Origin: Lachnospiraceae bacterium 46-15
Lineage (GTDB): Bacteria > Bacillota > Clostridia > Lachnospirales > Lachnospiraceae
Assembly: GCA_041223665.1 (NCBI GenBank)
Contig: JBCLQO010000006.1
Coordinates: 35,365-67,364 of the forward strand
Length of the DNA: 32,000 nucleotides
Direction of reading: 5' to 3'
In this document: one piece after another, positions 1 through 32,000 of the stretch
How the letters are laid out: every line of letters starts with the position of its first letter
Numbering within the stretch: the stretch's first letter is position 1
Made by a program: the position numbers and the translations under genes
The notes under the pieces: model-generated
Told to the model about the DNA's origin: nothing
The model's database searches: none
What the model saw: the letters and a program-made list of their open reading frames with translations, nothing else

Positions 1-733
1 AGCCTTCACCAAAAGCTACGTTTTTCAATTCTGTGGAAAATGTAGTATGACGGCAGTGATCTGACCAGTATGTATCTAACACGCGTATTTCCGTCATGGA
101 AGGATCCCTTTTCTCCTCAGCTTCAAAATATTTGCGGATGTGCAGAAAATCTTTAAACGTCATAGCCAGCCCCAGAGAATCATACAGCTCCTTCAATTCC
201 TCTTCCGACTTTCCGATGAATCCCTCAAAAATCATCACATCCTGCGGCTCCTCAAAATCTGCCGCCAGTGTTTCCGGCTTCACCATCCCCGTCTCCCTGG
301 AATCTACCGGGTTAATGCAATGTGCTTTAATCGCCGCAAACTCTTCATCCGTGACATCTCCTTCAATTACATAAGTAGTCGCTGATTTAATCATCGGCTC
401 CTCATCTTCTTTCAGAAACTTGACGCACTGCACGGCAGAATCTGCCCTCTGATCAAACTGTCCCGGCAGGTATTCTACTGAAAATACCCGCGCCCCTGCC
501 GCCACATCAAAGCTTTCTTTGTAAAGCACATCTACGGGAGGCTCAGAGAACACGGTATTACACGCTCTCTCAAAAACCTCATCCGAAATATTCTCCACGT
601 CATAGCGAATCAGTTCCCGAACCCCCGTCAGGGAACCGATTCCCAAATAGCTGCGGATTTCATGGCTCAGCTCCTTTGCTGCCCCCGCAAATGCCGGCTT
701 CTTTTCCACATACACTCTTCTTACGTTGCTCAT
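1..733 (-). CDS. purL: Phosphoribosylformylglycinamidine (FGAM) synthase, N-terminal part; the CDS continues past the left window edge
   Basis: Absent from the ORF track because it has no stop codon in the window. Hand translation from ATG 733-731 gives MSNVRRVYVEKKPAFAGAAKELSHEIRSYLGIGSLTGVRELIRYDVENISDEVFERACNTVFSEPPVD..., which I recognise as the N-terminus of single-chain clostridial FGAM synthases. GGAGG lies 6 nt upstream of the ATG. Confidence 0.85.
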   Translation of the reverse strand, partial: MSNVRRVYVEKKPAFAGAAKELSHEIRSYLGIGSLTGVRELIRYDVENISDEVFERACNTVFSEPPVDVLYKESFDVAAGARVFSVEYLPGQFDQRADSAVQCVKFLKEDEEPMIKSATTYVIEGDVTDEEFAAIKAHCINPVDSRETGMVKPETLAADFEEPQDVMIFEGFIGKSEEELKELYDSLGLAMTFKDFLHIRKYFEAEEKRDPSMTEIRVLDTYWSDHCRHTTFSTELKNVAFGEG

Positions 734-791
734 CTGGTTCCTCCATGCTCTATGTTATAATTTGCAGATACCAAAATCAGTTATCTCTTTT

Positions 792-820
792 ATTCTACCA
801 TCGCATTGGGTTTCTTGCAA
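792..820 (-). promoter_or_regulatory. Sigma-A-type promoter candidate for purL
   Basis: Minus strand reads TTGCAA (820-815), a 17-nt spacer, then TAGAAT (797-792), about 60 nt upstream of the purL ATG. Consensus match only. Confidence 0.45.
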
Positions 821-861
821 GAAAAATACAGGCGCAGAGTGCATTCCACACCCCGCGCCTG
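820..861 (-). terminator. Rho-independent terminator of the surface-protein gene
   Basis: Minus strand has a 13-bp stem, CAGGCGCGGGGTG / CACTCTGCGCCTG, with two G-U pairs and a 7-nt loop, followed by TATTTTTCTT. It begins 12 nt after the stop codon at 873-875. Confidence 0.6.
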
Positions 862-872
862 CAGCTTACTGC

Positions 873-3800
873 TTATTTAATTGTTGATTTTTTACTCATA
901 CCGCCTTTTTTCTTAAGGTTGGTAAGCAGTTTCTTCTTCTGCGCTTTCTTTTTAATCTTCTTCACAGTAACGGCAACCTTCTTAGCTGTCTTACTGAAAG
1001 CTTTCTTACCAATCGTTGGAGCTTTCTTACCCTGGAAGGTAACTTTTTTCAGCTTCTTACAGCCCATGAATGCCTGCTTTCCAATGGATTTAACATTCGC
1101 GCCAACCGTCAGCTTTGTGGCATTCTTACAGCTCTTGAAAGCGTTGTTGCCTATCTTTGTTACCTTATAAGTCGTACCATTAATCTTTACTGTAGATTTA
1201 ACTGTTATGCTCTTAAGCTTTGCATCTCCCTTTATGGCCGCCGCAGTTTTGCTCTTAGCATTGTCAATTTTATATTGAATGCCAGATATTGTTACCATGT
1301 CTGATACCGGGCGGTTCGGAACTGGCCCTGGTCCCGGATCTGGCGTTACTGCCGTAAACCGATACGTCACTAACTGCTGTGTCAGACGTGTCAGCTCTGC
1401 CACACTTGGCGCCTCTTTTGCCAGCTCTGCCTGTAAAGCCTTCTTAATAGCCTCATAAGCATTCCAGCTTTCCGCAGTATAACGGCCATTATTGCTGGTT
1501 TCTGCCTTACTCAATGCTGCCTGTGCTGCTGCTTTTGCTTTGCTAAGTTCTTCACTTGGCGGTACAATTGCTGGCGCTTCATCAAATTTGTACTCTTTCA
1601 GCAATTTCGTCAAGCGTATCAGTTCTGCTTCGTCAAGCTCTTCCTTCGCCAGTTCTGCCCGCAGCGCCGCCTTAATAGCTTCATATCCTGCCCAGCTAGC
1701 TTCAGTATAACGGCCTCCATTTACAGCCTCTGCATTGTTCAGCGCCTCTCTTGCCGCATTAGCCGCTTCTGTCGCCATCGTAGTTTCCAGACATGACATA
1801 GCAGCATTAAAGAACTCCCTGACCTTCTGTATCTCCTCAACGGAAAGATTGTCCAATCCCGGGCTGGCTGCCGCATTAGCGATATCATATTGCCGCCTGA
1901 ACTCTACCCAGCTCTCTGCCGTATATTTCGTTCCGCCGCTTTCCAAAGGTACATTACCCCTGCTCATAATAGCGCCCGCTCTTTCTATAGCCGCCTGCGC
2001 CTCTGCTTTCGCCTTTTCCTGCGCTTCCTTGCTCACCACCTTAATAACGAGCTGTTTTCCCTCTGTCGACGCATCTCCAAAGGTGGCGCTGACCACGAGC
2101 ACTATCTGGCCTGGATTCGTTACACGAAGCGTTTTCTGTCCGCCGTCACCGTCAATAATGGAAGCTCCTGCCGTATTCTGGGCTCCTGTTCCAAGTCCAT
2201 ATTCCCGAACCAGCATCGGATCTACGGAATGTTTCAAACAGCCATATCTATTGGTTCGTACTACTACTTTATCATCCATCACAACCGTAGCTGATTCAGC
2301 GCCTGACTCCAGAACAATTTCGGAAGGACCTGTATAAGAAATTGCACCAATCGCACACTCACAAGTATTTTCACTTCTATCCTGCAGGTTTCCATCGGCT
2401 GTCACCAGGTTTTCCTTAGCTGACGCATAAATGTCCGGCTTTCTATTTGCTTTCGACTGAACAAGCGCCTGGGCTCTGTCGTAAGCTGCCCTATATGCCT
2501 GCCAAGTCTGCCGTGTATACCGGAGTTCATCCGTATCTTTCAGCTCTCCGCTTTCATTTTCCACCTGCTTATAAGCAGATTTCCTTGGGTTCTCCTTAAC
2601 ATATTCTGCCAGCGCTGTCTTAGGTTCTTCAAGCCCTTTGCACTTATAAATATAGGTCAATACTGCTCCTGTATCGTCCAATTCACAAGATTCAATATCA
2701 TCTTCTGACACAGTTATCCATTCCTCAGCACCAGCTCCTGTGCTTGGATTTTTTATATACAGGAAATTATTTTCTGCCGCATTTGCCGGGAATACAATAT
2801 CTTTATCTGTATCCTTCGCTAGCTGCTTCTCACCTGTCTCTACCTCAACTTTCAGCCGATAGTCCTCATACGCGCTCGGCATTTCAACCTCTGTCGTACT
2901 GCCTTCCGTATTTTCCAGCCATGTACAGCTCTTCAGCTTGTAGGCAGAAGGATTGCCGCTCAAAACCACATTCGGCTCATGCCCCCGCAGATAATTATCA
3001 AAAAATTCTTTCACTTCAGCCGCCGTATCCACGCTGGCTTCTGGCGCCGTATAATTTCCCAGAAAAGCACTATCTCCTTCCTCACCTGAACGTGTATAGG
3101 AGTACATTTCAAAGTTCTTTATTGTACCTGTATATATTTCTTTGCTAGTTTTTGCAGGAGTCGAATCATCTCCATGCTCCCACATTTCGGCATTATACCC
3201 AATTGTGAATTTCGGGAATTCCGGCGTATGCTCTCCAGGCTTCAGATTCCCGGACACTGCTCTGGCCGTACCGCGTTTTCCACCTGCATACAGTTCAAAC
3301 TTCCCTCCTGTATACACCGCTACCATCTCTATGTTCTGTCCCAGGAACTCCTTGACATCAATCGTTGTTGTTGGCCACAGTTTCCCATTCGCATCGCTTG
3401 GGTTCCATGCACATCCAAACACCTGCAGATTAACCGCGCTTCCGCTCGGCTCTAACTGTATTCCATACTGACTGTTCAACTTTCCGATAATAGACTGCTT
3501 CCCTGTTACTGTTGCGGGCAGCCCCAGCTCACAGCGAATTAAAAAGCTCTTAGTATCGGAATTTGCACTTTCGTGCCCCATATCAAAAATCTGGTTAATC
3601 GTACTTCCATCTGCATCAGTGTTATTTGCTGTTACCATTCCCTGAACGCTTCCATCTTTATTTACTTTAAAACCTTCTTCATAAATAAACTGTACGTCAG
3701 GGTTGTCCGTAGTTCCCGTGATTCCTCCGGTATCCTCCATCCAGACTTTCTGTTCATCAAACGTTCTGTCTATATATACTTTTGGATTGAACTCATCGTT

Positions 3801-6344
3801 AGACAAATCTGCAGTGCCCACGTCTGCCGGCTTCAATCCCACATAACCTTTATACTCATACTCTGCCCGCAAATCTGCCAAAAGCTCTTTATAATATTCC
3901 TCAGATTCATATGCAACTTCCACTGTTCCCGAGGGGTCTGAACTTCCATATGCACCTACTGCGTCAACAGCTTCTTCATAAACCTCTTTAAAAGTTTTCC
4001 AGCTCCTCTTGGAATACTGTGCTTCTGCCTGATCTTTCGCCAGAGAAGCAATCCTGTTCATTTCCTGTGCACGTCCGGAGGTCTGAACCTCAGCTTTCAG
4101 CGCGTTATATGCATCTATTGGTGAATTCAGCGGATCATATTCGTAGTATACGGTCAGATAACTCTTTCCATTCTCATCCGGTCCCTGAACATCACCTATT
4201 GGATATGCCTGAAGCTGGCTGTCTCCGTTCAGGATGACTGTCATCACTTCGGCAAAACGGTTGGTAGTACTCAAGGTTGCTTCAAAGCCATAGGTTACAT
4301 TATCCCTGAATTTCTCATCCGCTGTCATGTCTGTTTTGGTATTACCGTTTTTCTTATACCATTTATAATTCTCCACATTATAATTGCCGTCTATTGCCGC
4401 GGAAATTCTGGAGTTCCCCGCCGTTTCATTATATGTCGGCTCCTTAACGCTCAGTCCTATATCACCTGTTTCCTCCGCAATCCGGGTACCCATAATTTCA
4501 ATTTCGCTGATGCCGATATTCGGATTCATCTCATCCGCATTCGACGCTCTCTCCTTGAATTCAAAACGGACATATCTCTTGAGACGTTTTGTGGTATAGT
4601 TTTCCTCCGGAATGGAAAGTTCCTTAAAACTCTGGCCTCCTGTATTTGTATCTGTCGCATTGCCGACTACTTCCCACGTTCCCGGAAAAACAGGTTCTCC
4701 GCCTGCCAACTCAATATTATTCTCATTTTCGGGCACGCCGTCTGGCTCTTCATACTCGTCCGAAGTGTAAACCATGTAATTATTTGCCGAGTCAAATGCA
4801 AACCATTTAACTTTGATAGAACTTACCAGCGTTGTCGTATCTTCTCCCAAATCAAGTACAAAGTTAGCAGCATCCCTCGTATTATTCAGCATGTTGATAC
4901 CTTTTTGATTTTCAGCATCAAACACGGACGGAACCCAATGTTCAACATCACCTGCCGTTGTTTCTACTTTTCCGTCAATTGCATATTCCGGCGCCAGGGT
5001 GATTGTGTCCTCCCCGTCTTTATATGCATCTGCTCCTGAGTAAGCTGCAATCCGCGTGGAGCCGCCGGCACTGATCCCTAACGCCACGTTCTCCTCACCC
5101 TGCGGTTTCCAAACATCTCCGTGAATTTCAAACTCACGCAGCCCGCCTTCTGCCATGCCGCTGTCTGACGCTGTATTTACGCTCTTAACTACCAGACGGA
5201 CATATCTTTTAAGCGTCGTAGTCCTAAGCTTCCTGTTCACATTATCTGAGTCATTAAACACATCCAATGGCTGCCGAATCGGATTTGCCGCCGTATCACT
5301 GTATACCTGGCGGTCAAACTCTGCTACGGTTGTCCAGGTAGAGCCTTCCTTTCCAGCATAATCCAACTCTGCCCATGAAACCCCCGTACTGTTTTCACCT
5401 AATGTTGACGTACATGTATCCGAAGTCTCTATGGCATATCTGCTTCCCCATCCCCGTGCATTCCATCTAAGCTGAATCTCCGAAATTTTCGTTTCTGTGG
5501 AATGCAGGTCATAAACAATATAGTTTACCTTCCCGTTTCCGTTATTCCATGTGGGTGTGCTCCTCGGCTGCCAATAATCGTTATCAGCCGTACCAGCCTC
5601 CGTATTCCCATGTCCATTAATGGTATTTAGAGGACTCGTATCATTGTTCATCCTTCCAGTATACGCTTTTACGGTTGTTTTCCCGCCGGCACTCGCTCCC
5701 AAAGCCACATTTACGCTCTCTGCTTTCTGGCTCAGCCTTCCAGCCTCATTAATATACATACGGCTTCCGGAGATGAATTTATTCTCTCTTTCTGTACTGC
5801 TTCCAGCTGTCTCCTGTACTTCTACGCATACATGACGCGCCTTCTGCGCCATATCAAAAACAGCTTCCTGCCAGCCATCTGACGTCCATTTATCGTCGGC
5901 CGGCGTCTCATAGACCTGAAGCCATCCTGACTCATCAATCGACTGTACGTCCCCTGTATCTACATTAGATACGTAAATCTTACACCGTTCAATACTGCCA
6001 TCTTCTCCGATTGGTAAATAGCTCACAGAACCCAAAAGCTTGGAGGTTTCAAGGGTAAAATAAAGCTTTTTTCCTTCTGCCGAAGACAATTCATTCGTAA
6101 ACATGTACTTCGACTTTACTTTCAAGCCGCTGACTGGCGTTGAAGCATTCTCCTCACTGCCACTCAAATTAGAGGTCACACTTAACTTTCTTTCATCTAC
6201 TGGCCTATACTTATACTGCAGCCCCATGTCCTGCTCTGTCTGCGCAGCTGCCTGCGCAGAAATCCCTGTCAGATTGGAAAACGGAACACCCGTTACCACC
6301 AAAGTTCCCGCCAGGAAACCCGCTAAAAATCTTTTCCACTTCAT
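873..6344 (-). CDS. Large secreted cell-surface protein (1823 aa). Contains discoidin/F5-8-type-C-like and LamG-like lectin modules, FIVAR repeats, an Ig-like module, a C-terminal BspA-type leucine-rich repeat and a poly-Lys tail.
   Basis: The ORF track gives 873..6455. I place the start at Met38 (ATG 6344-6342) because AAGGAG lies 8 nt upstream and it opens a signal peptide, MKWKRFLAGFLAGTLVVTGVPFSNLTGISAQAAA. Recurrent NVALG.SAGG...W...Y.V..S blocks look like discoidin domains. Repeated (R/K)YT.ESW..Y..A helices look like FIVAR. The tail ...TKIGNNAFKSCKNATKLTVGANVKSIGKQAFMGCKKLKKVTF looks like BspA-type LRR. Confidence 0.85.
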   Translation of the reverse strand: MKWKRFLAGFLAGTLVVTGVPFSNLTGISAQAAAQTEQDMGLQYKYRPVDERKLSVTSNLSGSEENASTPVSGLKVKSKYMFTNELSSAEGKKLYFTLETSKLLGSVSYLPIGEDGSIERCKIYVSNVDTGDVQSIDESGWLQVYETPADDKWTSDGWQEAVFDMAQKARHVCVEVQETAGSSTERENKFISGSRMYINEAGRLSQKAESVNVALGASAGGKTTVKAYTGRMNNDTSPLNTINGHGNTEAGTADNDYWQPRSTPTWNNGNGKVNYIVYDLHSTETKISEIQLRWNARGWGSRYAIETSDTCTSTLGENSTGVSWAELDYAGKEGSTWTTVAEFDRQVYSDTAANPIRQPLDVFNDSDNVNRKLRTTTLKRYVRLVVKSVNTASDSGMAEGGLREFEIHGDVWKPQGEENVALGISAGGSTRIAAYSGADAYKDGEDTITLAPEYAIDGKVETTAGDVEHWVPSVFDAENQKGINMLNNTRDAANFVLDLGEDTTTLVSSIKVKWFAFDSANNYMVYTSDEYEEPDGVPENENNIELAGGEPVFPGTWEVVGNATDTNTGGQSFKELSIPEENYTTKRLKRYVRFEFKERASNADEMNPNIGISEIEIMGTRIAEETGDIGLSVKEPTYNETAGNSRISAAIDGNYNVENYKWYKKNGNTKTDMTADEKFRDNVTYGFEATLSTTNRFAEVMTVILNGDSQLQAYPIGDVQGPDENGKSYLTVYYEYDPLNSPIDAYNALKAEVQTSGRAQEMNRIASLAKDQAEAQYSKRSWKTFKEVYEEAVDAVGAYGSSDPSGTVEVAYESEEYYKELLADLRAEYEYKGYVGLKPADVGTADLSNDEFNPKVYIDRTFDEQKVWMEDTGGITGTTDNPDVQFIYEEGFKVNKDGSVQGMVTANNTDADGSTINQIFDMGHESANSDTKSFLIRCELGLPATVTGKQSIIGKLNSQYGIQLEPSGSAVNLQVFGCAWNPSDANGKLWPTTTIDVKEFLGQNIEMVAVYTGGKFELYAGGKRGTARAVSGNLKPGEHTPEFPKFTIGYNAEMWEHGDDSTPAKTSKEIYTGTIKNFEMYSYTRSGEEGDSAFLGNYTAPEASVDTAAEVKEFFDNYLRGHEPNVVLSGNPSAYKLKSCTWLENTEGSTTEVEMPSAYEDYRLKVEVETGEKQLAKDTDKDIVFPANAAENNFLYIKNPSTGAGAEEWITVSEDDIESCELDDTGAVLTYIYKCKGLEEPKTALAEYVKENPRKSAYKQVENESGELKDTDELRYTRQTWQAYRAAYDRAQALVQSKANRKPDIYASAKENLVTADGNLQDRSENTCECAIGAISYTGPSEIVLESGAESATVVMDDKVVVRTNRYGCLKHSVDPMLVREYGLGTGAQNTAGASIIDGDGGQKTLRVTNPGQIVLVVSATFGDASTEGKQLVIKVVSKEAQEKAKAEAQAAIERAGAIMSRGNVPLESGGTKYTAESWVEFRRQYDIANAAASPGLDNLSVEEIQKVREFFNAAMSCLETTMATEAANAAREALNNAEAVNGGRYTEASWAGYEAIKAALRAELAKEELDEAELIRLTKLLKEYKFDEAPAIVPPSEELSKAKAAAQAALSKAETSNNGRYTAESWNAYEAIKKALQAELAKEAPSVAELTRLTQQLVTYRFTAVTPDPGPGPVPNRPVSDMVTISGIQYKIDNAKSKTAAAIKGDAKLKSITVKSTVKINGTTYKVTKIGNNAFKSCKNATKLTVGANVKSIGKQAFMGCKKLKKVTFQGKKAPTIGKKAFSKTAKKVAVTVKKIKKKAQKKKLLTNLKKKGGMSKKSTIK

Positions 6345-6506
6345 ACTTAAAATCTCCTTCGCAAAATAACTGGTGTACTTTACACCCAATTTATCAGATA
6401 ACAAAAAACTCTGGAACTTTTTCTGTCCCTCTGAACATACCATCTCCTTTCCCATAAAAATCCCCTTTTATAGAAGTTTTTGCAAAACTTTTTCCTAATC
6501 TTTTTA

Positions 6507-6535
6507 ATTATAGCATACACATTTATAGAAAGCAA
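6507..6535 (-). promoter_or_regulatory. Promoter candidate for the surface-protein gene
   Basis: Minus strand reads TTGCTT (6535-6530), a 17-nt spacer, then TATAAT (6512-6507). This implies a 5' UTR of about 160 nt. Confidence 0.45.
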
Positions 6536-6612
6536 CTTAGAATTCCTCCCTCTCCCACTCCTGACTTAGTTTGAATTCACAAAAAACAAAACGAAAATTC
6601 CAAAAAATTTTA

Positions 6613-6641
6613 TTGACTTTTGTCACATTCTATGATATAAA
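6613..6641 (+). promoter_or_regulatory. Promoter candidate for tRNA-Trp
   Basis: TTGACT (6613-6618), a 17-nt spacer, then TATAAA (6636-6641), ending 17 nt before the mature tRNA 5' end. Confidence 0.55.
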
Positions 6642-6658
6642 GATATAGTGTTTTGTAC

Positions 6659-6729
6659 AGGGGATTGGTCAAATGGTATGACAGGAGTCTCCAAAACTCT
6701 TAGCGGGAGTTCGATTCTCTCATCCCCTG
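6659..6729 (+). tRNA. trnW: tRNA-Trp, anticodon CCA; the 3' CCA is not encoded
   Basis: Hand-folded cloverleaf. Acceptor stem AGGGGAT/ATCCCCT. D stem GTCA/TGAC. Anticodon stem GGAGT/ACTCT with loop CU-CCA-AA. T arm GGGAG-TTCGATT-CTCTC. Discriminator G at 6729. Confidence 0.93.
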
Positions 6730-6740
6730 CTATATACATA

Positions 6741-6782
6741 AGGGTTTAGTCGGTATCTGCCGATTAGACCCTATATTATTTG
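6741..6782 (+). terminator. Hairpin plus T-rich tail downstream of tRNA-Trp (first of two)
   Basis: A 13-bp stem, AGGGTTTAGTCGG / CCGATTAGACCCT, with two G-U pairs and a 6-nt loop, followed by ATATTATTTG. Confidence 0.45.
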
Positions 6783-6792
6783 AATCTGTTTT

Positions 6793-6822
6793 GGGCGGCT
6801 TTTCAGCCGCCCGTTTTTATTT
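6793..6822 (+). terminator. Rho-independent terminator
   Basis: GGGCGGCT-TTTC-AGCCGCCC followed by GTTTTTATTT. The U-tract is on the plus strand only. Confidence 0.7.
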
Positions 6823-6854
6823 CTATAAAGCTGCTGCTTATGCAGCTCCATATA

Positions 6855-7628
6855 TTAGTATTTTGGCTTATTTTTCTGGTAAATCAGTTTTAAACCTTTC
6901 AAAAGCAAGGCATCGTCAATTATCACATTTTCTATACAATGCGGAATAATACATTTTGCAAATCCACCCGTGGCAATAACAGTAGCACTCTCCCCCAGTT
7001 CCCTGTTAATCCTCTGAATCATCCCATCAAGGCAGGCTGCATTCCCATAAATCAACCCGCTTTTCATACAATCAATCGTGTTTGTACCAATCAGCTTCTT
7101 CGGAGCTTCGACACTGATACGGGGAAGCTGGGACGTCCGGCTGGTCAGGGAATCTGAAGAAACACGAATCCCTGGAAGAATCATCCCCCCAATATAATTC
7201 TGCTTTTTATCCACCACAGAAATAGTCGTAGCCGTCCCAATATCAATAATAATCAACGGCGGTTTATATTCGGCGATACCTGCCACTGCATTCGCTACTA
7301 AATCACTTCCAACCTGCGCCGGATTGTCCATCAATAAATTCAGTCCGGTCTTGACCCCCGGCCCGATAATGACGGCCTCCTTATCCGTAATTTTCCTTGC
7401 AGCTTCTTTTACAATATTCGTAATGGGCGGCACCACAGAAGAAATGATACAGCCCTGAACCTCCACAGCGTCCAGATGATACATTTCCAATACATTTTTA
7501 AAGCTTATTGCATATTCGAGGACAGTCCTGGTAACCTCTGTGGAAAGCCGTTCTACGAAAAGAATTTCCTCATTTTTTATACATCCGATTACAATGTTTG
7601 TATTTCCGATATCTATTGCTAAAATCAT
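6855..7628 (-). CDS. coaX: Type III pantothenate kinase (Baf/CoaX family)
   Basis: 257 aa. The N-terminus MILAIDIGNTN is an ASKHA phosphate-1 motif, and DIGTATT and ATGG motifs follow later. AAAGGAG RBS upstream. Confidence 0.9.
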   Translation of the reverse strand: MILAIDIGNTNIVIGCIKNEEILFVERLSTEVTRTVLEYAISFKNVLEMYHLDAVEVQGCIISSVVPPITNIVKEAARKITDKEAVIIGPGVKTGLNLLMDNPAQVGSDLVANAVAGIAEYKPPLIIIDIGTATTISVVDKKQNYIGGMILPGIRVSSDSLTSRTSQLPRISVEAPKKLIGTNTIDCMKSGLIYGNAACLDGMIQRINRELGESATVIATGGFAKCIIPHCIENVIIDDALLLKGLKLIYQKNKPKY

Positions 7629-7699
7629 ATTTACTCCTTTTTCTGTAATAATCCGCGTCCGTACAAATTCTCAAAAGTGAACGCCACAGACATATCTGT

Positions 7700-8338
7700 T
7701 TACTGTGTCTGCCTGTATTGAAATAAAACCCGGCAGATAACGCTTACCAAAACAGCGGATACAATCGCTTCCGGAACTCCGTTGATTCCGATGACAGACA
7801 GGATAAACGTGTAAACCGCCCCTTCTGCCACGTTGTTGGCAGCAGCATAAGCTGCACGGAAAAATACATAAATCAAGTTCATCACCAACAGCGTATTTGT
7901 TAACGCTCCCGCAATCCCGGCAGCTGCAAGGGAAAGCATCTGCTTCCCGGCAGTATGTTCAAGCCCACGGTATACATACCAGGGAACCACACCCACCAGT
8001 ATCCTCGGCACAAAGCAGATAATCACGCTTCCTATTCCGCCATGCACCTCCCCCAGCTCAAAAAATGGAGTGAATACAAAGCTGGTTGCCGTCGGGTTCA
8101 TCGTATTGTTGATAAAGCTTGTCATTCCAAATACAAATCCCAAAAATGCACCCTTTTTAGGCCCAAGCATCAGGGAACCGATAATGACCGGTATGTGGAT
8201 AATCGTTGCACGGGTAAATCCCAGAGGAATATAGCCCAGAAACGGTGTGAACGCCAGGATGATAATCAGTGCCGCGAAAAGTGCAACCTGTACCATGCCC
8301 AGGGTTTGTGAAGTGTTTTCATGTGATGTTGTTTTCAT
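7700..8338 (-). CDS. ECF transporter S-component-like membrane protein; pantothenate (PanT-like) specificity is suggested only by linkage to coaX
   Basis: The product is polytopic and hydrophobic. I moved the start to Met17 (ATG 8338-8336) because AAGGAGAG lies 7 nt upstream. The gene sits 71 nt upstream of coaX with no convincing terminator between them. Confidence 0.75.
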   Translation of the reverse strand: MKTTSHENTSQTLGMVQVALFAALIIILAFTPFLGYIPLGFTRATIIHIPVIIGSLMLGPKKGAFLGFVFGMTSFINNTMNPTATSFVFTPFFELGEVHGGIGSVIICFVPRILVGVVPWYVYRGLEHTAGKQMLSLAAAGIAGALTNTLLVMNLIYVFFRAAYAAANNVAEGAVYTFILSVIGINGVPEAIVSAVLVSVICRVLFQYRQTQ

Positions 8339-8389
8339 GTTTTTTCTCTCCTTGTTATTATTCTCGTTGTTGAGATACAATACCAAGAC

Positions 8390-8418
8390 AGTATAGCATA
8401 TCTGCGCAGAGAGTTCAA
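8390..8418 (-). promoter_or_regulatory. Promoter candidate for the S-component/coaX pair
   Basis: Minus strand reads TTGAAC (8418-8413), a 17-nt spacer, then TATACT (8395-8390). Confidence 0.5.
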
Positions 8419-8464
8419 AAGCAAATTCACCAAAACAGCTTCCAAATCAACTGCCTTGGTGAAT
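8414..8464 (-). terminator. Rho-independent terminator closing the SIR2 operon
   Basis: Minus strand has a 14-bp stem, ATTCACCAAGGCAG / CTGTTTTGGTGAAT, with two G-U pairs and a 12-nt loop, followed by TTGCTTTTG. It starts 13 nt after the SIR2 stop codon. Confidence 0.6.
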
Positions 8465-8476
8465 CTATGTATCTAT

Positions 8477-9700
8477 TTATCCACAAAATCCATGTATCAA
8501 TTCCGGCAGTTCGTCAAAAGTCGTCCAGATAGGAATAATACCGTGCCGTTTCCAATAATGGTACTGGGCAAAAAGCCTGTCGATGAGCTGGATGTTTTTA
8601 TATACAAAATTTTTATCTTCCAGGAACTCCCGACGGATTTTATCTTTTTTTACCTCCGAATCCCCTCCTGCTGCTGATATTAGAAGTTCTTCCTCGTATC
8701 TCTTATCTACTTCTTCTTGATACAATTCATGAAACAAGTCGTTAAGGCAGAAAAAAATGTAATGCCTGGGCTTACATGCACAATCTACATTCTTAATAAT
8801 CCTCCGAAAATTATAATCATCTCCCGAAAATCCTATAAATACACAGCTCGTATCCATCAGCGCTTTGGCCTGGACAGAATTTTGCCAGCTATATGCTTTC
8901 TGCTCCATCTGATAGTAACTATGTTCTGTCAAAATCATATGCTCAGATTCTTTGCTGAACCTATTTCTTTTAATTGACAATGCCCCGTGGGGATGATGGA
9001 TATTTATCCTCTGAGAATTGTGAATTTTTCTCTCGTCACAATCGCAAATCACCTGCACTGCATCGGAAGATACGTTGGCAACTTTATCCAGACAGAACTC
9101 CAGCAAATCATCATAATTATACGTAATTACACTGCCTTTTTTCTGCTTTTTCAACAGCTTTGCCAAATATCCCACTGCCTGATTCTTCAATTTGTTCTTA
9201 AGCTCTGTCTCTTCCATAACCGTCTGCAGGGAGTCACGCAGCAATGCTTTCAGTACCCGTTCCTGAAGCCTTCTCTTTTCCCTTTGATTCCCTCCTTCAG
9301 GTATCAGCATTTCAATATAATTCCACATATATTCCGCTGATTCCAGCATATTTACGCCTTTCCAAAAATCTTTAAACTTTCCTTGCAGCGCTTTTTCTGC
9401 TATTGAATGATATGCCGGATAACCTTTTGTCTCCTGCAGCGCCCTGTGTTTTGCGCTTTGGAAGATTCTTTCCCCTTCTTCTATCTCATGGTTTAAAGGC
9501 ATTTCATTTTCTAATTCTGAAAGCCTGGCCCACATTTTAGCCAAAAGTGTTGTCCAGTTGGGAAGCCCTGCGGGCGCGCTGATTCCCGCGCCTAATATCC
9601 ATGTGACGTTCTCATCTGTTACTTCTTTTTTCAGCATGTCGTAATGCTTTCTATTTAACTTATAAATATCTTTCCCCAATATTTCTTTTGTCGTCAGCAT
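8477..9700 (-). CDS. SIR2-like (SIR2_2 / ThsA-DSR-type) putative NAD+-hydrolysing effector, 407 aa
   Basis: The ORF track gives 8477..9739. I place the start at Met14 (ATG 9700-9698), which has an AAGGGAG RBS and lies 2 nt after the upstream stop codon. Four motifs occur in the canonical order: WILGAGISAPAGLPNW, VITYNYDDLLE, IHHPHG, then MILTEHSYY and FIGFSGDDYNFRRI. The Asn-to-His spacing is 43 aa. Confidence 0.8.
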   Translation of the reverse strand: MLTTKEILGKDIYKLNRKHYDMLKKEVTDENVTWILGAGISAPAGLPNWTTLLAKMWARLSELENEMPLNHEIEEGERIFQSAKHRALQETKGYPAYHSIAEKALQGKFKDFWKGVNMLESAEYMWNYIEMLIPEGGNQREKRRLQERVLKALLRDSLQTVMEETELKNKLKNQAVGYLAKLLKKQKKGSVITYNYDDLLEFCLDKVANVSSDAVQVICDCDERKIHNSQRINIHHPHGALSIKRNRFSKESEHMILTEHSYYQMEQKAYSWQNSVQAKALMDTSCVFIGFSGDDYNFRRIIKNVDCACKPRHYIFFCLNDLFHELYQEEVDKRYEEELLISAAGGDSEVKKDKIRREFLEDKNFVYKNIQLIDRLFAQYHYWKRHGIIPIWTTFDELPELIHGFCG

Positions 9701-9702
9701 TT

Positions 9703-12570
9703 TTACAACTCCCTTTTTCCATGCGCTAACTGTCTCCACAAATCATTCATTTTATCCAAAAGAAGATACATTTCCTGCGGCGACTGCATATTTGACAATC
9801 TGCTTATTTCTTTTATTTTATCGAATTTATTTGTCCGGAAGATCTCCATACAGGCATTTAAATATCCTTCAAGCTCAACTTTACATCCCTCGTCAAATTC
9901 CTCTTGATATTCCCATAAAATCTCATCAATCCTGTCGCATAGGCAGTCAGAATAGTCTTCCTTTCTGCAATACTTAAACCCCTGGGTTTTCCAGTACTTC
10001 ATCTTTTCTTCAATTTTTTCCCTTTCCTGGAGTTTCAATTTTCCTTCTACCCCATAGAGCATTTTCATTTCTGAGCCAAACCGAAAAGTTTCCAGCTTTG
10101 TTCTTGGAAACGCAAGTTCGATATCCCAAGTCTCATAAATAAGGCTTAAAATGAAATCTTCCATTGGAATTCCCAAAATCTGGGCTGCAATACAATCCGC
10201 ATAACTTTCTTTCATAGAATCAATAAGCACAAGAATCACATCGCCAACGGTCGCTATATCATTTTTATCTATGTGCACTTCCTCTGGAATAAGCACCTGA
10301 TTCCCAATGTATATGTCAAATAATGCCTGCAGCACTCTTTCTTCCTCTGGATCATATCTGTCATCTTTCTGAGCCTCCAACTTATATTCGGAAGTCTCCC
10401 TTAAAATGTTTGCTCCTGAAAATTTGATCCCCTGTGTACCCAGATACTTTATCAAATCCTCCGCAACCCGGTGCTGATATTTCATATACTTCCGGTAAGT
10501 ATATGAAAAAAAAGAATTACCCGTTTCACGTTCAATAGATTGAAAAACCTCTTCTCTTCCAAGCTCCCCCATTACTGTCTGAAGGTTACTTCCAAAAAAT
10601 GCAAATTCTTCCCATCCCTCGCTGCCCTCTTCCATTTTCCTGCACATTTCCTCAATAAGTTCTGTTTTCATTTCCTCCCTTCTCCGCCAAACGAATTCCA
10701 GGCTTTTCTTCTTCACTTCTTCCCATTCCGTCGGCGAAAAACGGTTTTCCAAAGCATAAAAAACAGTTTTTCTCATATGCTCAGTAAGACTTGTTTTCAA
10801 CCCATTGCTTATTATCCATGCAGAATAAGATGAAAAACTCCTTATCAAATGCCCAAACCGTTCCACTCTTTTTCTTTCCCCGCAAAAATGCAGGCATTCA
10901 TGGAGAATTCTGAACATCGTACCTTTTATATCATACAAGCTCATCTCCGGCACTGTTATAATAATCAGAGAATGCCCTTCTTCATCCGCCGGATCCATAT
11001 ACGAAAAAATATCACTTGCTGTCGTCACGTCACAACCTCCACTCATGATTACAAACGTATATGTTTCCTTCTGCCCTTCATTCTCCCCGCTTTTCGTTTC
11101 CATCAGCATTTGCGCTGTTTTATTAATATACTGGTTATAGAAGAACAGCAGTTTCGTTGCAGAACCGATTGACGGGTGCGATAAAGACTGCCCTTCTATA
11201 AAAGAACGGTCAGATCTCTGCATGTCCGCCAGATAGTCTCCTATATTTTCCCGAAAAATCCCTACCGCCGAAAGCAGCCGTTCTACCAAGATTTCTTTTA
11301 CTTCTATATCTTCTGCTTCCTCTAACATCCTCATGGTTCTTTTCATATTGCACACCATGGCTTTAAATGCACTTCCAATAATTTCCTGAATATCAAAACA
11401 ATGAGATTCACGTATCAGGCCCAAAAAGCTTTTCATAACTGCCTGCAGTCCATTTACAAGCCGTATTGGTTTTCCATACTCTTCTACAAGCCCTGCTAAA
11501 TCCTCAATTAAATCTACAAACTCTCTTTGATATTCTTCATATGCGCCATCTATTCCATTCCCCGGCACTTCAAACTGCACTTCCTTTTCCACTCCCACCC
11601 GAATAGATGAACATAGATTCCTGATATATGCCGGAAACTGCTCATTGCCAGGATTAAAAAGCTTCGAATCATAAAATAGCGGTATAAAAAGACCAAACGG
11701 CATATCAGATAATATCAGGCAATCTGAATTGCCAAACATCTGATAGAGTTCTGACTGCTTTTCAATTTTATCAAGATTTTGCGCAACGCATATATTTTCC
11801 AGTTCCGCATCAAAATACTTTTGGAACTGACCCGCTGATACACCTTCTCTGAGGTTTACACGTATAGAAAGTTTTACATTATCAAGCATCAGCTTATCCA
11901 AATTCTGCAGCCCTTCTTTTGCAAATCCTGTAATCGCATAACTATTTGACAGCACCGGATAACTCCTGTCTCCTTCTATGACCTGCGTCTCCCTCAAAAT
12001 ATCCAAAATGTCAATAACTTTCTGAGGATTATCACTGAGGAACAACAGTGTAAAATCCGCATAGCCGATTGACGGCATGACTGCGCAGTGGACTTCTTCC
12101 AATGGAATTGCTCTCTTATCTGCAGCATCTTTGATAGAAATTACAATTTTGTCCAATAGTTCTTCTCTTCCCGCTACAAATTGTTTTGATAAATTAATTA
12201 CAGAAACCGAAATAAAAGGATATCGTTTTAACAGCTCCACACAAGAATCGTTACTGTCACGATATCCCATCTGCTCCCATATATTATAAGCAAATCCTTG
12301 CTTTTCCAGACATTCTCTTACCTCTGGCTTTGGCATATATAATTTCAACGTGTATTTATCTTGAAAGGTATCTCCAATTATAATGTTGCCTGCCCTTTCA
12401 CACACACCTTTCGGCCTCAACTGATACCACTCGCGTGTGCAGTGAATATCCATCCCATCATAATGCCCAAACATCATATATTGATAATCTCTCGTATCAT
12501 CTTGGCTAATACATGATATTCGTTTCTTTAAAGTAATCAGCATTCCATTAAATCCATCCGTGCTGTTCAT
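9703..12570 (-). CDS. Large hypothetical protein, 955 aa, partner of the SIR2 gene. No P-loop was seen. An internal HExxH motif is present.
   Basis: The ORF track gives 9703..12603. I place the start at Met12 (ATG 12570-12568) because AAGGAGGTG lies 6 nt upstream. HECLH is encoded at 10888-10902. I recognise no family. Coding status is supported by the long open frame, the strong RBS and coupling to the next gene. Confidence 0.8.
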   Translation of the reverse strand: MNSTDGFNGMLITLKKRISCISQDDTRDYQYMMFGHYDGMDIHCTREWYQLRPKGVCERAGNIIIGDTFQDKYTLKLYMPKPEVRECLEKQGFAYNIWEQMGYRDSNDSCVELLKRYPFISVSVINLSKQFVAGREELLDKIVISIKDAADKRAIPLEEVHCAVMPSIGYADFTLLFLSDNPQKVIDILDILRETQVIEGDRSYPVLSNSYAITGFAKEGLQNLDKLMLDNVKLSIRVNLREGVSAGQFQKYFDAELENICVAQNLDKIEKQSELYQMFGNSDCLILSDMPFGLFIPLFYDSKLFNPGNEQFPAYIRNLCSSIRVGVEKEVQFEVPGNGIDGAYEEYQREFVDLIEDLAGLVEEYGKPIRLVNGLQAVMKSFLGLIRESHCFDIQEIIGSAFKAMVCNMKRTMRMLEEAEDIEVKEILVERLLSAVGIFRENIGDYLADMQRSDRSFIEGQSLSHPSIGSATKLLFFYNQYINKTAQMLMETKSGENEGQKETYTFVIMSGGCDVTTASDIFSYMDPADEEGHSLIIITVPEMSLYDIKGTMFRILHECLHFCGERKRVERFGHLIRSFSSYSAWIISNGLKTSLTEHMRKTVFYALENRFSPTEWEEVKKKSLEFVWRRREEMKTELIEEMCRKMEEGSEGWEEFAFFGSNLQTVMGELGREEVFQSIERETGNSFFSYTYRKYMKYQHRVAEDLIKYLGTQGIKFSGANILRETSEYKLEAQKDDRYDPEEERVLQALFDIYIGNQVLIPEEVHIDKNDIATVGDVILVLIDSMKESYADCIAAQILGIPMEDFILSLIYETWDIELAFPRTKLETFRFGSEMKMLYGVEGKLKLQEREKIEEKMKYWKTQGFKYCRKEDYSDCLCDRIDEILWEYQEEFDEGCKVELEGYLNACMEIFRTNKFDKIKEISRLSNMQSPQEMYLLLDKMNDLWRQLAHGKREL

Positions 12571-12610
12571 GCTGCCACCTCCTTGTACAAATCTTTCTAT
12601 CAATCATGAA

Positions 12611-12645
12611 AGCCCTGTCTATAGATTTCTCCATAGCACAGGGCT
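12611..12645. repeat. Imperfect inverted repeat/hairpin in the leader of the 955-aa gene
   Basis: AGCCCTGT...ACAGGGCT is 8 bp perfect, with 5 further pairs after a 1-nt bulge. On the minus strand it is followed by TTCATGATTG, which is not a good U-tract. It ends 41 nt upstream of the ATG at 12570. Confidence 0.5.
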
Positions 12646-12667
12646 GCCCTTCATGAACGTCATGTTA

Positions 12668-12829
12668 TCATATTCCTCTGCTTACCGGACTGAAAATCCT
12701 TGTTTTCTCTGAATACTCATGCATCGGCATACGCAAATCCTCTTTAGGAGAACGCATATTGCTCTTTTTCCCAGCAGGGGCTACATTCTTTAACCACAAT
12801 TTCTTTTTATCCAACTTCTTTCCCGCCAT
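12668..12829 (-). CDS. Possible small basic protein (53 aa), hypothetical
   Basis: This is the internal Met12 of track ORF 12668..12862. AAGAGGTG lies 5 nt upstream of ATG 12829-12827. The product is MAGKKLDKKKLWLKNVAPAGKKSNMRSPKEDLRMPMHEYSEKTRIFSPVSRGI. No recognisable family, so it may be non-coding. Confidence 0.25.
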   Translation of the reverse strand: MAGKKLDKKKLWLKNVAPAGKKSNMRSPKEDLRMPMHEYSEKTRIFSPVSRGI

Positions 12830-12871
12830 ACCTGCACCTCTTGTCTCCAATAATGCTACCATAGAACAAAC

Positions 12872-12907
12872 GATAGCTATACAAAATATCTATGCGTATA
12901 GCTTATC
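12872..12907. repeat. Near-perfect inverted repeat (possible operator) at the head of the islet
   Basis: GATAGCTATAC, 13 nt, then GTATAGCT(T)ATC. The arms are 11 nt with one extra T in the right arm. Confidence 0.5.
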
Positions 12908-12960
12908 CCATGTACCAAAAAATATACTATTTCTATGCTGCTTGCCACCAGCATTATTGA

Positions 12961-12999
12961 TTGCAAAGAAAGCAGGATGAACCGAAATTCAACCTGCTT
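12961..12999 (-). terminator. Terminator candidate after rplQ (end of the alpha operon)
   Basis: Minus strand reads AAGCAGG-T-TGAA-TTTCGG-TTCA-T-CCTGCTT, which is 11 bp with one T-T mismatch, followed by TCTTTGCAA. It starts 21 nt after the rplQ stop codon. Confidence 0.55.
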
Positions 13000-13020
13000 G
13001 ATCCCATAAAGTTTCTGCTC

Positions 13021-13557
13021 TTATACAAGCTCCAGAAGAACTTCCATCGCTGCGTCGCCTTTACGAAGACCAATCTTTACAATCCTGGTATAACCGCCGT
13101 TGCGGCTCGCATACTTCGGAGCGATTTCTGTAAATAACTTCTCAGCCAAGTCAATTTCTTTCGTATTTCTCTTTTTGCCGGCTGCTTCCTGCGGAACTTC
13201 TTTTACTGTGTAGAGCACTTTGTTCATCTGGCGTCTTGCGTGAAGCCTGGAAGGAAGATCTTTTTTGATTTCCTTCTGAACTTCGTCATAAACGGTAACT
13301 TTCTTTCCGTCCACAACTTCTTTCACTCTCTTGCCATCTTTGTCCTTACGCGGTACTTTTGCAGTAACTGTAACAGTCTCGTAATTGTCTTTCTCTTTTA
13401 CGGCAAGTGCAATCAGACCTTCTGCAACCTTACGGATTTCTTTTGCCTTTGCCTCTGTTGTAACAATTTTTCCATGCTGGATTAAGGAAGTTACCTGTCC
13501 TCTGATTAAAGCCTTTCTCTGGCTTGATGTTCTGCTAAGTTTTCTATAACCTGCCAT
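13021..13557 (-). CDS. rplQ: 50S ribosomal protein L17, long form (178 aa)
   Basis: MAGYRKLSRTSSQRKALIRGQ...HARRQ...GGYTRIVKIGLRKGDAAMEVLLELV. I moved the start to Met11 (ATG 13557-13555) because GGAGG lies upstream. Confidence 0.93.
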   Translation of the reverse strand: MAGYRKLSRTSSQRKALIRGQVTSLIQHGKIVTTEAKAKEIRKVAEGLIALAVKEKDNYETVTVTAKVPRKDKDGKRVKEVVDGKKVTVYDEVQKEIKKDLPSRLHARRQMNKVLYTVKEVPQEAAGKKRNTKEIDLAEKLFTEIAPKYASRNGGYTRIVKIGLRKGDAAMEVLLELV

Positions 13558-13689
13558 GATTTTTTCCTCCATTTGTGGAACACTCACGGATGCTCGTCGG
13601 GCTTACTTCGGGAGTGCTTTTATTCCATAATGTCTACTCACCGCCTGAACGGACGCTTTCACACCCCTGCGGTGTGAACACACAGGCTT

Positions 13690-14655
13690 TTATTCATCGC
13701 CTGCGTTCAGCTCCAATCCAAGCTCTTTCAATTTCCCTAACACTTCTTCAAGTGATTTCCGTCCCAGGTTACGGACTTTCATCATATCTTCAGAAGTTCT
13801 GTTGCACAATTCTGCCACGGTGTTAATACCTGCCCTCTTTAAGCAGTTATAGGAACGAACAGACAGCTCCAGCTCATCAATGTTCATATCCAGCACCTTG
13901 CCTTTTTCATTGTCCTCTTTCTCTATCATGACTTCTGCGCATTTCGCATTCTCTGAAAGGTCAATGAACAGGTTCAGATGTTCACTCAGTACCTTCGCCG
14001 ACAGGCTCACTGCCTCGTCCGGCGCCAGCGTACCGTTTGTATATACATCCAGTGTCAGTTTATCATAGTCTGTCACCTGACCGACACGGGTATTGGCAAC
14101 TGTAAGGTTCACGCGCTCTACCGGAGTATAAATCGCGTCCACCGCGATTACGCCAATAGGCATATCCTCCGTCTTTCCTTTTTCTGCGCTTACATATCCC
14201 CTTCCCTTGGTAATCGTAAGCTCCATAAACAGCTTGCTGTCGACGCCGCCGTTTAAGGTGGCAATCACCTGATCCGGATTCATAATGACGATATCCTGGT
14301 CTGCCTGAATATCAGCCGCCGTTACAATCCCTTCGCCCTCAAATTCGATATAGGCAACTTTCGCCTCGTTTGTCTCACTGTTATTCTGAATGGCCAGGGA
14401 TTTAAGATTCATGATAATTTCAGTTACATCCTCTTTCACACCTGGAATGGAGCTGAACTCATGCAGTACGCCTTCAATCTTTACCTGGCTCACTGCTGCG
14501 CCAGGTAAAGAAGAAAGCATAATCCTGCGGAGAGAATTTCCCAGAGTTGTCCCATAGCCTCTTTCCAGCGGCTCTACGACAAATCTGCCATATTTTTTGT
14601 CTTCGGATATCTCAGAGATTTCAATTTTAGGTCTGTTAAAATCGAACACTATCAA
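13690..14655 (-). CDS. rpoA: DNA-directed RNA polymerase subunit alpha
   Basis: ...[34 protein letters not shown]..., with a C-terminal domain [18 protein letters not shown]. The track start is TTG, only 3 nt from GGAGG. The GTG at 14649 (9-nt spacing) is an alternative start. Confidence 0.95.
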
Positions 14656-14698
14656 GTCCCTCCTTTGGGTTTATATGGTTACGAGGGTTCCTACAATT

Positions 14699-15292
14699 TT
14701 ACTTAGAATATAACTCGACAATAAGCATCTCATCCACTGGTACGTCAATCGCTTCTCTTGCCGGTGTCTCTTTTACAGTACCTCTCAGAGCCTCTAAATC
14801 GCAGTCAAGCCACTCAGGAACAAGCCTTCCTCCGGTAACTTCCACGATATCTTTATATCTCTGCATTGATTTGCATTTCTCTTTGATTTCGATAACATCC
14901 CCAACCTTTACCAAGTAAGAAGGAATGTTTACCTGCCTGCCGTTCACCAGGACATGCTTATGGTCAACAATCTGCCTTGCCTCTCTTCTTGTCCTTGCAA
15001 AACCCAGACGGAAAACAATGCTGTCCAGTCTCATCTCCAGCATAACCATCAGGTTTGTACCTGTCATACCTGACATTCTCTCGGCTTTTTTGTAATAATT
15101 TCTGAAGGGTTTCTCCAGAACGCCGTAGATGAATTTTGCTTTCTGTTTTTCCCTGAGCTGTAAACCGTACTCGCTCATCTTACGGTTTGCTCTCTTCAAC
15201 TCTCTTGTAGACTTCTTATCAACCCCTAAATAAACCGGGTCTAAACCAAGTGATCTGCATCTTTTAAGAACAGGAACTCTATTAACTGCCAT
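14699..15292 (-). CDS. rpsD: 30S ribosomal protein S4
   Basis: MAVNRVPVLKRCRSLGLDP...YGLQLREKQK...RLDSIVFRLGFA.TRREARQ.V.H, which includes an S4 domain. Confidence 0.95.
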   Translation of the reverse strand: MAVNRVPVLKRCRSLGLDPVYLGVDKKSTRELKRANRKMSEYGLQLREKQKAKFIYGVLEKPFRNYYKKAERMSGMTGTNLMVMLEMRLDSIVFRLGFARTRREARQIVDHKHVLVNGRQVNIPSYLVKVGDVIEIKEKCKSMQRYKDIVEVTGGRLVPEWLDCDLEALRGTVKETPAREAIDVPVDEMLIVELYSK

Positions 15293-15310
15293 CTTCCTAA
15301 TACCTCCTCA

Positions 15311-15706
15311 TTAGACTCTTCTACGTTTGGGCGGGCGACATCCGTTATGCGGTACAGGTGTTACGTCCCTGATACTGGTTACTTCCAGACCACATGCTGA
15401 TAATGCACGGATTGCTGCTTCACGTCCTGAACCAGGACCCTTCACGAATACGTCTACCGTTTTCAGACCATGTACTAATGCCGCCTTTGTAGCAGTCTCT
15501 GCTGCCATCTGCGCTGCATATGGAGTAGATTTCCTTGAACCTCTAAATCCCAGACCACCGGCACTTGCCCATGATAAAGCATTTCCCTCTGCATCTGTCA
15601 GGGTAACGATTGTGTTATTGAAAGATGACTGGATATGTGCCTGTCCGCGTTCAACGTTTTTCTTTATACGCTTTTTTGTCACTTTTTTGGTAACTTTTTT
15701 AGCCAT
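15311..15706 (-). CDS. rpsK: 30S ribosomal protein S11
   Basis: ...[50 protein letters not shown]... Confidence 0.95.
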
Positions 15707-15771
15707 TTTAAACTAACCTACTTTCTCATAATGATTACTTGTCAACTTGTTACTTATGGTTCGGTAACTTT

Positions 15772-16140
15772 TTATTTCTTCTTGTTTGCAACCGTTCTCT
15801 TCGGACCTTTTCTTGTCCTTGCATTCGTCTTGGTCTTCTGCCCACGTACAGGAAGTCCTTTCCTGTGACGGATTCCCCTGTAGCATCCGATTTCCTGAAG
15901 CCTCTTGATATTCAGGGCGATCTCTCTTCTCAAATCACCCTCTACGGTATAATGCTCATCCATAACGTCACGGATTCTGGATACTTCCTCATCCGTAAGA
16001 TCCCTGACACGGGTATCCGGATTCACATTTGCAGCCGCAAGAATCTTGTTTGAGCTTGCCCTGCCGATTCCGTATACATAAGTTAAACCGATTTCTACAC
16101 GTTTTTCTCTTGGTAAGTCTACACCAGCAATACGAGCCAT
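15772..16140 (-). CDS. rpsM: 30S ribosomal protein S13
   Basis: [27 protein letters not shown]... I moved the start to Met6 of the track ORF (ATG 16140-16138), which has GGAGG upstream. Confidence 0.95.
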
Positions 16141-16602
16141 GTAATTTTCCTCCATTTTCCCGGCCGGTCCACGCAGCCCACTGTCCCGGGTGGACAGTGC
16201 CTGAAATGCTGTGCGCTCCCTGCGCCTTCATAAATATTGTCCCTAATTGAGATACCTTCTATCTGACAGCCCTAAAACAAGCTGGCTTTTTTCCGGTATC
16301 CAGCCGCATAAAATACGGCCTTTCCGTACTTACGACGGTACGCATAAGTCCGGTATTTGAGCAATATATTTCGTGTAATGCAACAGCAGCAAAATGGAAA
16401 AGGAAGCTTTGTAGGCTTCTTGGCATTTTTCTCCGTTGCCACTCTACTATATATTGTCATCAGTATGACAACACCGCCTGGCGCGTCACACTGCAGCCGC
16501 TTTAAATCTTGCAAACATAAACCTGGAAGTTCGATTCGCCCTGCTCACCGAACAGCTTTTCCACGAAACACACGCACTCTGCGCCTATTCCGTATCCAAT
16601 GC

Positions 16603-16716
16603 TTATCCCTGGCGCTGTTTGTGCTTCGGGTTTTCACAGATTACTCTGATGCTGCCCTTTCTCTTGATGATTTTGCATTTTTCGCAAATAGGTTTCACTG
16701 ATGATCTAACCTTCAT
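16603..16716 (-). CDS. rpmJ: 50S ribosomal protein L36
   Basis: [37 protein letters not shown], 37 aa. This is the internal start of track ORF 16603..16824, with AAAGGAGG upstream. Confidence 0.93.
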
Positions 16717-16803
16717 GGTTATGCCTCCTTTCACCATTATTGCCGCTTGTATGCAAGCATAAAAGGACACAAAAATAGCGTCCTGACACAAAGTTCGTTT
16801 ACC

Positions 16804-16832
16804 AGTATACCACTTGCTTTTCACGAATGCAA
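16804..16832 (-). promoter_or_regulatory. Promoter candidate for rpmJ and the alpha operon
   Basis: Minus strand reads TTGCAT (16832-16827), a 17-nt spacer, then TATACT (16809-16804). Confidence 0.55.
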
Positions 16833-16854
16833 GTACTAATTTTGAAAAATTTGC

Positions 16855-16890
16855 CTAAAAAAGCAGGTTCCCGAAGGAGCCTGCTTTTTC
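16855..16890 (-). terminator. Rho-independent terminator after the PFK gene; A/T tracts on both sides make it potentially bidirectional
   Basis: Minus strand reads AGCAGGCTCC-TTCG-GGAACCTGCT followed by TTTTTTAGG. Confidence 0.7.
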
Positions 16891-16905
16891 TGCCATAACC
16901 TGCTA

Positions 16906-18138
16906 TTATTTTTTCAGAACCAGATGTCTCGGCGTACCATTTACCATCATCGGTGTCAACTCGCCAAGAATCAGAGGACGCGCATAGTTTACGTAATCCT
17001 CACTCACATCTGTACCGTCATTGATAATCCACTCAGCCGGAACCGGACGCTCTACGTTTGCAATTGCGTGAATGTCATAGATGCTGTAACCTACCTGATA
17101 CGGATTGCGCTCTTTTACGTCAATCGTAATCATCATGCCTGTCTTGCCTTCTTCTGCGGCCTGTCCAGCCAGATAGCCTACGCTGAACGCTTCATTAATA
17201 TCCTGAAGGGAAGCGATATGTGTAGCCGCCCTCTGCAGGGTAGAAAACTCTACGGCACGTGTCTTAAGTCCTGTGGCGCCTGCCACAATATTTGCCAGGG
17301 CTGCTGCACAGCCGGAAAGCTGTTTATGTCCAAATGCGTCCACAAAATCAGAAGCATTTCCAAGCTCACATGCAAAACGTCCGTCTGCAAGCTTCAGACC
17401 TTCGGAAACTGCAATTACAACAGAACTCTTCTCTGCTGCCAGCTTTTTCACTCTCTCTACGAAATCATCTACATCAAACGTAACTTCCGGCAGATAAATC
17501 ATATCCGGCCCGTCACAGTCCTCTCCTCTGGAAAGCGCTGCTGCTGCTGTCAGCCATCCTGCATGGCGTCCCATAATCTCTACGATAGTAACCGTCGGTT
17601 TCTCAACACCAAAACTCTCGTTGTCGCGGATAATCTCTTTCATAGAAGTTGCGATATATTTTGCTGCGGAACCATAGCCCGGGCAATGATCCGTAATAGG
17701 AAGATCATTATCAATCGTCTTCGGAACACCCATAAACCTCTGTGGTTTGCCCTTCATTGCCGCATAATCTGAGAGCATCTTAATCGTATCCATGGAATCA
17801 TTTCCGCCGATATAGAACAGGCACTCGATATCATATTTCTCTAAAATCTCAAAAATCTTATCGTATACTTCTTCGTTTCCTTCAATCTTCGGCAGTTTGT
17901 AACGGCAGGAGCCAAGGAAAGCTGACGGTGTCCTTTTCAGCAGTTCCACGTCCTTATCATCCTTTACATACTCAGAAATATCAATCAAGTCTTCATTCAG
18001 GAAGCCCTGGATTCCGTGATGCATACCATAGATTTTCTTAACTCCTAATGCCTTTGCCGCACTGAATACGCCTGCAAGACTGGAATTGATAACGGCTGTC
18101 GGTCCTCCTGACTGACCTACTACAATGTTCCCTTTCAT
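16906..18138 (-). CDS. pfp: 6-phosphofructokinase family, probably PPi-dependent (diphosphate--fructose-6-phosphate 1-phosphotransferase)
   Basis: MKGNIVVGQSGGPTAVINSS..., GGNDS (E. coli PfkA has GGDGS) and PKTIDND (E. coli has PGTIDND). By my recollection, Asp at the Gly104-equivalent and Lys at the Gly124-equivalent are the PPi-type signature. Confidence 0.85.
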   Translation of the reverse strand: MKGNIVVGQSGGPTAVINSSLAGVFSAAKALGVKKIYGMHHGIQGFLNEDLIDISEYVKDDKDVELLKRTPSAFLGSCRYKLPKIEGNEEVYDKIFEILEKYDIECLFYIGGNDSMDTIKMLSDYAAMKGKPQRFMGVPKTIDNDLPITDHCPGYGSAAKYIATSMKEIIRDNESFGVEKPTVTIVEIMGRHAGWLTAAAALSRGEDCDGPDMIYLPEVTFDVDDFVERVKKLAAEKSSVVIAVSEGLKLADGRFACELGNASDFVDAFGHKQLSGCAAALANIVAGATGLKTRAVEFSTLQRAATHIASLQDINEAFSVGYLAGQAAEEGKTGMMITIDVKERNPYQVGYSIYDIHAIANVERPVPAEWIINDGTDVSEDYVNYARPLILGELTPMMVNGTPRHLVLKK

Positions 18139-18316
18139 TCGTTCATTCCTCCTAAAATTATATTAGTGTGTTTACCAGGTGCCCCCGTTTATGCCTGCGG
18201 CAGCCCAGGACGCCTATTAAAAAAAGTATAACAGAGAATCCCTCTTACCGCAAGCATCAATCTGGAAAAACCCGGATGAAAGTATTATTCCATGAAATAA
18301 ACCGCCATTCTAATGC

Positions 18317-19240
18317 TCATTGCACAGACAGCAAGTATTCCTGTACAGCAGTCACCGCGTTCGCCCCGTCTGCCACTGCAGTGACAATCTGGCGCAGCGG
18401 TTTCTTTCGGATATCTCCTGCTGCAAATACGCCCTTCACGCTGGAAGCACAGTCCTCGCCTGCTAAAATATATCCATTTTCATCTACTTCTACCTGTTCC
18501 CTGATAATCTGGGAATTTGGAAGTACACCTACTGCCACAAAGACTCCGTCCATATCCAGGCTCCTTTTTTCTCCAGTTTTTAAATTCTCCAGCCGTATGG
18601 ATTCCACATGATCTTCACCACTTATCTCCGTGACAACAGTATCCCATATAATCTCTACATTCCCGCAGGCGAAAAGGCGCTCCTGCAGGCTCTTCGCCGC
18701 CCGAAGCTCATCCCTCCGGTGAACCAGAAATACCTTCTCGCACCCACGCGCCAGGAAAATCGCATCCTCGACAGCCACGTCGCCGCCTCCAACCACTGCC
18801 ACTCTCCGCCCCCGGAAAAAAGCCCCATCACAGGTTGCACAATAAGAAACTCCCATTCCTGTCAGCTCCTTCTCGCCCTTAACCCCCAATTCTCTATGGG
18901 CTGCACCCATTGCCAATATCAATGCTTTCGCCCGATGTTCCCCTGCGGAAGACACTACTTTTTTCACTGTTTCTTCTATTATAATTTTCTCCACTTCCGC
19001 CGTGATAAATTCTGCTCCAAGCTGATCTGCATGTTCCCGGAATTTGACTCCCAGCTCATACCCATTGATTCCCGGAAGTCCTGGATAATTGTCTACCTCG
19101 TAAGTGTTTACCACCTGCCCGCCGCTGATATACTCCTTTTCCAATACTACCGTTGAAAGCTTTGCCCGCTGGGCATAAATGGCGGCCGCCAGCCCCGCTG
19201 GGCCGGAGCCGATAATCAATAAATCATACACCTTCTCCAT
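18317..19240 (-). CDS. trxB: Thioredoxin-disulfide reductase
   Basis: DLLIIGSGPAGLAAAIYA (FAD-binding site), the redox-active CATCDG motif, and a second GGGD.A dinucleotide-binding site. Confidence 0.92.
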   Translation of the reverse strand: MEKVYDLLIIGSGPAGLAAAIYAQRAKLSTVVLEKEYISGGQVVNTYEVDNYPGLPGINGYELGVKFREHADQLGAEFITAEVEKIIIEETVKKVVSSAGEHRAKALILAMGAAHRELGVKGEKELTGMGVSYCATCDGAFFRGRRVAVVGGGDVAVEDAIFLARGCEKVFLVHRRDELRAAKSLQERLFACGNVEIIWDTVVTEISGEDHVESIRLENLKTGEKRSLDMDGVFVAVGVLPNSQIIREQVEVDENGYILAGEDCASSVKGVFAAGDIRKKPLRQIVTAVADGANAVTAVQEYLLSVQ

Positions 19241-19345
19241 ATTCCTTCTCCTTTATTGCTGAGCTTTTCTATTAATATACCATAGTTTGCTTCCCTTCAA
19301 CCATAGTTTTCTCTGGTTTTTCCAAAAAGATTTCCGTGCGTGGGA

Positions 19346-19374
19346 TTGACAAATTACCGTGTATCCCCTATCAT
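19346..19374 (+). promoter_or_regulatory. Promoter candidate for the Fur-family regulator gene
   Basis: TTGACA (19346-19351), a 17-nt spacer, then TATCAT (19369-19374). Confidence 0.55.
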
Positions 19375-19382
19375 ATTCATAG

Positions 19383-19397
19383 TGATAATAATTACTA
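19383..19397. promoter_or_regulatory. Fur/PerR-type 7-1-7 box candidate (possible autoregulation site)
   Basis: TGATAAT-A-ATTACTA lies immediately downstream of the -10 box. The classic 7-1-7 form is TGATAATnATTATCA. The right half matches 5 of 7. Confidence 0.45.
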
Positions 19398-19452
19398 TTT
19401 TTGTAAAAATTATTGAATGCAAAGTATTTTTCAAAAGAAAGGAATTGCATCC

Positions 19453-19842
19453 ATGGCTACTTTAAAATATAGCCGGCAGCGGGAAGCTATCAAAAAATTT
19501 CTGATTTCCAGAATTGACCACCCCACTGCCGACACAATTTACACAAATCTGCGTGAAAAGTTTCCCAATATCAGCCTTGGAACCGTTTACCGGAATCTCT
19601 CCCTGCTGACCGATATGGGAGAAATTATAAAAATCACCACCGGGGATGGTGCAGACCGTTTTGACGGACGCATCTCTCCGCACAACCATTTTATCTGCCG
19701 AAAATGCCATAAAGTCTCAGATTTGGAAATGGAAAGCATTGATTCTATCCTGGATATTGCCGGAAAAAACTTTCCGGGAAAAATTGACAGCCATATCACG
19801 AATTTTTATGGGATTTGTGGGGATTGTATTAAAAAACCATAA
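19453..19842 (+). CDS. perR: Fur-family transcriptional regulator, PerR-like by context
   Basis: MATLKYSRQREAIKKFL...HPTADTIY..L...PNISLGTVYRNL..L. HNHFICRKCHKV and CGDC supply two CxxC pairs. I moved the start to Met13 of the track ORF. The gene sits between trxB and the rubrerythrin gene. Confidence 0.8.
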   Translation: MATLKYSRQREAIKKFLISRIDHPTADTIYTNLREKFPNISLGTVYRNLSLLTDMGEIIKITTGDGADRFDGRISPHNHFICRKCHKVSDLEMESIDSILDIAGKNFPGKIDSHITNFYGICGDCIKKP

Positions 19843-19857
19843 ATTTCCGAAAATCTC

Positions 19858-19886
19858 TTGACGAGCTTTCGAAACTATGGTAAGTT
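19858..19886 (+). promoter_or_regulatory. Promoter candidate for the rubrerythrin gene
   Basis: TTGACG (19858-19863), a 17-nt spacer, then TAAGTT (19881-19886), with TG at the extended -10 position (aTGgTAAGTT). Confidence 0.5.
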
Positions 19887-19909
19887 AAATCAGTAATCAT
19901 TACTGATTT
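19887..19909. promoter_or_regulatory. Perfect 11-1-11 palindrome, probable PerR/Fur-family operator
   Basis: AAATCAGTAAT-C-ATTACTGATTT directly abuts the -10 box of the rubrerythrin promoter. Its core, AGTAAT.ATTACT, resembles the site at 19383-19397. Confidence 0.6.
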
Positions 19910-19962
19910 TAAGTGACGGCGGCCGCCGCACGAAAAAAATATATAAAAAAGGAGATTTTACA

Positions 19963-20505
19963 ATGGCTAAATGGGTATGTAATGTATGTGGTTATGTTGC
20001 AGAAGGAGAAGCAGCACCAGAAGTCTGTCCGGTATGTAAAGCACCTGCTTCTAAATTTACAAAACAGGCTGGCGAAAGAACTTGGGCAGCTGAACACGTA
20101 GTAGGCGTGGCACAGGGCGTACCAGAGGACATTCTGGCCGATTTGAGGGCAAATTTCGAGGGCGAGTGCTCTGAGGTTGGTATGTATCTGGCAATGGCAA
20201 GAGTTGCCCACAGAGAAGGATATCCGGAAATCGGATTATACTGGGAAAAAGCTGCTTACGAAGAGGCAGAGCACGCTGCGAAGTTTGCTGAACTGCTTGG
20301 CGAAGTCGTAACTGACAGCACAAAGAAAAATCTTGAGATGCGTGTGGATGCTGAAAACGGCGCTACCGCAGGCAAGACCGATTTAGCAAAACGTGCAAAA
20401 GCCCTGAACCTGGATGCAATCCATGATACTGTTCATGAGATGGCCAGGGACGAGGCAAGACACGGAAAGGCATTTGAGGGACTTCTTAAAAGATACTTTG
20501 GCTAA
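19963..20505 (+). CDS. rbr: Reverse rubrerythrin: N-terminal rubredoxin-like domain and C-terminal diiron ferritin-like domain
   Basis: WVCNVCGYV...CPVCKAP lies at the N-terminus. ExxH diiron ligand motifs follow ([17 protein letters not shown]). GGAG RBS upstream. Confidence 0.92.
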
Positions 20506-20521
20506 TTGTAAGCCATATAAT

Positions 20522-20572
20522 AAAAAACTGCCAAATAGAAATGCGTACATTTCTATTTGGCAGTTTTATTTT
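20522..20572. terminator. Bidirectional rho-independent terminator between the convergent rbr and rsmA genes
   Basis: AAAAAA, then a perfect 16-bp stem CTGCCAAATAGAAATG-CGTA-CATTTCTATTTGGCAG, then TTTTATTTT. Confidence 0.85.
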
Positions 20573-20586
20573 GAACTATTACAAAC

Positions 20587-21450
20587 CTACGCTCCGCAAA
20601 TCTCATCCGCCAGCGCTGCAAACTGCTCCAGTGTAAGCGCCTCTCCCCGCACCCCCGGAGCCAGCCCCAATGCGGCAATAGCTTCTGCAATCTGCTCTTT
20701 TGATGCTGAAATCTCTGGGGAATTGTTCAGTCCATTCTGCAATGTCTTTCTCCGCTGGTTAAAAGAAGCCCGGATAATCCGGAACATCAGCGCTTCATCC
20801 TTCACAGATATCCGCGGTTCCTTATGCCGAATCAAACGTATGACCGCGCTCCCCACATTCGGACGAGGCATAAAACAGTTTGGCGGTACATTCGCCGCCA
20901 GATATGGTTCGGCGTAATACTGGACAGCTAGAGAAAGCGCGCCGTAGTCCTTCGTGCCCGGCAGCGCCTGCATCCGCAGCGCCACTTCCTTCTGCACCAT
21001 CACCGTGATGCTTTCTATTGGTACATGGCTTTCAAACAGCCCCATGATAATCGGCGTTGTAATATAATAAGGAAGATTCGCTACCACCTTTATCGGCCTG
21101 CCTCCGTTCTGCTCCCTGACAAGCTGCCCAATATCCAGCTTTAGTACATCTGCATGAATAACATCCACATTTCCGTATCCCGCCAGTGTCTCCTCCAAAA
21201 TGGGAAGCAATGCCTTATCAATTTCTACGGCCACAACCCTGCCCGCACTTTCTGCCAGGTATTGGGTCATCGTACCGATTCCTGGCCCGATTTCCAACAC
21301 GAAATCTTCTTTCGTAATCTCCGCCGCCGCTATAATTTTATCCAGCACATGGGCGTCTATCAGAAAATTCTGGCCAAATTTTTTCTGGAAAGCAAATTTA
21401 TATTTTTGGATGATTTCTATGGTTTTTCGGGGATTTGATAATTTCTCCAT
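20587..21450 (-). CDS. rsmA: 16S rRNA (adenine1518/1519-N6)-dimethyltransferase
   Basis: ...KKFGQNFLID..V...I.......VLEIGPGIGTMT... I moved the start to Met16 (ATG 21450), which has an AAGAGGTAGG RBS and lies 2 nt after the tatD stop codon. Confidence 0.92.
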   Translation of the reverse strand: MEKLSNPRKTIEIIQKYKFAFQKKFGQNFLIDAHVLDKIIAAAEITKEDFVLEIGPGIGTMTQYLAESAGRVVAVEIDKALLPILEETLAGYGNVDVIHADVLKLDIGQLVREQNGGRPIKVVANLPYYITTPIIMGLFESHVPIESITVMVQKEVALRMQALPGTKDYGALSLAVQYYAEPYLAANVPPNCFMPRPNVGSAVIRLIRHKEPRISVKDEALMFRIIRASFNQRRKTLQNGLNNSPEISASKEQIAEAIAALGLAPGVRGEALTLEQFAALADEICGA

Positions 21451-21452
21451 TC

Positions 21453-22226
21453 CTACCTCTTTCCAATCCTGTACATTTCCACGGCATTTTCCCATGTCAC
21501 ACGCTCTGCTTCTTCCCGTGACACGCCCTTCAAGACGGCAATCGTATCTAACACGTAGGAAAGCAGGGGCGACGCATTCCGCTTTCCCCGGAAAGGCGCC
21601 GGAGCCAGATAAGGGCAGTCTGTCTCTATCAGAATCCTGTCAAGAGGCGCGTATTCCACAACTTCTTTCAGCACCCTGGCATTCTTAAAAGTAACGACTC
21701 CGCCTACCCCCAGGTAATATCCCAGATTCAGATAATCCCTGGCCATCTCCTTCGAACCGGAATAACAGTGAATCACGCCTCCTGTACTTCCCGCATGTTC
21801 CTGTTTGACGATGTCAAAGGTATCCTTTGCTGCTTCCCGGCTGTGGATATTTACCGGAAGACCTACCTCTTTTGCCAGTGTGAGCTGGCGGACAAACCAT
21901 TCCTGCTGCATCTTCCGGGGATTTTTATCCCAGTAATAATCCAGGCCGATTTCCCCTACCGCTACAATTTTTTTCCTGCCGCACAGTGTCCGCATCTCCT
22001 GGAGCACCTCATCATTCAACTGATCCACATGGTCGGGATGGATACCCACTGCTCCATATACAAAAGGATATTTCTCTGCCAGCGCAGCCGTGTCACGGAC
22101 GCCCTGAAAGCTGGCGCCCACATTTACGACAGCGCCTACTCCCGCCTGACACAGCCCGGAAAGCACCTCATCCCTGTCCTCTTCAAATGCCTTATCATCG
22201 TAATGGGCATGGCTGTCAAATATCAT
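21453..22226 (-). CDS. tatD: TatD-family metal-dependent hydrolase/DNase
   Basis: MIFDSHAHYDD..., IGEIGLDYY, NIHSREA, HCYSG, ETDCPYLAP. Confidence 0.9.
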   Translation of the reverse strand: MIFDSHAHYDDKAFEEDRDEVLSGLCQAGVGAVVNVGASFQGVRDTAALAEKYPFVYGAVGIHPDHVDQLNDEVLQEMRTLCGRKKIVAVGEIGLDYYWDKNPRKMQQEWFVRQLTLAKEVGLPVNIHSREAAKDTFDIVKQEHAGSTGGVIHCYSGSKEMARDYLNLGYYLGVGGVVTFKNARVLKEVVEYAPLDRILIETDCPYLAPAPFRGKRNASPLLSYVLDTIAVLKGVSREEAERVTWENAVEMYRIGKR

Positions 22227-22229
22227 ATC

Positions 22230-24179
22230 CTAACACACCTCCGCGCCAGCAGGCATTTCCTTCTCCGGCACCATTAAGGACAGTACGCCGTCCGCATCCT
22301 CAGCACAGAGCAGCATACCTTCCGAAAGCACTCCCGCCAGCTTCGCAGGCTTTAGATTCACAAGTACCAGTACTTTCTTTCCAACCATCTCCTCCGCGCT
22401 GTAGTGGGCTTTGATACCTGATACAATCTGCTTCACCTGGCTTCCTATTTTCACCTGGGAACAGAGCAGCTTCCGGGATTTCTTCACCTCTTCGCAGGCG
22501 ATGATTTCCCCCACCTGGAACTGCAGCTTCTCAAAATCATCAAAAGTAATTTCCGGTTTCGCCTCAATGTCAATCACAGGCTCCTCCGGCTTCTCTTCCT
22601 CCGACTGTCCGTAAAGCTCTTCCACCTTTGCCAGCACTTCATTCAAATCCTGGCGTACAAACAGGATTTCCGGTTTCTCCGTCACTTTGCTGCCGGATAC
22701 ATAATGTCCCCATGTCTCCATATCCTTAAGGCTGCGTTTCTTGGCATTGAGCTGCGCCAGGATTTTCCCGGAAGTCTCCGGCATAAACGCCTCCAGAAGC
22801 GCCGCACCGATAGAAATACCCTCCACCAAGTTGTAGAGAACCGTTGACAAACGCTCTTTCTTTGACTCATCCTTCGCCAGCACCCAGGGCATCGTCTCAT
22901 CAATATATTTATTGCAGCGTTTAAACAATGCAAAAATTTCCGTAATCGCATCCGCCACGCGCAGTCCATCCATCTTTTCCGTCACTTTCTTCGGCACTTC
23001 GAGAGCAAGCGCTTTCAACTCTTCATCCACGGATTCTGCAGCCCCTTTGTCAGCAACGACACCGCCAAAATATTTATTTGACATAGAAATCGTACGGTTT
23101 ACCAGATTCCCGAGCGTATTTGCCAAATCAGAATTCAGGCGCTCTACCATCAGCTCCCAGGAAATCACGCCGTCATTTTCAAAAGGCATCTCATGAAGGA
23201 CAAAATACCTCACTGCATCCACACCGAAAAATTCTGCCAAATCATCTGCATACAGCACATTCCCCTTCGACTTGCTCATCTTGCCGTCCCCCTGCAGCAG
23301 CCATGGGTGCCCAAACACCTGCTTCGGCAGCGGCAAATCCAGCGCCATTAGAAAAATCGGCCAGTAAATCGTGTGGAACCGGATAATATCTTTTCCAATC
23401 AGGTGCAGTTCTGCCGGCCAGTTCTTTTTAAACTGCTCGGTACTCTCTCCCTCGCAGTCATAACCAATTCCCGTAATATAGTTTGTAAGGGCATCCAGCC
23501 ATACATACACCACATGCCTATCATCAAAAGATACAGGAATCCCCCATTTAAATGAAGTCCGCGACACACACAAATCCTGAAGTCCCGGCAGGAGGAAATT
23601 GTTCATCATCTCATTTTTCCGGGATACTGGCTGGATAAACTCAGGATGTGCATTGATGTGCTCAATCAGTCTGTCGGCATATTTGCTCATTTTGAAGAAA
23701 TATGCCTCCTCCTTTGCAGGCTGTACCTCACGGCCGCAGTCCGGGCATTTCCCGTCCACAAGCTGCGACTCTGTGAAAAAGGACTCACACGGAGTACAGT
23801 ACATGCCTTCATAATGTCCTTTATAGATATCTCCCTGCTCATACAGTTTCTTAAAAATCTTCTGTACCTGCTTTTCATGGTCAGCATCCGTTGTGCGGAT
23901 GAACTTATCATAAGAGGTGTTCATCAAATCCCAAATTCTCTTAATCTCAGACGCCACATTATCCACAAACTCTTTCGGAGTAATTCCTGCTTCCCCAGCC
24001 TTCAACTCTATCTTCTGTCCATGTTCATCCGTCCCTGTCTGGAAAAATACATCATAGCCCTGCTGCCGTTTAAACCTTGCGATGCTGTCTGCAAGCACGA
24101 TTTCATAAGTATTTCCAATGTGGGGCTTGCCTGAAGTATAAGCGATTGCCGTAGTCATATAAAACTTTTTCTTTTCCAT
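22230..24179 (-). CDS. metG: Methionine--tRNA ligase with a C-terminal tRNA-binding (Trbp111/EMAP-like) domain
   Basis: MEKKKFYMTTAIAYTSGKPHIGNTYE (HIGH motif), the KMSKSKGN motif, and zinc knuckles CTPC and CPDC. The true start is Met72 of the track ORF (ATG 24179-24177). The upstream 71 codons of that ORF are the T-box leader read through. Confidence 0.95.
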   Translation of the reverse strand: MEKKKFYMTTAIAYTSGKPHIGNTYEIVLADSIARFKRQQGYDVFFQTGTDEHGQKIELKAGEAGITPKEFVDNVASEIKRIWDLMNTSYDKFIRTTDADHEKQVQKIFKKLYEQGDIYKGHYEGMYCTPCESFFTESQLVDGKCPDCGREVQPAKEEAYFFKMSKYADRLIEHINAHPEFIQPVSRKNEMMNNFLLPGLQDLCVSRTSFKWGIPVSFDDRHVVYVWLDALTNYITGIGYDCEGESTEQFKKNWPAELHLIGKDIIRFHTIYWPIFLMALDLPLPKQVFGHPWLLQGDGKMSKSKGNVLYADDLAEFFGVDAVRYFVLHEMPFENDGVISWELMVERLNSDLANTLGNLVNRTISMSNKYFGGVVADKGAAESVDEELKALALEVPKKVTEKMDGLRVADAITEIFALFKRCNKYIDETMPWVLAKDESKKERLSTVLYNLVEGISIGAALLEAFMPETSGKILAQLNAKKRSLKDMETWGHYVSGSKVTEKPEILFVRQDLNEVLAKVEELYGQSEEEKPEEPVIDIEAKPEITFDDFEKLQFQVGEIIACEEVKKSRKLLCSQVKIGSQVKQIVSGIKAHYSAEEMVGKKVLVLVNLKPAKLAGVLSEGMLLCAEDADGVLSLMVPEKEMPAGAEVC

Positions 24180-24189
24180 GTTCCTTCTT

Positions 24190-24470
24190 CCTTTCATTAA
24201 AAAAGCCCTCCCAATATCATATTGAGAAGGCGAGTTTTCCCGCGTTACCACTTCACTTTGTCCATTCCTCACAGAATGAACCTCTGCAAGTGCGAATTTC
24301 ACACTCTTCCGCTGTAACAGGCGGTTCCTGTCGCAGCCTTGCCGCACTCCTGTGCAGTTCGGTGCGCCGCTCAGAAGCCATCTTCCATCCATCTTCCTAT
24401 ATCCCTCTCAGCCGCCGGGAATTCTCTGTAATATTCCAAAGGATGTACTCTCTTCGTCTCTGCGTTTTCC
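24190..24470 (-). promoter_or_regulatory. T-box riboswitch leader, Met-specific, with intrinsic terminator
   Basis: On the minus strand, the Stem I base reads GACGAAGAGAGUAC, followed by the CAGAGA...GGCUGAGAG elements. The Specifier-loop 3' side reads GGAUG-GAAG-AUG-G-CUUC, placing AUG at 24381-24379. The T-box sequence is AAGUGGUAACGCGGG (24253-24239). The terminator GCCUUCUCAAUAU-GAU-AUUGGGAGGGC plus UUUUUU lies at 24233-24199. Confidence 0.85.
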
Positions 24471-24478
24471 TTTTCATT

Positions 24479-24507
24479 AACCTAACACATCACGCCCGGG
24501 ATGTCAA
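24479..24507 (-). promoter_or_regulatory. Promoter candidate for the T-box/metG operon
   Basis: Minus strand reads TTGACA (24507-24502), a 17-nt spacer, then TAGGTT (24484-24479), with an upstream TG in the extended -10 position. Confidence 0.5.
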
Positions 24508-24588
24508 GGAGGGTTTCGCAGTTCTTTTAAACTGCTATAACTATCCCAGACAAACCGCAATTTGGCAATCGAACTTTCCTCTAGTCCT

Positions 24589-26937
24589 TCACCCGCTGCG
24601 TCCTTCCCAGAACCGCCGCATCGCTTCCGCAGCATTTTCCTGGGTACAGTACCGATAGTCCGCCCATTCCCGTGGAAACAGTTCGAGATACTGCCGTCCG
24701 GCAAAACGCTCGTCCAGCAGAAGAATGACTCCCTCATCTTCGTCGGTGCGTATCACCCGCCCCGCAGACTGCAGAACCTTGTTCATGCCAGGATATAAAT
24801 AGGCATAGGCAAAGCCGTCCTGCCCCCGCCCGGCATAATAATTTTTTAGAATCTCCCGCTCATTGCACACCTGGGGCAGCCCTGTACCGATGATAGCCGC
24901 ACCAATCAGACGGTCATGCTTTAAGTCGATACCCTCGCCAAAAATGCCTCCCATCACACAGAATCCCACCAGGCTCTTTTCCCTGTCACAAGCAAAAGCC
25001 TCTAAAAATTCCTCTTTCTCAGCTTCTTTCATCCCGCTGCTCTGAATCAGAACCTCAGCTTCTCCCTGATTCAGCTCTCTGAAACATTCTGCTACATCTT
25101 GCATCATCTTATAGGATGGAAAAAATGCCAGGTAATTCCCTTTCCTCTGCTGTATCATCGTCCAGATGTATTCCGCCATCCTCCGGTACTCCGCATATCC
25201 CCGCCTGGTATAACGGCTGCTCACATCCGTACCAACCAGAAGCAGTTTTTTCTCCGGCCGGAACACGGATTTAGCATACATGGTGTACGGCTCTCTGTCC
25301 TCCCCCAACAGGCTGATATAATACTTCACCGGAAGTAACGTAGCAGAAAAGAACACGGCGCTCCTGCCTTTGTTCAGGCATTCCTGAAGGTTTGCAGATG
25401 GGTCTACGCAAAAAAGCTTCACCATAAAACGCCCGTCGGAAAGCATCTCCGTATAAATCACATAATGCTCATCCAGCCTTTCACACACGTCCAAAAAAGT
25501 ACGCACTGCAAAATACAGTTCCAGCATCTTTTCCCTGACTTCCCCCTGGGATGCATCCTCCAGAAAGTTTTCCATCTCCCCTGCTAAGCTCATTAACGCA
25601 GCAGAAAATACTGTGACATCCGGCAGTAAACGGTAAGAAGGACACTCCCGCTTCCATTCCAGCATTTTTCGATTGCACTGTTCTAGGAGCCGCTCCAATT
25701 TCCGGCTGTAAGGTTTCACCGCCCGCTTGACCTCCAGGAAATCTTCTTTCACCAGCACGGCGCTGAACATTTCTCTCCCCCGCTCCACCAAATTATGAGC
25801 CTCATCTATGAGAAAAAGATAACTCCCTTTTACATTTTCCCCGAAAAACCGTTTGAGGTGTGCCCTGGGATCAAACACGTAATTATAATCACAGATAACC
25901 GCATCCACCCATAGAGATACATCCAGCGATAACTCAAAGGGGCACACCTGCCATTTCTCGCCCTGCCGAACAAGCGCCTCCCTGGAAAAATCCTCCTGAG
26001 TTGTCACCATGTCATAAACCGCATCATTAATCCTGTCAAAATGCCCTTTGGCATAGGGACATGCCTCCGGGTTGCACTCCATCTCTTCACATCCGCAGAT
26101 TTTTTCTTTGGCTGTGAGCGTCACTACTTTATAGGATAGCCCACGGGCTTTCAATAGTGAAAATGCTTCCTCTGCAACTGTTCGGGTAATTGTCTTTGCC
26201 GTTAAATAAAAAACCTTTTCTCCAAGCCCCTCTCCTACGGCTTTCACTGCCGGAAAAATCGTGGAAATCGTTTTCCCCACTCCGGTAGGCGCCTGGAGAA
26301 ATAAAGTCTTTTTCCGGAAAATTGTCCGGTAGATGCCTGCTGCCAGCTCCTTCTGTCCCTCCCGATAGGCAAACGGAAATTCCATTTGCTTTATAGACGC
26401 GGTACGTTCCTTCTTCCAGCCTATCTGGTATTCGCACCATTTCTTATACGCTTCTATCAACCCGTCAAACCACGCCTCCAGCTCCTGAAAACTAAAATCC
26501 GTCCGAAAGCGCTTCACATCTTCTGTCTCCAGATTACAGTAAGTCATCTGCACACAAACCTGCCCCAATTCCTTCTGCAGCCCATAGATATATGCATAGC
26601 ATTTCGCCTGTGCCTGATGTACAGGGACAGGCTCCTCCACCAGCGCCAAATCCCGGTAAACGCCCTTGATTTCATCCACCAGCACTCCCCTGCTGTTCGT
26701 CTGTATTCCATCCGCACGCCCCTCAAGCACAATGGCATACGTTCCACAGTCTATCCTATGGCGCAGTGACACTTCTGCCGCATAATCCGCCCCCATCTGC
26801 CCTTGGATTTTCCGGTGAAGGCGGCTTCCAATCTGCATAGCCTCTTTATCCGCCATCGTTCCCTTTCGATTGTCAATGTCCCCGCTCTGCAAAATAAATT
26901 CCACCAGATTTCGGACGGATATCCTGATTTCTTCCAT
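24589..26937 (-). CDS. XPD/DinG (Rad3)-family Fe-S DNA helicase with an N-terminal PD-(D/E)xK-like nuclease domain
   Basis: Walker A is QAPTGVGKT and the DEAH box is LIDEAHN. The four-Cys cluster is CGCEEMECNPEACPYAKGHF. The C-terminal motif is QSAGRVIRT. The N-terminal region reads ...EGRADGI...LVDEIKG. I prefer the start at Met12 (ATG 26937, GGAAAGAG RBS), because the track ATG at 26970 overlaps a TATAAT box (26974-26969) and has no RBS. Confidence 0.85.
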   Translation of the reverse strand: MEEIRISVRNLVEFILQSGDIDNRKGTMADKEAMQIGSRLHRKIQGQMGADYAAEVSLRHRIDCGTYAIVLEGRADGIQTNSRGVLVDEIKGVYRDLALVEEPVPVHQAQAKCYAYIYGLQKELGQVCVQMTYCNLETEDVKRFRTDFSFQELEAWFDGLIEAYKKWCEYQIGWKKERTASIKQMEFPFAYREGQKELAAGIYRTIFRKKTLFLQAPTGVGKTISTIFPAVKAVGEGLGEKVFYLTAKTITRTVAEEAFSLLKARGLSYKVVTLTAKEKICGCEEMECNPEACPYAKGHFDRINDAVYDMVTTQEDFSREALVRQGEKWQVCPFELSLDVSLWVDAVICDYNYVFDPRAHLKRFFGENVKGSYLFLIDEAHNLVERGREMFSAVLVKEDFLEVKRAVKPYSRKLERLLEQCNRKMLEWKRECPSYRLLPDVTVFSAALMSLAGEMENFLEDASQGEVREKMLELYFAVRTFLDVCERLDEHYVIYTEMLSDGRFMVKLFCVDPSANLQECLNKGRSAVFFSATLLPVKYYISLLGEDREPYTMYAKSVFRPEKKLLLVGTDVSSRYTRRGYAEYRRMAEYIWTMIQQRKGNYLAFFPSYKMMQDVAECFRELNQGEAEVLIQSSGMKEAEKEEFLEAFACDREKSLVGFCVMGGIFGEGIDLKHDRLIGAAIIGTGLPQVCNEREILKNYYAGRGQDGFAYAYLYPGMNKVLQSAGRVIRTDEDEGVILLLDERFAGRQYLELFPREWADYRYCTQENAAEAMRRFWEGRSG

Positions 26938-26974
26938 GGCTGCTCTTTCCTTGCTATTTGTTTCTTTCATTATA

Positions 26975-27016
26975 ATACAAAAACGGCCTGCCCGTAAACA
27001 CTTACAGACTGGCCGT
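26975..27016 (-). terminator. Terminator candidate after the HPr-like gene
   Basis: Minus strand reads ACGGCC...GGCCGT around an imperfect inner stem, followed by TTTTTGTATT. Confidence 0.45.
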
Positions 27017-27070
27017 TCCGCTAAAAACTTGAGTAGTTACTATTCACTCCATTCATACGACGGTATTCCG

Positions 27071-27313
27071 TTACGCTGTCGCATATTTGCTTAATACATT
27101 CTCAAACTGCATATTCTCTCCGCCGTATTTTACTGTCAGCGCGCGCGTTAAATCCAGGCTCAAAACACCCAGCATAGATTTGGCATCAATAATGATCCTG
27201 TTGCTATTATAAGAAACATCAATGTCAAAGTCACAATTCCCGGCAGCATTGACGAACTCTTTCACCTCTTCCAACTCGGTAAGCTTAATCTTCTTCTCTG
27301 TTCTCTCTGACAT
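27071..27313 (-). CDS. HPr-family (PTS phosphocarrier-like) small protein lacking an obvious His15 site
   Basis: 80 aa. The IIDAKSMLGVLSLDL core resembles the HPr Ser46 region (DAKSIMGVMSLG). No histidine occurs in the N-terminal loop. AAAGGGTG RBS upstream. Confidence 0.65.
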   Translation of the reverse strand: MSERTEKKIKLTELEEVKEFVNAAGNCDFDIDVSYNSNRIIIDAKSMLGVLSLDLTRALTVKYGGENMQFENVLSKYATA

Positions 27314-27411
27314 AGTTATTCACCCTTTCTTTCTTAAACCGAAATTCTCTTCAGCTGCCCGGTTCCGAAATCCCTGCACGTGCCAGACAGCTTCCGCATT
27401 TCTTGCCAGAC

Positions 27412-27440
27412 ATTATGCCACTGGGATTTCTATTTGTCAA
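27412..27440 (-). promoter_or_regulatory. Promoter candidate for the HPr-like gene
   Basis: Minus strand reads TTGACA (27440-27435), a 17-nt spacer, then CATAAT (27417-27412). This leaves a leader of about 95 nt. Confidence 0.4.
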
Positions 27441-27599
27441 TCCTTTTCTATCCTGGTTTGTCCCAGTGCATCCAGGCATTTTATCGGCTTTTTTCATGAT
27501 TTTTTCCAAAATATTTTCCCCATTTTGTGTGAATTTATTCCAATAATTTTTCCAAATCTCGGTACTGCTTTGAAATTCCGTAAAAAACTTCTTTCCATT

Positions 27600-28370
27600 T
27601 TATCGCATTTCTGTCATAAATTCACGGAATTTCAGCGGCAGGAACTGGCGCTGCAGATTCAGGTTCTTCCTTTCCTCTATCGCAATCGAACGGCAGAATC
27701 CTTTCCAAAGCTGCTCGATTTCCTTCTCTTTCTCTGATATTTGCCCTGCTTTCTCCCAATCCGGCTCTTCCCCAACGACCAGCACCCACTGTTTATACGC
27801 CTCATGTGCCAGAAATATCCGGTGAGTCCTGTCATATACCAAAAAATGCTCGCCAGGGAACCTGTCCGAAAAATGTTCGCCAATCAACGGAAGGATATGA
27901 TTCTCCGGACGGATTTCTGAAAACAATACGCCGTTCTCCAGCTCCCGGAAGCGCAAAAACTGAAAGTAACGATGTGCTTCATTCCCTGTAGTACGGGAAA
28001 GTTCAAATACCCGGCACACGGCAGGGTTCTGAAGATTCTGCATAATCGCCCCCTGCCTTCCCCCAGAAAGCCCTGCTGCCACCGTCCGGTAAATACTATC
28101 CGCCTTTTCCCGGTTTCGCGACAGGGCAGCACAGTAAATATGGTAATAATCTTCATCCCCCAGCTTTCTCCGAAGGGCAGCTGCCACCTTCCCAGCCTTT
28201 TCACCGTCTGGTTCTACCTCAAGGTAGCGCGCAAAGAGCTCATAGTTCATATCTTCCTTCAAAGCCAGCTTCACATTCCCATGCCCCAGCCTGCTGGCCC
28301 ACGCATCATATACTCCAGTAAAAATCCCGTCCGTACTATCCTCGCACAAAAAAATCGTTTTTTCTCTCAT
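27600..28370 (-). CDS. DUF4130/TIGR03915-type putative DNA-repair (DNA metabolism) protein, partner of the radical SAM gene
   Basis: 256 aa, starting MREKTIFLCEDSTDGIFTGVYDAW..., which matches my recollection of this family's N-terminus. The ATG at 28370 directly abuts the upstream stop codon at 28371-28373. Confidence 0.75.
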   Translation of the reverse strand: MREKTIFLCEDSTDGIFTGVYDAWASRLGHGNVKLALKEDMNYELFARYLEVEPDGEKAGKVAAALRRKLGDEDYYHIYCAALSRNREKADSIYRTVAAGLSGGRQGAIMQNLQNPAVCRVFELSRTTGNEAHRYFQFLRFRELENGVLFSEIRPENHILPLIGEHFSDRFPGEHFLVYDRTHRIFLAHEAYKQWVLVVGEEPDWEKAGQISEKEKEIEQLWKGFCRSIAIEERKNLNLQRQFLPLKFREFMTEMR

Positions 28371-29663
28371 CTATCTCGCCACCCCGCAGTCGTCAAACAG
28401 ATTCAACTGATGATAATGCTCCAAATCGAACGGAAGTCTCTCTTTCACACTCAGCAGATTCCTCATGATATAATCTTCCTCGATTTTCACCGGATACATC
28501 ATTCTTCCCCCGCAGGTGATAAAATACAATGCCCGTTTCAGCACAACGCCCATTTTCTTCAAATCTCCAAAACTTAATGCGCCATACCGCCGCGCCTTTA
28601 CAATCCTCTGTGCCGACTTCACGCCGATTCCCGGAACCCGCAGCAGCGTCTGATAGGGCGCCCGGGTCACTTCCACCGGAAACTGCTCCAGATGCGAAAG
28701 CGCCCAATCACATTTCGGATCCAGAAAAACATTGAAATTCGGACGCTCCGCACTCAGCAGCTCTGATGCCTGAAAACCATAAAACCGCATCAGCCAGTCT
28801 GCCTGGTATAGCCGGTGCTCCCGCAGAAGCGGTGGCCCTCCCGGAAGCGCAGGAAGTTCCGAATCCTCATTCACCTGGACAAACGCCGAATAAAATACAC
28901 GTTTCAGCTGAAATTTCTGATACAAAGACTCTGCCACCGATACGATTTCAAAGTCATTCTCCGGTGTCGCCCCAATAATCATCTGAGTGCTCTGCCCCGC
29001 CGGAACAAACCGGGGCGCCTGCCTGTACACCATCAGTTCCTGCCTATTCTGCTCCATCCGGTTCTGTATCTGGCGCATAGGCGTCAAAATCGTGCGGCGG
29101 CTCTTGTGAGGAGCCAGCTTTTTCAAGCTCTCAGAAGTAGGCAGCTCCAGGTTAATACTCATACGGTCTGCCAAAAGCCCCGTCCTGTCAATAAGTTCCT
29201 GGGGTGCTCCCGGAATCGCTTTTACATGGATATATCCCTGGAACTGGCACTCATTCCTCAGCTTATACAATGTCTGATACAAAAGCTCCATGGTATACGT
29301 AGGATTATGCAGAATCCCCGAACTTAAAAACAGACCTTCTATATAATTACGCCTATAAAACTCCATCGTGAGCGTACAGACCTCATCCGGCGTAAAAGAA
29401 GTCCTGGGCACATCATTTGAGCAGCGGTTAATACAATATTTACAGTCAAACACACACTCATTCGTAAACAGAATCTTCAGCAGGGAAATGCATCTGCCGT
29501 CCGCCGAAAAGCTGTGGCAGATGCCCTTTGACAGAGTATTTCCCATATGCTTCCCGTCTCCCTTCCTGTCTACGCCGCTGGAAGTACACGCCACATCATA
29601 TTTCGCCGCGTCCGAAAGAATATCCAGCTTTTCATAAATACTCATCTCTTCCTGTATCTTCAT
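28371..29663 (-). CDS. Putative DNA modification/repair radical SAM protein (TIGR03916-type) with a C-terminal helix-hairpin-helix
   Basis: LDILSDAAKYDVACTSSG at the N-terminus. The radical SAM motif is CVFDCKYC. The HhH element is LLRVPGIGVKSAQRIVKARR. GGAAGGTG lies 6 nt upstream of the ATG at 29663. Confidence 0.88.
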   Translation of the reverse strand: MKIQEEMSIYEKLDILSDAAKYDVACTSSGVDRKGDGKHMGNTLSKGICHSFSADGRCISLLKILFTNECVFDCKYCINRCSNDVPRTSFTPDEVCTLTMEFYRRNYIEGLFLSSGILHNPTYTMELLYQTLYKLRNECQFQGYIHVKAIPGAPQELIDRTGLLADRMSINLELPTSESLKKLAPHKSRRTILTPMRQIQNRMEQNRQELMVYRQAPRFVPAGQSTQMIIGATPENDFEIVSVAESLYQKFQLKRVFYSAFVQVNEDSELPALPGGPPLLREHRLYQADWLMRFYGFQASELLSAERPNFNVFLDPKCDWALSHLEQFPVEVTRAPYQTLLRVPGIGVKSAQRIVKARRYGALSFGDLKKMGVVLKRALYFITCGGRMMYPVKIEEDYIMRNLLSVKERLPFDLEHYHQLNLFDDCGVAR

Positions 29664-29679
29664 ACGTTACACCTTCCAA

Positions 29680-29751
29680 AGAACACTCGTTTGTGCTCTT
29701 ATTGTAACATATGTTCGAATAGAATGCAAGATATTTGCGAACAAAAGTTTG
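29680..29751. promoter_or_regulatory. Three Cheo-box-like (Gram-positive LexA) sites
   Basis: The three sites are aGAACactcGTTtG (29680-29693), gtAACATATGTTCG (29704-29717, 12 of 14 to CGAACATATGTTCG) and CGAACaaaaGTTtG (29738-29751). The middle site lies in the spacer of the promoter at 29701-29729. Confidence 0.6.
29701..29729 (-). promoter_or_regulatory. Promoter candidate for the radical SAM/DUF4130 operon
   Basis: Minus strand reads TTGCAT (29729-29724), a 17-nt spacer, then TACAAT (29706-29701). Confidence 0.55.
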
Positions 29752-29784
29752 TCAATTCCTTCAAACATCAAACCTGCACTTCAC

Positions 29785-30933
29785 TTAATATCCAAATACC
29801 GCTTTTGCTGCCCCTATATTTTCTATAACAGGCACCCCAAATGGGCAGCGTTTTTCACAAGCTCCACACCCGATACAATCTTCTGCATGGGCAGACAGCG
29901 CTGCATAATGTTCCCTCACCGTTTCTGGTACTTCCCCTTGTGCTTTGCATAGATTTAGAAACTTCGTCACAGACGCCACTTCAATTTCTTTCGGACACGG
30001 TGCACAGTGTCCGCAGTACATACAGTGCCCTTGCCAGCTAATCTTGGGAAATGTGGCAAATACGGATGCATAATCCTTCTCCTCTGGCGATGCATTTTCG
30101 TAGGCAAGGGCTGCCTGAAGCTGCTCTTTAGAACGAACTCCTGCAAATACCACCGCTGCTGCCGGTCTTGTCAGCGCATAATGGATACACTGCACGGCCG
30201 TCATCGCCCTTCCTGCCGGAGAATATTCAGCAGAAAGCAAATCTCCTCCCCCGAAAGCTTTCATCACCGTAATACCGACCCCCATGCGCTGGCAGGTTTC
30301 ATAGAGCTCTTCCCGCTTTGGCTCCAGATTGAACAACGGCTTTGCATAACTTTCCTCTGCCCACAGCTTTTCTACATCTTCATCGCCCGGAAGCAAATCA
30401 TAGCAGGGATTGATGCTGAACATCAGTACTTCAATTAATCCGCTCTTTACCGCCTCCAGGGAAACATCTGGATTATGGCTGCTCATGCCGATATGATGGA
30501 TACGCCCCTGGGCCTTCAGTTCCTGCGCATACTCCATAATCCCGCCGTTTACGATTTCCTCCCATGTTTTCATAGAGTCCACATAATGAACCATGCCGAT
30601 ATCCAGATAATCTGTATCAAGATTTTTAAGCTGTGCCTCAAACGCCTTTTTTACCTCTTCCAGCTTACGGGTTGCACGGTACTGTCCGTCTTTCCACTCT
30701 GTACAGAGATGAGCCTGCAGGACAAACTCTCCCCTTCTCTCATGGATTGCCTGACCGACACGCTGCTGCAAATCAGGATTCGGACTGTACAAATCCATAC
30801 AATTCACACCCTGCCCAAATGCAATCCTAAACATTTCGTCCGTAAATTCTTGCGTTTTTCCTAAAAATCCCTCACATCCGAACCCAATTTCACTAACCTT
30901 CAGCCCTGTTTTTCCAAGCGCCCTGTAATTCAT
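29785..30933 (-). CDS. Aldo/keto reductase with a C-terminal 4Fe-4S ferredoxin-type domain
   Basis: MNYRALGKTGLKVSEIGFGC... is an AKR N-terminus. The C-terminal cysteine clusters are CMYCGHCAPCP and CIGCGACEKRCP. Confidence 0.88.
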   Translation of the reverse strand: MNYRALGKTGLKVSEIGFGCEGFLGKTQEFTDEMFRIAFGQGVNCMDLYSPNPDLQQRVGQAIHERRGEFVLQAHLCTEWKDGQYRATRKLEEVKKAFEAQLKNLDTDYLDIGMVHYVDSMKTWEEIVNGGIMEYAQELKAQGRIHHIGMSSHNPDVSLEAVKSGLIEVLMFSINPCYDLLPGDEDVEKLWAEESYAKPLFNLEPKREELYETCQRMGVGITVMKAFGGGDLLSAEYSPAGRAMTAVQCIHYALTRPAAAVVFAGVRSKEQLQAALAYENASPEEKDYASVFATFPKISWQGHCMYCGHCAPCPKEIEVASVTKFLNLCKAQGEVPETVREHYAALSAHAEDCIGCGACEKRCPFGVPVIENIGAAKAVFGY

Positions 30934-30960
30934 GTTCCTATCCCCTTTCGCCTGCTTAAG

Positions 30961-31464
30961 TTATGACTTAAATTCAAGCCATATACACTTCCAGTCCTCA
31001 CCCAATATATGATATATTTCCGCTTTTTCCGGTTCTGCTTCCTGAAATCCAACAGCTTTGTAACAATGATATGCCGGCGCATTGTTCTCAAAAACCCCCA
31101 GAGTGATTTTCCTGGCTTCCAAAACCTCATACGCATACTGCACTGCCAGTTTCAACATCTGCTTTCCATAGCCTTTCCCCCTTTTGCTGCTGTCCACGAT
31201 GATAAATCCAAAATGGACTGCCCTCTTTTCCCTATCCAAAAACCGCATGGTAAGATGTCCTGCCGCCCCATCCTCATCAACGGCTGTCAGTGCATACAGA
31301 TTATCCTCCTGTGCGTATTTCTCGTAATATTCATTCATATCTGCAGCAGCAATGGGATATTTTTCATATCTGTCTGCACACCATTGACGAAATGACACCT
31401 CATCTTTTATCCATCCTACAATATGCTCTGCATCCCTTGCCTCATATGTCCTCAACCGTAACAT
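30961..31464 (-). CDS. GNAT-family N-acetyltransferase
   Basis: ...FGFIIVDSSKRGKGYGKQMLKLAV.YA is the acetyl-CoA-binding motif A (R/Q-x-x-G-x-G/A). I moved the start to Met14 (ATG 31464) because GGAGGTACGTT lies upstream. Confidence 0.8.
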   Translation of the reverse strand: MLRLRTYEARDAEHIVGWIKDEVSFRQWCADRYEKYPIAAADMNEYYEKYAQEDNLYALTAVDEDGAAGHLTMRFLDREKRAVHFGFIIVDSSKRGKGYGKQMLKLAVQYAYEVLEARKITLGVFENNAPAYHCYKAVGFQEAEPEKAEIYHILGEDWKCIWLEFKS

Positions 31465-31514
31465 AACGTACCTCCGTTTTTTGTATTCTATCATGCCAGC
31501 CAAATTTCCTCAGA

Positions 31515-32000
31515 TTATCCCTGCTGCCTATGCAAATGAACCACAACATATTCGCATTTCCCCTGCGTCCGAACGGGAAATCCCCATCCAGTAGTTCCCG
31601 AAGAAACGATTACCCTGCATCCTCCCTCCTGGTACTCCCCATAGTTCATCCCTCCGAACCATTCTGTAAAATATCCTATCGGAAATATCTGCCCCGCATG
31701 TGTATGTCCTGACAGCTCCAAATCCACGCCCTCTGCCGCATTTTCCTCTGCTTCCACAGGCTGATGGTCTGCCACAATAATAAACCGGCTCCTATCTATG
31801 TCTTTTAATAAATCTTTTGAGGAAGCACGTCCTGACGGACTGGCCACGTCCTCTCTCCCCGCCAGCGCCACATCCGTTCCGATGGCATTCCACTGGTCGC
31901 ACAGAATTGTGATTCCGTTCGATTCTATTGCATGCGCCAGTTCCTTCTCCGTATACGCCCTTGGCCGCGAAGCTGTGTCCCTGTATCTCTGGCGGTCATG
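31515..32000 (-). CDS. Metallophosphoesterase (calcineurin-like), C-terminal part; the CDS continues past the right window edge
   Basis: The GHTHAGQ motif is present. The frame stays open from 31871 up to base 32000: HDRQRYRDTASRPRAYTEKELAHAIESNGITILCDQWNAIGTDVALAG... The track 'start' at 31871 is therefore an internal GTG. Confidence 0.8.
   Translation of the reverse strand, partial: HDRQRYRDTASRPRAYTEKELAHAIESNGITILCDQWNAIGTDVALAGREDVASPSGRASSKDLLKDIDRSRFIIVADHQPVEAEENAAEGVDLELSGHTHAGQIFPIGYFTEWFGGMNYGEYQEGGCRVIVSSGTTGWGFPVRTQGKCEYVVVHLHRQQG

Follow-up and report, generated by a model that had tools for sequence, protein, structure and literature searches.

A strain-variable three-gene islet encoding a SIR2-domain protein downstream of rplQ in Lachnospiraceae bacterium 46-15, a candidate abortive-infection system

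Organization and boundaries of the islet

The window analysed here is a stretch of 32,000 nt from Lachnospiraceae bacterium 46-15 (assembly GCA_041223665.1, contig JBCLQO010000006.1, positions 35,365-67,364 of the forward strand), and it contains, placed after rplQ, an islet of about 4.5 kb with low GC content. The islet is a self-contained operon of three genes in the order S (53 aa), A (955 aa) and SIR2 (407 aa), and lies between a terminator and a promoter; the coordinates of all features are given in Table 1.

Table 1. Features of the islet and its borders, in positions of the 32,000-nt window
Feature	Position	Strand	Remarks
Strain-variable insert (islet)	8427..12963	-	blastn comparison with the empty site
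rplQ intrinsic terminator, part of the flank	12964..12999	-	hairpin 12970-12999 and UUUCUUU; -14.6 kcal/mol, z -4.1
Candidate sigma-70-type promoter	12921..12948	-	GTGGCA-16-TATATT; consensus scan, 9/12 positions; weak
S, operon gene 1	12668..12829	-	small ORF, 53 aa; GAGGTG RBS
A, large gene	9703..12570	-	955 aa; ATG 12570-12568, AGGAGG RBS
HExxH motif of A (H557-E558-C-L-H561)	10888..10902	-	residues 557-561; single in A; within LHECLHFCGERKR
E788-x-x-x-D792 of A (KESYADC)	10195..10209	-	long helix; E and D invariant in close and distant alignments
SIR2_2 gene	8477..9700	-	407 aa; PF13289; ATG 9700-9698, AAGGGAG ahead
GAGIS loop of SIR2	9578-9592	-	NAD-binding loop
N195 of SIR2	9116-9118	-	catalytic Asn
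H238 of SIR2	8987-8989	-	catalytic His
Islet operon intrinsic terminator	8412..8467	-	19-bp hairpin (8422-8467) and U-tract UUUGCUUUUG; -24.9 kcal/mol, z -5.1

The SIR2 gene starts 2 nt beyond the stop codon of A (TAA, 9705-9703) and has an RBS of its own, which confirms the translational coupling proposed in a preliminary description of this DNA; the two terminators said there to bracket the genes are also genuine by folding. The operon had been described as two genes: the A-SIR2 pair stands, and a conserved small basic ORF upstream of it (S) had been overlooked. The candidate promoter is situated about 90 nt upstream of S, and no RNA family was found within the islet using Rfam. A simple consensus scan for terminators picked up neither hairpin; folding supports both.

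A close relative without the insert, which the preliminary description had named as a test, is represented by strain L033 (GCA_910576005.1). This strain encodes an identical L17 protein, and its gene order is rplQ, ECF S-component and coaX, with rplQ directly beside the ECF S-component gene; the segment between these two genes in the window (Table 1) is therefore an insert. In the blastn comparison the flanks of the empty site align to window position 12964 and resume at 8426, about 22 nt replacing the insert; the rplQ terminator is kept in the empty site, and the insert starts immediately after it. The insert is absent from about three of the 23 contigs encoding the identical L17 protein, and in L036 a divergent, decaying allele occupies the identical chromosomal site. 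The islet is thus a true strain-variable insert.

The GC content of the insert is 39.6%, compared with 46.5% for the rest of the window; this is the lowest value among all window segments of the same size, and about 5 SD under that of the non-overlapping ones (mean 46.9%, sd 1.4%). The dip in GC content reported before is genuine, but smaller than the earlier spot counts suggested. Neither an integrase, transposase or recombinase gene within the insert, nor direct repeats (TSD), inverted repeats or terminal repeats at its ends were found, in agreement with the preliminary description. With no TSD or inverted repeats at the ends, an IS- or integrase-mediated origin of the window copy was rejected; homologous exchange through the conserved flanks is the more likely origin. 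Two further statements made before do not apply: the insert does not occupy the slot of the ecfA-ecfA'-ecfT-truA genes known from Bacillus, because the empty site has the order given above, and the remainder of the window is not exclusively core, as positions 873-6455 encode a 1860-aa BspA-type LRR protein.

Properties of the encoded proteins

The SIR2 protein was assigned to PF13289 (SIR2_2) with 58.1 bits (cut-off 24.5 bits; E 1.4e-15), and PF13289 was found in all 118 clusters of SIR2 homologues. The hallmarks of such domains noted in the preliminary description are borne out: in addition to the GAGIS loop, an alignment of 45 homologues shows G37 and G39 to be invariant, and Y194-N195-x-D197 and H236-x-H238-G239 to be invariant or nearly so. 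The matches in PADLOC are weak and cover the SIR2 domain only (ThsA, 1.2e-12, as the best; LmuA(SIR2), 1.8e-11; several 'SIR2' models), and the family profile retrieved only remote relatives from the PDB, i.e. ThsA, which ranks among the best, KomC and DSR2 (E 1e-13 to 1e-7); these nearest solved relatives are all anti-phage NADases. No SLOG, SAVED, CARF or Macro sensor domain was detected in the protein by Pfam or PADLOC, and its last ~90 C-terminal residues have no match in either. Judged by its sequence, the SIR2 protein is a predicted NAD+-consuming effector.

The large protein A has homologues in 64 clusters in a first search and in 870 clusters at 50% identity in a deep search, nearly all of 900-1060 aa. 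The protein has no match by sequence in Pfam, PADLOC, NCBIfam, PHROGs or PDB, 30 distant homologues have none in PADLOC or Pfam, and a search of a viral structure library with A returned nothing; a Walker A motif is absent. The earlier view that A is of no known family and without Walker A is thereby upheld, and A is not a housekeeping family either. The AF2 model of A (pLDDT 87.6, pTM 0.89) has three GxxD hairpins in an N-terminal alpha+beta region (approximately residues 1-330); its C-terminal region is helical, apart from a small 3-stranded sheet that precedes the helix of the HExxH motif. With full-length A, Foldseek found no more than a weak similarity of the N-terminal region to tandem ferredoxin-like chlorite dismutase/coproheme decarboxylase (E 0.01, TM 0.55-0.59); it gave no credible PDB match for the C-terminal half, represented by a naturally truncated homologue (P0029, corresponding to residues 336-946; all probabilities <=0.13). 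A triple internal repeat in the N-terminal region is not claimed, the similarity of units 2 and 3 being weak (hhalign E 0.0018, probability 15%).

The single HExxH motif of A is strongly conserved: among 57 close homologues, H and G at the motif never vary and E and the second H hardly ever do, and among 30 distant homologues (~20% identity) H, E and H are all invariant. The invariant E788-x-x-x-D792 further downstream could supply a third metal ligand, in the manner of gluzincin-like enzymes, so that A combines the sequence features of gluzincins, an HExxH on a helix and a putative downstream Glu ligand (ExxxD). The alignments to ~20% identity also keep G-rich loops (SGGxD, HPSIGSATK) and an Arg cluster. 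The invariant motifs suggest a metal-dependent hydrolase. A short helix bears the HExxH at its C-terminal end, and an Arg-rich stretch comes next; this arrangement is atypical of peptidases, and neither a zincin fold nor a peptidase family was detected in Pfam, in the PDB profile search, or by Foldseek among the matches listed for two confident models. The HExxH motif of the preliminary description is invariant, but the fold of a metallopeptidase was not detected in those two models; this lowers the standing of the metallopeptidase idea without excluding it, since a small divergent core could escape such a search.

The small protein S (53 aa, pI 10.4; MAGKKLDKKKLWLKNVAPAGKKSNMRSPKEDLRMPMHEYSEKTRIFSPVSRGI) is rich in Lys and Arg, without a Cys/Ser/Thr-rich core, and probably disordered; no HTH, TIR or any other domain was found in it. 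A comparable, mostly basic ORF of 51-70 aa is located upstream of A in 19 of 21 loci, compared with 10% in shuffles. These ORFs share a common core (V-x-A-G-x-x-S-x-L..SP) and have variable termini, and their conservation is subfamily-specific; the pair from L002 and L016 shows an excess at the third codon position. S is annotated as a gene by public pipelines (P0315, 100% identical), and a profile search with the S peptides retrieved new S-A-SIR2 loci, i.e. reciprocal recovery.

Distribution and comparison with known systems

A gene for SIR2 lies directly downstream of A in 21/21 clear homologues in GTDB species genomes and in 15/16 evaluable metagenome loci, over a range of 21-95% identity; the expectation, stated in the preliminary description, that the two genes co-occur across genomes is hence supported. 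In these loci, as in L001, L002 and L006, the two genes adjoin each other in the same direction and overlap or almost do. More than 20 pairs of A and SIR2 homologues are encoded on common contigs; in a single locus (L055), A is not accompanied by SIR2. Where the source organism is named, members of the A family come exclusively from Clostridia, chiefly from Lachnospiraceae sampled in gut and rumen.

The module is accessory, mobile and strain-variable, as reflected by the empty site, the allelic replacement, the low GC content, and the copies in ICE/integrative elements. One copy is located in a conjugative element, adjoining IS66 and a type II RM system, and another shares its element with genes for three serine recombinases, an integrase and PemK; on mobile elements the module adjoins PemK and ParE/Phd modules. 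One genome harbours two paralogous copies with 30% identity. No matches were obtained for carriage of the module by phages, plasmids or viral contigs. Some loci adjoin Shosta or MADS genes; a consistent defence-island signal is not present, as the 126 neighbouring ORFs of 17 loci are mostly housekeeping genes with single matches to Shosta, MADS, PsyrA and pVip-like models. The contexts are unrelated between loci, and comprise no conserved transporter, immunity or further tailoring gene; in four of about 18 distinct loci the module is located directly downstream of operons of the translation apparatus (rplQ, rplA, rpsR, tsf).

None of the described anti-phage systems corresponds to the trio, which probably constitutes a new one. 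A new system had been proposed from the sequence before, for the A-SIR2 pair, and the lack of a named counterpart holds in that PADLOC, Pfam, NCBIfam and PHROGs yielded nothing for A and domain-level matches only for SIR2. Literature searches found no description of the trio; it may figure without a name among the 39,848 candidate operons of PMC13069673.

DSR1 and DSR2 resemble the islet in combining a SIR2_2-type catalytic domain with a largely helical sensor portion of ~700-1000 aa that is not an ATPase, and the profile of the window SIR2 family matches DSR2 chains (E ~7e-10). However, theirs is a single polypeptide of at least 1000 aa with N-terminal SIR2, whereas the islet has a separate, downstream SIR2, an upstream A, and a third, small gene. 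Against the Dsr1 model of NCBIfam the score was 15.7 bits (cut-off 1400), and A was not matched by Foldseek to any DSR2 structure in the PDB. DSR2 is not known to have an HExxH...ExxxD site. It is reported to respond to a phage structural protein with NAD+ depletion. Type I Thoeris (ThsA, SIR2-SLOG; ThsB, TIR) also has a SIR2 NADase effector beside a separate sensor gene, but the islet has no TIR (A, S and the neighbouring genes were searched), and its SIR2 has no SLOG or Macro domain; the ThsA matches cover the SIR2 core only (model positions 105-224 of 478).

SIR2-HerA (Nezha) and Lamassu-SIR2 (LmuA-SIR2/LmuB/LmuC) are similar as multi-gene systems with a stand-alone SIR2 effector under a large partner. 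HerA is a RecA-like ATPase, and LmuB is an SMC/ABC ATPase; in contrast to these P-loop partners, A has no Walker A motif, no PADLOC or Pfam match, and no structural similarity to them. SPARSA (short pAgo with SIR2-APAZ) differs from the islet, as no Piwi or MID domain is present in A and the only match is weak (2e-5) and confined to the N-terminal SIR2 portion of the Aga_SIR2 model. Kongming (KomA/KomB/KomC) has three genes and a small stand-alone SIR2 effector, KomC, which is the second-best PDB sequence match of the islet SIR2 (7.8e-12; NAD-binding loop only, query 21-59), but no KomA deaminase-like or KomB HAM1-like partner is encoded by A, S or the flanks, and no search related A or S to KomA or KomB. 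With CapP/CapH and Lit the analogy is purely functional: an HExxH metal site (putative in A) occurs together with an immune effector and a small protein encoded beside it. The proteins are related neither in sequence nor in fold, an HTH is absent from S, and A exceeds both CapP and Lit in size about 5-fold. CapP is reported to be a metallopeptidase whose cleavage of the small CapH switches on defence operons.

Proposed function and alternative explanations

SIR2 NADases recur as bacterial immune effectors, and it is the sensing of infection that sets the systems apart. The two partners to which SIR2 is coupled in the islet have no relative that could be detected in Pfam, PADLOC, NCBIfam, PHROGs or the PDB, or among viral structure predictions. 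The A family is sizeable, and its named hosts, all of them Clostridia, are non-model organisms in which defence is poorly explored. We consider it somewhat better than an even chance that the islet is a horizontally mobile three-gene S-A-SIR2 operon that functions, most likely, as an anti-phage/anti-MGE abortive-infection system. The three genes travel together, and the NAD-binding loop and catalytic Asn/His of defence-type SIR2_2 enzymes are retained in SIR2, which speaks for a role in defence; the mostly housekeeping neighbourhoods speak against it.

We infer that A is the sensor or regulator. In uninfected cells SIR2 would be kept inactive; the N-terminal alpha+beta domain and/or the helical body of A would recognise an infection cue, and the HExxH...ExxxD site, if it binds metal, would carry out a hydrolytic step, for which the disordered basic S or a segment of SIR2 may be the substrate. 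This step would license NAD+ hydrolysis by SIR2, and the infected cell would be arrested. The peptidase part of this scheme is drawn from the motifs, and the HExxH half has no zincin or other credible match. If true, the scheme would bring to NAD+-depletion immunity a new logic of sensing and activation; it would also add a novel fold, probably with a catalytic site, and a micro-protein as integral component of such a system.

In the decayed allele of L036, A is split into 142 and 787 aa, its HExxH is lost (HKFLY) and the invariant motifs are gone, and S is absent; the SIR2 protein (P0066, on 21 contigs) keeps every catalytic motif. An intact SIR2 beside a degraded A and no S argues for A as the activator of SIR2, and not its neutraliser. 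The SIR2 of L036 might simply be unexpressed, which would weaken this argument.

Another reading, which retains the defence function and which we consider unlikely though worth weighing, is that A is a metal-dependent enzyme for nucleotide binding or processing whose small-molecule product, substrate or ligand, for example an NAD/ADPR-derived or nucleotide signal, controls SIR2; Thoeris and Kongming are reported to be gated by nucleotide signals. The G-rich loops are located at strand/helix ends near the HExxH (V-x-S-G-G-x-D-x-T; H-P-S-I-G-S-A-T-K) and, like the Arg cluster (G-E-R-K-R-x-x-R), are typical of phosphate/nucleotide sites, and the failure to detect a zincin fold is in keeping with such an enzyme. 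However, the motifs are read from sequence patterns, A has no match to a cyclase, TIR, deaminase or nucleotidyltransferase family or fold, and SIR2 has no recognisable ligand-sensor domain.

A bolder form of three-component immunity, which we regard as speculative and decidedly unlikely, would have the fold-novel, metal-dependent A act on a disordered, ribosomal-protein-like S and thereby gate the SIR2 NADase, and would take the repeated placement 3' of translation-apparatus operons (rplQ, rplA, rpsR, tsf) as coupling to, or surveillance of, translation; S could then be bait, or a decoy, for a phage factor directed against proteins of the ribosome or of translation.

The abortive-infection reading was also weighed against a toxin-antitoxin-type addiction or stabilisation module, in which SIR2 would be a constitutively active toxin, and A and/or S a continuously needed antitoxin. 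The tight translational coupling with the putative neutraliser gene upstream of the toxin gene, the resemblance of the small, basic and probably disordered S to labile antitoxins, and the copies beside PemK and ParE/Phd modules on mobile elements would fit, but an intact SIR2 with a broken A and no S, as in L036, is unexpected if antitoxin loss is lethal, and an enzyme-like protein of 955 aa with invariant catalytic-type residues is far larger than an antitoxin requires; we hold such a module to be improbable.

A similarly low probability is given to a non-immune circuit for peptide or protein modification (RiPP-like or regulatory), in which SIR2 would ADP-ribosylate or deacylate S or another target, and A would process the product or reverse the reaction. 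Some sirtuins ADP-ribosylate a small protein from their own operon, the two enzyme genes are preceded by a short ORF that resembles a precursor gene, conserved in its core and variable at its termini, and accessory biosynthetic clusters are also typically strain-variable islets. Against this stand the unrelated contexts, with no conserved transporter, immunity or tailoring gene, the Lys/Arg-rich composition of S without a Cys/Ser/Thr-rich core, and the SIR2_2 type of the enzyme, of which the characterised and solved relatives are NADase immune effectors. That the islet consists of ordinary lineage-specific genes for housekeeping or regulation, with a role in translation or at the ribosome, as the location of four in about 18 distinct loci behind the rplQ, rplA, rpsR and tsf operons and the basic, ribosomal-protein-like S might suggest, is scarcely credible, given that strains with identical L17 differ in the presence of the insert, decaying alleles exist, the GC content is atypical, the distribution is patchy with two divergent paralogues in one genome, and copies are found in conjugative/integrative elements and many unrelated contexts.

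For the proposed abortive-infection function, a ready comparison is provided by natural strains that carry the insert, lack it, or have a decayed allele in its place at the same chromosomal site.

Gene organization and composition of the islet

The islet is a mobile, strain-variable operon of three genes in the order S, A and SIR2, with an intact SIR2_2 catalytic centre; the features of this and of the compared loci are summarized in the table. The stop codon of A (TAA, 9705-9703) is followed by the SIR2 start codon (ATG, 9700-9698) with AAGGGAG ahead of it, exactly as the preliminary description had it for translational coupling, and the terminators proposed for both ends fold well, at -14.6 kcal/mol (z -4.1) for that of rplQ and -24.9 kcal/mol (z -5.1) for the distal one behind SIR2, each with a U-rich tract. 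The low GC content was borne out by segment calculation (39.6% in the islet versus 46.5% in the remaining window); no same-size segment of the window has a lower value, and the islet lies about 5 SD under the mean of those that do not overlap it. As had been reported, no recombinase, direct repeats or inverted repeats were detected at the islet ends.

Features of the window and of the compared loci
Feature	Sequence	Position	Strand	Remarks
Islet	window	8427-12963	-	S, A, SIR2
SIR2	window	8477-9700	-	407 aa
A	window	9703-12570	-	955 aa from ATG 12570-12568; AGGAGG RBS
S	window	12668-12829	-	53 aa; upstream of A
rplQ (L17)	window	13021-13557	-	flank of A/SIR2 pair
ECF-transporter S-component gene	window	7700-8386		other flank of A/SIR2 pair
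Diverged allele	L036 (GCA_948654515.1)	7665-11753		same chromosomal site as islet
Translation-operon end	window	12964-13557
Translation-operon end	L002/L017	~5479-7476
Translation-operon end	L014	5313-6555
Translation-operon end	L022	5608-6549
V-ATPase operon end	L015	5648-6319		module follows
A homolog without SIR2	L055 (metagenome contig Ga0099364_10025939)	3086-5785		full length
A relative without SIR2	L030 (Eubacteriales MAG)	18-9094		881 aa
Facing A copies	L058 (metagenome contig)	423-3649
BspA-like gene	window	873-6455	-	1860 aa
tRNA gene	window	6659-6729	+	opposite strand; between BspA-like gene and coaX
S4-Clostridia ribosomal-protein leader	window	16242-16324	-	upstream of rpsM-rpsK-rpsD-rpoA-rplQ
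T-box leader	window	24223-24469	-	94.9 bits
Longest metG ORF	window	22230-24392

Predicted proteins and comparison with known SIR2 systems

The SIR2 protein matches PF13289 (58.1 bits) and conserves the G-A-G-x-S loop, N195/D197 and H236-x-H238; its likeness to the solved anti-phage sirtuins ThsA, KomC and DSR2 is remote only (E 1e-13 to 1e-7), and matches in PADLOC and NCBIfam are limited to the catalytic core.

A motif scan of A returned one HExxH and no Walker A motif, in agreement with the first reading. Neither A nor 30 distant relatives matched Pfam, PADLOC, NCBIfam, PHROGs or PDB sequences. A confident AlphaFold2 model from the family alignment (pLDDT 87.6, pTM 0.89) begins with an alpha+beta region (about residues 1-330) that has three beta-hairpins, each bearing an invariant G-x-x-D; next come a segment of four helices, a small sheet of three strands, a short helix that ends in HExxH, and a long coiled hairpin with further helices. 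Foldseek against PDB related only the N-terminus, and weakly, to tandem ferredoxin-like chlorite dismutase/coproheme decarboxylase (E 0.01, TM 0.55-0.59); the model had no match in a viral structure library. For the C-terminal half a second confident model was made from a homolog that is naturally truncated, and it had no credible match in PDB. Invariant down to about 20% identity are H557, E558, H561, G564, an Arg cluster, E542, the S-G-G-x-D and H-P-S-I-G-S-A-T-K loops, and E788-x-x-x-D792; HExxH with ExxxD is the gluzincin signature. From these residues A is likely a metal-dependent hydrolase, for which peptidase is one option among others because the fold test was negative; a rival reading takes A as a nucleotide-signal enzyme.

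A same-strand ORF of 51-70 aa lies upstream of A in almost every locus; an ATG-initiated ORF of at least 50 aa was found there in 19 of 21 loci versus 10% in shuffled sequence, mostly with a GGAGG-type RBS. The peptides align in register at V-x-A-G-x-x-S-x-L..S-P, with subfamily-specific conservation in new loci, and a divergent pair differs by 32 third-codon-position versus 10 second-position changes. They are hydrophilic and mostly basic (18/20 with pI 8.9 or higher), have no relative in Pfam or PDB, and are annotated as hypothetical proteins by public pipelines; S of the window is 100% identical to an annotated protein of Lachnospiraceae bacterium 46-15. The two most divergent matches of the peptide profile again lie directly ahead of a 949/961-aa protein and SIR2; one of these two is carried by an element that encodes three serine recombinases together with an integrase and PemK. 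From the upstream position across loci, the in-register peptides and the reciprocal profile matches, the unit is therefore S, A and SIR2: of the two-gene operon first described the A/SIR2 pair stands, and the limit to two genes does not. An alternative reading of the trio is a peptide-modification circuit.

The module is predicted to work like other SIR2-effector systems. It contains no TIR or SLOG domain, unlike Thoeris, no ATPase, unlike SIR2-HerA and Lamassu, no pAgo or APAZ, unlike SPARSA, and no KomA or KomB, unlike Kongming; unlike DSR it is not one fused polypeptide, and it scores far below the cut-off of the Dsr1 model. The module therefore fits none of these systems, as had been supposed for the pair. 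Literature searches found no description of the trio, though bulk lists of candidate operons may contain it without a name. It is rated as a putative case of immunity by SIR2 and NAD+ depletion in which the sensor and regulator components would be novel. SIR2 would deplete NAD+ as the effector and be held inactive before infection; A would detect the trigger and then switch SIR2 on by a step requiring its predicted metal site, and S might be substrate, bait or regulator.

Conservation, neighbourhoods and insertion site

Homologs of A comprise 64 clusters by word-indexed search, and an exhaustive search gave 870 at 50% identity; nearly all are full length (900-1060 aa) and none is annotated. 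The proposed co-occurrence with SIR2 recurs across genomes. A SIR2_2 gene is directly downstream in three homologs of 47%, 30% and 23% identity from unrelated contexts (flagellin/glycosyltransferase genes; after rplK-rplA; a conjugative element by IS66 and a type II RM system), follows all 21 clear A homologs in GTDB species genomes (Lachnospiraceae, including Acetatifactor, Blautia, Hungatella, Marvinbryantia and Butyrivibrio; Oscillospiraceae; Ruminiclostridium; Eubacteriales), and is present in 15 of 16 metagenome loci with enough downstream sequence; the SIR2 and A homolog lists run parallel, contig by contig.

The sole clear exception is L055, with no SIR2 in 1.4 kb downstream. A 22nd, weak hit in the GTDB species genomes (L030; E 1e-11, HExxH region only) is flanked by an SNF2-family helicase and a 522-aa unknown protein on one side and a DUF3991/Toprim protein on the other, and may be a related sensor working with other partners. 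Hominisplanchenecus murintestinalis DSM 111139 carries two paralogous modules (L009 and L017, contigs 6 and 2) that share only about 30% identity, each at the end of a different ribosomal operon. In L058 two A copies lie face to face, of which one is paired with SIR2 and one is truncated by the end of the contig; this suggests that modules are tandem or clustered in some genomes.

In four of about 18 distinct loci the module is directly downstream of a translation-apparatus operon, ending in rpoA-rplQ (window), rplK-rplA (second copy of H. murintestinalis), rpsF-ssb-rpsR (Blautia schinkii) and tsf (Marvinbryantia); this placement may have a functional meaning, or conserved flanks may simply serve as a landing pad. 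No defence-island enrichment was demonstrated for the module neighbourhoods, since these consist mostly of housekeeping genes; a housekeeping role is a further rival reading of the trio.

The insertion site was compared among contigs encoding exactly the L17 protein of the window. Most carry the same islet; in L033 (GCA_910576005.1) and two similar contigs rplQ directly adjoins the S-component gene, the insert-free arrangement for which a check in close relatives had been proposed. In blastn the empty-site flanks match the window up to 12964 and again from 8426, and where the window has 4.5 kb the empty site has about 22 nt; the insert therefore lies exactly between the rplQ terminator and the S-component promoter region. 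The lack of a target duplication suggests that it is gained and lost by recombination via the conserved flanks. Identity to the empty-site strain is 88% downstream of the islet and 96% upstream.

A different, decaying allele occupies the site in L036. Homology to the window restarts only within the SIR2 3' end (8608), with 58% identity between the two SIR2 proteins; the site is therefore occupied by diverged alleles. In L036, A is split (142 + 787 aa) and its motifs are lost (HECLH to HKFLY, SHPSIGSATK to LNVFSNYSVR, SGGCD to MGQNE) and S is absent, whereas SIR2, present on 21 contigs, keeps all catalytic motifs. Because SIR2 persists intact without either partner, A would fit as an activator of SIR2, and the allele argues against A or S as a putative essential antitoxin and so against reading the trio as a toxin-antitoxin module.

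Other features of the window

The window is 92.7% identical to H. murintestinalis DSM 111139 over 16.6 kb. Its genes outside the islet had all been assigned to core metabolism, translation or repair, which fails for the 1860-aa ORF: this is probably a surface protein, given its C-terminal BspA-type leucine-rich repeats. A tRNA gene and an S4-Clostridia leader were also predicted. The L17 protein has 178 aa, and the 97 positions of the Pfam model are stretched across residues 27-188 of the 188-aa ORF; this implies a predicted Lys/Glu-rich insertion of about 65 aa in the middle of the protein. The longest metG ORF begins within the T-box leader, so that the true start of methionyl-tRNA synthetase must lie further downstream than the first ATG.

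Follow-up and report, generated by a model that had tools for sequence, protein, structure and literature searches.

What does the large protein encoded directly ahead of a SIR2 gene in Lachnospiraceae bacterium 46-15 do, and does it control the SIR2 product? We examined a stretch of 32,000 nucleotides (the window) in which this large gene, A, lies between the SIR2 gene and a small gene, S (Table 1). The original prediction had proposed that A joins tandem ligand-binding modules to a metallopeptidase that controls the SIR2 effector. Its sequence observations on A all held, and its interpretation was partly supported.

Table 1. Features of the cassette; positions are those of the window and residues follow the 955-residue numbering of A.
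Feature	Residues	Position	Strand	Description
SIR2 gene		8477..9700	(-)	407 aa; ATG 2 nt past the gene A stop codon
Large gene A		9703..12570	(-)	multidomain partner protein, 955 aa; stop codon 9703-9705
C-terminal helical region of A	841-955	9706..10050	(-)	conserved Y903; from model and alignment
C half of zincin core	771-840	10051..10260	(-)	helix 775-799 with E788-S-Y-A-D792; invariant R830
Hypervariable helical insert	576-770	10261..10845	(-)	between two putative zinc-ligand helices
N half of zincin core	499-575	10846..11076	(-)	strands 503-510, 517-520, 533-540; E542; helix 548-563
Conserved segment	449-498	11077..11226	(-)	D449...RSDRxFIEGxSLSHPSIGSATKLLFFYN; conserved in all loci inspected
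N-terminal region	5-330	11581..12558	(-)	three tandem modules; from model secondary structure and Foldseek
GxxD motif 3	G280-N-S-D283	11722..11733	(-)	between strands 274-277 and 284-291; module 3 hairpin
GxxD motif 2	G169-Y-A-D172	12055..12066	(-)	between strands 163-167 and 173-179; module 2 hairpin
GxxD motif 1	G35-H-Y-D38	12457..12468	(-)	between strands 31-34 and 39-45; module 1 hairpin
RNA hairpin		12601..12659	(-)	terminator/attenuator-like, between S and A; MFE -30.4 kcal/mol
Small gene S		12668..12829	(-)	53-aa basic protein (MAGKKLDKKKLWLKNVAPAGKKSNMRSPKEDLRMPMHEYSEKTRIFSPVSRGI); stop codon 12668-12670

Gene A and its SIR2 neighbour

Gene A starts at the ATG at 12570, which is preceded by an AGGAGG ribosome-binding site, and its product is identical to GenBank MEY8427093.1. 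Both points agree in correcting the start assigned earlier, a TTG at 12603; because the earlier numbering began at that TTG, 11 must be subtracted from its residue numbers. Every motif position given there was recovered, at the residues of its own numbering and at the nucleotides. A profile search retrieved 773 representatives of the gene A family at 50% identity, and conservation was counted over 181 full-length relatives reaching ~18% identity. Across these relatives an HExxH motif, a distal E788/D792 pair and three GxxD motifs were 93-100% conserved, and because they are kept in this way they rise above chance. The AlphaFold model of A (pLDDT 88.9, pTM 0.90) contains, in order, three ferredoxin-like modules, a helical region and a zincin topology. 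No match to A was found among Pfam, NCBIfam, PADLOC and PHROG models; against PADLOC-DB v2.0.0 the window protein gave 0 hits, and 49 relatives gave scattered single hits only, at E values of at least 6.6e-4. The reported lack of a P-loop was correct, as GxxxxGK[ST], [AG]xxxxGK[ST] and even GK[ST] are absent from the window protein, and only 4 of 180 relatives contain [AG]xxxxGK[ST]. We also considered a P-loop NTPase partner of the HerA, STAND/Avs or SMC-like LmuB type and rejected it on the absence of a Walker A motif.

The SIR2 product matched Pfam SIR2_2 (PF13289) at 1.4e-15 and was identical to MEY8427092.1 ('SIR2 family protein'). The GAGxS motif (residues 37-41), N195, D197, H236, H238 and G239 were found in 20-22 of 22 partner SIR2 proteins, with GAGxS, N195 and H238-G239 in 21-22 of them. 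Defence systems are known to include SIR2_2 proteins; the nearest defence models, those of the ThsA and LmuA effectors, were matched at E values of only 1e-12 to 1e-11. In all of more than 26 loci, A was directly followed by a SIR2_2 gene with its catalytic motifs preserved, and this strict adjacency bore out the description of A as a SIR2 partner. The flanking genes were unrelated among these loci, and SIR2 similarity dropped in parallel with A similarity. Two very distant A-like proteins had no SIR2 neighbour. In Thoeris ThsA, DSR1/DSR2, SIR2-HerA, SPARSA, Avs5 and Kongming KomBC, too, a SIR2_2-type NADase whose catalytic motifs are intact is paired with a dedicated partner that senses or regulates. 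By contrast with those systems, A is not a SLOG protein, HerA ATPase, pAgo, STAND NTPase, TPR/solenoid protein or pyrophosphatase; it combines a zincin-type site with the lack of a P-loop, and the present cassette adds a third small gene and a terminator.

A zincin-type core divided by a hypervariable insert

The HECLH motif singled out earlier falls at residues 557-561 (nt 10888-10902), in a helix that reads H557-E-C-L-H561-F-C-G564-E-R566-K-R568-V-E-R571 and includes HExxHxxG at nt 10879-10902. H557 was present in 181/181 relatives, E558 and H561 in 180/181 each and G564 in 179/181; E542 is invariant within the same range (179-181/181), and the N half of the core is the lowest-entropy region of A (2.07 bits). 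A chance origin of HExxH, which had been raised as a caution, is contradicted by this conservation of H557, E558 and H561 in 180-181/181 relatives and by a chance expectation of 0.019 in a protein with only 13 histidines, the motif appearing in 1.7% of shuffles. The homologue alignment that had been suggested as a check showed H568, E569, H572 and E799 in the old numbering to be kept in 180-181/181. These data support an invariant, genuinely active-site-type motif, as judged from sequence.

The distal E-x-x-A-D segment was also confirmed, as ESYADCIAAQILGIP at residues 788-802 (nt 10165-10209). Within it, E788-S-Y-A-D792 is encoded at nt 10195-10209; E788 was found in 180/181 relatives, D792 in 179/181 and the downstream R830 in 179/181. 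E788 and D792, formerly numbered E799 and D803, are thus the invariant distal partner of HExxH beyond a large insertion. In the window protein 231 aa separate H557 from E788 (227 residues between H561 and K787), and across the family the HExxH-to-Glu spacing ranges from 153 to 338 aa, with a median of 236. The insert itself is the highest-entropy region of A (3.38 bits) and varies from 130 to 284 aa in length. In the model it is all-helical, with high pLDDT, and includes helices 568-610 and 613-649, paired as a long hairpin. Co-variation across the insert linked residues 516, 544, 550 and 554 with 812 and 813, at ranks 3 to 37 of 320,600 pairs, a weak signal.

Residues ~520-830, for which a zincin fold had been suggested as a check, showed a zincin topology in the model at the level of secondary structure: helix 472-494, three strands, the HExxHxxG helix and a later ExxxD helix. 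The conserved segment ahead of the sheet comprises a low-confidence loop at ~461-471 (pLDDT 56-66) followed by helix 472-494, with conservation of at least 90% at each of D449, S453, E459, H465, S470, L474 and Y478. The E-x-x-x-D spacing is a generic gluzincin signature, and in sequence and secondary structure E788 and D792 have the features of a third ligand, namely a Glu, ExxxD spacing and a downstream helix. The published zincin-like MPTase core runs from an N-helix and a three-stranded sheet to an HExxH helix and then a helix that carries a Glu, with inserts permitted between the last two helices (PMC5512222); the order of elements in the predicted structure of A matches this definition (PMC5512222).

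HMMER gave no significant match of A to any peptidase family. The distal segment had been likened to the second conserved block of M78/ImmA-IrrE peptidases; the block stood, with E788 and D792 invariant, but no PF06114 match supported its M78/ImmA-IrrE identity. PF06114 gave no hits in the window protein and 49 diverse members at E<=1, PDB profile searches with A returned no IrrE chains at E<=10, and the spacing of the second block, ~25-35 aa after HExxH in that family, is 231 aa in A (153-338 in its family). Membership is therefore not supported. When stress or immune responses are regulated, M78/ImmA-IrrE family proteases serve as switches. Like them, including CapP-type CBASS regulators, A has HExxH followed by E-x-x-A-[ND]-x-x-A-x-x-L, whereas it has no paired HTH repressor and its core is embedded in a multidomain protein of 955 aa. 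A PD-(D/E)xK nuclease reading of the same region, also left open earlier, was rejected because position 549 is Lys in only 39/181 relatives and the MDPAD residues are variable.

The nearest detectable zincin, and the sole family-level link of A, is the ArdC-type PF18818 domain, to which sequence comparison links A with moderate strength. HMMER against the PDB gave local alignments to ArdC at E values of 0.4-1.3, with HEATHWTGHKSRLDR opposite HExxHfcGeRlRkeR, and hhalign of the A core with PF18818-type sequences gave a moderate probability of 62% (P 7.4e-5). Both share the pattern HExxHxxGxxxRxxR, then ExxA[DE]xxAA. With hmmscan, judged by the gathering threshold of the model, PF18818 gave no hit for the window protein and none for 49 A members. 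Foldseek with the A model returned no zincin hits and found no structural analogues of its C-terminal half. The ArdC C-terminal domain, or MPTase-PolyVal (PF18818; PDB 6I89, 6SNA), resembles A in its N-helix, three-stranded sheet, HExxHxxGxxxRxxR helix and later ExxA[DE]xxAA helix with the presumed third zinc ligand. It differs in that the large insert of A, 150-340 aa, corresponds to ~25 aa in the ArdC type, that A has no ArdC-N ssDNA-binding domain, and that A occurs on the chromosome, in a cassette with SIR2, rather than on a plasmid or phage.

Tandem modules at the N terminus

The recurring G-x-x-D motif reported for the N-terminal third was recovered in three copies (residues 35-38, 169-172 and 280-283), with its Gly and Asp residues kept in 169-180/181 relatives: G35 in 180/181 and D38 in 175/181, G169 in 178/181 and D172 in 177/181, and G280 in 169/181 and D283 in 175/181. 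The count of bare GxxD in A is by itself unremarkable (5 observed, 3.6 expected). All three motifs share one structural position, the beta2-beta3 hairpin turn of successive modules. The model agreed with the expectation of repeated ferredoxin-like modules in this third; the bounds are approximately residues 5-112, 113-228 and 229-330, each unit is beta-alpha-beta-beta-alpha-beta, and the modules align with one another only over a 10-18 residue hairpin. A K15-K16-R17 strand is also conserved.

The best Foldseek matches of the region were coproheme decarboxylase and chlorite dismutase, both tandem ferredoxin-like barrels (E ~1e-2, target TM 0.5-0.6), over ~245 aligned columns at 8-15% identity. 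The tandem modules of A thus superpose on Cld/HemQ, in a comparison that took in Cld/HemQ/DyP and RAM domains, whereas A has three modules to their two, no conserved haem-ligand His and no sequence-profile link. Lrp/AsnC ligand-binding domains belong to the dimeric alpha+beta-barrel fold class, and RAM domains have a 'tGeyD' hairpin to which the G-x-x-D hairpin of A is similar. The RAM-type likeness proposed earlier held for the fold, repeated in three units, but not for a sequence link to PF01037/ACT, as no PF01037 or ACT match was found in 49 members of the A family. The model thus suggests a resemblance to RAM-type ligand sensors at the level of fold class only.

The small gene, the hairpin and the logic of the cassette

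Upstream of A, the product of S is identical to GenBank MEY8427094.1; an in-frame ATG further upstream, at 12862 (64 aa), has no ribosome-binding site. Both S and the hairpin that follows it lie outside the region covered by the original prediction and had been missed. Homologues of S, ORFs of 43-78 aa, occur 250-350 nt ahead of A in ~20 loci; a GGAGG-type ribosome-binding site precedes most, and they share the motif A-G-K-x-R-S-L-H-S-P-x-x-G. One pair of S genes (L001 and L018) differs at 20, 9 and 32 sites in the three codon positions. An S-family HMM matched only S ORFs in a ~400 kb six-frame translation, and S matched no Pfam family. The protein is basic and of low complexity, and has no Cys-rich or Ser/Thr-rich core.

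The hairpin in the window folds with z = -5.8, and 0/200 shuffles folded as well. It is separated from the ATG at 12570 by only ~30 nt, which contain the ribosome-binding site. An equivalent hairpin directly follows S in 12/12 loci tested (z -3.6 to -7.6), with a U-run in most; in the window its U-tract is weak, and a consensus scan did not flag this copy. Type III ToxIN and lantibiotic structural-gene operons likewise have a short first cistron, a strong hairpin or terminator and downstream genes that depend on read-through, but their first cistron specifies an RNA antitoxin or an exported peptide, whereas S is a protein.

The S-hairpin-A-SIR2 unit is an undescribed, chromosomally inserted cassette of gut Clostridia, mostly Lachnospiraceae. 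Its GC content is 0.39-0.41 against 0.44-0.49 in the flanks, its insertion sites differ from locus to locus, and one genome carries two versions that are merely 30% identical. The flanks are mostly housekeeping genes and enrichment in defence islands is weak; occasional neighbours are a SIR2-TPR gene and genes matching MADS components, AriA and ShosA models. Searches of phage, plasmid and IMG/VR collections did not find the cassette. The GC shift, varied sites, divergent versions, hypervariable insert and defence neighbours are signs of mobility and an arms race. In a natural frameshift allele, a 1-nt insertion splits A into 402 and 547 aa and leaves S and SIR2 intact, and the 402-aa product occurs in 345 contigs. 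Because this allele persists with S and SIR2 intact, loss of A appears tolerated, which suits A as an activator or gate better than as an indispensable antitoxin. The split allele might be functional as two polypeptides.

With a probability of roughly 0.55, we favour a previously undescribed SIR2 system in which A acts as a sensor and, through a zincin-type core split by an insert, gates a SIR2 NADase by proteolysis. The three-module array, which has no catalytic signature, would be a candidate platform for ligand or partner binding, the middle of A a helical scaffold and its third part a gluzincin-like HExxH...ExxxD metallopeptidase core, with the hypervariable insert as a surface that may meet the invader. 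A would complex with SIR2 and act as its proteolytic gate. The likeliest target would be over-produced S, acting as an inhibitor; the hairpin would keep A and SIR2 stoichiometrically below S. Alternatively, the target may be a segment with inhibitory function, located in SIR2 or in A. SIR2 would then be the effector, depleting NAD+ and causing abortive infection. Proteolysis turns sensing into effector activation in Craspase, CalpL-CalpT-CalpS, gasdermin-activating proteases and Lit. The proteolytic step proposed for A is the same in concept, but the protease folds and triggers of these systems are unrelated to those of A and, to our knowledge, none of them gates a SIR2.

Other readings place the trigger or the target elsewhere. 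A metabolite or nucleotide bound by the ferredoxin-like modules, rather than a phage protein, might switch protease and SIR2; such a switch does not conflict with the gating reading and differs from it in the trigger. The tandem array, its near-invariant hairpin GxxD, the K15-K16-R17 strand and a fold class that includes the Lrp/AsnC ligand-binding domains are in its favour, but we consider it unlikely, given that 49 members lack a PF01037/ACT sequence link, that the modules align only over the hairpin, that the cassette contains no cyclase or other signal-producing gene, and that GxxD could be purely a structural beta-turn. Somewhat more doubtful is a RiPP-like maturation pathway outside immunity, with S as a precursor made in excess, A as scaffold and leader peptidase, and SIR2 modifying the peptide, for example by ADP-ribosylation, or acting on a related substrate. 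A small ORF, a leaky terminator and then enzymes is the classic RiPP layout, as in nisA-type lantibiotic operons, and here too a small conserved ORF and a strong hairpin precede large enzymes, one with a peptidase-type site. A distant A-like gene (P0164) adjoins a radical-SAM gene, and weak best matches include SPASM peptide maturases; these radical-SAM hits are, however, weak, generic and from a single locus. The flanks contain no exporter, immunity gene or RRE-type domain, the composition of S is not that of a Cys-rich or Ser/Thr-rich core, and SIR2, from a family known in defence, is nearest to the ThsA and LmuA effectors.

There are dual-effector systems, and one abortive-infection protein, Lit, is a zinc metalloprotease; in the same way A might, upon infection, cleave a phage protein or a host factor that is essential, with SIR2 as an ungated second effector or accessory. 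This improbable reading would suit the finding that no part of A is better conserved than its invariant catalytic-type site. Against it, the strict adjacency, the translational coupling (SIR2 starts 2 nt beyond the stop codon of A) and the parallel divergence argue that A and SIR2 are a physical and functional pair, and the conserved S and terminator would be left unexplained. We regard as very improbable that SIR2 is constitutively toxic and is neutralised without catalysis by A, alone or together with S, the metal of A being purely structural. Three tightly coupled genes at varied insertion sites would fit a toxin-antitoxin arrangement, and an over-expressed first cistron is a common design, as in ToxIN; yet frameshifted A persists with intact SIR2 in hundreds of contigs, and a structural metal site needs neither E558, the general-base Glu (180/181), nor D792 (179/181).

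The preferred reading thus remains proteolytic gating of SIR2 by A. S and its terminator-like hairpin alter the likely logic of the cassette, which points to a protease-gated NAD-depletion switch that probably serves phage defence in these Clostridia.

A conserved three-gene cassette

The large gene encoding the 955-aa protein (hereafter A) is a genuine ORF that starts at ATG 12570, preceded by AGGAGG, and its product is identical to GenBank entry MEY8427093.1, which is annotated in Lachnospiraceae bacterium 46-15 as a 'hypothetical protein'. The original prediction had counted residues from an in-frame TTG at 12603, and 11 must be subtracted from its residue numbers. The motifs that it named (HECLH, a distal E-x-x-A-D segment and three GxxD sequences) all lie where it placed them, and we likewise found no P-loop of any kind in the sequence. 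The composition of A predicts 0.019 occurrences of HExxH; GxxD occurs 5 times against 3.6 expected, a count that is not unusual by itself. The TTG at 12603 falls within a predicted hairpin.

Directly 3′ of A we observed a SIR2 homologue in all of the at least 26 distinct loci examined, with unrelated flanking genes that belong to ribosomal operons, ATP synthase or sugar metabolism. As the identity of A decreased, the SIR2 score dropped too, from 417 bits at 50% to 269 at 30%, 106 at 24% and 76 at 19%. The catalytic motifs GAGxS, N195 and H238-G239 are conserved among the A-linked SIR2 proteins, and that of the cassette appears, judged by its sequence, to be catalytically competent.

Upstream of A lies a gene for a small basic protein (hereafter S), with homologues of 43–78 aa at the same position in about 20 loci. 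Most of these are preceded by GGAGG-type ribosome-binding sites, and they share the motif A-G-K-x-R-S-L-H-S-P-x-x-G. Differences between the S genes of one pair of related loci (L001 and L018) fell 20/9/32 over the three codon positions, an excess at the third, and the S ORFs were the sole matches of their HMM when about 400 kb was translated in six frames. Together, the ribosome-binding sites, common motif, third-position excess and HMM specificity indicate that the S ORFs are coding, and S probably completes the system as its third component. We also found a strong terminator-like hairpin directly after S in 12 of 12 related loci tested (z −3.6 to −7.6), in most cases with a U-run after it; no Rfam family matched the region upstream of A. 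Because the hairpin follows S directly, expression of A and SIR2 would depend largely on read-through, and S should be made in excess over both.

Features of the cassette and of protein A (residues in 955-aa numbering; counts from 181 aligned proteins)
Feature	Position in window (strand)	Residues of A	Remarks
SIR2 gene	8477–9700 (−)		407 aa; Pfam SIR2_2 1.4e-15; starts 2 nt past the A stop codon
A gene	9703–12570 (−)		955 aa
Hairpin	12601–12659 (−)		−30.4 kcal/mol, z −5.8; between S and A, ends 30 nt before the A ATG
S gene	12668–12829, alternative start 12862 (−)		53-aa basic protein, MEY8427094.1; outside the coordinates of the original prediction
GxxD 1		35–38	G35 180/181, D38 175/181
GxxD 2		169–172	G169 178/181, D172 177/181
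GxxD 3		280–283	G280 169/181, D283 175/181
Helix and strands before the active site (model)		472–494; 503–510, 517–520, 533–540	helix; three strands
E542		542	181/181
HECLH	10888–10902 (−)	557–561	
Active-site helix (model)		548–563	carries HExxHxxG; H557 181, E558 180, H561 180, G564 179 of 181
Arginines		566, 568, 571	175, 177, 180 of 181
Long helices (model)		568–755	
ESYADCIAAQILGIP	10165–10209 (−)	788–802	
Distal helix (model)		775–799	carries E788xxxD792; E788 180/181, D792 179/181
R830		830	179/181

The predicted zincin core and N-terminal modules of A

A word-indexed search returned 75 homologues of A, and an exhaustive profile search 773 cluster representatives, 184 of them with E ≤ 1e-30. 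Conservation was counted in a local alignment of 180 full-length proteins (of 201 retrieved) and the window protein. The residues to which a metallopeptidase site had been ascribed (H568, E569, H572 and E799 in the original numbering) were each kept in 180–181 of the 181 proteins, and the search tool's own alignments agree with this pattern. A D...DxK nuclease reading of the same region falls, because K549 is lysine in only 39 of 181 proteins and the 'MDPAD' residues vary.

Scans of A with Pfam, NCBIfam, PADLOC and PHROGs matched zero models, and single Pfam and PADLOC scans of 49 diverse relatives revealed no recurrent family; the proposed kinship with ImmA/IrrE (M78) peptidases was not demonstrable in the Pfam scans of A and these relatives. 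We then compared A with the PDB at the sequence level, as a single sequence, a full-length profile and an insert-deleted core profile. ArdC was the sole recurring lead, with sub-threshold scores both for phmmer (E 1.3) and for the core profile (E 0.4). In this alignment HExxHfcGeRlRkeR of ArdC pairs with HEATHWTGHKSRLDR, and a search with the ArdC fragment retrieves proteins of PF18818 ('zincin-like metallopeptidase'). The next helix reads YAFEELIAELGAAF in PF18818 proteins versus KECYADCMAAKIL in A, with the common pattern ExxA[DE]xxAA. Alignment of the A core to an ArdC/PF18818-type profile by hhalign gave a probability of 62% (P 7.4e-5, 85 columns) with a thin comparison profile of only 7 short sequences. 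HExxH followed by E-x-x-x-D is also the classical signature of gluzincins such as thermolysin and neprilysin. From these sequence comparisons we take A to be a zincin with its closest resemblance to the ArdC type; membership of PF18818 or M78/ImmA-IrrE could not be demonstrated.

An AlphaFold2 model of A built on a 71-sequence alignment had a mean pLDDT of 88.9 and a pTM of 0.90. Residues 336–955 are helical in the model save for one small sheet. The predicted zincin core, in which a helical insert (residues 576–770) separates the HExxH helix from the E788/D792 helix, is the least variable region of A (mean entropy 2.07 bits). The insert is the most variable (3.38 bits) and ranges from 130 to 284 aa; the spacing from HExxH to the glutamate runs from 153 to 338 aa across the family. 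A separate model of residues 495–955 reached pLDDT 92.7, and Foldseek returned no PDB analogue for it, only helical-bundle noise, an expected outcome when an insert of 200 residues breaks up so small a core. Mutual information yielded a few high-ranking pairs across the insert (516/544/550/554 with 812/813) in a signal dominated by clade effects, a weak hint that the two halves of the core pack together.

Two further conserved stretches stand out. A fourth conserved G-x-x-D, SGGCD at residues 510–514 (window 11029–11043; G511 180/181, D514 172/181), lies in the model in a loop behind strand one of the zincin sheet, where it may border the active site. Residues 449–498 (window 11077–11226; RSDRxFIEGxSLSHPSIGSATKLL), which rank second in conservation within A, are modelled as a low-confidence loop that might serve as a flap or pseudo-substrate or be cut by A itself. 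Kinship of its SLSHPSIG with the S motif SLHSPxxG was unsupported, with no co-variation across loci.

Residues 5–330 form three successive beta-alpha-beta-beta-alpha-beta units in the model, and in each the GxxD is the turn joining strands two and three. When the full model was compared with the PDB by Foldseek, the 19 best matches and most of the first 50 were coproheme decarboxylase (HemQ) and chlorite dismutase (E about 1e-2, target TM 0.5–0.6, about 245 aligned columns), whose tandem ferredoxin-like barrels resemble the N-terminal modules in fold. The model units and these matches bear out, at the level of fold, the original prediction that the N-terminal third consists of repeated ferredoxin-like modules; its RAM-type component found no counterpart, as no RAM or ACT profile matched in the A family (Pfam, 49 relatives). 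In sequence the modules are alike over the hairpin only (10–18 columns in an hhalign profile–profile internal-repeat test), and Foldseek of the full model against viral structures gave nothing useful. In topology the ferredoxin-like modules, with GxxD in the hairpin, are palm-like. We rejected the idea of a palm-domain cyclase or polymerase, as beta1 of the modules does not end in a conserved acidic residue. Single relatives in the family alignment gave weak PADLOC matches to Cas10 (E 0.012, 0.02 and 0.95) and to an oligonucleotide cyclase (E 0.005), which over 49 scans are probably at chance level.

Distribution and genomic surroundings

Genome matches for A were all from Clostridia, mostly Lachnospiraceae, and included Hominisplanchenecus, Hungatella, Blautia, Butyrivibrio, Marvinbryantia and Ruminiclostridium. 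Hominisplanchenecus murintestinalis DSM 111139 carries two whole cassettes about 30% identical (L011 and L019; contigs 6 and 2), one beside rplQ as in the window and the other between rplA and a pyrimidine-nucleoside phosphorylase gene. Within window 8001–13000, the GC content of the cassette is 0.39–0.41 versus 0.44–0.49 in the flanking ribosomal, rpoA and metabolic genes, a difference that fits horizontal acquisition of the cassette at a site flanked by rplQ and an ECF-transporter S-component/coaX pair. No copies were found in phage, plasmid or IMG/VR collections.

Neighbours of the cassettes are mainly housekeeping genes, together with two serine recombinases; defence-type neighbours were single matches to MADS components, AriA, ShosA/PsyrA and AbiLi models. 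At one locus (L010:357-2690), a 777-aa SIR2-TPR gene (DSR-like, with matches to ThsA and Aga SIR2 models) lies directly upstream of a cassette, so that two SIR2 systems adjoin there. P0164 and P0201 (L035:2330-6860 and L033:474-3308), the most divergent of the A-like proteins, have no SIR2 gene next to them. The gene before P0164 is a radical-SAM gene that has a CxxxCxxC motif and weakly matches SPASM peptide maturases and pVip. P0201 is on its own; downstream of it are three short unannotated ORFs (76, 124 and 94 aa) that matched no NCBIfam or Pfam model. Elsewhere in the window, Rfam identified a T-box leader (24223–24469, −), tRNA-Trp (6659–6730, +) and an S4-Clostridia ribosomal protein leader (16242–16324, −) upstream of rpsM-rpsK-rpsD-rpoA-rplQ. 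Unrelated to the cassette, an 1860-aa ORF (873–6455, −) with an apparent signal-peptide/membrane start, repeated modules and a basic C-terminal region probably encodes a cell-surface protein.

Proposed control of the SIR2 effector

The cassette is a conserved three-gene unit with an attenuator-like hairpin, and A combines three ferredoxin-like modules and a hypervariable insert with an invariant zincin-type site that is its functional heart. We favour, with a probability of about 0.55, the interpretation that A is a zincin-bearing regulator of the SIR2 effector in a defence-type cassette. SIR2 would be the effector and deplete NAD+; A would bind SIR2 and control it through proteolysis, and its insert, its N-terminal modules or both would take in the trigger, which on a rival view is a metabolite and not a phage protein. 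The most economical candidate for a cleaved inhibitor would be the excess S. A specific form of this interpretation, which we put forward only tentatively and consider rather unlikely as it stands, is a protease-timed switch in which the split zincin of A destroys S. Promoter-proximal S, in excess through the terminator, would keep the SIR2 NADase off. A might cleave S once the insert or the ferredoxin-like modules meet a phage cue; or it might always cleave S, and phage shut-off of host expression would then remove the inhibitor. Either course would end in NAD+ collapse.

A natural frameshift bears on the role of A. One widely sampled lineage has a 1-nt insertion (GATTATTGG to GATTAATTGG; L036:7480-7490 compared with L037) that splits A into 402 and 547 aa, with the S and SIR2 genes intact beside it; contig records contain the 402-aa product on 345 and the intact allele on 230. 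The persistence of split A with an intact SIR2 indicates that disruption of A is tolerated. This argues against A as an indispensable antitoxin, and so bears on a toxin–antitoxin view that casts A as a non-catalytic neutraliser. The split allele fits A as an activating or gating component, although the 402-aa and 547-aa products may remain functional as two polypeptides. Alternatively, A could itself be a Lit-like effector protease, or the cassette could be a RiPP-like peptide pathway, for which the layout of a small ORF, a terminator and enzymes is suggestive.

SIR2 NADases are a main effector class in bacterial immunity, and their known switches (a nucleotide signal, a phage tail tube protein, HerA, pAgo and STAND proteins) were each a new activation principle. 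To our knowledge, partly from a literature search, the SIR2 systems Thoeris, DSR1/DSR2, SIR2-HerA, SPARSA, Avs5 and Kongming all have other partners, and a full-text search found no paper pairing SIR2 with a metallopeptidase partner. Each part of the cassette (the SIR2 effector, the zincin, the ferredoxin-like modules) is of a known kind, which would make it a variant of SIR2-based conflict systems; what is undescribed is the architecture of A with its split active site, together with the third gene and the way the terminator is placed. Invariant catalytic-type residues, a natural frameshift allele and a three-gene unit of a size suited to heterologous expression offer experimental handles. 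A predicted zincin core that tolerates a hypervariable insert of 130–284 residues between its ligand helices is also of interest for protease evolution and engineering. The A family numbers about 770 cluster representatives in gut Clostridia, whose defence systems are seldom tested, and is annotated in no library searched. If the protease-timed switch is true, A would represent a new domain architecture without Pfam coverage, and the cassette would be the first SIR2 system under a dedicated metalloprotease and a proteinaceous inhibitor, adding proteolysis and a small protein component to the principles of SIR2 activation.
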